64,000 bases of DNA. It comes from Intoshia linei (lineage: Eukaryota > Animalia > Orthonectida). The notes under the pieces are model-generated. The model saw only the letters and a list, made by a program, of their open reading frames with translations. It had not been told where the DNA came from and did not search any database. Shown piece after piece: positions 1 to 64,000 of the stretch; position 1 is the stretch's first letter; every line of letters begins with the position of its first letter. The DNA lies in contig LWCA01000011.1 of the NCBI GenBank assembly GCA_001642005.1, forward strand, positions 1 through 64,000, given 5' to 3'. The position numbers and the translations under genes are program-made.

Positions 1-454
1 GAAAATTAAAAAAAAAGATTATTCTGATAGAGCTTATTCCAGTTGATATAAATAAACATTTCAACCCGATAAATCTACGCATTACCGATGAAAAATAATT
101 TTTAATATATTATCAACCAATACTTTTCAAATATTTCGATTAATAAAATAAAAATTGTAAATGTAAATATTGATCCTACAATTTCAAAAAAAATGTGTCT
201 ACACATTTATAATAAAGAAATATGGGTGAAAATCTATATAATTCATTCCTTCGCAATTTTTTTCAGTAAAAATTAATGTAATATGATGGTTCCACCTGAA
301 ACAAGTTTGGGAACCACTCCTTTAAACGATTGATAATACTGAATAATTGGATTAAGTTAGATTTTCAACGTGAATTTATTTTTTAAGTATAATAAAAATG
401 TGCCCTCGGTAGAGCTAGGTCCTGTTTGTACGTAGTACATAACAGTCAACCTGG
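1..454 (+). mobile_element. Non-autonomous Helitron, 3' half (truncated by window start)
   Basis: Homologous to the reverse complement of 32768-34122 and to 58300-58480. Ends GTGCCCTCGGTAGAGCTAG...GTACGTAGTAC...ACAGTCAACCTGG|T, a variant of the CTAG terminus. Confidence 0.75.
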
Positions 455-617
455 TATATTTATATATCGTATGCATCCTACAATTTCTGTTTTTATCATT
501 ATTTTATTTTCTTGTGAATTGACGCAAGTTTAAAATAATGCAGAATACATTTACTTTTAAAAATATCTAGTGGTTTTAAGTTTAATGAACGTATAAATAA
601 AACCTGTTTATTAAAAC

Positions 618-1804
618 ATGCTTAAAATGATTTTGATAAATAAATTATTTGGTATAATTGAGGTACCGTTAATATATGCATTACTGATAATTTTACATTA
701 TTTTGAAAAAATTTATAATGTAGTGTGTCAAACCAAGTCATTCATCACGAATACTGTAAATAGTGTAACGAATTTGAAAGAGAAAAAAGAAATTGCGTCA
801 GATTGCGTAAATTAGTGAAATATGATTTAAATTTTAAATATAAATAGGCTATAAAAAATATTGAAAATAATATTGATACCATCATCAACAAAAATGAGCA
901 ACTGGATGCAGACGTGATGGATTTAAAAAGTAATTTTTAACAAAATTAATAAATATGTCATTATATTACAATATTTACGTTTTATAGACAATTTAAATAA
1001 ATTGCTCAAACCAAATTACAATTCAAAAGAAAAAGATTTTAGTCAATGGTGTTCTAAAATAGAAACAGATATACATGAATTGAAAAATATTTGTGAAAAT
1101 CGGAAAAAATTGAACGAAATCGACTCTGTTCAATTAAGTTGTAAAGTTGATAATGTGTAATTTTTTTAAAATCAAAATTAATGAACCAAAAATTAGTCAT
1201 AAATTATACAATAAGCAAATTGAGGATATCAAGAGTGGAATGAAAAAATATGAAAATCAACATAGTTTAGAGTGCTATATTTTATTTTTATTTTTTTAGA
1301 AAAACTATCAAATGATTTTGATTATTTGAAAAGCGATTCAAACTCGGTAATTTTCATAATTTTGACAAATTATATAATAAAATTAACAGACCAGTAATCC
1401 CATTGTAGAAAGTTTACGTGATAAAGTTTATAAACAAGAAGAAAAAATTGAAAAACTAGAAAAAGCATTAAACTGCATGACAAAAGGTGATTAAATTTGT
1501 CGTTTGTTATTTATAATAAAAATTAATGTTTTGTAATAAATTAGTTGTTTATTCATCTCATATCTTATGTATTTAGAAAAAGAAAATTATGGTTATAATC
1601 AATTATTAAAAACACGTTTAAGTGTATCTACAGAACTTAGCAATACGGGTTTATATTTTGATAATAATTCCAACTAACCAAAAAAATCAATTTTAATTAA
1701 CTTAATGTAAATTAAATAATTTGGAAAATTTAGATATTAGCGACGAAGAAATGTCCTTAAACAGCTTAACCTCCAATTCTTCTGATAATTTATTTTTAAT
1801 ATAA
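618..1804 (+). CDS. Multi-exon orphan protein with N-terminal hydrophobic segment and coiled-coil region
   Basis: ATG at 618. About 8 exons are joined in frame by short GT-AG introns (e.g. 807-848). Coiled-coil-like segment ESLRDKVYKQEEKIEKLEKALN. Stop TAA at 1802-1804. No family recognised. Confidence 0.6.
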
Positions 1805-1878
1805 ATTAAAATCAGTTTATCTCTATAATATAATATGATAAATAATAAATAAACAATATGACTGACTAAATAATTAAA

Positions 1879-4800
1879 TTAATCTTTTGCTGATAATATT
1901 TTGAAAATAATGTCAACGAGATTGTTCACCTAAAACTACATATTATTGTTAATTTTAATAAAACCTCTTTTATGTTTCCTGTAGCATCAATAGATTTAAC
2001 TAGATTTTGAGATGTGTAATGTTTTACAACAATTTTGGTTTGGTTTTCGTAGGTGATAATCCTATAATTCATGATTACAGATTTACAATTAATACCTTTG
2101 TCTTAAAGATTCCGCATTGTCGTCACTTCTGCCACTCCCTAATTGGCCCCGCTTCAAACACCTGTTGACACAAGTCTAAATAAAATGGAATTGAACAATT
2201 TCAAATGAACCTCTTCATCGCAATCCAAAAGTAGAATAGCTTGGACGTTAGATACTTCGTTCATAACCTTATTCCACCCATCTATGTTATCTTGATTTCT
2301 TGGAAATCCATCAATTAAAAAATTCTTTTGATTATTTTTTTCATTAAATTGTTCCATAGCCTAATAACTTAACAATGATAAATTATATCAAGTAGTGATA
2401 TTATTTGTTATTCATCTAAGACGTAGATTCAACAAAATAATTATCATTCAAAATTCAATCACTTAAAAGTCTAAGTCTTAAACGAAGGTAATATTATAAA
2501 TAAAAGAATTACAATTTTCAGTAAATTACAGGTAATTTCCACAGGTACTAAATATATGGTAATTAAATTCAAATATAAAAGATACCTATAGTTCCATTAA
2601 CAATGTGTCCACTTATCAGGTCTTTATATTTAGATTGTGTTTTTTTCATTTCGGCGCGTAATAAATCTCCAGCAGATAAATGAATGTAGTTATATTTCTA
2701 AAACTTTGATCAATATTTACTATTGGTTATCAAAAAATAATAATTAGACCTACAATAAAATAAACTCCCTTATGACTAAGTGTATAGTGTACTTAAGCCA
2801 AGTCGTGACTAATTTTTTTTAAATTCTTAGGAAAATTATCTTAATTTTGTTGATTTTTTGGTATATATCAACAGTAGGTGAATGGTCATCATCATAGGCA
2901 ACGTGAGGTATAATATATATATAAAATCAGTCAGACATAAGAGTTGCATTTAGGATTATTGTTTATAGAATTTAGTTGATTGGACATATGTTGGAATTAC
3001 TGATGTACAGAATAAAAAATTTATCGCTTAACGTAAAAAACCGGGTTTCAAAAATGGGAAATATCGTTCTCCTGGGCAGAGCTGTCTTAAGCCACTTCGG
3101 GGCCCTGGGCTAAGCAAAGGGCCGGGCCTATAAAATTTTGAGCGAAGCAATAAAAAAATTTAGGTCCCTGTTTAGAATACAGGGGATAATGTTGGTTGGA
3201 GGCTAAGAGTTTTATTTCATTGAGTATTAATAAAAGCATTAAAAAATATTATGTAGGTTTTTAGTAACTTATTTATTTTACAAAAATCTATTTACATTAA
3301 TTAATGAACAAAGTTTACTTTTTCATTTGAAAATATGCACCATGCAGTCACAAAAAATTCTTGAGAATTCTTCACAAATGTTGTTTTCTCACTTTTTTCT
3401 AAGGGCTCAACGCTCCAAACAGCGGTCGGACTGTATTGGGAAAAAAATTGGAAACATTATGTATCCACGGTATTATATCGTCGATATATTATATATTGGA
3501 ACAATGGTGGACAAAGTATTAACTTATTACGAGATATATTTGGGTAAAAGATTTTATGATTTTAAAATTTTATTATGACAAAAATTAAAAAATTTCACAC
3601 AATATTTTCACCCATTCATCTCTAAAGCTACTTTACTCATTGATACTACGGCCGCACTTTACTTTGACATTGAGAAAGTTTAAATCCATTTTGAGAAACT
3701 GGGCAAAGTTAAAAATTTAACTTTTCGATACAAATATTTTAAATTGCTTTTGAATAATATCTGATTAAAATTTTTTCAATTTAACGTAAAATGGTATATT
3801 TCATTGGCACAATAAAGCAACCACAAAATTTTAATTAATTTGTATCAAAGCCCAAAGAAGTCGATTCTTCCATTACTATTGCAACTATCATTTTTCATTA
3901 TGATCACATGGATTGCCCACGACCGCTCATAAACCCTCTAACGGCCGAAGGTTGTAAAACCCTGTATATATATTGCAATGTAACAAAAATTGAAAAATTT
4001 CGTTTTTTCACATAAACTATAATTATAGTATTCTGTAACAAGTCATTTTTCGAAAAAGGCTCAAATTTTTTTAATATTGCATCATACTGCATCATAATTA
4101 CATCATACTCGTAAATCATGTACGTTGAAAAATTTAAAAAGAATTTCAAAATTAAATTTCATAATTATGAATACAAATCACCTAACTTTGATTATAACAG
4201 GGGGGTTACGCATGGGAATATACACTTAATTTTTTTTCACCAGAAGAATTACCAGTGGTCATTTCTTAGTCCCGAATTAAACAAATAATTTTTACCACCT
4301 AATTTTACATTCAGATTGGTAAAATGGAAATATTTACATGTGATAATATTTTAACTAATTGATTATGTAAACAGTGTCAAAATTCCAGGTAATTAGTATA
4401 TTCCCAAAAATTTCTATTTTTATTTCTATCTACTGGGTACTGCTAAAAAATTAAATGTAAAAAAATAATTTCTCATGAAATATTGTAAAATATAAAGGAA
4501 TTAAAAAAATTACTAAAAAATACATCTAAACTTAGAAATTTAGTTCCAAGAGTGACGGAAACGTGATACATGGCGACTTTTGACTGGGACACAGAAAACT
4601 TGAAAATATTTTATTATAATGAAAAATTCAAATTGTGGGCCCGATTGTATTGTATATTTTCACTTATATTTTATACACAAAAAATTTATTATTTTGTGAT
4701 ATTTATTTACCCAAAGTAGAAATAATAAAAATCCATTGTCATTAAAATAATTTTAGCTGGTTTTTCTAAAAATATCAGTCTTGTTAATAAATAAATTAAT

Positions 4801-6765
4801 GTAAGGATGTTGTGTAAACATTACATACATACAAATGTACGTGTATATATACAAATATATAACTTGCCACAAAGTATCAAACGATCAATTTATTATATCG
4901 CTTTTTCTAGTACCATTTATGACAATTCACTCATAACATTGTTCAACGTTAAAAACCATCCTTGCCTAAAGCAGCGGTTCCCAAATGGAGTACTGGGACA
5001 CCTAAGGGTACCAGATCATCTGTTATTATGACTCACAAATTATAGATATTTTTTAAATTCCCAAAAATTATAGAAAATAAAAATTAATTTGTAATAATAT
5101 ACTTAGTTCCTTATGTATTAACGTCTATTTGTAGTCTCTTCGATTTTAAGGCTGTATATTAAATATATGTACGTCCCTATTTCGGCAGTTCAATCATTAA
5201 AGATTTTTCATATTCATATTTTCGGTCAAGTAGAGTTTTAACAATTTTTATTTAATTTAGGGGTACCAACTGTGAAGTATGTTGGGAACCGTTGACCTAA
5301 ACCTTGATAGAATAATCTCAAGCAGCTTGCCATTGACAAATTAAAAAAAAATTATAAATAACTATTTAAAACAACCTTTTCCACCATAATACCCCGCGTT
5401 ATAATTACCGGCGTCCAAGGGGAATGAAAAAACAAGAAATGAAATACGGTATTATCCCAGTTCAAAAATGTTGGAAATCTAAATAATTTTAGCTAAATAG
5501 AGAAACAATGACTTTATAAATGAAATACAATACAATTAATTTTATAAATCAATAAATTCTAAAAAAATTTGGCAAGTTAGAAAATGGGCGAATTACGAAT
5601 CGTAAGAATTTTGCGGTCTTTCCAAAAATTTTGGCATAGATGGTGTGCTTAATAAACTTATAAATGAATGGAAATTAATACCTGATCATAGCTGGCGTAT
5701 CAAGGTGAAACTGGTCCCCCTAAATGATATAAATTGTTTTATTCATAACTTAATTCAATTCAATTAACTCAGTTCATTGTACAGATTAAACTTAATTTGT
5801 ATTTTTTAAAATTTGCGTTTTTTAAATTACATTATTATGTATCAGTTAATCCCGAAAAAACTTGAGAATAAGTAAATCAAATTTAAATAATAAATAAAAA
5901 ATGATGTGCAAAATTGATACCACTCTATTTACAACTAATGACGAGGTAATTAATCGGAATTAAGAATCGTTAATTTTTCAAGTATCCAAATAAAATTGTA
6001 CATTGTATTACTGGAATCTTTAAAATTTTTAAGAATCGAAATCGTTTTCATTCAAACCCCAAAACTGAGTAGTAATAAAAGTTTTAATGTGATAAAAGAT
6101 TTTAAAAAGTATATAATAGTGAAGAGCAGCGACTCCTAAATGCAGTTCCGCAGACCATTAGCGGTCTTTATGAACAAATGTAATATAACGATAAAATGTG
6201 GGTAATTTTTCTTAACAATTACATTGTAAGTCTAATGTAAAATTACCGATTATAAAAATTTCATTTTCAAAATAGTTTAGAACCCCCTAAAAAGTGCTAG
6301 AGTCAAATTCTATTTTACTTTTTTCCACATAATTCGTTTGTTAGAAAATATGTCATTATTCAAACATTAAAAATTTAAAAAAATGAAAAATTTAGTCCAT
6401 GACCTTTCTAAATTTTTCAATGTGGTTGGATTCTTAAAAAGGTTAGTAAAATTTACATAATAAATTAACATTGAATGCATACTAAATTAATACCTAAACT
6501 AATTTTTAAATTAAAATTGTAATTTAAAGTTATAATGTAACTTTTACCTAATTATGTATTGACTTAATTTTTTTATGGGTTAATGAATTGGCATATATCT
6601 TAGGGAAACCATAATACCAATGATGATGATTTTTTTGTTTTAAACTTTATAATATATATATAAAATATAAATAAATTAAACCGTTTGAATGTATTTACAT
6701 TGAGAACCTTTTCCGGAACCGGGTCGGCCAATTACGAAAATAACTTGATATATAAATTTACTCAT
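1879..6765 (-). CDS. CMPK1: UMP-CMP kinase (adenylate kinase family)
   Basis: Exon 1 (6682-6765) encodes [23 protein letters not shown] with the P-loop. After a ~4 kb intron come [29 protein letters not shown] and [16 protein letters not shown]. Stop at 1879. Confidence 0.93.
3077..3130. mobile_element. hAT-like terminal fragment
   Basis: CAGAGCTGTCTTAAG followed by a GC-rich GGGGCCC/GGGCC subterminal motif typical of hAT MITE ends. No partner end found. Confidence 0.4.
4972..5294. mobile_element. hAT (Charlie/Buster-type) MITE in CMPK intron 1
   Basis: TIRs CAGCGGTTCCCAA / TTGGGAACCGTTG. Flanking 8-mers GCCTAAAG and ACCTAAAC match 6/8, a degenerate TSD. Confidence 0.75.
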
Positions 6766-7488
6766 GATAGTATTTAGTTAAGATTGGTTGTAGGTTAAAA
6801 ACAATAATTCTTTTATATTTGAGATAAACTTTGTTTGTTAGTTACTATATTAATATTTATAATTAACGTTACAATTAATCTCTTATCCTATACACTAATT
6901 ATTAATCGGATATATAGGATTAAATTGAATTTAAATTGAATTTCATTTGTTTCATGATGGATATTATTTTAATACTTATCCGTTTAAATTAAATACAACT
7001 ACAATTGTGAAACGGTAGTGTTGGATTTGCGAGTTTAGAAAATCAAAGGTGGCTCATGTATTTATAATTTTCAATTAAATTTAATTGAATTTGACGGCAT
7101 CGATTAATGACTACTTTTTCGCGAATGTCGTTGAAATTGAACCGTTGAATTGTATACAAGTCGCATCTTTTTTCAGACAATGTAAATAAATTTGTTAATT
7201 AATTTTTGCAATGAAAAGCTAGTAAAATTGGTTGTAAACAAAGAGGTGGTCGCAAACGACTCAGATGACATTCCCAACTCCATTTATGTCAAAATTTTTA
7301 TTTATTTATCAATTTAATTTAATTTTATCAGCTTTTAAATATTTAGAATCGGGTTTAATCAGCCAATACGGCTTGCATTTGTTTACTCTATAAAAATTAA
7401 ATTTTTAATGTAAATATTGTGTTATCTTCCAACCATATCATGTATTTGTCTTATTTTTCATTATTATTAAAAGTCTGTTTTATAAGTC

Positions 7489-7531
7489 ATCGAAAATCGA
7501 AAATTGGAATCGAAAATTGGAATCGAAAATC
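7489..7531. repeat. Short tandem repeat, 13-bp unit AATCGAAAATTGG, about 3 imperfect copies
   Basis: Seen directly in the sequence. Confidence 0.7.
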
Positions 7532-9211
7532 TGAAATTCAAGTAAAGTTACTAATTTTAGATAACTGTGAATCATAACATGACTAATTCTTTTATTTCAC
7601 CGACAACTGTTTTTATTTCAAATACATTTTTAGAAGTTTTGAAAATTAAGCTTTTTCGGTAAAATTTTATGCTTAATTATTTTTTGAAAAATAAATATTC
7701 TTTTTTAAATAAGGATAATGTTAGAATTTTTAAAATAAGCTTTACTTATAAATTGAATAATAATACCAGTTTTATAAATATTTAATTGTGGTAAATATTT
7801 ACCGTCATATCCAAGTTTAAATCGTTAAATAACATTTTTAGTCATATTTTAATGCATTAAGCTTACAGGTTACCGCTTTCAAGAATCAATCAAATACAAT
7901 TGATTTTAGACACGCAACAAGGTACTGTATCGAATGATTGAATACGCCGAATTCTTTTTGATATTTAAATTTTCCCATACTAAAATCAGTTTTTTAAGCG
8001 ATTTAAGAGGTTTTAAACTAAACTTGATTAGTATTGTTCATCCACTATGGTCTTTAAATTGTTGGCATTTAAAAACATATTGTTCTATTTATCTTGTCTA
8101 ATGTTTTATTTAGATTTCCAATGCAGAGAGTGGGTTCAATTAGTGGATATGGTGCCATAAACAGTTTCAACTATTTGAAAATCATACTACTTTGATCTTT
8201 GAACCAGTTGGCGATTATCATTTAAAATTACACAAAAATGAAATGTCAAATTACCATTGAATATGCGACACCGACTCTCAGTCACGTTTAGATCTATTGT
8301 AAAACTAAAATCAGCTCATGAAGACTGAATTAATTTGGTTTTATTCATCATACTGATTCAAGGATTAGCAGATATGTTGCAGCTGTTATTTGCTTTTTAG
8401 TTTATGGAAATCCAACTTAATGACCTCATCTTTAGCGCAAATGGCATGTTAATAAAACGTGTCCTACATTGGCTAATTATTGTCTTTAAACTATCCGAAA
8501 TCCTTTGATGTATCTGAAATGTAATTGTTACAAATACACTGTAACGGATAGGAGGAGTCTAATCGTCAAGTAACGGATGTGTTAGTACAGAATACAGGCT
8601 ATTGTTGTAGTGAGTGTATTTATTGGTAGCTTTAGCCAATTAACTAGATGAGTCAATCTAGAATCTTAACAAACAATAAATTAAATTTTAATTTTAAAGT
8701 CAAATTGCATTTTTAAAAGTGCCATCAAAATCAATGATGAAATCCGTCTGTTATAGCGTCAACAAAATTTACTGTTTATAATTTTAATTTGACAAAGAAA
8801 ACCAATTTACATGGAAAACACTAATACAAACAACCCCCATCTTGACAATATTAGTAAAGCCTTAGCACGATCTCATTGGGAAACTATATTTATATATCTT
8901 AATTATTCAAAATTGCATAAGGTATATTCTGTGTAAATATTAGCTTTATCAGAATAAATTAAAAGCTACGACGATACTACCAGCTTTATAAACTGAAATT
9001 TCCTTCTGCTGTAATATTATTTGTTTGCTCACCTGTCCTTGTTTGATATTGAAACTACCTTGTTTTACGATATATTTGACAAAATAAATAATTTGCTACA
9101 CATAAATCCAAATAAAATAAAGATAACGACATTCAACATTAAAGTATAAATATTTAACTGGGAAATTAAAAAACAAAAGTTTCATAGAAAAGATCATTAA
9201 TTAAACCTTTT

Positions 9212-11686
9212 ATGATAAATTCTCATTTATTGAAACAAAAAATGACAACAAACTCGGGTACTTACGGCCGAAATAATTCTTCATCTCATATCAACCTTAC
9301 CATACCCATGACTGCGGGTAACGACAATTCATGTGCTGTTAATTCGTCCCTCAACCAAATTACAACACCAAATTTGCAAAACCAAAATAACCAAATACGC
9401 CAGGGTACCTCGTTCAAACCGGGCGGTGACGGTTTTATTGGATCTCCGGGTGGTCAAGATTCCCAAATTTCAAATTTTCCTCCAGATTTATTTGCGTCTC
9501 TCCGACATCACCAATCCCCTTCTCTACATTTGCAAAACGCGCAATACCATTCTCAAATTCCGGGAATAACGTTTATGGGGAATCAATTTTCCAATGTTAG
9601 TTTACCAGATTCATCTGCAAATCAGTATTTGTCATATTCCAACAGTCTTTTGTCAAACACTTTTGAAGGCAACAATGTTAATAATTTGGCATCTATAAAT
9701 GTAGCTATGGCCGCTGCATACCAACAACAGAATAATCACTTTTTGCAGCACAATCAATCTAATTTGCCAATAGCTGCTGCAGCCGCCTATCACCAGAATG
9801 CATTAATAAATCCTAATTTTATATCTTCCAATCAACAGACTGCGCAATCGACCATGAATAGCATTGAAAACAACATCCAAAACAATATGTCATTGTTGAG
9901 TTCTCCAAATTCACAGTTTCAACGAAATTTGTCTCAAGTAGACAACTTGTCTGGGGGAATTTTTTCAGCTGGAATCGACATTCAAAATGACTTGTTATCG
10001 ACATCAAACCTTTTTGGTCAAGTCGGGAGAACTTATGGTACACACAACACATCCACTGCGCCATCAACTTCTTTGTTGAATATAGAAGGTTTGAACGGTA
10101 TAATGAACAATTCACAAGGAATTCAGAATGTTGACTCCAATCGTTTTGATCGTGATTCTTCTGGTGAAAGTGAAGCTATTAGTCCAAACAATTCTGCTAT
10201 GGTTTCACAAACGCGCATAATTTCACCTCAAATCAACCAAAAACGTCGAAACTTACCTATTTCTAAGCCACCATACTCATACATTTCCCTCATAACAATG
10301 GCAATTCAGCAAAGTCAGAATCAAATGTGTACTCTTAGTGAAATATATAATTTTATTATGGATTTGTTTCCTTTTTACCAACAAAACCAGCAAAGATGGC
10401 AAAATTCAATTAGACACAGTTTATCTTTTAATGATTGTTTTATAAAAGAACCTCGAACGCCTGATCGTCCTGGAAAAGGCAGCTATTGGAAATTACATCC
10501 TGATTCCGGTGACATGTTTCAAAACGGGTGCTATTTAAGAAGACAAAAACGATTCAAGTGTCCAAATAAACCAAGTGGTTACATTTCATTTTATAATTTG
10601 ATATATATTTTTAGGATCCGGCAAACCAAGAAATGCAAAATCTTTAAAAATCAATTCTGATCTTCAAGATCAATACATCCAGTCAACCTCTATGAAAAAT
10701 AATCATGGTGGTCATAATTTAGACAACGAAGATTTGATCATTTCGACAAGCAACGTTGTTTATAATGATAATTTGAACATTTCTTTGATTAATATTAAAA
10801 ACGATATGAGAGCAGGTAAAATTTTTTTGATAAATGCAGTAAAATTTATAAATTATTCTAGATGATGAAATGAAAGACGATCCAGTCAATGGTGAAATAA
10901 AAGATTTATCTCAGGAGATTATTAACGATTCCAACATTACTGAAACGGCGCAAAATGAAAACAGTGAAAACATCACATCATTTTATGATTTTAATAACAA
11001 TGTTATTGATGATAATCTGCAAAATAATCCTTTAAATACGTATGCGCGACAAATAACTATGAATGAATTGTACAAGAAAGACGGTGATTGCAAAGTCAAA
11101 CCAAATTACAATAATGGGTATACCATTCCAAACACTTATTCTTTGAACAGTATAATTGAACCAGAAGAAAAAAGTTCAAATTGCAACCAAAATAATGTTT
11201 CAACTTCCATATCGGAAATTTCTAGTACCATACCAAACAATGAAATTTATTCAAAATCCAACATGTCGCATTCAAATTATGATGTAATTACTTCAAATTC
11301 AAACTTGTTTAATTCTATTGAGCAATCGCCTCTTTTGCCAAACTCGGTGGATCCGTATTTTCACCCATCTTCCAATCAGTACAATTACAGTAATCAATTT
11401 ATGAATGACCAGGACAAACAGTACGATACTAAAAATCTCAATTTTTTTATGAATAATCAGAATATTGTTGAAATCCCTGAGAATGGTCAAGTCTCCAAGA
11501 ATGCATCATCCGATCAAATAGACAACAAATACGATATTAATGACGATTTTACAGAAATTAATGAAAAAAATAGTGATGACAGTACCTCCGGTAATATTTT
11601 CATTGTTTTAATTTTACTATATACAATTTTAATTTTACTTTTTAGGTTTTCAAAATTTGATTGATTCTAAACCCGATCAAAATTAA
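9212..11686 (+). CDS. FoxA: Forkhead box A (fork head/HNF3) transcription factor
   Basis: Forkhead domain [15 protein letters not shown]...[15 protein letters not shown]...[29 protein letters not shown] has FoxA-diagnostic wing 2. An eh1-like motif YSLNSII lies at 11137-11157. Introns at ~10578-10615, 10816-10861 and 11591-11645 join ORFs 9212 and 10870. Stop at 11684-11686. Confidence 0.93.
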
Positions 11687-13099
11687 TTATTTACAAATTT
11701 TAACCTGTGATTAATTTCATTAGCATAAAATTATCATGTAAAATTAAATTCTTGTCAGATCCATCATTAATCCAATACCTGTATCCATAAACTTATCCGT
11801 TGTACAATCTCACCGAATTAATTTATATATTTATTAATTTATCGTGTTTTTATATTCTGGTAAATGTTATTTATCATTCAATAAATGTTTTACTTTTATT
11901 TTTTATCACATTTCATTTTTCGTTGAAAATTACTATTTTTAATTAATTGACTACATTCTAAGTTAACATTTTAATTTAAACATTCCACAGCGGTTGAAGG
12001 TCACCAAATTAAATAATTAAAAAGAGATTTTGTAAAATCGAATCAAAAATTTAATACCAAAATAATACATAAATTAATGTTTATATTAGAACACGTAATT
12101 CAACAATATTTTAACTCTATTCTGTATGTAAAGGTTTTCGTTGTTTTAGAATACTTATAGCGTTGCAAACTGGCCTATAATATGTCATTATTTGGAGTTG
12201 TCCTTTATTGTAAAAGTTTTCAGGAACCTTATAAAATACGAAATTACGTATCAATAATTGGATTTGACGCTGTGTTGGCCAATGACTAGGCCGTGGATAA
12301 GGGCATAGGGCTAGGTCAATCAATCATTAGGGCCTACTTTTTAAATTTATTAATAGGTAATGTTGGAAAATTTAGTTAACCATATAATTAAAATTCATTT
12401 TCTTTCAGTAATCTCATAATTAATTAATAATAATTGTCAATTTATCACTTATAAATAACTGGAGAAATAACTTAAAAACTTACCGAATCTACTGGAAAAT
12501 CTGTTCACTTTATATTACATTTACATTGATTAATCTTTATTTAACAAGATAATCCTAATCAATGATTTACCAGCATTTTAATAATTTTTATTGGAAAAAT
12601 GAAAACGTTCTAAAAGTTTCATTAATTAAGGACACATTATCTTTAATTATATAAAGTAAAATGCTTACAAATGTATGTGTTTATTAAGTAAAAGTAAGGA
12701 AATTCGAGTTTTACAAATTCCATATTCTTATAACAGTTTTTGCAGAGTAATGTTTTATCGCAAATTTGAATTTTTTGATATAATAAAGTGGCTCATGAGA
12801 CGCAAAAGGTTGTCGCTCCTGTTATATGCCATGTTAATATGATTTTATCGAAATAATCTTAATGACTTTCATTATATTATTATTCAAATTTATGGTTGAT
12901 TAACCTTGAAATACATTTTTCTACATCAAATATAAATTTGCTCGAAACCGATTTCAATTAAAATGTACAGATTTGTCTAATAATCTAATTGTACTATTAT
13001 TTTTATAATATCATTTATCAATACTTAATTAAAATATAAAACATTTAATAAATAATAATTAACATCTGAATTTCGGCTTATTTTATATACAAATAAACA

Positions 13100-16000
13100 T
13101 TAATAAGATTGTGAGGATAATGTTGCGTTTAAATATGCCTAAACAAAATATAAAATTGATAAATATTCTAAAAAACCATCAATGAATGCAATGTATCCTG
13201 TTCCCTAAAACCGAATCAATAAATATATTTCTCTTTATTTACCTCCATTTATTATAGATAATAGAAGCGTTATGATTTGGATCATTGTATTTTTGAATAC
13301 TAATGATGTCTGTTTCTTTTAAATTGATATCTAAGCCTGTGGTTGGTCTAAATTTCCATAATTATACACATAATTCAACTAATTATTAAAATTAGTCTGT
13401 TCCATTTAATACTCAAGGTTTTACATTTAAAAGTTACAATCTGTAAAAATGGTAAAAATAATATTAACTTTTAAAGCCTTAAACAATTAAACCCATATTG
13501 TTAATTAATTACCTTATCTTGTTGATGTTTGCAATTTTTATCGGTTTAGTGTTTGTTAAAATATATTTGCTAAAATTAGGACTGCTGATGAAATTATCTT
13601 TTAATTTTCGGTTTGGTTTACATATAGAACATTCCATTATATTTAAATTGTAATTTGACCCATACAAGTTTAATTTATTGATTAGGTCCGACAAAAATGT
13701 GACATTACCAATTTCATGTAAATTATATTTTTTAACTAAGAATACAATTATCTTAATAATTTTAACAAAAACCCATTGTTAGTCCAATTGATTGATTATG
13801 CTTTTCTATTACAGTATTATTAACATTTAAAAAATAAAATTAAATATATTACTAGGTGTCCTTTGTTTTAGCAAAATTTCAATTTTTTGAAGAGAGTTTC
13901 TTATATTATCGCATTTAGTTCTAAACAATGATTAAAAAAGCTATAAAAAAAGGTAACGTCAAATTGGTAACAAATTCAATAGGGTCGTTATGAAGAAAAT
14001 CGTCATTATTTAAAGAAGAAAGCAATTCACTAGCCATCATTTTATCCATAGCATATTTGTCAATCAATTGATGACCATAAAAGAAAATATTAATACTTTT
14101 TTGTTTGTCATAATCTAAACATATTTGATGTAAAATCAAATACACAACCTGAAAATGTGTTTGAATAAAATCTCGACATTAGTTGATAAACATTGCGAGA
14201 CTTTCGTTGCAAATTGTTTTCAAACATGTAATAATCAATTTGATGAACCAACCCACTACCAGTATATAGAAAAGCCAATACATCACCATTTTCTTCAAAC
14301 ATAGTTTGCAATTCTCTAATTATTAATTATGTACCATTTTTTAAAACTTACTTCATTATTATGTTGTGAAAACATTTAGAATTTGGAATTGTAAATTTAA
14401 GAATGTTTAACTAAATTTTGATATGCATTACTTTTTTTTTTTATAAATTTTACCATTTTCGCAAAAACATTCCTTATAATAAAATATTGACCAGCATTGG
14501 TTCTATCCAAACAATCTACGCAGTTCACTCTGACAATACCTTTCTGTTGCATTCTAAAAATATATATTTATAATATTTTGATAAAAATGGAATTACATTG
14601 TTTTTCCATTTGTCGAACAAAATATACTAGTTTTTTTCAAAAATTCATTAGAAAAATGCAAAAATTTATCAGACACACTTTCAGAAGAACTAAATTTGTA
14701 CTATAAAATAAAATACGTTTTCATTTATATTACTCTGAATTGGAAGAGGATATATCGTAATTATAATAACAAATTTGATTCTTTACATGTAAAAATTGAT
14801 TAAAATATTCTATGCCTTCCAGGAATTTTTCAGATAACAACTTTTCATTTTTATTTGAAGGTTTTATCTAAAAGTGACAATTAATTATTATGGTCATTTT
14901 CATAGTGCAAACTGTTAATTAGGCTTGTATTCATGTTTTAAGGAAATTTATTATTTAATTTTACATAAAATACATTATTTTTATAAATTTTTTATTCTAT
15001 AACGTTATATTATTTGCAAATAATAAGCGGTTAAACCATGTATTTTTCTAAAAAACTATATAATTTTAGGATGATACTTATTTTATACGTATAATGTCAT
15101 AAAACAATTTTTATCAATCTAGATTTTGGTACCCTGATATATTGTTTAGTAGTGACTAAATGTCGGAGTATTGTTTAGCACTAAATGTTCAAATCATTTC
15201 TTTGAAGTTATCCCAAATTTTATTACTTCAAAGGATTAGGATTGATGTTTTAATTTAATTTGTCTCTGATATTTTTAGAGTCGAAACAGCTTGACTCAAA
15301 ATTTCATTTAAATTAAAAAAAATGCACAAACGATACTGTCAAACGTATTGTCATATAGTTCCTAACCCAGTCGTTCCCAATTCAAATAATGTACGAAACA
15401 CAATTTTAAAATATTTATTTTTTTTGTACCCAAAGGAACCATAAAATATAATACATTTATAAAAAAATTTAAGGTTTTTAATAAAATTTGGTAAAATCGC
15501 TTTTTTCAAGGTTATTGTTATTTTACGACTGAATTAAGATAATCAAAACTTTATTTTATTTACATAGAATAATAAATTAATGTAACAATTTAAAATTATT
15601 GACAAATTAAGTGAATAAATGAAAAATAAAAGCAAATTCGACTATAAAAATAGTTATGACTCATAACTTATGACGAATTGAAAATTTAAATTTTTGTATT
15701 GTAAATAATACTATATTAGAAATTTTAAGTTGGATTTGAGATATAAATTGTATATTAATAATGTAATATTACTAATGATTAATTGACTATAAACTGAATT
15801 AATTAATGAAATCGTGTTTTTCAAAAGAATATCGCTAAAAGTCAATTATCCCGTGAGGGTTTAAAATTTATTTTATCATTAAATTTTATTAATGATAGGA
15901 AAAAGTGGAATTTTTGAAATAATAAAATATCGGTCATTACATTAGTTTAGGCTTTGGGATAAATTCCCAACACCTGGAAAATTTTTAATAAATATTACAA

Positions 16001-18695
16001 ATTCTCCTATAAAAAGTTGATACATTTTTTTTATATTTTATTTAAATTTAACGGACCCCATAAATATAGTTTTAAATTTCAAGAGGTTCCAATCAGCAAA
16101 CACCTCTCTAAATCGATTTATTATTGTTAGCACACAAAATAATTAACATTTCAGAATAGTATTTATTTAATACTAAATTTAGTTATAAATTATTATAGTT
16201 ATGTATTATCTTAATTATTTTAAAATAATTTTGACGCTACTAAATTAGATATGGTATTTTTCGTCACTGCTACTACGTCACAATTTAGTCCGCTAAAATA
16301 TGAAAACGCAAAACAATTAACTTTAACTGTAAATAAAAAGAACTTTAGTCAATATGGCAACAATTGTTACTATTAAGTTACGATTATGTAATAATTAAAA
16401 CTAAGGATTGTAATTATTACAATCATTTCATCAGTGTAATTTTATAAATTTCACATATAGATAAAAAATATGGAATTGTTCCAAGCACTAGTGGTTCAGT
16501 GGTAGAATTACTGATTGCCATTCAGTAGGCTCGGGTTCGATTCCCGGCTAGTGCATTTTTTTATATTTTAAAAATATAATCACTTATGATATAATCCTTA
16601 TTTATAAACTAATCTAGCCATTTATTTTGTTAAAAAATTGAAGCGTAGTTCTAAAAATACCACTTATTCATGAGTTTAGTTTTTACGAAGTACATAACAA
16701 TCAAGCCAGTTTATTCTATAAAATGAATTGATTACCTTACATAAATTAAGAATAATTGCATTTCCTTCATAACGGTCAATTAGAGAACTAATGTGCTTGT
16801 CAGCACCTCGAAAGAAGGGGCATGGTCGAGTGACTAAAATATATATGTATTTAGTATTAATAGCAAATAAAACGTTTAATGCAATGAGTTATGGCATCAT
16901 TGTTGGACCAGTAAATAGGAACAGAGCCTCTCCTAATAACATATGCACAGTATGTCCCGTCTAAAGGATTAATCAGTGGCACATTGTTCACAATCAGTTC
17001 GGTTTCAACATCATTAGCGACATATCCCTACAATTTATAGTTACAATATTATACTCCACCCGTTTAAAGTTTTGATAATTTGTAGAATTATGAGTTAGTT
17101 ATGTAACTATACTATGATGCTAATCATTCAATTTTTTCATTAATGAAAAATCCCAAAATCAAACCAAATAAAAAATTCTTACTTGATGTTTTTGATTAAA
17201 TATAAAAAAACTAAATTTTCTGAAATTTTGAACGTACGGTAAATAATATAATTAAGTTTTACGGCATTAGTGACTCCTCTTTTCAATAACCGTGTACCTG
17301 CAAATTTGCAACATCGCCTAGAAATTAATGTAATTTCTATATTTCCTATGTATAATTGCAATTCTAATTTGGAATTAAAGTCTTTTTAATTGTATAGCTA
17401 CCAATTTGTTTTATATAACCCGAAATCAAATGAACTTTCCAATCTTTGTCACTTATTAATTCATATAAATGTTTATTCCAAGAAAATGTATCATTACAAG
17501 AAGAATTTTCTATATATACATTTATTTAACATATCTTTAAACTTCCGAGAAAGTACATTTTGAAGGTATGAAACAAGAAGTATAATGTACATGTAATTTA
17601 TATTAAAAAAATATACCGTTTATATTATTTTGCAATGTTGATAGCAAATTATAGCCATGTCTAAAGTATAATAATATTTTGAAATAATTTTAATTACGAG
17701 TAATAAAAATGCTGCCTAAAGTCCACATTTTTGAAAAACTTAAAGAACCTACATATATAATTATAAATGAAATGGAAATACCAACATTTTATCATATGCA
17801 GGGTTGCAATTATTATTCAAACAAACGTTAGTGTACTTTTCAATTTTGTAGATATCATGTCCACAAACATTTGCCACAATCTTTCTTTTTTTAACTAGTA
17901 TTATATATAAAGATTGGTAGCATCTGTACATTCCTACACAATTTAAAAATGAAAATCAGAAATTGATTTAAATACCTAATATAGCTATTCCATTATCACA
18001 AAATTCTAATCTTTTTGCACTCGGCAAAAGGTGGCCATTTATATTTTCCGATATATAATTTTTTGCTAAATTCTCATCGGCAAATGTTTTCTACAATTCA
18101 ATTATACTATGTACAAAATTAATTACATCGACACAACAACATTTAAATTTTGTATTGGCTACTATTTTCGAATTGCTAGACACATTAACTCTCATTACTT
18201 TAAAATTTTTTAATGATGCATCGCTACCAATTAGATAAATTTCCTAAACATATATTTAAATAAAATAGATCTAAATCATCTTCTCCTAAAATTGGAGCTA
18301 TTGTTTAATTGGTTTGACAATGACTATGTAAATTTACTTTTTCTTTATCATAGTCATAAAAAAATAAAATTAATTCATATGAAATATGATTTTAAATCGT
18401 GAAAAATAGGTATATTACAAGCTCAACATTTTTTATCGGTAGGGCGGTTCCCCTCACTTTATTCATTTATTGATATGCAAATTAACTTTTATACATATAT
18501 GTATAATATATACATTATTATCTCAGTTAAAAGGGGTTTAATATCGGATGTATTGAAAGATTCTACATATACATGTACTTCAATTTTATTTTGAAACAAT
18601 TACATTCACCTTATTCCATAATACCGATTGATTAAAAATTATAAATAACAAATTACTTTTAGGGCTTTGTAAATGTAAATTCTGTTTATAGACAT
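13100..18695 (-). CDS. FIG4: Sac-domain PI(3,5)P2 5-phosphatase FIG4/SAC3
   Basis: About 20 short exons. Motifs include MSINRIYIYKALK-EIYLIGSD, LISRRCCKFAGTRLLKRG, GYVANDVETE, RRGSVPIYWS, the catalytic RVNCVDCLDRTN (CX5RT), EENGDVLAFLYTGSGLVH and SRFYSNTFSDYDKQKSIN. Confidence 0.9.
15368..16105. mobile_element. Degenerate hAT MITE in a FIG4 intron
   Basis: Left end is CAGTCGTTCCCAA. The internal block 15800-15990 is shared with 42350-42520 and 45690-45830. The right end is degraded. Confidence 0.45.
16485..16555 (+). tRNA. tRNA-Gly (GCC), antisense within a FIG4 intron
   Basis: 71-nt cloverleaf: acceptor GCACTAG/CTAGTGC, D arm GTTC-AGTGGTA-GAAT, anticodon stem ACTGA/TCAGT with loop TTGCCAT, T loop TTCGATT. 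Preceded by CAA and followed by an oligo-T terminator. Confidence 0.92.
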
Positions 18696-19472
18696 GTTTT
18701 AAAAGTAATTCAAATAAATGTAAGTTTGTGTAACATTGAATGAAATTAAACTTTCTTAGAGATTTAATATGTATCCATCGAATTATTGTTATTTCAGGCT
18801 ATAGCTTAGAAAATGTTTATTGTATGTAATTGTTAAGCCTTTAAATAAACAATTTCGTTGATTTCTTTCTATACAACTACAACGATACTAATGCCACATA
18901 TATGAAAACATTTTACATTAGAAAAATTTAAAATTTCTGAAATGTGTTCATTTGAAATTTATTATAATCTATAAATAATTATTTATATACTAACTATTAT
19001 TATTATAACATTAAATTTAATCCATAATTTATAAATATTTACTTATATTTATTTACATATAATTTATATTATGAACTAAAAATTAATAAGCTAATACCAT
19101 CAGTATTGAGGAGGAACAGCTCATTCATTTGAGAATAAATGTAAAAAATTAATGTTATAAATGTTCAATATTATACATAATAGTAGTTTGAGTGTTTTAT
19201 ACTGCGTAAAAACAGCACATATCTATGCAAAGGGTGAACTTTTTTAATTCTTCACAAAAAGAAAATCTTGCGTATAAATGCTACTATTCAATCAAATTAA
19301 ATTTAATTTTTAATCTTTTAAAATAATAGTTCGCAAACGTGTAAAGACAATTTTTTTTGTTTTTACATTCTACAAATATTAATTATATGAAATTTTTAGA
19401 TGAGACAAAATTAATTTAATTGTCTTCAAAATCGTCTTATTATGACGACAATTATTATACTACACTGTATAT

Positions 19473-20054
19473 CAGGGGTCGGCAACCAGTGACCCACAGT
19501 TATTTATTAATTATTTAAATTAAATTTATTAAATTATTTATTAATAAATTTCATGTTTAAACATCTTCTACTATAATTATAATTGACTCATTATTTGATA
19601 ATTGACCCTTTTTTGTAAAAATAAAAAAAAAAAACCTGAATGAATCAATGTATGCAATTTCCACCCATAGCTCTTTATTGGAAATATGTAAACGTTCAAG
19701 GCACATTTTTATTGAAATTTTATGATAATATTTACATTTTTACTTACAGTGCGCGACATAAGTCTTAGGCACCCCGATTGTAATTAATGTAAACACTCCT
19801 GGTTCATGATTTAAAACATTTTCTTATATCATATCTAGTGTATGATCAAGAACAAATATTTAACAACCCTAAAAAAGTAAAAACTATAAAAATTTTTTAA
19901 TAATTAATGAAATATAAATATTTTTAATTAAAATTGCAAAATTCCGAGCGACATAAGNAGAAATATGTGTAAAAAATTGTTATAAAAAATAAAAATTTTT
20001 ATTATAACGCGGGCCGCACATTCATAATTGGGGGCCTTATAATTGACACCCCTG
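19473..20054. mobile_element. hAT MITE containing a nested Tc1-type end
   Basis: TIRs CAGGGGTCGGCAA / TTGACACCCCTG and a GCGGGCCGCA subterminal motif. An N at 19958 lies inside. Confidence 0.6.
19747..19957 (+). mobile_element. Tc1/mariner IR/DR-type terminal inverted repeat (~210 bp), cut at an assembly N
   Basis: TA|CAGTGCGCGACATAAGTCTTAGGCAC start, near-identical to 29085-29305. The inner direct repeat CGACATAAG is interrupted by the N at 19958. Confidence 0.75.
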
Positions 20055-20125
20055 ATATAGATCCCGATTCATAATATTGTTTTACTGCAAAATTGTGGTG
20101 AAAAAAAGTTTATCAAATAATCTAC

Positions 20126-23100
20126 CTATAATTGATTTCACCATCACCATCCTTATCTATATCATCAATTAATATTTGTATTTCTTCAGATGAAAGTTTC
20201 ACGCCGGCTTCCTAAATTATATTAAGTTTTTCCAATATAAGGTAAGTTAAGTAATACGTAATGTATCCAATGCTTATTTATACTAAACCATAAACTATAC
20301 TACATGTTAGTGAGACATTACAAGTGTTTATAAAGTAAATCAATGACATTAATTCAAAATTACCAGTAAACCATCTTTGAACTCATCATGTGTGATACTA
20401 TTACTATTGTCTTTATCCATGCTTCTGAAAACATCGACAATTCGCAAGTTTTTTCTTTCGATGAATCGAGAAAGTTTTATCATGGGATGAATTGTAAATT
20501 CTTTACGACCAGTTAGCTTTCGAAATCCATATAAGCATTTGAAATTTTTTTTTAACATTATAGAATTCAAATGAACGTTGAAAGGTTCATCAACATGTAT
20601 ATTCTATAATAACAAGTAGGTTTGTATATAAAAAATTTATAATATTTACTGTAAAATCTAATAAATTTAGTTTTGACACTGTCGACTGATCAAGTGCTTT
20701 AACAATAGCACATGCACCCATATTCTGGATTGGATTGTAAGAAATCTAAACAATATCAATTATATAGAAAGTGATACTAATTACGTCAAATATTTTCAAA
20801 TTACTGTTTTCTAACAATCCTTTCGCCAGGAGAGTAGCTCCAACTTCGTTTATTCGGTTATTTCTATTTTAATATTTAATATTTGAACGAAATTAAATTA
20901 ACAATTAAACATTAAATTAATTTTCATCGGCTAAGGTCACCAAAATTAAGAATAATACTAATTATTATTGAAAACGGGTGCAGAATTCATAATATAGATT
21001 GTCTGCTATCGATGATTTAAAATGAAATGATGAGTAATCAATTTTTAATATATAAAAAGCTTACGAAATATACAATTCTTCTAAAGAATTATTTACTTTG
21101 AACATTTGCGATAAAGCTAGTGATCCTTCTAATCCAAAGCCATTGAAAGATAAATTTAAAATTTTCAGCCAGTTATTTTTCTAAATTTTTTTATAGGGAT
21201 TATAATTCTAAAATTGTATGAAACGACAAATTTAAATTACTTTTAAAGAATTTGATATATTAACGGCTCCACATTTTCGTATTGAATTCCAACTTAGATT
21301 TAAATCAATGATGGATACATTTTCACTCAAACCTAATCCAAAATAATATCCAGCCAATGTAGTAAATTTGTTGCAACTCAAATTTACTTTTTCAATTTGA
21401 CTTTCATACTATTAGAATATAAACATATAATAATATATTATAATATAATACAATGAAATATATAATAAAAAAAATATATGAATACTAAAATGCTTTTTTG
21501 ACCGTGAAGTCACTTATTCGGATTGAAATTTTTTGAAATTCTAGGGCTGTTTTTATTAAAATAAGAAGGGTAATTTAGGGTTTTGGCCCTGAAGATATAA
21601 TGTTTTTAAATTTATGGTATTGTTTATGATTTTAAAATGCGTATCAGCGTATATATTTTTTTTAATTCTCCAACTCGTTTGATTTTCAAAAAGAGGGACA
21701 ACTGGGGTTTTTGACCTGTAAGATGTGAAATTGGGAGGTTGAAATTTATCTTATTATACGTCCCGGAAAAAACTGTAATTGAAATGTAGTCTTTATAAAA
21801 TTTTAAGACTGGTAGTTATTTCAATAAAGTGAAACACATACACACATAAACAAAAATTGTATGGCATATTATATAAGTTAGGAATCTTAACTTAGGATAT
21901 ACTTTTATTATGAGTACAGCTTCTATGTCTATGCTGCGTACAAATAGTAGCTTTAACCGAGTTATAAGAATAAATAAATCTATCCTTTACTTATATACAA
22001 TTCAATGACTGTGAATGTGCGTGTTTGTTTCAGTTTATTTAACAAATTGACAGTTGTATAATTAAACAAAACCTACATTATAATACAATTTTCCCAGAGC
22101 GTGATTATATCTATTATTCACTTTCCGTGTTTGAGTCTTTCAGGGTCAAAAATCCAATTTCTCATTTTGTTTAAAAAATAAATTAGCCCAAAAATTTAAT
22201 AAAACATACATTCTGGGACGCGTTTTAAAATGAGTAACATTGTCGTCAATGATTATTAAATGATTAATTTATCTGAGCCTCAAAAACGTATATCTTTATG
22301 GTTAAAACCACAAAGTATAATTTGTTTTAAAAATGAAATACGTCCTAAAATTTTATAAAACATAAATTTTGAGACAATTTTAAAATCATAAGCATTATAA
22401 TAAATGGAAACCTCAAAAAGTGCATTTTCATGACTATAACCTTTTTTAATTATGATTTAAATGAAAATAATCCTAAAATTTTAAAAAAAATACAGCGAAT
22501 AGAGTTATATCCAGTCAACACTTACAAAAATTTTCAATCTGACAAAGTGACACTTTCACGATCAAAAAAGCACTTTAATATTTATTATTTATTAAAACAC
22601 TTAGTGCATAACAGTCAAGCTAATCCTTACTTATAAGTATATATAATATGCTTTGCAATATTTGTTTGAGTGTGTGTTACCGTTTATTTCAATTATAGTT
22701 TTTTCCGGGGTGTTAGGAAAATAAATTTCAACCTCCCAAACTCACATCTTACGGATCAAAAATTAAGATGGTTAAATTAAAAAATTAATTAAAATAATTC
22801 CCTTTTAAGTAAAAAGTAATGTGATATGACGGTTCCACCTGAAACAAGTTTGGGAACCACTTTTTTAAAGGATTGATAATAGTGAATAGTAGGATTTAGA
22901 CGTATTACATACCAGTCAACCTAGTTACAAATATAATATAAATCAGCAAAAAATAAAATTATAAATGTAAATTTACTGAAAATATTGTTTTAAGATATTT
23001 TGCATCACGATCACAAAATTCGTTTCCTGTATAAAATCAATGAAATCTATTAATGAAATACAGAAACGTACATAGACAAGTGTTTCTCATTTTTTAACTT

Positions 23101-26100
23101 AAAAATGACTCCTTCCAGTGTGTGTTATGTATTTTATGAACGTAAATAAATTTTCCAACTTGTTGTAACGCAAGAATACATGTACAGTAAGTGACCATAG
23201 GTGGAGAAACACTGTTGTATGGTACTTAATCTCTGCAACACGTTCCGTAGGACGATCCGAACTAAACTTGATAATCCAAAGTACGATTGCAAGCACGAAT
23301 TTAAGTTTATATCAATAATAATTATTTACATTATTTATGTTAGTAATAGTTCCAAAAATATTAATCCGATAATGTATTAATTATGAATATGAAAGCAAAC
23401 TTTTAAAATCTGCCTTCACGGTCCTAATAACTTGGGATCGTATTCTGATCGCTCCAAATCGTACTTTGAACCGTGTTGCAAAGCTCTATATAATACCAGA
23501 TAAATCAAGTTCTCGTAAAGATATGTTGTTGTCTATGAGTCGCACAAAATAAATTGCGAATTCTGTACTTAAACTATTGTAGGATAAATTCTAAAATAAT
23601 AATTAAAATAGATAAATAAGCAGTATTCTTCTCACTGTCAACTTTAAATAAAACTTCAATACCTACATCACTATTCCCAAAATGCGAAATTATCTGATAA
23701 AATGTATAGATTTTCCATCAGTAGTTAAACTTCACTTATATAAAATTGAATGTCTGTGTGTATTTTTATGTGTTAGCTATTATTTAAAAAATGAACAGTC
23801 GTAGAATTTCAAAAAAGCAAATTTCCAATACAGTTTTTTTCAGCCCAAAAATTTAAATAAACATAAATTCTGGATAGGTTTTAAAATTATAAATATTATC
23901 ATTACTCACAACATCCAAAAAAATTTCACGATCACAACCCCAGATTACCCTTTTTTTAAAAAAAATTACAGCTTCTATGTATCTCAAGTTATTCAATTCA
24001 AAAAATATAATTCTTATACAGCTAATTCAGGTTGATGTATAAACAAAATTTTAAACTCCGAAATCTACGCTTTCTAATTAAAAAAACTTTTAATATATCA
24101 TCAGCCAATATTTTTCAAATTTTTAAATTAAAATTAAAAATGAAAATATGAAAAGGATTACAAAAACGTCAACGAAATAAAATTAAGTGGGAATAATACA
24201 CATTCAATTAAAAGGGTAATGTGAAATAACCGGTCCATGGTGGAACAAGATTGAGAATCTCTCTTTTAAAAGAATTGATAATAGTGAATAGTGGCATTTT
24301 TAAGTACGATTTCAATGTATTTAATTTTTTGGTAGAATTTAAAAAGTTGCCCTCGTCAGGGCTAGATGCTGTTTGTACAATGTACATCACAATCAAGCTA
24401 GTGACTTGTATTTATAATAAATTTTTCCACGTGGTCACATAAAAATTAGTCAATTGAACAGTTTTTCGTTAATCCAATAATACAAATTGTAAATATACTA
24501 GAGTTGTAATGAAGCCATTTTCTTTTAGCATTTCTAGAATATATACACCTCCTTTGTCTTCAAGGAAATTGTAACTTAAATTTAAGTCTCCAATAAAGGA
24601 ATTATTCTAAAAATATATCAAAAATTTTAATTTAAATATTTTTGATTATGTTATATTAAAAACAATAATTATAAATATAATAACCACAAAAATGTTTCTA
24701 GTCAAATTTTCATGAACAAATTCAATGAAAAACAATGGACATATATATTTTTATTAAAGTAATTAATTAATTTGTCAGTATTTAATTAAAATACTGACAT
24801 TTTTTTATTTTTAATTTATTATTAATTTTTTTTACTGCTCTTCCAATTTAAATACTGACAATCAATTATTTATACTGACACCTTATCAATTGGCACCTAA
24901 AATACTGAAAAATCAATGTTTCTATTGACAAACCATCACCAATACTGACAAATCAATAAGAAAAATACTGACACAATAAATGCCCGCCTTTTATTAACAC
25001 GTAAATATAAATATCTAAATGTTCAACGTGATATGATATTTTTAAAATTTTGTAACAATTGGACATATAGCGATTAGCATAACTTTCATTGGTAATTAAT
25101 ATACTTCACTGATTACCATTAATGCCATTGCTATAGATTTAATTATTTTATGACCCAAAAATTGATGGCTCATAACCAAAGAATCTTTGTTAATGTTTCT
25201 TATAAAGAATGTTGATGGAGTAACATTTAATTTGTGGCATATTTGAATATATTCATGTACACAAGCGTTGTATGAACTTTTTTCTAAAGTGAAAATACAT
25301 AATTAATAACTAGTTTAACTACATATAGTAGTTAAATCTTTACTTATATAATATAATTTGTTTGTCTGTGTTATCGTTTATTTCAATAACTACCAGTCTT
25401 AGAATTTCATAAAGTCCACATTTCAGCTAAAATTTTTTCAGGGGTGTTAGCAAAATAAATTTCGACCTCCTAAACTCACATCTTACGAGTCAAAAAGACC
25501 AATTGTGTTTTTTTGATAATCAAACGAGTTCTAGAATTTAAAAAAATATACACTCTGATACGGATTTTAAAATCATGCATATTATCATAAATCTATATTT
25601 AAAAAAATGGCATAGCAATTTTTTTTTAAATTCTTTACACAAATGTTAACAAAACAAAATTAAGATGGAATACTTCACTTTAAAGTAAAAAGTAATGTGA
25701 TATGACGGTTCTACATGAAAAAAGTTTGGGAACCACTCCTTTAAAAGATTGATAATAGTGAAAAGTAGGATTTTAAGTTAGATTTTCAACGTGAATTTAT
25801 TTTTTTGGTATAATAGAAATGTGCCCTCGGCAGAGCTAGCTGCTATTTGTACGTAGTACATAACAGTCAACTTAGTTATATTATAATTTTAACAATTGTT
25901 TAAAAACGTTGCATCTCCATAAAATTTAATATAAGAATAAAAATTAAAAACCTTTTATATTTTCCAAGTCTGTATCAAATTCTTCATTATCAGATTGAAA
26001 ATTGCAATATTGAAATATGTCACTACCCTTCGACAATTTTTTAAAACTATTAGATTGGTTTGTATGCACAATTGATCGAGTATACATTTGTTCAGAACTT

Positions 26101-27895
26101 TTTAATATTTCACTACCGTCAGAACATTTTGACGTGAGTTTTGAATGTAATTTAGCAGATTTAATTTCATCAATTTCTTCTTTCCAAGTCATTTCACATT
26201 GACAGTAAACTACGTTTAATTTACCATTTTTTAATACTAAACGTCGTCTCGTAGATTTTCCTGAATTTGTATTTGATAATCTTCTCAATACTTTCTATAA
26301 TTTTACAATATTAAGATTAGGATATTGCGTTCTATTGTGTTATTTGATTTTGATTTATTTATTATGTTAATTTAAATTGGTTTATTTTTATATTTTTAAT
26401 TCATTTTGTGTAATGGCAAATCTGTTATGACGTAACCTGATTGTTAATTTTTAAAAATTATTCTTATAACTAACTACATGTAGTTTTATTAGAGTAATTT
26501 AATTATAATAACAGTAAAAGTTAATTTAGTTTGAGTTTGAGATTATAATGAGCAGTGTTCATATTTTTCATTGATTGTTGGTAAAGTTTCATCAAGTTTT
26601 AGAGGTTAAGTCACCAAGGACATTTTATTCAAAAAATTTTATTGTATAAGTCATTTAACTGTCCAATATAATCAAATAATTATTGATATTACTTATTCTG
26701 ATTAGAATATTGTACAGGTAGTAAATCTCATGTGATATTTTAAATTTTCATTTTTTTGATATTTTCCATGTTTTAACGTTTTTTCAAGTACAAAATGTAC
26801 AAATGAAAAGTAAAACAAGTGGATATATTGACATTAAAAAGTCAAGATATTTGTATTTTTAATTTACAATTCTCTATTTAAAAAAATATTTTTTTTATAC
26901 ACATCAGTAATACTGATTCTATATTCAAAAAAGAAAAAAATTTTATTACAATAAAAGAAATGAGAGTTTTTCAAAATAAAGGTATTTTTAGTGAATTAAA
27001 AACAAATTTTACATTGGTTTCCATTTGAAGTGACACTTTTATTTCAATTATTTAATTTATTTATTATTCTCTTTCATTGTCATCGCTTTATGCGATTCGC
27101 ATAGAATGTTATTCAAGGCATATTTAGAAAAACTTTATTAATTTTATAAACTAACACTATCATTCTCAATAGGTGCGCTGAGACATCTTAATACATGTAA
27201 ATAAATTTTGAACAATTTTAAATCAAGGATTTTAAACCCTTGTTAATATTTGCTACGATTTGGCAGATAAGAACTCTGATAAGTTCATCTTAAATAAAAA
27301 GATGTCCAAATCTCGATTCGAACCTACCCACGCAGAATACAATTATATGACTATAACCACTCTGCCAGTTAGAGATCTCAAGTGAGTTATATCAAAAGTA
27401 TATATTCGAATCTCGATTAGTATGATAGCGATATATCACTACAATATTAAACATAAAAAAAGACAAAGAATTATATATGTTGAAGAAGAAATTAAAATTT
27501 CTTTGTCTCATATTCGACCTGAAATTAATAAAGTTGCCAACAAGTAAAGGATATAAGTCATAAAAATAAATCTTAATAAAAAATATTTACATTACTTATT
27601 GAAATAAGTTAATAAAAAAATTGAAAAATTCAAATTATAATTATCTTCCATTGGAAAAATATCAATTCTATTCAAGTGACGCATACATTAATGGAATATT
27701 TAAATTAATTAATTAATTTTAATTTTTAAATATAAAAATAAAACAGATAATTACATTAAACTTAAAAATAATAAAAATACAAGATATAAAAGTTACCGCA
27801 TCAGATTTATATTTTAAATCGAGACCATTTTTAATGTATTTATCAGGTGATATTTTTTGTTTATCCACCTTTAAAGCAATACTTGGTGAAAGCAT
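20126..27895 (-). CDS. LRRC74-like leucine-rich repeat protein with C-terminal EF-hands (both ends uncertain)
   Basis: Exons encode YIQICHKLNVTPSTFF, RI-type LRRs (LNLSYNFLEDKG, LDLSGNEFCDRDA, LNLSWNSIRKCGA, LNLSFNGFGLEG, ISYNPIQNMGA) and EF-hands DKDNSNSITHDE and DKDGDGEINY. Putative start MLSPSIALK at 27895. Last exon not resolved. Confidence 0.8.
21474..21898 (-). mobile_element. Helitron family, 5' half
   Basis: Reverse complement starts TCCTAAGTTAAGATTCCTAACTTATATAATAT. Homologous to 33660-34122. Confidence 0.75.
21984..22575 (+). mobile_element. Helitron subfamily copy, 5' part
   Basis: TCCTTTACTTATATA start followed by a GT/TTTG-rich tract. Shares CATACATTCTGGGACGCGTTTTAAAAT with 36568-37150. 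Confidence 0.6.
22624..22924 (+). mobile_element. Internally deleted Helitron
   Basis: A|TCCTTACTTATA start and ACCAGTCAACCTAG|T end. Confidence 0.75.
23066..23484. other. Intronic double-hairpin (structured RNA or foldback) element
   Basis: Collinear reverse-complement pairs: GTGTTTCTC/GAGAAACAC, TGCAACACG/CGTGTTGCA, CAAAGTACGATT/AATCGTACTTTG and TACATTAT/ATAATGTA. Confidence 0.6.
23730..24401 (+). mobile_element. Diverged Helitron copy
   Basis: TTCACTTATATA start. 3' end TGCCCTCGTCAGGGCTAG...TTTGTAC...GTAC...AATCAAGCTAG|T. Confidence 0.7.
24738..24985. repeat. Array of ~8 AATACTGACA motifs in a probable Mutator/foldback-type terminal repeat
   Basis: Motif copies at ~24772 (inverted), 24790, 24851, 24871, 24901, 24922, 24941 and 24964. 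The right end, read as reverse complement, is GGGCATTTATTGTGTCAGTATT. Confidence 0.55.
25337..25875 (+). mobile_element. Internally deleted Helitron
   Basis: A|TCTTTACTTATATA start and GTGCCCTCGGCAGAGCTAG...ACAGTCAACTTAG|T end. Confidence 0.78.
27305..27380 (-). pseudogene. tRNA-derived relic (tRNA pseudogene or SINE head)
   Basis: The minus strand has an A-box TGGCAGAGTGG and a B-box GGTTCGAATC at tRNA-like spacing, but no valid cloverleaf. Confidence 0.45.
27470..27563 (+). mobile_element. Buster/Charlie hAT transposase C-terminal remnant
   Basis: Translates to VEEEIKISLSHIRPEINKVANK*..SH*, resembling the LSxIRPxIxxL..Q.SH C-terminus of this family. Confidence 0.5.
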
Positions 27896-29084
27896 TTGTA
27901 AAACTAAATTTTTGATAAAGTATAAAGTCGAATGTCAGACTGAAATACCTAAATCTTACGGCATTAATTAAATATTCAAAACTGCGTATCCTTTGTTCAA
28001 ATTGTTTTTTAAATCCATAAATCATGCACTTTCTCAGTTGTATTTTATAATTGCTTTATTTATTAAAAGGTACTATACAACATTTAATTGTTCTTTTTTA
28101 ATTATTTTTACATTATTGTTTAATTGTTCAGTTACAATTACAATTGTAATTAATCTAATACTTATTTTAGATTACTAAAAATAGCAAAATTTTAAATTAT
28201 ATTTTTCATTCAATATTATACACATAAATTTGAGATTATAGGCACATTTCACTTAATCAGCTGCAGCTTAACTAAAAAATTTAAAAAAGAAATAAAGTAA
28301 AACATTTGCTGACTTTCTTTTGTTGAAAAATGTTTAGCGAAAACTTTTATGAATATATATTTTGTAATGTTGCGTATACATTAAATGTTGTATATATGCA
28401 ACGATTGTACCATCTTTCTCGGTTAATGAGGTGACAGTAGGAACCAATTAGTAAATGATATATAATTTTATAAAACAAAACTAGCATGTAAGTTAAACAA
28501 CAAATGTAAAATACAGATTAATGAAAATAAAATTGAAATGTAATTTAACTGTCTTATGTATTATTATATATTTTTTGTTTTGAAAGGCTGAGTGCGATTA
28601 AAATATTTGCGAATTGAAATACAATAAATATAAATTTATATTAAATTTGAAAATAGATAGTAGTGTGTATGGTTAATATGGTTTAATTAGTTCGACAAAA
28701 TAATATAATCTTGTATCTTTAGAATATTTCAATAATTATTAATTATAATTGGTGTTGCCAGAATTCTACTATAAGTTTATTGTTAGGTATAGTAATGGAT
28801 ATACTTCGAAAGTTGCAAAAATTTTTGTATTCATCGTAACGATAACTAAATATTTTTAATACAGTCAATTCTGTTCAAAATGAACAATTTAAGTGTAAAA
28901 ACGATTTAGTAATTTTAATTCAAGACGATAAAACAAATAATTAAATAATCTATGGATACAATCTATAGTGAACATATGTTTACTACACAAATAATGAACA
29001 TTTCTTTTTATCAACATAATTGTCAACATTTAGAATCATTCAAAGCATTTTAGCCTTTTCACTGTTTGTGTATTCTATACTCTA

Positions 29085-29305
29085 CAGTGCCCGACATAAG
29101 TATTAGGCACCCCAATTGTAATTAATTTAAACACTCCTGGTTCATGATTTAAGACATTTTCTTGTATCATATCTACTGAATGATCAAGAAAAAATATTTA
29201 AAAACCCTAAAAAAGTCAAAACTATTAAAAAAATTTAATAATTAATGTAATATAAATATTTTTAATTAAAATTGCAAAATTCCGAGCGACATAAGTCTTA
29301 GGCAC
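29085..29305 (+). mobile_element. Tc1/mariner IR/DR-type TIR
   Basis: TA|CAGTGCCCGACATAAGTATTAGGCAC start with inner direct repeat CGACATAAGTCTTAGGCAC at 29287-29305. Second copy at 19747. Confidence 0.78.
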
Positions 29306-29580
29306 TTATAAAATAATACAATTAATTATGTTAATTAAATGAAAATATATTAGATAAATATTTACTACCAACAAGTTTTTTAAATTCTCAGCCTATTATT
29401 AATAGTAATTGTAAATTGATATCTTTTAGCGGTCATACAATATGCTAACGAAGAGCATGGACTGCCAAATGTAGCTATCGAAATCGAACAGTGACACAAC
29501 TATTTGAAATTGTAGATGGTTGCAAACCGATTATAAAATTAAATTTAATAAATAATTTAAAAATTGACTTAAATATCGGA

Positions 29581-30300
29581 TAAAGTAATTTTGACCCACA
29601 TGCCGAGACTATTGTTTAAGTAGATGCTTCTAATGATGGAATCGGGGCTATTTTATTGCAAATAATTAATGGCCATAAAACAACGATAGCTTTCTATTCT
29701 TCAAGATTATCTAAAACTGAGCGTAATTATTTAACTGGTGAGAAAGAATCTTTAGCCTGCGTAATGGGTATACGTAAATCGCACAATTATGTGTATGGAC
29801 GCTCTATAATACTGAGAACGGACCATTTACCATTATTATATTTGTTGAAAAATTTAACTAACGGTCATGCAGCAGCTAGAATAAAAAGGTGGTCAATATT
29901 TTTGAGAGAGTTTATACAATAGAGCACGTTAAAGGTAAAAACAATGAAATTGCTGATTGTCTCTCTAGGCTACCCAGTGATGATGAAATTGAAAGAATTG
30001 ATATTAAATATGTTCATCTTATTGCTAATCCACAGTATTTAAGCATGATTGAAATTATTGATGCTGTTATCTCCAATCTTGTATTAACCAAAATAAAAAA
30101 ATTTGTTTCAGAAGGTTGGCCAGATAAAAAATTTTTATCAAGCAAAGAAAAAAAATTTTACCAAATAAATTCTGAATTGTGGATTAATGACAATATACTG
30201 ATTAGAGGGTGACTCCTTAATTGTATTGCCTGATAAATTATACGAAAAATGTATTAGTCTCGCTCATACTTATGATATGGGAAAAACAAAACAAAAAGGT
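29581..30300 (+). mobile_element. Degenerate Ty3/gypsy pol fragment (RNase H, linker, start of integrase zinc region)
   Basis: VDASNDGIGAILLQ, AFYSSRLSKTERNY..GEKESLACV.G, LRTDHLPL, ARIKRW and HVKGKNNEIADCLSRLP. Contains stops and frameshifts. Confidence 0.88.
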
Positions 30301-30497
30301 TACTCAGAAGCAGTGGCGACTCTGGCTAATCGGGCTAAAATTTCTATGACAACCACAAATTTTTTTCAAATTATATTTGAAAATAATAAATATCAAAAAA
30401 AAAATTTACAAATAAGAAGTAATTATAAACTAAATCTGAAAATTATAAATAGAAAATGAAGATTCAAATTTTTTGTAACGATATTTAAAATTGACAT

Positions 30498-30714
30498 AAC
30501 TAAGATATAAATAATTTCTCATAAAATTTTAGATGTAACCGCTATATAAATTTAATGTAAAGATTTATTACTAGTCAAATGAAAATTTTTCCGAGCTGAA
30601 CAAGTTTAAAATTAACGTAGCTAAGATATAAATAATTTCTCAAAATTTTAGATGTAACCGCTATAAAAATTTAATCTATAGATTTATTACTAGTCAAATG
30701 AAAATCTGCCCGAG
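30498..30714. repeat. Tandem duplication with ~120-bp period
   Basis: CTAAGATATAAATAATTTCTCA...GATGTAACCGCTATA...GATTTATTACTAGTCAAATGAAAAT occurs twice. Confidence 0.85.
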
Positions 30715-32767
30715 TTATGTGTATTTATATTGATTTAATTTAAACATTTATGCAAATATTTCGCTTACAAGTGATTGTCAAGTGAATAATCTTTTTTGAA
30801 TTTCAGACTGAATATATAATTGTGTTCATATTTACAAATTAAAAATTAATTTAACAATTATTAAGAAATTTAACACTCGAAAATATTAAATATTTTATTT
30901 TTTTTAATATTTTGATAATTGTTTAATTGGGGTTTTCACCCGCAAGGACTCAAATTTGGAAACTGAAAAATAGAAAATTTTCATTCATTGAGAATTTATA
31001 AAAAGTGACAATTTAACTGGCGTTGTTATTTGTGTTGATAATATGCAGGTCAGATTGGAACGAAATTTACATGAAATTGAAATTAGAAATGCAAAAAACA
31101 ATTAATAAAGTCTGAAATAACTGACATAATTTTAAGTTAACGATTTACTGAAAGTAAAAACTCAATTGGTATGGGTTCTTTAAATGTAATAGCAAATTAA
31201 GGTATAATAAAAATTAAATGGATAAGAGGAAGATAGAGAGGGAAGTAGGAGAGGAAAGAGGCATTTTATTTTATTCAAAACATTCAATTTGGTATACGCA
31301 AATCATTAATATTTTAATTTAATTATAATTATTAATTTACATATACATTGTTAATATAAATTATGTTAATTTACTAGCATTATTGCATCATCAAGGCATG
31401 AAAATTTATAATTTATATTTTATACACATAAATAAGATTGATTAGTTTATTTCATTTCGGTAAGCAAAAAAGATATTAGTAGGATGAAATTGGAATATAA
31501 TATATTTTTCTATTAATAATATACATAATAATATATCATACAGTTTTATTGAGGGACAGAGTGACTATTCTTATTCTTGGCACGATGGTAGAAAAGAAAT
31601 CCTTAAAAACATAAGATGAAATTTAAATGGAAAGTAAATTATGTGGTTGGATATTGACGTTTGTACTATGGTAAAAATGGAATTATTTCCAGTTGCACCA
31701 GTCCATATCTAATGTTCCACAAACCAGGATATGAAATACATGTAGTTATCATTTCCATATTTCTCAATTAACCTACATCTCACAGAAAACTCGTGTATAT
31801 ATTTATAGGGCGTTGTATCGATATAATCTTATTGTAATTGGAAGGTATTTATCAATGTTAAATTATTTTAAATGTATGATCGAAGATTAAATGAATGAAG
31901 ATTTAAGAATAAGTTAAAATTTAAGCAAAAATAATATACAATCTATATTCAAAAGTAAAGATACAAATTTGAATATACATTTGTAAATTTGTATTATTTA
32001 GTTACATGTATTTAAATTTAATAATGATTATTGACTCCAAATAATATATTAAATTTTTTCTGGATCTAAATTAGAAAATTTCTGTAAACAAAAATATCTA
32101 CAGACAAAATGGATTTGATTCATAAATTTTGTTTGAACAACATTTTTATCAATAGGCACAATTTAGTTTGAATTCTTGAAAATTGAAAAAATTACTATAA
32201 ATATATCAGGTACATGAATCAGGGTGGACAACACCCATTAACCCCTAAAAAAATATTTTTATATAAATTAGATTTCATAGAAAATCAAAATTTTCCTTGT
32301 CCCCATGATACAATTGTACTATATATTCTCAATATTTTTCTGAACTCCAGGGTTTTCCATAGACCAATTTCATCGACTCCTGATTTATATATTTAATTCC
32401 AATAATATAATGCATGTATATATAACCTTCAGTTTTTTTGAAGGATATACGAGCTTAAGTACATTATCCACTTTCTGTAAAATTTTAAAAATAAATCTAA
32501 TAATAGAAAAGCGCTATTCGTTGAAGATACAGAACGACTATGAATAATATTTAGAAATGTGCAAATGTAAATTGGAATAATATGATAAATTTACCAAATT
32601 CAGTATAAAGCCAAGTGAAGGGAAATTTTTCGCACATCACAATTTAAGAAATTCCGAAAAAACAAATTAAAGTACATATATTATTGTTAGGGATTATATC
32701 TGATAAACTAAAATATTTTTCTTTCTCGAAAATTTAGTCGGAATTTATAATCCACTTTATAATTTGA

Positions 32768-34122
32768 CTAGGTTGACTGTTATGTACTACGTACAAACAG
32801 CACCTAGCTCTGCCGAGGGCACATTTTTATTATACCAAAAAAATAAATTCACGTTGAAAATCTAACTTAAAAATCCACTATTCACTATTATCAATTCCCA
32901 GGTTCCCAAATTTGTTTCAGGTGGAACCATCATATCATTACTTTTTATTTTAAAGTGAATTATTCCATCTTAATTTTTTGTTGGTTAACATTTCAAAATA
33001 AAGTAAAAACAGTCCAATTCTATAAATTGTCATAAATAGCATAAATTGAAAAAAAAATAAAATTATAAAAACCTATTTTGTCATTTTCAATGTGATAAAT
33101 CATATATCACTGATGACATATATTCAGTACCAATTTTCTAAATACTTAAAAATACCAATTATGTATCAATAATTAACGGAATCTTCACTTTATAAATATA
33201 TTTTAAACGAATTTACCAAATATTACAAAGGATTGTAATAAATATAAAAATGATACTAACAAAGTTGTATTACTTTTAGTAGTCGTTGTTGTAGTTTTTA
33301 TTTAAATTTTATTACAAATGTTTTGAAAATGAGAATTTGAAATTTCAAAATTGCGAAGGATTAAATTATATAGATTTTCACCCATATTTCTTTATTGGAA
33401 ATGTGTAGACGTTCAATTTACACTTTTTTATTATTTGTAGGATCAATATTTACATTTTTAATTTTTATCGAAATATTTGAAAAATGTTGGTTAATAATAT
33501 ATTAAAAATTATTTTTCACCGGGAATGCGTAGATTTCTGGGGGTTGAACTTTTGTATTTATATCAACTGGAATAAGCTCTACGAGAATAATTTTTTTTTT
33601 AATTTTCGGACAGTTAATTATTTCACATTTTTTGTTTTAATAAAATATTTCGGAAAAAATGTATATGAATACTAAAATACTTTTTTGACCGTAAAGTCGT
33701 CACTTATTCGGATTAAAAATTTTTGTGTGTGTTAACAGGATACAACTGTACCACCTGTAAATTTGTTGAAATTCTAGGGCTGTTTTCAAAAAAAAGGAAG
33801 GGTCATTTGGGGTTTTGACCTTGAAGATATCATTTTTTTAAATTTATGATAATGTTTATGATTTTAAAATCCGTATCAGCGTATATATTTTTTTAAATTC
33901 TCCAACTCGTTTGATTTTCAAAAAGAGGATAATTGGGGTTTTTGACCCGTAAGATGTATGTTTGGGAGGTTGAAATTTATCTTATTATTACCCGAAAAAC
34001 ACTGTAATTGAAATGTGGAGTTTATAAAATTCTAAGACTGGTAGTTATTGAATTAAAGAGGAACACACACAAAAACAAATATTGCATAGGATATTATATA
34101 AGTAAGAAATCCTTACTAAGGA
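32768..34122 (-). mobile_element. Near full-length non-autonomous Helitron (~1.35 kb)
   Basis: The minus strand reads A|TCCTTAGTAAGGATTTCTTACTTATATAATAT ... GTACGTAGTACATAACAGTCAACCTAG|T. This gives a 5' TC, a 3' CTAG, insertion between A and T, and no TSD. Confidence 0.85.
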
Positions 34123-34442
34123 TAGATCAAAAGTATGGATTTGTGGTTTGTACAAAAACTAAAATTTAGGATTATTGACTCATACTTTTTTCTAATTTTG
34201 AATAAATTATAACTAATTATATAAATGGAATCAAACCAATTATTAAATCAAATATACCACTATTGGGTCTTAGCAATTAAAAACGAATGCACCCTTTGAA
34301 AGTGACATTTAATTATTTTAGACTCTGATTACATTAGAAATCGTAATTTAAATTTCTCCAAAGTGGATTTTGAAGTACAATTTCTACTTTAACATGAATT
34401 ACTTTGGGTAATGTAAACTATAATATTTTGTAGTTAAAATAT

Positions 34443-35734
34443 TTATTTATTTTCATGTTTCATATGAGCAAAGGTGGTAAAAAGCGCAGTAATAATTAGC
34501 CATATTGAATTAATATTGAATACTGTACTGTACGAACCGCTATTGTCTCGGATAGTTCCAGAGATGATAGGTCCAATGATAATTGGGATAGACATTACGG
34601 TCATAGCAAAACTCATACCACTGGAAGCTTTTTTAGGACCCAATAAATCTCTACAAATGGGCATAATAAATGAACTAAGTATTCCTAGAGCCACTCCTAA
34701 TATTGTTGAAAGGATCATCATATAATATTTATATTGTATTAATATGGGTATAAATAGCAAACAAATGCCGCCAATCATCGAAGCAAATTGGTGAATGATA
34801 ACTCTATTAAAACCTTTGTAATCAGAAATTTTCCCAAACACTAAACGGCCAATAATAGAACCTAAACCTAGAGCTGACACCAATATATCTCCTTTATAAG
34901 TTGTGTGGCTTTCCACAGTATATCTAACCTAAATTGAACTGTGAATGGATATTATTAATACTTACTAAATACAGGTAAGTCGTTCCATATCCAATGCGTA
35001 AACTCAAGTAGCCGATAACATACATTTTGTATTGATAAACATTAAGAACGTCTAATAATTTAAATTTTTCACTTGTCGATGATGGGCATAGTTTTGTATT
35101 TAGTTTTTCGATTAAATTAATCTTTTTATTTGGAGTTTGACGTAAGACTGGCAGGCATGCATATATTAGAAGATAAGCGCAAGCCTGGAATCCAAAAAGA
35201 TAAGAGAGTCCAAGATTGTTGATTATTGGACGAATTACGTGCGGTAATATGATTGTGAATATAGCAGTGCCACTAGCAACAATACCATTGATTGTACCAA
35301 TATTTTTTTCGAAATGACAAAGCAAGATATTCATCACTGGTACATAAATTAGAGAATTTCCTAGACCCACAATTAATCCTACGCACACATACAAGACAAT
35401 AATAGAATTTGGAAATAACGCGGTTACCACTAGACCCACTGTGCATAGAGTTGTGCCAATGAGTGCAGTTTTGACTCTTCCAATCCTTTGCATTACCATA
35501 TTTGCTAAAATACTGGTCATGAAAAATATTCCATTTGGTAAAGCTCCCACAATAGCTACAATGTATTTATATATAATACGTTTATAAAAGGATACAATTT
35601 TTCAAGGACGATTTAGACCCAATATCTTTACCCACTAAGTTGTCGTATATTATGCCGAACGTATTGATCATTCCATATATCAAACCATTGCACCAACAAG
35701 ACAATGATACGGCAAAAAGTTTTGTCAAATTCAT
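34443..35734 (-). CDS. SLC16 (monocarboxylate/aromatic amino acid, MCT8/MCT10-like) MFS transporter
   Basis: Three exons. TM1 CWCNGLIYGMINTFGIIY matches the WCNG signature of SLC16A2/A10. Also GLGNSLIYVP..IL.HF.K..G.INGIVASG, GRLVFGKISD and GPIISG.IRDNSGSY. Confidence 0.88.
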
Positions 35735-36567
35735 GAATTCAGTAGATATTTAATTATGGTTTGTCTTTATAAAGCAATACAAATAATTGATAATATACAT
35801 TATATATTGTTTACATTTATACTTCAACTTGAATTTATAAATTAATTAATAATAATACATTTTTACTTGTATCACATTGGCAAGCCCGTTGAGCCATCTA
35901 GGGCCCGAGTCCAAAATGATAAACCCTATAGACAAGTTGTAATACATAAAATCTATAACAATACTACAATAATAATTATAATCAAATCCCATATTCTGAA
36001 TAACACTAAAAATTTTTTTCCTAAAACTATAGTTTTAAAAGTAAAAGTTTTTCGTATTACATGTATAATATTTAACATGGAAATATATCCAATTCTCTAA
36101 AATTTCAATTTATTTCCAAGTCAAATAAAGGGAGCTATAAGGTAAACAAATTTAAAATTGTTGTTATGAAAAAACTTGTAAAATTTATTAACAAAATGAA
36201 ATTAATCGTTGTCAATATCACATACATTACATGTATTACAGTCTAAGTTTTTATTAACGCAATTTTCTCATAGTAACACTTTTATTAACGGAATATAATT
36301 TTTTTAATAAAAATATTAAATAGTCATATTTCTTGTTACTGTGAGTTTTTGAATAATATATGACAAAGTAATATACATAAAACATTATCAAGGGGTTTAC
36401 ATCAGTTTTTTTGGGCCTTTCTCGTTTCTTAGAAATTATATTTTAAGTGTTCAAACAAAGATTTAAATGTCAAATTACCTGTGAAGAACTCTGTGTTGCA
36501 AAAAAGTTACGAAACCACTGGATGACATCCTTGAATTTTACAGTGGTTTATCAGTGATTAATTAATA

Positions 36568-37150
36568 CTTTACTTATATAAAAACGAATGTATGTGTTTT
36601 TTTGTGTTTGTGTCCAACCATTTATTAAAAAAATTCACAGTCGTTGGATTTAAAAAACCAAATTTCTAATACTTTTTTCCCAGAACCAGGTTTTATTCAT
36701 TTTAGTCCTTCAGGGTAAAAAACCCAATTTTTCCTTTTTGTTTAAAAAAAATCATCCCAAAATCAAGCCTAAAATTTAATAAAACATACATTCTGGGACG
36801 CGTTTTAAAATCATAAACATTATCATAAATGGAAACGTAAAAAAATAATTTTCACAATCAAAACCTCATATGACCATCATTTTTTTTAAACAGTCCTAGA
36901 ATTTAAAAAAATTTCAATATTTATTTAACAATACAACAATATTTATTTTTTTTATTTCGAAACTATTTTATTAACACAATTGTAAAACAAAAAATTTGAA
37001 ATAATTAATGGCCCTTCAATTAAAAAAAAAAGAGATTATTCTGATATAGCTCATCTATCATGGGTGGAAATCTATATAATTGATTCTTTCAGGTTTTTTT
37101 CATGGCTACGCAATTTTTTATTCTCAAATTTATATTTTCAAAACATTTTG
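36568..37150 (+). mobile_element. Helitron subfamily copy, 5' and middle part
   Basis: CTTTACTTATATA start. Shares blocks with 21984-22575 and AGATTATTCTGATA with 1-40. Confidence 0.6.
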
Positions 37151-37364
37151 TTTAAAATTTAAATTAAAACTACCGCAACGAATTACTAAAAGTAATGCAA
37201 CTTTGTTATTATCATTTTTATATTTATTACAATGCTTTGCAATATTGATAAAATTCATCTGAAATTTTATTAAATGAAAACCATTAAATATCATATTTCT
37301 TGTTATTATGAATTTTTGAATAATACATGACGAAGTAATATACACAAAACATGTTACTTTTCAA

Positions 37365-37435
37365 GCATTAGTGGTTCAGTGGTAGAATTACTCATTGCCA
37401 TTCAGTAATTCCTGGTTCGATTCCCGGTTAATGCA
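37365..37435 (+). tRNA. tRNA-Gly (GCC), second copy, possibly a pseudogene
   Basis: Paralog of 16485-16555. Has a C:C mismatch in the anticodon stem and a T:C mismatch in the T stem. Oligo-T terminator is retained. Confidence 0.7.
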
Positions 37436-37922
37436 TTTTTTTAATTGATTTTTTCATTTTGAATTTGGATCGACTCTGCATGCTTATCAAGTTTTTAAAC
37501 TCATGACCATTTATATTAATCGTGATCATAAACGTGACATTAAAATAGACCATAAAAATTAATCGCGCACCTTATTCGATAAAAACGTTTAAAGTTACCT
37601 AATAATAATTCGTTATTTGCGACGTTATGGGACTCTAAAGAAACATGAAATATAAAACATTTATGAAAAAATGTTTTTTAAGTTTTTTATCATTACATTG
37701 TAGATTTAGTAAAATTGGAGTTTTTATTTTGGGGTTTTCGATTAAGAAGTTGTTTATCATAAGATTTGGTAACAATGCGATTTTTCAAAAGAATGATATT
37801 AAGATGGGATAATATTTGTTGTAAAATGATGCATCGTTTCTCTTAATTAAAACATTTATATTTTTTAATACATGTATATATAATTTAATATTTGTTTTTC
37901 GTTTTAATTTAAACTACTAGAC

Positions 37923-38280
37923 CAGGGAAGTCAGACTCAATTTGCTTGGCGGGTCAAATGTGAAAAAAAATTATTACGTGGACCGCACAAAAAAAATCTT
38001 TACTCAAAAAATTATGTTAAAACTAACAGATTTAATTAATTCTAACTTTAAACTTTAAAATCTAAAATTAATTCGGTTATTGTATATTATATTTAGGTAT
38101 ATTAAATTTTAATTTTACCCCGGTTTTTTGCGCAGTAATATAAAAAATATATATAATGTATAAAATTAAAAAAATCTGTTAGGACACCACATGGAAATAT
38201 TTGTTATAAATTATGGTGGGGCCTAGAAACTTCTTAAGGATAAAAGTGGGGCATGACACTTAAAAGGTTGGGAAACACTG
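37923..38280. mobile_element. hAT MITE
   Basis: CAGGGAAGTC...TTGGGAAACACTG ends. Flanks TACTAGAC / AACTAGAC match 7/8 as a TSD. Confidence 0.65.
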
Positions 38281-39497
38281 AACTAGACTAAACTCTAGTC
38301 CAAGCCCGTGAATAGATAGCTAGGGATATAATGCATTGTAATTGCATTGCATACATAATTACACAATATAAAATTCGGGGCAATAACTGATATACCATAT
38401 TGTTTTAGTATTGAAAAAATTAGATTATAATTCCTTTTAGTTTTCCTTATATTTCAATATAATACAGGTGCTCTCAAGTTTTGTCGGGGTGTATTCTAGT
38501 TAAATTCTAGGTTTAAATACTACACGTATTAATAATTAAATTAAATTTAAAAAATTAAACTTTATACAACTACAAAATATTTCATTGATCCACTTGAAAC
38601 AATTAATATATTATTGATATATAATTAAAAATTAACACCAGCTGATGAAAAAGATAAGAGTGTGTCATGAAATGGACGATTGCGTGCCGGAAAAAAACAG
38701 TAATACACATAAAATTAATATCGTTACGGTTAATAATGTTACTATACTTTATCAAGTTATTATTAAATTAATTAATTAAATATTATTGATTATTTGAACT
38801 TTAATTGCAATTAATCGAGATTAAATGGTTTGTACTGAAAATAGATCAATTAAATAATTGTCATTATAATTAAATTCATATCGTTAAAAACTAGTAGTTT
38901 TACATACATTTAATTGATATTATTTTTCGTTGATTGACATAAAATTGTTATAATCATATTAATCTATTGGGTAATTTTTCCCTGTTCATATTTTCGATAG
39001 ATTTGGCATTTAAAATTGCGATAATCACGGTTATTGAACTGTTATTATTTTAAAAAATAATGAAATTACTCAAATGATTATTTTGGAGAAATACCCCTCA
39101 TGGCTAATCATGCACAATAGGATTATTGGCAATTTAAGATGCTAATCTAAAAGGTGTTTTTTTGAAAGTTGATTCGTTTTCGTGAATTGAAATTATTTCA
39201 TAATTTTTAGATTGACTAAAAAATATTTAATTGCAAACAAATTTGATTATAAATTGATTAATATTAATGTAAATTGATTATTTTTATATGCAATTAAAGC
39301 ATATAAATTGTGCTATTAAATTATTAATTCGTCAACTAGCAATTTGTATAGCTATAAATAAAACATTCTGCTAATTGGATGACATGTAGTTTGTAGTAAT
39401 ATAACTATAATACATTCTAATTCTCAACTACATAAACCAATCACATTATTAGATTAAACATATTAACATAAATTTGTCATTATTATCATTTACATTT

Positions 39498-40712
39498 ATG
39501 ACGGATAACGGAAGTGAAAATAAAAGTTTTAATATATCGAGTATATTGCAAACTCAATATATGAAGCGTAAATCAACCGAAAATTATCAACTACCACATA
39601 AACATTCTAAATGCGTTAATCCGATACAATCACAGAATGAAACAGTACACGAAACTCGAGGAAAAATTGAAAATTTAACGTTTCATGAGTATCTACAAAA
39701 AATGATGAAAACAGAAAAAAATTTTTATAACCATTCACAATTTGGTCAAATTCCGTATATATCTCCGTTTTATCTTCCAACTAGTGTGATTCAAACTATA
39801 AATTCACAATCATATTTATTGAATAAAAATTTCATTGATTCGTGTACTAATAGTATATTTAATTCCAATTCCCTTAATTTACTTGAACCTTGTGAAATGT
39901 CTCAACTGAACAATTCTCTATCTCTTAGTTCAAACGTTTTATCCCATGAAAAAGTAAAAAAACGAAGACATAGGTATTTACTAAACAATAGTTTGTAAGG
40001 GAATGTAAAATCCTTATACCCTTAACATTTGTCATAACCAAATATTGTACATTTTTTGTAAATAATTAATTTCATAACTTATAAGTATATACTTATATTT
40101 CTATTCCAAACGCATTTTCTTGGGCAACCGCAAAATGAGATTGTTAATTTTGAAAGGATAATCATAATGAAAATAAATAAATTGTAGATCTACATTTTCA
40201 AGTTTCCAGTTGGATGAATTGGAAAAATCGTTCATTTCAGCACATTATCCAGATGTTAGTTCTAGAGAAATTTTGTCAATTAAGACGCAACTTACTGAAG
40301 ATCGTATTCAGGTACGCAATGCAAAAACTACAATACATAAACATTTAGGTTTGGTTTCAAAATAGACGAGCAAAATGGAGAAAAACCGAAAAAACATGGG
40401 GGAAAAGTAGTATAATGGCAGAATATGGTTAAATTTATTTTTTTTATTATAATTATTAAATAGGTCTTTACGGAGCTATGGTACGTCACTCTTTACCACT
40501 TCCAGATACTCTTTTCAAAAATAAAGATACAAGGGACCCCACATCATGGCTTTTGAGTAATTTATTTCAAATTACATTTATGTTTTATAAACAGTATGTA
40601 AAACTATTTTAATTTTTTCAAATTAATTAAAATTAACCAACTGTGAGTATTCAATTATATTTTTGATAACATTTTAGATATGCACGAAAAGTCGGCTAAA
40701 CATCAGCATTAA
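39498..40712 (+). CDS. Vsx: Visual system homeobox (Vsx/Chx10/ceh-10), Q50 paired-like homeodomain with CVC domain
   Basis: eh1/octapeptide SFNISSIL. Homeodomain [30 protein letters not shown]...[21 protein letters not shown] domain [27 protein letters not shown]...WLLNMH. Five exons. Confidence 0.95.
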
Positions 40713-40866
40713 AAGAAACTATGTAATTATTCTATTTAATTAATAAAATTTACCATACATGTTTCGATTTTATAATATTGATTTTATTAAACTTTCCGAT
40801 TCCATTAATTATTTATTAATCAAATTAAATTTTGATTTCGATAAAGTTGTATACTAATATATAATA

Positions 40867-42243
40867 CTAGATTGACAGTTTTGTACTTTGTACAAACATC
40901 ACGTAGCTTTGCTGAGGTGGACTTTTTTAATTATACCTAAAGAATAAAATCTTTCATAAAAATACTACTATTCATTACTACCAATTTTTTCAAGGAGTGG
41001 TTCTCAAACGTGTGAAGACATTATTTAAAATGTTATTTTTAAATTATAGGACCATTATAAGCTGTATTAAATTTGGTCTTTTTTCAATTCTGGGACTATT
41101 AGTTTTTTAAAATAATAAGTAATTTTGGGTTTTGACCATGAACATATAATTTTTTGAACTTAAAATGATGATAATGTTCATGATCTGAAAATCTGTATTA
41201 TGTACATTTAAAAAAATTAAATAAAATAAAATTGCCATTTTTCTAACTTAATGGTTACAGATACACATTTTTTGCAAATTTTACTTGACAAAGTAAACTT
41301 TTAAATATAATTATTATTTTCTTAAAGTTTTAAATACATTTAATTTTTTTATAAAAGTGTTTTTTTTTAAATTATAAGATTCGTATGATTTTTAAAAAAA
41401 GGATAATTAAGGTTTTTGACCAAGAAGATATAAGTTTCTGACATTGAAATTTATCTAACTTTCTCAGCTGAAAAATCAGACTGGGAATTTGTGTTTTTTA
41501 AAATTTGAATTATTGGAATCTTAGTTATTGAAATAAACAGACAGAAAGACAAACAAAGTGTTTTATATACAGCAGTGGTTCTCAACCTGTGTTCCGTGAA
41601 ATATAAATGCGATATTTTTCAATTTAAAGTTTTTTAAAATAAATAAATTTAAAAACTATAAATTGAAAAGTTTCTAAATTAATAAAACCAAAAATCATAT
41701 TTTGATATGTTTTTTTAATTAAGATAAATACGATCGGTCAACTTAATTAAAATACTTTTTTGTTTATTTTAAATTATCTTTTTTAGAATTTAAAAATATT
41801 TATTCTAAGCCGGTTTGTCTGATTTCCTATAATTTAATTGTTCATTTTAATACATTTAGTACTTATTTTGATCAAAACAAATCATAAAATAAATTAATGT
41901 TATTTATACATAAGAAAGATCCAAATTATAAGCTTACTTGCATTGACAGCAATTAAGCATAAGAAACGGGCAAAGCTGCTGTCGGTAGAATAACTTCGTG
42001 TATGTCTCTTAAAAACACGTCCAAGAATTAAAAACCTCTGTAAAAATATCAGGCCCAAATTTCTCATTGAGAAGGAAAAATAAATTTCTTTATTAAAAAT
42101 CAAATTGTTTTATAAAAATATAAAAATTTTTGATTATGCTTTTAGGTACCGCGATTTTTTGAAATTTCATAAGGGTTCCGCGCAGTAAAAAAGGTTGAGA
42201 AACACTTATATACAGTATGTAAGTTAGGAGTTTTAACTTAGGA
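40867..42243 (-). mobile_element. Diverged Helitron interrupted by a hAT insertion
   Basis: 5' end TCCTAAGTTAAAACTCCTAACTTA and 3' end ...TGTCAATCTAG|T at 40867. Confidence 0.7.
41573..42207 (+). mobile_element. Buster/Charlie hAT deletion derivative with transposase C-terminal remnant
   Basis: TIRs CAGTGGTTCTCAACCT / AGGTTGAGAAACACTT and a perfect 8-bp TSD ATATACAG. Positions 41930-42069 encode ALTAIKHKKRAKLLSVE*LRVCLLKTRPRIKNLC..QAQISH*. Confidence 0.9.
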
Positions 42244-42808
42244 CTAGAGTTTTTAAAATATTGCAAAATTTAACTCAATTCTTATCTAAAATATTTATAC
42301 GTGTAATTCAAATACATTGTTGTGTATTGTGCAAAGGATACAGATGATGAAGTTGATTTTTTTCATAAGGTTTCGTAAAATCGAATTTTTCTCTGATGGC
42401 TTGTAATGGTATTTTTGATTAAATTTCATTAATGATATGATAAAAGTGGGATTTTTGAAATAATAATGTATCCGTCGTCTAGGCTTTGGGATAATCCACA
42501 TCTACAAACTCTGTAATAATTATTAAAAATTCTCCTATAAAAATTAACAAAAGTTGATCAAAATTTTTTTATATTTTATTTGAATCTCACGAATCAAGGC
42601 ATATAATTTTGAACCGATTTGAAATTTGACGGATCTGATCGAAATTTAACGGAATGAGATTTTTTTCATTTTTTATTTCAGTTTTATAGTTGTAACTTTA
42701 AGTTAAAATATGTAATATATATTTAATAGTAACTGTTACTAACTTACAACAATGATGAATGAAAGCTACGCATGAGTAAATTAAATCATTAATACGAATT
42801 TAAATTTT

Positions 42809-45800
42809 ATGATGTTAAAGTTGATAATATTGGTTATAAACTGTGTGATTTTGACAAAAAGCGAGTATAGTTACACCAGACAGAATATAGATGACAGAAA
42901 TGTGATAATACCACCTTTAATAGTAAAACAACCACCTAAAATAGTATCTTTCAAAAAATATGAAAGTTTTGAATTGGACTGTGAAGCTGTTGGGACAGCA
43001 CCAATTATTTACAAATGGAATTTTAATGGTAAAATTTTTGATCCAAGCGGCCTTGACGACAGAGTAGTAATTCAACCTGGAATAGGCACTCTGATATTTA
43101 CTCGTCCATTGAAAAGAGATGAAGGTACATACCAATGTTTTGCTTCAAACTCAGCAGGAGTCTCACTTTCGGTAGTTGTAGATTCGCGTTTAGCGATACT
43201 AGAATCATTTATCCAACAAAGCGAAACCATCCACAATGTACGCCTTGGACACCCGCTTAAACTTGATTGTATTCCACCCAAAAGTTTCCCTATAGCTTTT
43301 ATATACTGGGTAAAAGAGTTGCAAGAATCCGGTATCACTATACCTGTAGAAACGTCTGATAGAATATCATTAGACCCTGAAGGCAATTTACATTTTTCTA
43401 ATGCTGTTTCTAAAGATTATAACAATGGAGGTTTTTATTCCTGTGTAGCTCAAAACGATGTTACAAGAACACAACAAGTTGGAAGACGTCATTATATTCA
43501 CCCAAATGGGAAAATTGTAGAGTTAATGAAACCCTTAATTCAATGGCAAATGGCATCGCATCATATTGTTTTATATGGAGAATCAATAAAATTAACCTGT
43601 ATGTTTTCTGGCAGTCCAACACCAACGGTACAATGGTTTTTGAACAAGAAATATGATTTTTTAGAGTCTCCTCGATTTAAAACAGAAAACTATGGAAGGG
43701 AATTAATAATTAGCAATGTTAAATTTGAAGATTCAAATACATACGAATGTGTTGGAACAAATTCGCAAAGTCCAACTGGAATTCACAGATCAGTTAAACT
43801 TAAAGTAGAATCTCAACCTTATTGGCAAGAAAAGGGGAAGCCAGAATCAGTAGAAGTGTCCGAAAGTGATTCAGCAGTGTTTGTGTGTAAGGCACTAGGT
43901 TTACCCAAACCCGTGGTAAATTGGTACATTAATGGAAAAGCCATAGGTGTATTGAAAAACAACGAAAAGAGAATCATTAAGGAAGATGTCATTACGTTTA
44001 AAAATATAAATAAACTAGATGTTGGTGTTATTCAATGCAATGCAACCAATAAACACGGGTATGTCTTTGCCAATGCTTATTTAAATGTTTTGGAAGAAGC
44101 ACCATCTATTTTAGAACACCCAAAGAAACTAACTATAATGAGTGAACAAATGAATGCTCGAATTAACTGTCTCGTTGTTGGTACACCTCAACCTATTGTT
44201 ACGTGGAACAAAGGAGATGAACAATTGACGGGTGGTCGATTTTTAATAGACTTGAAAGGTCATTTAAGCATATCAAAAGTTTTTTTTGTGGATTCTGGGT
44301 TGTACACTTGTAATGCATACAATAAATTTGGTAATACTTCATCTTCCGGTAGACTAGAAGTGATCAGACGTACTCATATCATAACGAAACCTAGAGATAT
44401 TGTTATTATTCGAGGATCCGAAGCTAAATTTACATGTACTGCAACAACCGATTTAAATAGAATTTCAAATTTGAAGATTGATTGGATGAAGGACGGCGAA
44501 TTGTTTGATTATAAAGATTTTGATAGAGTATATAAAAACGAACAAGACAATTCATTGACCATATCCGGTACCATTATTCATGATACCGGAAGGTACAGTT
44601 GTTATGCTTCTAATGGTATTGATTCTGATGTAGCTGACGCTAACCTTATAGTTCAAGCTAGACCCGAACCACCGATAAAAGTGAGAAGTGAGTGTTTTGA
44701 AACCCATAATCAAGCGAAGGTGAGATGGTCCGCTGGACGAGTCAATTACTCTCCTATAATAAATTTTATTGTTGAATATAATACGTCTTTCACGCCAGAT
44801 AGGTGGATTACTGCAAAAAGATATGTACCCAGTAGCATTCGTCAAATTCTCGTTAATTTATCTCCATGGAACAATTATACCTTTAGAGTAATGGCTCAGA
44901 ATAAAATAGGCGTTAGCTTACCTAGTCGTGCTTCTCCAAAAACCTGCAGAACAAATATAGGAAGACCAAAGCGAAATCCGAAAAATGTTATTGTTCAAGG
45001 CGATCTACCAGATAATCTTGTTATCTATTGGACGGTATAATCAGATTTTTTAATTTTTATAATTATTATGATATAAGGATTTTAATATTATAGACCAGGG
45101 GTGGGGAGGTAGTGATTGTGATTTTCCAAGAAATGACAAAAGTCGAGAACTGGGAAATTAAAAATTAAATTTCCAGGGTCCCGGGAATTTTCCGGAAAAA
45201 ATCAAAAATTTTGATTCATATATAATATAGAAGCATTAAAAATTTTAGAGACCCTGATTAATTTTAAAAACAAAAAGAAATTTAACGAATTTATATTGAA
45301 ATTTAATAATTTAATTAGAAAAAAATTTATTTATTTTAGATTTTTTGAAAAAGTGTTTCAAAACACACATAATATTGATAGATTCGTCTTTTAAACGCGT
45401 TCTACGTTTTGTAATGAAATTAGAAGCAGTATAGAAAATTCTTTCATTTTGTGTTGACGTAGGTTGAACGGTCATAAGGGTTTCCTTTAATTTTAATAAT
45501 CTTGATGATAGTGTTCCAGTTCGTAAAAACTCATAATATATTAATCAAAATAATATAATAATAATTGGAAAAAGAGGATAATTCCCTTAAGCGTTAGTAA
45601 TTTGTGGTTGGAATAAGAGGTTTTTAAAAAAAGTATTGGAAAAAGGATATTTTTCCATTAAGGGCTGGAAAATTAAATTTTTTGGTTTGATAAAGTGGAT
45701 TTTTTTCATAAGATTTTGTAAAATCGTATTTTTGAAAAGAATATCGGTGTAAGTCAACTTTTTCATGGGGGCTTGAAATAGTAGTTTTGATTAAATTTTA

Positions 45801-48018
45801 TTAGTGGTGGAATTTTTGAAATGGTAAATTCTAAATATTATAATATAATTATATTTTTATAGTAATAACAAAAATAAATCAAATACAGGTATGTTTCAAT
45901 TTTTTTGGGGAAATCCTGGGAAATCGTAAAAATCCCGGAAATTTTTTATCGGCACAATCACTATGGGAGGCGATATAAAAAAATATGTAGAGGAGTCGGC
46001 AACCTTTTGCATTTCGTGGATCACTTTTTTTATACCAAAACATTCTACGGGCCCGGTTTTGAAAATTTACATATGATATATTTCAATTTTAACTGAAGTG
46101 AAACTGTTTTAATATATTCTCAAAAATAAAATCCAGGTCGATCTGAAAATTCAGTATTAAAATGATTATAATGATCCAATTATAGTAGAGGATGTTTAAA
46201 ACATGAAATTTAAAAATAAATAATTTAAATATTTACTCAAATAGCCACCAAAATTATTTTGTGAGCCACTGTTGTTGAGCCTGATATAGTTTAATATATG
46301 TATATTATATTTTACACATCTTCAGTACATAAAGTCGATTATTCGTACATTAAATAACATTGTATTTTTAGCCAATGCTGCAATCTGAACACGGGGGAAG
46401 TAAATTTCGATATTTATTGAAATGGAAAAAAGCTAATACAACTGACCAAGTTATTCCAAAAATGTGGAACACTTATGAGATAATGAATTGGACATATAAC
46501 CATTACACAATAAAAGAAGTATTTAAAACATATAAACCATACGTTGTTCAAGTAATAGCAAAAAATGAATTTGGAATTGCGGAAGAAGACGCCAAAATTA
46601 TAAGAGGTTACTCGGGAGAAGGAAAACCCAAAGTTTCCGTATCCAATTTGAATTACAACAAAACTACTCTAAGTGCCAATTCGGTGAATCTACTGTGGAA
46701 TGATCCGATTATAAACGATGAAACAATTAGAGGTTATTTTAGAGGATATCTTATTCAATATTGGACCGAAAATATGCATAAAGATATTGTTCAGGAAGTT
46801 GAATATATAATAAACGAAGATATATACGCTCCTAGAATTCGACTTCCAAGACAAGTTTCTCTATTATACAATCGCACTGGTGAAACTCGAAAATTTTATC
46901 TGTCCGGCTTGCCGTCATTTACAAAGATTTATGTACACATTCGTATAATGAACAAATTTTATGTAGGTCCAGCAAGTAATTTGCTGTCGATTCACACACG
47001 CGAAGGAGGTAATGAGAATTTAAAAATTTACATAAAAGTTTAGTGCCAAACCGTGTATCTTCTTTTGTTTACAATAAACGAGGACCTACGTTTATCCAAG
47101 TATCTTGGATTATATCTGACAATACTCTCGATCAAACTATCGTTGGCTTCAAAATCTCATTTCAAATAGGTTGATTTGATTCGATTTAATTTTAAAAATA
47201 AACGTTTAGTTTCTAAAGAAAAAATTGAACAAAAAATTTTCGTTTCGAATAATCTACCGGCTGATGCAAATACATTTAGAATACATGGATTAATCCCAGA
47301 AAAAAAATATAGAATAACAATTTTCGCTTTTAACATTCTTGGAATGGGTAAAGGAGCATATATAGAAGCATCTACCACTCCTGCCACAATACCAGACCCA
47401 CCCGTTTTTACAATCGAAGAAATTCGATCAACTTCTGTCTCATTTTTATATGAATCCGATCAATACAGCGAAAACCCAGGAAGTGTTTTTTATGTTCAGT
47501 ATAAAAGATTGGGTAAAAATTAAGTGACATTTTATACATATTTTTAGGTGAATATAGTTGGAAAAAAACGTTTGAGCAATCTGATTCGATAGGTACTATC
47601 AGAATCATTACACTGGATGTTAATACACCGTATGAATTTCGATTTGTCAGCAGAAATTCTATGGATTTCGTTGGCTTTTCGGAGATTATTGCTATTCAAA
47701 CCAATGATCATGAAGGATTTTTCTATCCAATTTTCTATCGCACTGTATGGTTTTGGATGTCAATTATTATTATCTTCGTTTTGATTTTTATAGCGTCATT
47801 CGTCATATACTACTTTAAAATACGCCACATACGTTGGTACACAACTAGTAATTTTAACCCGTTCATTTTCAAACTTATTTAGAAGATACATTGGCTGATA
47901 AAGTCAGGAAAATGGAAGCTCAAGAAGCAGTAAAACGAATGGGGTTTGCGGGAACCTCTCAATCGTAACTTGCTAAAAATATGAAATTAATACATTTAAA
48001 TTTAGAGTAAATATGTAA
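42809..48018 (+). CDS. L1CAM/neuroglian-family cell adhesion molecule (6 Ig, 5 FN3, TM, short tail)
   Basis: Signal peptide, six Ig domains with C..W..D.G.Y.C motifs (including DPEGNLHFSN), FN3 repeats (LSPWNNYTFRVMAQNKIG, GYSGEG, GYFRGY) and TM VWFWMSIIIIFVLIFIASFVIYYF. Stop at 47968, or at 48018 if intron 47965-48005 is used. Confidence 0.9.
45110..45963 (-). mobile_element. hAT element with dimerisation-domain remnant, in the neuroglian intron
   Basis: TIRs TAGTGATTGTG / CACAATCACTA with flanks TGGGGAGG / TGGGAGG. Minus strand ~45340-45535 encodes LMTVQPTSTQNERIFYTASNFITKRRTRLKDESINIMCVLKHFF. Confidence 0.85.
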
Positions 48019-48901
48019 AATTCGAAAATTAAAGAATATTGCTCAATTTTGACACTAGTAAATTCAATTCCACGATTATTGTACATTCATTTTGTTAACA
48101 AATTAAAATTTAAAATTCAAATATTAATTTCAAAAAGAAATATTTACCAATATTTTATACTTTTAAATACCATTAAGTGTTATACAATCATGGATGACTC
48201 TAGAACGGATCCCAAATTGCAAAATACACAATATAAAAAAATTCAGACAACTCGCTATTACAATCCGTGATTTAGATACGATTTATGTTAACCCTATTGA
48301 CGTTTACTATTATTATTATTAATATTAATATTATAAATTATTACTAATATTTCCCCACAATATAATTATATATTTTAAATAATAATAGAGAAATTTTTTG
48401 AAGGACCAAAAAACAGACAGCTAGTTTATTTACGTTTATATACATTATATTACGGTTGAGTGCCAAAACAGTAATTTACACAAAATAGAATTTAATAAAA
48501 AATATAAAATGAACAAGAGCCATAAAATGACATTAAAAATTATCATCCAAAAATAGGTTTTCATGAATATGTTAGTCACACAAAAATCCTAAATTGTAAA
48601 TTTTTATAGCTCAACAACAAAATATTGTGTTGCTAATGTGAGTTTTGAATTTTCCAGAAAAATCTCTAAAAAAACGCAAGAAAATTGGTAATTTAAATTG
48701 ATTAAACCTACGTTAAAACGCAACTATATGTAGGATTTTAGATGTCATATTATTGAAATATACTACATTGTAGTACATTATTTGAAATTAAAAGCACTTT
48801 AGAGTACACTTATTGATCAAAAGTGTTGAAAAATTGAAAAGTTTCAACTAAATTTCATAGAAACAACATCAAAGTTATTTTAAATTTATCAAAACAATAC
48901 C

Positions 48902-51857
48902 ATGCAAGATATATTGTACTGCTATAATTATGGTTGTAATAAAAAATACAAGGCAGATGACACTGGTTTACCTGTTTTATCATAAATATTAATTATATCA
49001 TTAGATACGTGTTTTTATCATAAATCTCCTCCAACATTTCATGATGCTTTAAAAATATGGCCCTGCTGTTCCAAAAAAAGTGTTGGATTTGACGAATTTC
49101 TAGCGATACCTGTATAATACTGATTTATATGATAGAATATTGATTAGGGTTGCATTTCTGGTAATCACAGTAATATTCGTCCCTTTACAGAAAATAAAAG
49201 CAAATCAATTAAAACTGAGGTATTATTTATTAGAAAAAATACGTCGGTTTTACCCACAATGTGATACATTGGTAATATTAGAAGTATGCTAAATTTCGAT
49301 ATCAAAATGAAATCACCGGCGGTTTGAATTTAATTGTTAATTCGCAAAATGAAAGACACCCAAAGTTATTACACATCTCTAAAATTGTGGGAATTTTTAT
49401 TTTTATTTACACATAATATTATTATTATTTTTTTGTTAATACATAATTAAACGAAATATTTATAAAACATGAAATTAATCGAAAATTGTGGGGCATATAA
49501 TATTATAGATATTATTTCAATGAGGATTTAAATATTCAACACAATTTCAACTTCAATTTTTTAATTTTGTATGGTAAACCCCTAAAAATTTTTCTAAAAT
49601 TGTGTAAGAAACTATAGTTAATTTAAACCAGATACTCCTATTTTTTGAAACGTATACATCCCTTTTCGCGAACCACCATTTAGGAAATTCTGATATAGAC
49701 CACCAGTTGGGTCGGTTGTTTACATGTATTTAATTTATATTCTTTAATTATGATCTAATTTACTCAATATCTTAAATGGATTTTATTTATATTGATTAGA
49801 TTGAAAAGGAACTTGATGTTGTGCATGAACCAGTAACTCAAATTGATAGACCCGATATCAATGAAGTATTATCATGTCTGAAATTTGAAGAATCAGAAGA
49901 ACTGATAAAAAAAGCTGGTACAAATCGAAAAGAATGTTCAAATGATTTAGAAAGTATTTTATTGATATATTTAGAATTCATTTATTTAGATAAGGATATT
50001 TCATGTTGTAATAATTCGTGTTCAATGGTATTTTTAAAATAAAATGTATATAAATATAATAACATGGACGGTCAAAGTGCAGGCCCAAGTTATTTTATTA
50101 CTATTCAAACAGACAAGCAAAAAAATTAAAAATATCAATATGGATTTATTTCTCATGACTCCCTATAACCGTTGAGAAAAATTTGATATTACGTTTAAAT
50201 TTAAAATTTTTGTATCGGTATTGATTCTTCATGATCACTGTGTATGTCGGGTCACCAAAGTTTTTTCGTCGTAGATTTCATTTTAAATCAAACGACCCCT
50301 TAAAAACTTTTAATACATTAATTCAAAATGGAATTAACATTACTCTTCATTAGTGCAAACTTTTTTGGCGCCACCCTTTCGAGTAAAAAAATTGCCCTAC
50401 CCTTAAGAAAATATTCTACAAAAAAACTCTTTTATAAATGTTTAAAGATACTCTTATCTGTAAAATTTGTTTAAATATAAAATAAAATATATAACAAATT
50501 TCAAAATAACACATACCCTATGGGTTCGGCCTATGAAGGTTAACACTTCATTAAACATTACAGTCACTTTATTTTAAAACTTATAATAATATTAATATAT
50601 TCAGCGCCTCTCAATTTAAAAAAATTTATTTATTTAGATACGAGCAAATTAGTTAATTAATCTTTTATTTTAATGATACAATCTTCATAATTACAATTTT
50701 TTTTTAAATTTTACATTTCATATACATGAACCAAAGTCGTATTTAAAACTAATTTATATAAAAAGTAGGGATTTTTATTACATCAACATTTGTTTCTGTT
50801 TATAAATCAAACGTCAATTTCTGAGATTGAAATTAAGATTTTTGGAATCAGCGTAAAATATGTTTTGTATATGGATTTTACAAAACATTTTATTCAGATG
50901 GCAAAGAATAAAAATAAATAAATTCGTACCTGGATCCACTAATCGAAAAATTTCCAGGATCCAAGGGTTCCATATTGACCCTTTGCGAACCTAATTTTTT
51001 TTGTAATGATTAATATATCGTCAAATTTAAAACTAAAAATGGTCATGAATCATGATTCATTCTAAACGTGATCTTTTGGATTTTATAACACTTATAACAC
51101 CATGTCTATATTTTTAGAATAAAATTTAATTATAAGTTAGAGAAAATCAAAATTAAACGATGATTCACTAATTTGCGTATATCATCCTGGCCATCAAGTA
51201 TTTCACGAAGGGTAACTTGAAATGTAACTATCTAATACTTATAGATTGAAATTCTGGTCTTGCTGTGAAAAAAAAACTACAAAATTTGATATTTTTATTC
51301 ACCAAAAAGGTTGCTTTGAAGGCGAACATAATTGGGAGGTTGTATTTTCAATTTTTCAGGTAAAATTTTTACTTTAGAAAAAATTAATCCAAAAAGAATG
51401 CAAAATGGATTGGTCAAACTCAACTAAAGACGTTGTTATAGCTTTATATTCTAAAATGCCAGTTGTTCCATTATGTACTATTAAAGGTGAACATAATTAA
51501 TTATTTACTTGACTCTTTAAAAGTATATTCCAGGTAGTAACAAGATTTTAGTAATTATCAAACCTGATATATTGAGGGAACAATGTTTTTATAGCCCTTG
51601 GAATATACAATTTGATATTTTTTAATTCTACATTTTAGCCAACAGAATAAAAATATGCATCGATTTAGTGTATGAAAATGGCAAATCAATTTTAAAAAAA
51701 GAATTAGAATTATACGAGGTTGATGGATTTATCTAATTATATAATAATTCAGAGCATCGACCCGATCCTTTCGTATGTGCGTTACAGTCATATGAAAACA
51801 GAAATAATACTGTGTAAGGAAATACCAAAGCCATGGGACAAATTAACAGTATCATAA
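48902..51857 (+). CDS. CHORDC1: CHORD domain-containing protein (Morgana/CHP-1)
   Basis: CHORD-I CYNYGCNKKY..C.YH..P.FHDALK.WPCC....FDEFLAIPGC..G.H. CHORD-II CCNNSC..CVYHPG..VFHEGLKFWSCC.KKT..FD.F..QKGC..GEHNW. CS domain CKMDWS...KTEIILCK..PW. Confidence 0.92.
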
Positions 51858-51888
51858 TAAAAATTTATTTTAAAATACATTTTATCAA

Positions 51889-52659
51889 TTAATTTTGTTT
51901 CAATTGGTCAAGACGGTTTTGTAAATCGTCCGTATCATTAGTAATTATAGAATCATTCACACATGGTCGTTGGTGTATCTCTAATCTACAATTAATTTAT
52001 ATCGATATGTTGAACCTGATAGTTTTTCATTTATTTCTGCTGATATTTCCCCAATAATTGCTTCCGTTACGTCATCACTAATAGAATAAGGTAAATTAGA
52101 AATAAACGTCAAACCCTTCTTCCTCAACTCCTTCGTCAAATGCTATTTCCATGGCATCATCTAGAGTTTCAGATTTGGCGTCCGTAATTTCGTTCTCACG
52201 TTGAAAATTATACATGATGCTTTGTAATTCGGGTAAATTTACCTATATAGTTAATATCTGAAAAATTTGACAAACTTGTTTATTGATGGATTTCAACGCA
52301 GAACTGGTACTTTTGAGAGCATGTGTTAATTCTGTTATTGACATGACGGTGCTGAGCTTAACACTCACAGCTTGGATATGTGATTCAAGTATGGCTGTTT
52401 TGGTAATATTACGACGTGTTTGAGCTAATTGTTTAGCCAAGGTTCTGGCTGCAGTCTATTAAATGTATGCATTTAGTTTATAAATGTATACGGGTTTATC
52501 ATCCTGTAACATTTTTTTAATTTTGGGTTTTAAAGAATTTTCAATTCTGACAAGGCGAGTATTTAATTGGCCGACTTGTCTTAATGTTTTCTTAATTAAG
52601 CGATCGTTTTTTCTAATTTTTTCCCTTGGAGTTTCCCTGCCAAATAGTGATTTTAACAT
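51889..52659 (-). CDS. CHMP2: ESCRT-III Snf7-family subunit CHMP2/Vps2
   Basis: MLKSLFGRETPREKIRKNDR, ARTLAKQLAQTR, IQAVSVKL, INKQVNLPELQSIMYNFQRENE and the C-terminal MIM1 DDLQNRLDQLK. Confidence 0.88.
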
Positions 52660-52735
52660 TGCTGTAAATGAATTTAATTCGTTATAGAGATAAATGCTAG
52701 GGAATTGAATACAATTTCACATATTGTTTATTTGA

Positions 52736-55702
52736 TTAATACAAATGTTTGTCTATATAAATTTGTAATTGCTCTAATTTTTTGTCAATTTCGTTAATGT
52801 TGTAATCCTTAATTGTGTCTAAAGGAAATATTTAAAAGTTTAATTTCAAAAATACCTGATTTGTAGATATCAACCGATGAATCAGATTCGATGTAATAAT
52901 TTTGCCTGGATTTTATATTGGGTTTATTTTTTTTTAATACTGATTTTGATTTTGATTTTGATTGGTACTTGCTTTTATTGTTACTGGAAATATTAAAATT
53001 TGAATCTGAATCGCTAGTGTTAAGTCTTTCGTCTAATTTTTCATGTTTAAATTAAAAATTTTGTACCTGATCTGTATTGAAACTGACCACTTCCGAAAAT
53101 TGGCTTTTTTGTTCTAAATTTTTTTTATAAATACAGGTATATTCTTATATTTTTAAATTTACCTCGTCTTGCATTGGTTTATGTATTGTTTTTTCTTTAC
53201 ATATTCTGTTGGATTAAATCTTTTAAATCCACCTATATGGCATTATAATATAAATGCAAATATTATTACTTGATGCACTATGAGATCTTTTAATTTGAGT
53301 ATTATTATCGTTGCACATGATCCTGTAATTGGCAGAATTTGACCTTACTTGCCTTTTTTGTGGTTCAGTCATATATCTACTTTTAATGTGGCCATATTGG
53401 TTTGATTTGTAGTAATGGTTCTTGTTAGAGTTACTACAATTATTAAAATGTGAATTCCGTTTACTCGGTTTGAGATTTGAGGAACAGCTATCTGAAGAAA
53501 ATCTATCTTGAAAATTCTTTTTATAATTTGAATTTTGTGATGAATTTAATCGATAAACGGATAATTGAGTTGATAGCTGTTTTACCCGTGCAATTAATCG
53601 TTTCTCTTCCTTTTTCATCGTATTTATCTAAAAATGGTATATTTCCCTTTAAAAATGTAAACAGTTTCCTGAAGTCGCCGATTTTCATATTCTGTATCGG
53701 AAATATGTTGTCGAAATTCTCTTCTTTCTTTCTTCATGTGACTTTTTAATTGAGAGACAATGGATTGCAGCGATTTTTCCGTGTTGTTTCCTGTTTGGTT
53801 TATATTTTCACAATACGGAATTGATTCAGAAATGGTAACAACGTCTGTAACAAGAGGTAATGGTAATGGATATTGCACCGTATCGAATCGAGAAGTGTAC
53901 GTCAAAACCAAATACCGTTTATTGTGAATATCTCGGACAAATTTGCAATCTTGTCGATTAGTTTTCATTCTCTGAATTTTTTCCAAGTCTTCATATGTCA
54001 AAATGGTTAATGAAATTTCTGGACATTGTTCAGTCTGAAATTTACAAAAATAATTATAAAATAATTGACAAAAACTGCATCACCCAATCAAAGCAATAGG
54101 CCCTATAAAATTTTTTAAGAAAATGTGACCTCTATACATTGGTTAATCGATCTTTCATTATTTAAAAATTAAAAATAACTAATTGGACTGTTTAAATTAA
54201 TAGAACATTTTATTATACGATAATTTTGGTATAATTAAGAAATTTTCCAATATTACCTATTAATAAATTAAAAAACTAGACCTCATGATTGTAGGCCGTG
54301 TCATATAGATACTATGTCACCTCTCCTGGACCCACACACATTTTGTGTCATCTGTCCCCAGTGGTTCTTAAAAAATTTTTTTTTAACGCACCCTTATGGA
54401 TTATAAAAATGAAACGTATCAAAATTTTAATACCTCATTTCGTATCCGAGAGCTACTTTGCACCGAAGAAATTTTTGGAAAATGGGGTATTTTTTCCAAA
54501 TTGAGCATTAAAAAAATGAAGCGTCCTGAATAACAACTATTTTATGGTCAAATTTAACCTGTATATTCCAAACCCACTATTAAGCGCTATATGGCACTAC
54601 GAATCATTAGTTAAATTTTTTTAGGAGCTTATTTTTGATATTGTGGTTTGTAGCATGGTTGATTCATCTGTCTCATTAGAACACCATTTTCGCATTTCTA
54701 ATTTAAAAGGGTATGTTTTGTAGAAAAATTAAAGTTATGGATGAACATATAATTACTTAAGTCTTGGAACATTTCATTATAAAAAAATTCATAACACATA
54801 TCACATCATAAATGTAAAAATTTCAAATACAGCCCAAAAAATCGTCATAGTCCACTTTCTAATTTACATTATCAAAATAGTAAATATGTAAGAAATTTTT
54901 CATTACATATTCATTCAGAATGACCCTAGTCCAGAGGTGGGGAAGCATTTACTGTTAACGAAGGCCATATTAACGTCCATAAAATTTTAATAAGGCCCCA
55001 CGTTTCTAAATAAAATTCAATCAAATACAGCAGTGCTTCTCATGGAGGTGACTGGTCACCCAAGGGGTGAATGATACATTTATAGCATATTTTATTCAAT
55101 TTAGTAAAATCTTATGAGAAAACACCATAATTTTACCAACCTTAAGGAAAAAATCCTTTTTACCAATATTTTGTGAAAAATCTCGTTTTACCAAAAATTA
55201 AAATTTTAAAAATAATAAAATAATTCAAATTGTTAAAAATTTATCTTATTGTTAAAATGAAATTTTTCAATAAATAAAGATAATTTATGACATGTCGAAA
55301 ATATTACAATATTTTTGAAATATTAAATGTGAAAAAAGATGAATTAATTTTAATAATAAATCATATTTTAATAATTTTAATTACGGATAGATTTATATAT
55401 ATTTTGTATTTACCTGATACAATCGAATCATATCACAAAATATATTAAACGATTTATAACTTCCACTTTTTTTAGACATTTTTTCAATATCTATAAAAAT
55501 ATTAGTATAATTAATTCTACTTAATGGAAATATTACATTTATTATTGAATGTATCAGCCCAACATAGTTTTGTTTCTACATTTTTAAGGAAAATATTGAT
55601 ATTTTTCAAATTTGCTTCAAAATCTTCTAAACGAATTATCAAAGAATAAGGTCCAACTTTGGTATTTAATAATAAGTTTTTATTGATATCCTGACGCACC
55701 AT
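52736..55702 (-). CDS. CCDC61: CCDC61/VFL3 centriolar SAS6-paralog
   Basis: W.DTF...YIEKMSKKSGSYKSFNIFCDM, LTYEDLE and NKRYLVLTYTSRFDTVQYPLPL, then coiled coils and C-terminal EIDKKLEQLQIYI. Confidence 0.88.
55031..55210 (+). mobile_element. hAT-like MITE end (same family as 62690-62940)
   Basis: Starts CAGTGCTTCTCATGG. Homologous to the reverse complement of 62690-62940. Confidence 0.5.
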
Positions 55703-56263
55703 TTTATTTTTAAATATATAAAATTCCAATTGTTTATTCTTACGTTTCTATGATGTAAATTTACCACTATAAACATTGCTGGTTGTATAAATGTAACGCG
55801 TTGAGTTTATCCGTTGATATGTTCAAACTAATTTTAGAATTTATTATTATGAACATTGTTTCATTAAATTATTATTAAATTGTTAATTAATTTAACTTGC
55901 TAAATTATTAAATTAAAATAATTTACTATTATAATTAATAGAAACACTCAGAATCAAACCATCGCGTTGATTCATACGTGTGAAAAGACCAACTTTTCAA
56001 TAATAATGTGAATAATAATATAATGTGAGAAAGTGCAAACAATTGGAGCATGTCTCAAGATAGGTTGTGAATTGTGACTCTGCGTGCAATCTTTACCATG
56101 CTTTTAGAAATATTTATGAGATCAATAAAAATTAATTTCAATGATATGGGAAACACCATGGCAAGTCTGTTATACAATATATTGACCTAAAAGTTGGTTT
56201 AAACTCTGAAAATATTAAAAAGTATCTGTTGGTGAAGTTTCACACTGAATTTAAAACCTCGGT

Positions 56264-59257
56264 ATGGATAATACTGAGTCTGCTGACAATGACAAGTTAA
56301 AAAGTGTCATGTTAACAGATGATATTGCTAGAGCGGCCCAAAAGGTTCGTCGACGTCCATATAGTCAATTTTACACATTTAAATACCCCAAGAAAATTTA
56401 CAATAAGGTCGATAACGTCAAGAATATCAAATCGTTTCAAATTAAACACGAAAAAATAGAAACGAAAGAAATAAAAGCTGGACCATGTCTAATTGATAAA
56501 CCTAATAAAACCAAAAGTAAATCAGTTTTAGAAATTTATCCTGAAAAAATCGAAATTCCAATAAGCCGATACAAATCCATGAATTATGACGATACTGTTG
56601 CTTATCCATTTACTAGCATCGAAGAAATAAAACTAAATTTCCCACGTAGACAGACAGAAAATGAAAAATTTTTGAATCATCTCAAAATTGGCGCACAACC
56701 TCAACCCTTATACAATTCTAACAATGACAAACAATGTGAAACACCTGTCAACGTACCATCCTCGTCGTCTAATGAAGATAGTATTTATGAAAATTACAAC
56801 GACATAAAAGAAAGATTAAACATAATCTACGCGGAACATTTAAACTCGAAATTTGATAAAATTGACAATGCACCAATACCTCTACCTAGAAAAAAACGCC
56901 AAAAGGGTACTTAAATACAACAATATCAAAATGTATATAATTTTTTGATTTTTATAGAAAGTGAAAATATTGTGGAAATTAATGAAACCATCTCATCCTT
57001 TGATTTTCTTGAAGACATGAATAATACCGATGACGAAATTGAACCTATTGATCGAAAAAGTTTATTATATTGATATATTTTTTAAAACTAATAAAATCTA
57101 AATAATAGATGTATCGAACAATCCTACAATAAATAATATAGGAGACAAAATTGACCAGGAATTTGAAAATGCTCTGAATCGCGATTTCGATATACAAGAT
57201 ACATGCAGTTCCGAATCTTCAAATACTCAAAGTACTCAACACGCTACCGATATTGTTATTTCTAAACCAACAGTCAGCTCCATGATATCATTTGTTCAGC
57301 AGGTACTCAATTCAACCAAAATTTCCAGTTTACATAATTTTATAGGCGAATGGAAAAGTTTGGCAGGGGTACGCCCTTATTTCAACAAAGAAAAAATTAC
57401 GATCCAGGTTCCTACGTTGTTGGTTACATTTTGATTCAAAAACCTTTTCTGTATCATACCGAACCTCTAATGTAATCAATTTTTATCTTTATACCACGAT
57501 TATTAGATTACTAGAAAAATTTTAATTTACGCATCAGAGATGAAAAACGTTGTACAAGATATTTCTGTAATTGTTTTGATTTATAATCTGTCAATTTTGT
57601 AGAATCAATTTAGTAGCAAATTTTATTGCTTTGATTTAATAACCACCAACAAAAACTACAGATTTGGTACATTTTCTATAGGTATATTATTTTTTATTTC
57701 ATTCATTATAATGCATACAATTATTTGTCTAAAAGTATCTATTTAAAGAAATAATTGAGCTTATTATCGTATTTATATTATTTTATTACTCATAAAATAA
57801 AAAAAATGGTTTATTACCTAGAAATTTAATGTTTTCGTATTCTAACTTATATAATATGCTACGCGATTTTTGTTTGTGTGTACCACTTTATTGAAATAAC
57901 TACCAGTCTTAGAATTTTTTAAAGACCACATTTTAATTACAGTTTTTTCCGGGACGTATAATAAGATAAATTTCAACCTCCCAATTTCACATCTTACGGG
58001 TCAAAAACTCCAATTATCCCTCTTTTTGAAAATCAAACGAGTTGGACAATTTAAAAAAATGTATACGCTGATACGGATTTTAAAATCATAAACATTATTA
58101 TAAATTTAAATTTAAAAACATTATATCTTCATGGCCAAAACCCCAAATTACTCTTCTTTTTTTAATGAAAACAGCCCTAGAATTTCAAAAAATTTCAATC
58201 CGAATAAGTGACAACTTCACGGTCAAAAAAGCATTTTAGTATTCATATTTTTTTTTCGAAATATTTTATTAAAATAAAAAATGTGAAATAATTAACGGTC
58301 CGAAAATTTAAAAAAAAAGAAGATTATTCTGATAGAGCTTATTCCAGTTGATATAAATACAAAATTTCAACCCCAGAAATCTACGCATTCCCGATGAAAA
58401 ATAATTTTTAATATATTATCAACCAATATTTTTCAAATATTTCGATGAACAAATAAATAAATGTAAAATAAATGTAAAAATGTTCATATCTCAAGACGTT
58501 CATCTTTGGAGAATTGACTGTATTTATAAATAGTTTTTTAGATTTGACAAGCCTTGTATTTCATATGCATAAACCATATACCCATGAAACGTTGTTCTGA
58601 TTTTATTTAGATGCCGAAAAATTAAAATAAATTCTGTCGTGGATCCCAATAATTTAAAAATTTGATCGTTTGATTTTCTATTATAATATTATTATTAATG
58701 ATAAACAACTATAAAAAATTATTTCGAAAAGTGACTGAAAAAAATGCAATCAATGTCTTAATCCTTAATATTGATAATTTGTAGTATTTTCTCCGGTGCA
58801 TATATTTTTTAATAAGTAAAAAATAAATGCTGGTTTAAAAGAGTTATTTATTTCTAAATTTTTGGTTAAGTTTTAATTATATAAAAATATTAACAATTAA
58901 TATACCGGCAATTTATAATTCAGGGAATTTGGAACTTGCATTTTCATATTAATTAGCAATTAACATCTATATTTACGATTAATCAACAATATATTAAGGT
59001 TTAAGAATGACACTGAATTCTGATATTTATCCGTATACAAATTGTCTGAAATTTTCAAATTCTAAAGAATTCTAAATTACCGGGCATATATAATATTTAT
59101 ACAATAAAATCACGTTTGGAAACTAATACATTATTGTATTATACATTTCCACTTTGTGTTTGTAAAATATGTCAAATATATTAAATTATTTATAGATGAC
59201 ATGACAATTTGGAGTAGTGTTTTGATGGAAGCGATACTAGCGGAAAAAGGTGGCTAA
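56264..59257 (+). CDS. Adaptor-like protein with disordered N-terminus and C-terminal PH domain
   Basis: Spliced exons give KVWQGYALISTKKKLR....RCLVTFD....S, FYCFDLITTNKNYRFGT and DMTIWSSVLMEAI, matching PH strands 1-7 and the Trp helix. Upstream motifs DSIYENY and PIPLPRKK. Confidence 0.7.
57841..58480 (+). mobile_element. Helitron family, 5' half, in the last intron of the PH gene
   Basis: TCTAACTTATATAATAT start. Closely similar to the reverse complement of 33460-34110. Confidence 0.8.
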
Positions 59258-60071
59258 AATGTATATTTGAAGCATGTAATAAATTTTAAAATTTACCAGT
59301 TTACTAAATGCGTTAGACTACGATCGATTAAAAAAACAAAAAGTTGTAGTTTTTGAAATTGTATATGTTTAAATGCTAAGTCGTCAAGTTGGATAAATAT
59401 ATTAATGTGATAGATTGACAGTGAGATGTATATTTCTACAAGAAAGGCAAACAGTAATCCCTTAGTCTGTGCTAGCAATGAACGTCATAAATGATAGTTT
59501 CGTATTATTAATAGTAGAAATCGGATCTAAATGGGGATTCGATTTTGCATAATAATAATTTTAATAATAATTTGCATAAGATTTTGATATAAATTAATTG
59601 CTGTATTGGAATCTTATCAAATGTATTTAATTTTGACAGGGAGCATTAAATTTGTAATTTACAACTTTTACTATTGCAGCAAACTTTCTTACTGCTTTAG
59701 GGTTTACAATAAAATATTGGAAGCGTGATAATTTGTAACAATCTCATTTTAGAAAATGTCAATACTCCAACGTGTAATTATATCATTTCATTATTTCATT
59801 AAAAGTTTTAGAGAATAAGTTTAAACCTTTAAGCACTTTATCAAAATAAATCCATCCCATAATTGATTTTTGCATTAACACTTGTTGCACGCCAAAAAGT
59901 TTTCTTATGATTGTACCGTTTGAGATGAATACAGGGATATAAATCTGAATATTTTTAACGATTCAAACTATTATCGACAACTGCATTTTAATTGATAGAT
60001 TTTTGACCCACAATTGCAGTTGTCTAATCATTTAAATATTCCATTTACAAATTAATCTCGATTGAAATGGA

Positions 60072-63000
60072 ATGACTATTTGCATTTTTTTATTTTACGT
60101 ATTTGTACAAATCGTATTAGGGGTGCCTTTACCTGAAAGATATAATCATCCATGGGATCATTTTACAGGAAATATTCCTTTTGCGTCACAGAAAATTGTA
60201 TACGAAAGTGGTTTTTATGTTTTTATTTTGCGTATACATAATTTAGCAAATGCTACTGTTTGCCAATGGGAAACTGTGGTCATTCATTGTGAAACTTATA
60301 AATCTGTCATCATTATCAAAAGTGCAATTTATGGTAGAATGCACACTCTTTATAAGAAATGTATCCAAAACTCGTATGGCTTTCAGGGTTGTTATAAAGA
60401 TGTTTCAAGTTATATATACTCAAAATGCTTCGCTCAAAAGAGGTGCACAATCACGCTTCCAGATTTTCATTTGGATAAAATGGGATCTTGTCCAGACGAT
60501 TTAAAATCCTTTTTAATTATACAATACGTCTGTCTAAAAAGTAAATCTTTCAATTAAAATTGACATGTACAATTTATTTATTTCTTAGTTGAAAACCATC
60601 AAAAAGTCAACATACAATTCAAGCACGTTCATTTGAACAAAAAGGGTTTTGTTGTCAGCAAAAAACAGCAACAAATATTTTTAATTGGATATATGGATCA
60701 ATTCAAAAGTGAAATGTATCTAAATCTCAAAATTTCGATTTATTCTCCACATGGAAATGATTATAAACTTTCCAAATATATACGACTTGTTAAAAACAAA
60801 ACTGCACTATGCCATTCTGCTGGTTACATTATTCCCGATTTTAACAATGACAGTATATTTATCATTCAATATATAGTTTATTCTTTTTAAAAAATTCAAA
60901 ATTTACCACACAAGTTCAAAGTTAATACATTTATTAGTATTCAATCTTTTTAAGGTAAAATTACAGTAATACAATATTTTTCATTTTTAGCAAAAATTGT
61001 GAATATAGCCTGATTATAAATTTGTAAAATTAAAATTGATTAACTATATTTTTATTGTCAAACATAATTCAATTTTTATGTCCAATGCTTAAATAAACAT
61101 TTAATTGGGTTAAGATAAACATAAAACTTGCTTTATAATTTGGTACACAATTCTGAGGAAAAAATGAAAGTGTCGAAACTGATTTGTAATCAATTGACTT
61201 ATCCTATAAACTTGAAAAAATTGATTTTATAATCCTTATATTTATATACTACTTTGTATTCTCTATTATTTTAAGTACATCTTGAGACGTCATGAATTAA
61301 GATAAGTTTAGGATTCGTTTATAATAATTAATAATAATTTATCAACGAATTACTAATATATATATATATTATTTCATTATGTTTATTATTAGTCATAGTA
61401 ATTTTGACTATATCAAATTCAAATATGACCATATTAAATGCAAACATGACTATATCAAATACAAACATGACTATATAAATAGAGAATATCTATATCTTAA
61501 TTTTTTTGATTGATTGACATTAAATCGAGTCCACATTGTATTATTTGTAAAAAATCAATTATTATTAATATAATCACGTTTTAATGAAGCATTTTATTAC
61601 ATTTATATTCCTAAATCGATGATTTTTCAACCTCTTATACCATCGTTATTTACTACCTTTATGGAAGTAGATAGAAAATAATGAAGTAATCGTCTAATTC
61701 ATGATTAAGCATGTAATATAATTATTGTACCATCTAACTTAATATTCGAAACGTTTGAATCAATTTATAAATTTCTGTGGATCACCATAAATCAACATTT
61801 CTCATAAGCCGTTTTTTATGTACATTTTTGTATTAACATTTTTAAGTAAATTTTTGAGTTATTATTGCAACATTTAATTTAAATTTTAAATAAATGAACC
61901 GACATTGAGTACTAAAAACTGGACAGATGCGTATCAATGGGTTCAAAAACAAAAGACTATTATTATGTCACATGATCAGTATTATGTACCAACTGGAAAT
62001 GATGTTAACTTGACCGAAGACTAAGTGAGTCAATATGTGGATTCAATAAATCAAAGCAGTTTTGAAAATTTTTTTAATATAAGAAAATGTTTAAATTCTG
62101 TTTGGAAAATATCGCTTGATCGTGAAAATTGAAAATCTAGAGTCGAAAGTTATCCCATTGAATGTCAAAAGAAAGAGGGGACGACCAGCTCAGGCAATCA
62201 AGTTTTGCTGAGGCAGTGTTAAATTAACGGTTAATTCAATAAATTAAAAATTAGTTAATTAAAAGTCTATTCACCCCAATAAAACAATTATTATGACATG
62301 TCATAATTGTGTAGAAATACACAATTTGCACTTATAAAATGTACTGAATTTGAGTACAAATAACGTCTTCACGTCATCACATCTTTTAAATTTTTATTGT
62401 TGGCTTTATGAATCATATATAATACATGGTGTTTGAAATATACAACAAAAATGTATGTGAAATTTAATCAAATACAAATATACAAATGTATGTACATATA
62501 AAAATTTAATGTGAAAAGTGACATTAGTTTAATTCAATGATTTTGTGGAAGTTAATAGATAAGTTGGTAACCTTTAAACGTAAATCGCCACGTTTTTCAA
62601 TATTGAAACATGTTCTATGTTTGCCGAAAAAATATGGCTAAATCCTTTTGGAATCAGATAGTGATTTCCTATATAAAATTTTGATAAAATTAAATTTTTC
62701 AAAAAAATATTGGTAAAAGATGATTATTTCTTTAATGGTTGGTAAAATTGGGTTTTTTCTTTTGGGATTTGATAGAGGCATTTTTTATCTAAAAGTTTGG
62801 TAAAATTTTGGTTTTTTCACATATTTAACTAAATTGAATAAAATATGTTAAAAATTTATTATTCACCGTTATTCACCCCAATCATCTAAAATTTTAGTAT
62901 TTACCCCCTCATAAAAATATTTACCCCATGAGAAGCACTGATTTAGACGCTAATATTATAAATTATAATGACATAAACTATAAACGCTGTAACTATTAAA

Positions 63001-64000
63001 TTATATGTTACAATAATAACTCAAATTTGTTTAAATTAAAAAAATAATGTTGATCTCTGGATATTTTACTGTAGTAGTGTTCGATAAAAAATTAATTTTA
63101 TCTGGCATAGGCCCTATCGTACGTGTAAAAATACGGTTGCTTTGAATGGAAATATTATAGACATTAATTTTAATTTGTTTACATAAAAATATAAATTATA
63201 ATTCCATTTGAACTCGTCGTTTAATTATAGTCAATTATCCCTTTTAAGAAGTATGTTCTATAGTGCTTTTTTCTCTAGGTTCACTTAACCTTTAATGTAT
63301 CCGTTAGGCAACAATGGTACAATAAAAAAAAATTCCATTTTTAAAATTTTAAACAAAAAAGTTTAAAATATACGTTAATACAATTAATAATTATAATTTC
63401 ATCAGAATATTGTTTAACTTATACCAATAATAAAACAAATCATTATGAATTATCCATCAAAAGAGGAAAAATGTATATTAATGGAAGAAACGATCCAATT
63501 TTAATCAAATATGAATACGAATATGGTAAATGATAAAAAACATACACTAAACTCAACATAGCTAAATGTGAAATGCCAAAACTGCCACCAAAATCGTGGC
63601 ACGCCCAGGAAGGTAACATTTTCACAGTTGGGTGTATTTGGGATAAGAAAAATAAATGGCGCTATGATTGCATATCAAAGACATGGGAAAACAACAACAA
63701 CCTTCCAATACCCCAAAAATGCTACATTGAAGGTAAAAACTATGCAACACAATAAAAAAGTATTTAGAATCAGTTATTATTGGGAATGAATCAATGAGTT
63801 AATATTGTATATTTAACAATTCAATATAATTTAGCTTATATAGCAATGTCAGTTTTATTTTTGTCAATATTTGCCTCTTTTATAATATTAACATGTATCA
63901 TCTTATACATAAAAAAGTAATGATAGTCGAAAATGTTAACTTTTAATTTTATTTAGAAAAAAATGTGTAGAAAATGATATATTTCAAGTTCGAACAAGTT
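60072..64000 (+). CDS. Type I membrane protein with SUEL (rhamnose-binding lectin) domain, CUB-like region, Cys/Trp module and TM; continues past the window
   Basis: Signal peptide, then SUEL C..E...I.C.....I.I.SAIYGR......C.......C......Y..C..QKRC.I........CP..LKSFL.IQY.C. Exons at 63406-63918 encode KCEMPKLPPKSW....N...VGC......W.Y.C...W followed by TM YIAMSVLFLSIFASFIILTCIILYI. The join between the two blocks is inferred. Confidence 0.7.
61406..61480. repeat. 21-bp tandem repeat TGACTATATCAAATACAAACA, about 3.5 copies
   Basis: Seen directly. An inverted TAGTCA copy lies at ~61390. Confidence 0.75.
61860..62222 (+). mobile_element. Mutator-like (MULE) transposase C-terminal remnant
   Basis: EPTLSTKNWTDAYQWVQ....YYVP and IPLNVKRKRGRPAQA, with in-frame stops and deletions. 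Confidence 0.65.

What the first reader, a model, noticed from the sequence alone, without database searches (positions are those of the whole stretch)
52655..52740. Operon-like CCDC61-to-CHMP2 junction: 76 nt, poly(A) signal, then a splice acceptor 2 nt before the ATG
Seen: on the minus strand the spacer reads TAA-tcaAATAAAcaatatgtgaaattgtattcaattccctagcatttatctctataacgaattaaattcaTTTACAG|caATG. Only 76 nt separate the CCDC61 stop from the CHMP2 start, leaving essentially no room for a promoter after the upstream cleavage site. Known: AAUAAA, a short pyrimidine-rich spacer and an acceptor just before the downstream ATG is the layout of SL-trans-spliced operons in nematodes, tunicates and flatworms. 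Inference: this is a polycistronic unit resolved by spliced-leader trans-splicing. The alternative is a 51- or 59-nt cis 5'UTR intron (from GTATTC or GTGAAA) with the CHMP2 promoter inside the last CCDC61 exon.
Basis: partly seen in the sequence, partly recalled or inferred. Interest (0 to 1): 0.8.

Follow-up and report, generated by a model that had tools for sequence, protein, structure and literature searches.

The report
Tight gene pair, operon unproven
In a tiny parasitic worm (an orthonectid), two unrelated genes lie head to tail only 76 bases apart; this is likely ordinary tight gene packing with a separate start for the second gene, but an operon cut apart by a spliced leader cannot be excluded because the available RNA data miss the junction.

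Summary
The layout is real. CCDC61 stops at 52736, AATAAA follows 3 nt later, and AG lies 2 nt before the CHMP2 ATG (52659), 76 nt on. A public Intoshia linei protein maps onto these exons. Homologues show both genes end and start at their natural termini, so the public model that fuses them is likely an artefact. The operon reading is not shown. The acceptor is weak: ACAG occurs in 0 of 53 cis acceptors of the window, and 17% of background AGs score as well. The spacer is only 53% pyrimidine. Spliced RNA contigs (3 runs, 1 study) do not cover 52613-52753 and show no leader, bridge or joint there. Tight packing is the local habit: tail-to-tail gaps of 31 and 74 nt, and poly(A) signals close to stops. 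Best reading: two separately started genes (0.52); SL operon 0.2. No paper found reports trans-splicing in orthonectids. The scan noted similar layouts in other genomes, not at this locus.

The parts
52736..55702 (-). CCDC61 coding region, 8 exons (55702-55537, 55490-55414, 54034-53663, 53627-53270, 53232-53163, 53113-53067, 53032-52856, 52818-52736)
   Evidence: P0001 maps onto the exons; open frame to a natural stop; introns 53628-53662 and 52819-52855 seen in RNA contigs; homologues named CCDC61
55828..55926 (-). 99-nt GT..AG cis intron in the CCDC61 5' UTR; the exon upstream of it lies towards the head-to-head gene
   Evidence: Inferred from piece lengths of contig X1 record 4 (table 8): 368 nt between pieces = 77 + 291, which lands exactly on the AG. 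The joint itself was not listed.
52736..52738 (-). CCDC61 stop codon TAA
   Evidence: Sequence; 17 of 21 homologues end 16-21 residues after the start of the conserved IDxRL-type motif, as this frame does
52727..52732 (-). AATAAA, likely poly(A) signal of CCDC61
   Evidence: Sequence; 2.4% by chance within 12 nt; cleavage site not observed
52660..52735 (-). 76-nt spacer between the two coding regions
   Evidence: not covered by any RNA contig
52707..52720 (-). Two GT dinucleotides (52720, 52712) that could open a 59- or 51-nt cis intron; both weak
   Evidence: Donor scores above 0 of 53 and 4 of 53 true donors
52697..52742 (-). 46-nt GT..AG stretch that the public model removes to fuse CCDC61 with CHMP2; likely not a real intron
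   Evidence: donor above 1 of 53 and acceptor above 0 of 53 true sites
52662..52663 (-). AG of the proposed acceptor (context ACAG), 2 nt before the ATG; its G is also position -3 of the start context
   Evidence: 3.6 bits, above 4 of 53 true acceptors
51889..52659 (-). CHMP2 (Snf7 family) coding region, 5 exons, 209 aa
   Evidence: all 4 introns seen in RNA contigs; Pfam Snf7; Met lines up with homologue starts
48902..51857 (+). CHORD-domain gene, tail to tail with CHMP2, 31 nt between stops
   Evidence: 9 RNA joints, model, Pfam CHORD, gap
56264..56906 (+). First coding exon of an unnamed gene head to head with CCDC61 (561 nt between start codons)
   Evidence: no Pfam family

Best explanation
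CCDC61 and CHMP2 are two intact genes lying 76 nt apart on one strand, and each is likely transcribed from its own start. CCDC61 likely ends just after its stop codon at the AATAAA. CHMP2 likely starts in or just above the spacer with a short unspliced 5' UTR, its promoter overlapping CCDC61's last exons and introns. The AG before the ATG would then be incidental (its G is the -3 purine of the start context) or at most a minor splice site. Shown: the layout, the natural termini, the weak acceptor score and the tight packing of neighbours. Inferred: the separate promoter, the cleavage site and the absence of a leader.
For: Natural termini: 17 of 21 CCDC61-half homologues end as this frame does, and 92 of 129 Snf7 hits start within -6..+8 residues of Met 52659. 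Acceptor atypical: of 53 cis acceptors, 51 end in TAG, 2 in TCAG and 0 in ACAG; among the 18 seen directly in RNA, 17 TAG and 1 TCAG. The candidate outscores 4 of 53 and is matched by 17% of 3467 background AGs. It lacks the YTAAY motif found before 12 of 29 true acceptors (background 22%). Local packing is tight: tail-to-tail gaps of 31 and 74 nt. AATAAA lies within 45 nt of the stop in 5 of 9 genes, CCDC61 included (the SAC-gene row was dropped because its stop was mis-set). One contig joins CCDC61's 5' end to its head-to-head neighbour through a cis-spliced UTR intron, so regulatory DNA here can sit on or against a neighbour's transcribed DNA. The neighbour's contigs in X2 and X3 begin on genomic letters 95-97 nt before its ATG with no extra letters. 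PMC7854359 (passages) reports no leaders or operons in a compact annelid genome, 'similar to other annelids', and PMC12249979 (abstract) places orthonectids among annelids.
Against: No transcription start for CHMP2 was seen, and no promoter motif shared with 9 other starts stood out. The 76-nt gap is far shorter than the other same-strand gaps measured (933 and 2096 nt). The other 9 starts have no AG within 18 nt, and 8 of 9 have none within 22 nt against 47% expected (about 0.01 by my arithmetic), so this AG is the exception and may be under selection. Several of those 9 starts are first-ATG guesses. A trans acceptor need not match the cis consensus. The weaker YTAA motif is present (20 of 29 true acceptors, background 46%). 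In a species that has leaders, short gaps mostly are operons (1,470 of 2,151 candidates in a chaetognath, PMC12460157 passages).
Confidence: 0.52

Rival explanations
1. SL-resolved operon: one precursor from the CCDC61 promoter is cleaved and polyadenylated after the AATAAA, and a spliced leader is trans-spliced to the AG at 52662 to cap CHMP2.
For: The order stop - AATAAA - AG - ATG is as in known operons, and the gap is in their range (about 100 bp median in C. elegans, 31-57 bp in Oikopleura; PMC7986045 passages). It is the only one of 10 starts with an AG close to the ATG. Operon genes are often annotated as one fused model (PMC7986045, PMC12582326 passages), and this pair is.
Against: Weak, atypical acceptor. 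The other 9 starts show no acceptor near the ATG, and CCDC61's own UTR acceptor appears cis-spliced. The public annotation also fuses an LRR/EF-hand gene to a SAC-domain gene across 1.9 kb of this window, and my own gene finder made both fusions from sequence alone, so the fused model carries little weight. No report of leaders in orthonectids in 9 searches, though the library lacks most subscription papers.
Confidence: 0.2
2. CHMP2 has its own promoter inside CCDC61's last exon, and a short cis intron (51 or 59 nt) in its 5' UTR ends at the AG at 52662.
For: CCDC61 appears to have such a UTR intron. Lengths of 46-60 nt occur in 7 of 53 window introns, and PMC6543705 (passage) gives a 57-bp median for I. 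linei. It would explain why this start alone has an AG.
Against: Both donors are poor (above 4 of 53 and 0 of 53 true donors), and so is the acceptor; 26 of 53 introns are 33-40 nt and no GT lies at that distance.
Confidence: 0.12
3. CHMP2 borrows the CCDC61 promoter without any leader: either CCDC61's non-coding first exon (donor 55926) splices straight to the AG at 52662, or read-through gives a two-gene mRNA translated by re-initiation.
For: A non-coding first exon with a good donor is inferred, and it needs no promoter in the spacer.
Against: Contig X1 record 4 runs unbroken from that exon into the next CCDC61 exon, where a second major splice route would be expected to break it (inference about assembly). 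The acceptor is weak for a 3.3-kb jump over seven strong ones, and the AATAAA would stop read-through.
Confidence: 0.1
4. The two genes make one 669-aa CCDC61-CHMP2 fusion protein through a 46-nt intron (52742-52697), as in the public model OAF71983.1.
For: The model exists and keeps the frame.
Against: 0 of 150 retrieved proteins match both halves, and both termini are the conserved ones. The donor and acceptor score above 1 of 53 and 0 of 53 true sites. The cluster has a single member, and a second chimeric public model lies in the same window.
Confidence: 0.05

Closest known systems
SL2-type operons of Caenorhabditis elegans (median about 100 bp between genes; PMC7986045 passages)
   Same: Same-strand unrelated genes, poly(A) signal after the first, AG just before the second ATG, gap under 100 nt.
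   Different: No leader shown; the acceptor is weak for this genome; the other 9 starts in the window have no acceptor near the ATG.
Oikopleura dioica and Ciona intestinalis operons (31-57 bp or no spacer; PMC7986045 passages)
   Same: Very short gap in a compact animal genome.
   Different: Those species have a known leader RNA; none was found reported for orthonectids.
Flatworm and chaetognath operons (gaps up to 300 bp or under 250 bp as candidates; PMC12582326, PMC12460157 passages)
   Same: The gap passes both candidate thresholds, and a chimeric gene model covers the pair, as often in flatworms.
   Different: Those papers detect leader-bearing reads, which were not obtainable here.
Compact annelid genome of Dimorphilus gyrociliatus, without operons or trans-splicing (PMC7854359 passages)
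   Same: Related lineage, short intergenic DNA, promoter-proximal regulation; the model for the best explanation.
   Different: Slow-evolving and free-living; the passages read give no figure for gaps as short as 76 nt.

Membership tests
SL-resolved eukaryotic operon | Adjacent same-strand genes with a short gap | tested here: met
   76 nt between coding regions
SL-resolved eukaryotic operon | Upstream gene ends by polyadenylation within the gap | tested here: inconclusive
   AATAAA 3 nt after the stop; contigs end 16-61 nt before the stop, no tail seen
SL-resolved eukaryotic operon | Functional splice acceptor before the downstream ATG without a cis donor | tested here: inconclusive
   AG present but scores above only 4 of 53 true acceptors; two weak GTs in the gap
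SL-resolved eukaryotic operon | Non-genomic leader on the downstream mRNA | tested here: inconclusive
   Contigs of X1-X3 start 47-91 nt inside the CHMP2 coding region, no loose ends
SL-resolved eukaryotic operon | SL RNA gene (leader, donor, Sm site) in the genome | not testable with these tools
   No genome held; in the window Rfam finds only two tRNAs and a recalled donor-plus-Sm pattern has 0 matches
SL-resolved eukaryotic operon | One precursor from one promoter; no own promoter for the downstream gene | not testable with these tools
   No contig bridges the gap; contigs cannot show starts
CCDC61 family (upstream gene) | Conserved N-terminal head and C-terminal IDxRL-type motif close to the end | tested here: met
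   21 proteins hit this half only, two of them named CCDC61 by their sources; terminal motif in 17 of 21
CHMP2 / Snf7 family (downstream gene) | Snf7 domain starting a few residues from a free N-terminus | tested here: met
   Pfam Snf7 E 6e-24; 92 of 129 hits start within -6..+8 of this Met. No tree was built to tell CHMP2A from other Snf7 subfamilies; the name rests on source labels.
CCDC61-CHMP2 fusion protein | Fused form conserved in relatives or spliced junction in RNA | tested here: not met
   0 of 150 proteins match both halves; RNA does not cover the junction; no close orthonectid relative was among the hits

The most novel reading that the evidence does not exclude
Orthonectids, highly reduced parasites derived from annelids, have evolved spliced-leader trans-splicing on their own and use it to resolve operons, and CCDC61-CHMP2 is one such operon hidden under a fused public gene model.
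Probability: 0.2. Interest if true: 0.75.

Novelty: new member of a known kind. Interest (0 to 1): 0.3.

Why it matters
As most likely read, this is a tightly packed gene pair and a correction of a public gene model: OAF71983.1 likely merges CCDC61 and CHMP2, so both would be miscounted in gene-content studies of this much-used reduced genome. If a leader is found, it would be an independent origin of SL trans-splicing and operons in an annelid-derived lineage, where the paper read reports none. That would bear on whether trans-splicing follows genome reduction. The locus gives a cheap, exact test: one position (52661) in raw RNA reads.

Tried and rejected
No whole genome is held, so genome-wide gap and acceptor statistics could not be run. 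The run search listed 3 runs of 1 study, none on record as RNA; they proved to be spliced. The junction 52613-52753 has no cover in any of the three. This blank is not used as evidence: the same X2 and X3 contigs also stop 39-41 nt inside the CHORD gene, which has no acceptor near its ATG, so 5' ends are lost regardless. Depth differences between CCDC61 and CHMP2 contigs were not used, because the CHMP2 contig is merged with CHORD and contig depth cannot rank genes. The X2 contig starts right after an AG at 52613; as an acceptor it scores -5.7 bits, lies inside the conserved N-terminus, and X1 and X3 start elsewhere, so it was rejected. Rfam found only two tRNAs in the window and one chance-level hit near the genes (E 0.16). 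A recalled SL-RNA-like pattern had 0 matches in the window, which says nothing about the genome. K-mer and CpG comparison of 9 upstream regions gave no promoter motif that would survive multiple testing. The spacer folds weakly (-5.7 kcal/mol, no shuffle control). No related locus in metagenome contigs. No earlier scan note on this genome or protein. The first gene-finder run was trained with two mis-framed genes and is used only to show how easily the fusion arises (corrected). The last exon of the LRR/EF-hand gene could not be placed, so its gap to the SAC gene is unmeasured and left out of the same-strand gaps. Two journal papers on Intoshia genomes, asked for by recalled DOI, are not held; they and their supplements may discuss trans-splicing. 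PMC7738191 (passages) added nothing. No supplements were read.

Full report
Observation. On the minus strand CCDC61 stops at TAA 52738-52736. AATAAA lies at 52732-52727, GT dinucleotides at 52720 and 52712, AG at 52663-52662 and the CHMP2 ATG at 52659; the spacer is 76 nt. The spacer is not notably pyrimidine-rich (40 of 76; 18 of the 30 nt before the AG).

Organism and genes. The window is A+T-rich with tiny introns. A CCDC61 exon finds one public protein, P0001, named 'CHMP2a [Intoshia linei]', 669 aa, whose blocks map onto these exons. The window is thus I. linei or nearly identical to it, an orthonectid. P0001 joins CCDC61 and CHMP2 through a 46-nt GT..AG stretch (52742-52697) that skips the stop codon. 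Homologues argue for two proteins. Of 150 proteins (149, 1), 21 match only the first half, 129 only the second and 0 both. Of the 21, 17 end 16-21 residues after the start of a conserved IDxRL-type motif, as the window's frame does; two of them are named CCDC61 by their sources. Of the 129, 92 start within -6..+8 residues of Met 52659. Those 150 are the best of 2126 hits, not all of them.

Is the fused model evidence for a shared transcript? Operon genes are often annotated as fused models (PMC7986045 and PMC12582326, passages). But the only other public model I retrieved from this window, P0155, also joins two same-strand neighbours, an LRR/EF-hand gene and a SAC-domain gene, across 1.9 kb. 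My own gene finder made the same two fusions from sequence alone (a mis-trained run). The fusion therefore weighs little.

RNA. Three runs of one study hold the region and are spliced. All four CHMP2 introns and two CCDC61 introns are seen. At the junction the CHMP2 contigs begin at 52611, 52612 and 52568 and the CCDC61 contigs end at 52754, 52778 and 52799, with no loose end, joint or bridge in the spacer. The blank is uninformative, since the same X2 and X3 contigs also stop 39-41 nt inside the CHORD gene. Two side results bear on the question. First, X1 record 4 joins CCDC61 to its head-to-head neighbour; the 368 nt between listed pieces equal exon 2 (77 nt) plus 291 nt, which lands exactly on the AG of a 99-nt GT..AG intron at 55926-55828. 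CCDC61 therefore appears to have a cis-spliced 5' UTR, with its 5' end reaching the neighbour's 5' region; this is inferred from lengths, and X1 also holds unspliced contigs. Second, the neighbour's contigs in X2 and X3 start on genomic letters 95-97 nt before its ATG, a weak hint against a universal leader.

Splice-site test. I collected 53 cis introns in the window: 18 seen directly in RNA, 11 from my gene models, P0001 or contig arithmetic, and 24 from the P0155 model after dropping its chimeric joint. Of their acceptors 51 end in TAG, 2 in TCAG and none in ACAG. The proposed acceptor scores 3.6 bits (median of true sites 7.0), above 4 of 53 left-out true sites, and 17% of 3467 background AGs score as well; that background still holds some unannotated true sites. 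The local donors score above 4 of 53 (52712) and 0 of 53 (52720). The fusion model's donor and acceptor score above 1 and 0 of 53. The YTAAY motif, present before 12 of 29 true acceptors against 22% of background, is absent, while the looser YTAA is present. A random non-coding position has an AG within 10 nt in 31% of cases, a YAG in 17% and an AG as good as this one in 6%.

Context. Tail-to-tail gaps are 31 nt (CHORD/CHMP2) and 74 nt; the other measured same-strand gaps are 933 and 2096 nt. AATAAA lies within 45 nt of the stop in 5 of 9 genes, overlapping the stop in CHORD (the SAC-gene row was dropped because its stop was mis-set). A poly(A) signal right after the stop is thus the local habit. 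Against my reading, none of 9 other starts has an AG within 18 nt, and 8 of 9 have none within 22 nt against 47% expected. This says the window's other genes are not trans-spliced near their ATG, but it also makes the CHMP2 AG an exception. Some of the 9 starts are first-ATG guesses.

Mechanism. Most likely (0.52) CCDC61 is cleaved shortly after its AATAAA (inferred from the usual signal-to-site distance, my knowledge), and CHMP2 is transcribed from its own start in or just above the spacer, with promoter elements on CCDC61's last exons and an unspliced short UTR. The G of the AG doubles as the -3 purine of the start context (established knowledge). Rivals: SL-resolved operon 0.2, local cis UTR intron 0.12, use of the CCDC61 promoter without a leader 0.1, fusion protein 0.05.

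Literature. Known operon gaps are about 100 bp in C. elegans and 31-57 bp in Oikopleura, with none in most Ciona operons (PMC7986045, passages). Candidate thresholds are 300 bp in flatworms (PMC12582326, passages and whole Introduction) and 250 bp in a chaetognath, where 1,470 of 2,151 candidates had a leader (PMC12460157, passages). A compact annelid genome has neither leaders nor operons, 'similar to other annelids' (PMC7854359, passages). Orthonectids branch among annelids (PMC12249979, abstract and one passage). PMC6543705 (passages) gives a median I. linei intron of 57 bp and has no occurrence of 'operon' or 'leader'. Nine searches (listings only except the papers named) found no report of trans-splicing or operons in orthonectids. 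Two journal genome papers were not held and could say otherwise.

Earlier scan notes describe similar layouts in other genomes, one with a leader seen in RNA; they were not tested here and are not support. Nothing was noted on this genome or protein.

Verdict. Observation confirmed; operon interpretation open and the less likely reading; the public fused model is likely wrong. Interest 0.3; 0.75 if a leader at 52661 is found.

Noticed in passing
window 51889-55702 (-); protein P0001: The public model OAF71983.1 'CHMP2a' (669 aa) fuses CCDC61 and CHMP2; likely a chimeric annotation that hides a stand-alone CCDC61 gene.
   Followed up: yes
window 13103-27895 (-); protein P0155: A second public model (1041 aa) joins an LRR/EF-hand gene to a SAC-domain phosphatase gene across 20125-18224 and skips several SAC-gene exons visible in the window; the last exon of the LRR gene could not be placed.
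   Followed up: partly
window 55537-56264: CCDC61 and an unnamed + strand gene are head to head (561 nt between ATGs); one contig joins them, and a 99-nt cis intron (55926-55828) is inferred in the CCDC61 5' UTR. Likely a bidirectional promoter with close or overlapping starts.
   Followed up: partly
window 51857-51889: The CHORD gene and CHMP2 end tail to tail with 31 nt between stops; each AATAAA lies in or at the gap and the RNA contigs merge, so the 3' ends likely overlap.
   Followed up: partly
window 1804-1879: A predicted coiled-coil gene and an adenylate/UMP-CMP kinase-family gene end tail to tail with 74 nt between predicted stops.
   Followed up: no
window 18466-18244 (-): The apparent first exon of the SAC-domain gene (ATG 18466) is followed by a GT whose matching acceptor has no AG; either a non-canonical intron or an assembly error.
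   Followed up: no
window, 53 introns: Acceptors are almost all TAG (51 of 53), donors are degenerate beyond GT, and 26 of 53 introns are 33-40 nt long.
   Followed up: yes
window 42600-42690 (+): A strong pyrimidine tract ending in AG lies about 120-130 nt before the start of the L1/neuroglian-like Ig-FN3 gene (ATG 42809); it could be a UTR intron acceptor or an outron and is worth checking for a leader.
   Followed up: no
window 57300-58600, 45300-46300, 61000-63100: Repeats with many divergent transcribed copies laid on them.
   Followed up: no
window 9212-11686 (+), 39498-40712 (+), 34443-35734 (-), 60066-60557 (+), 16485-16555, 37365-37435: A forkhead gene, a homeobox gene, an MFS transporter, a SUEL-lectin-domain gene and two tRNA genes.
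   Followed up: no
proteins P0003 and P0067: Two other database proteins carry a Snf7 domain behind an unrelated enzyme-like region, possibly chimeric models of the same kind.
   Followed up: no
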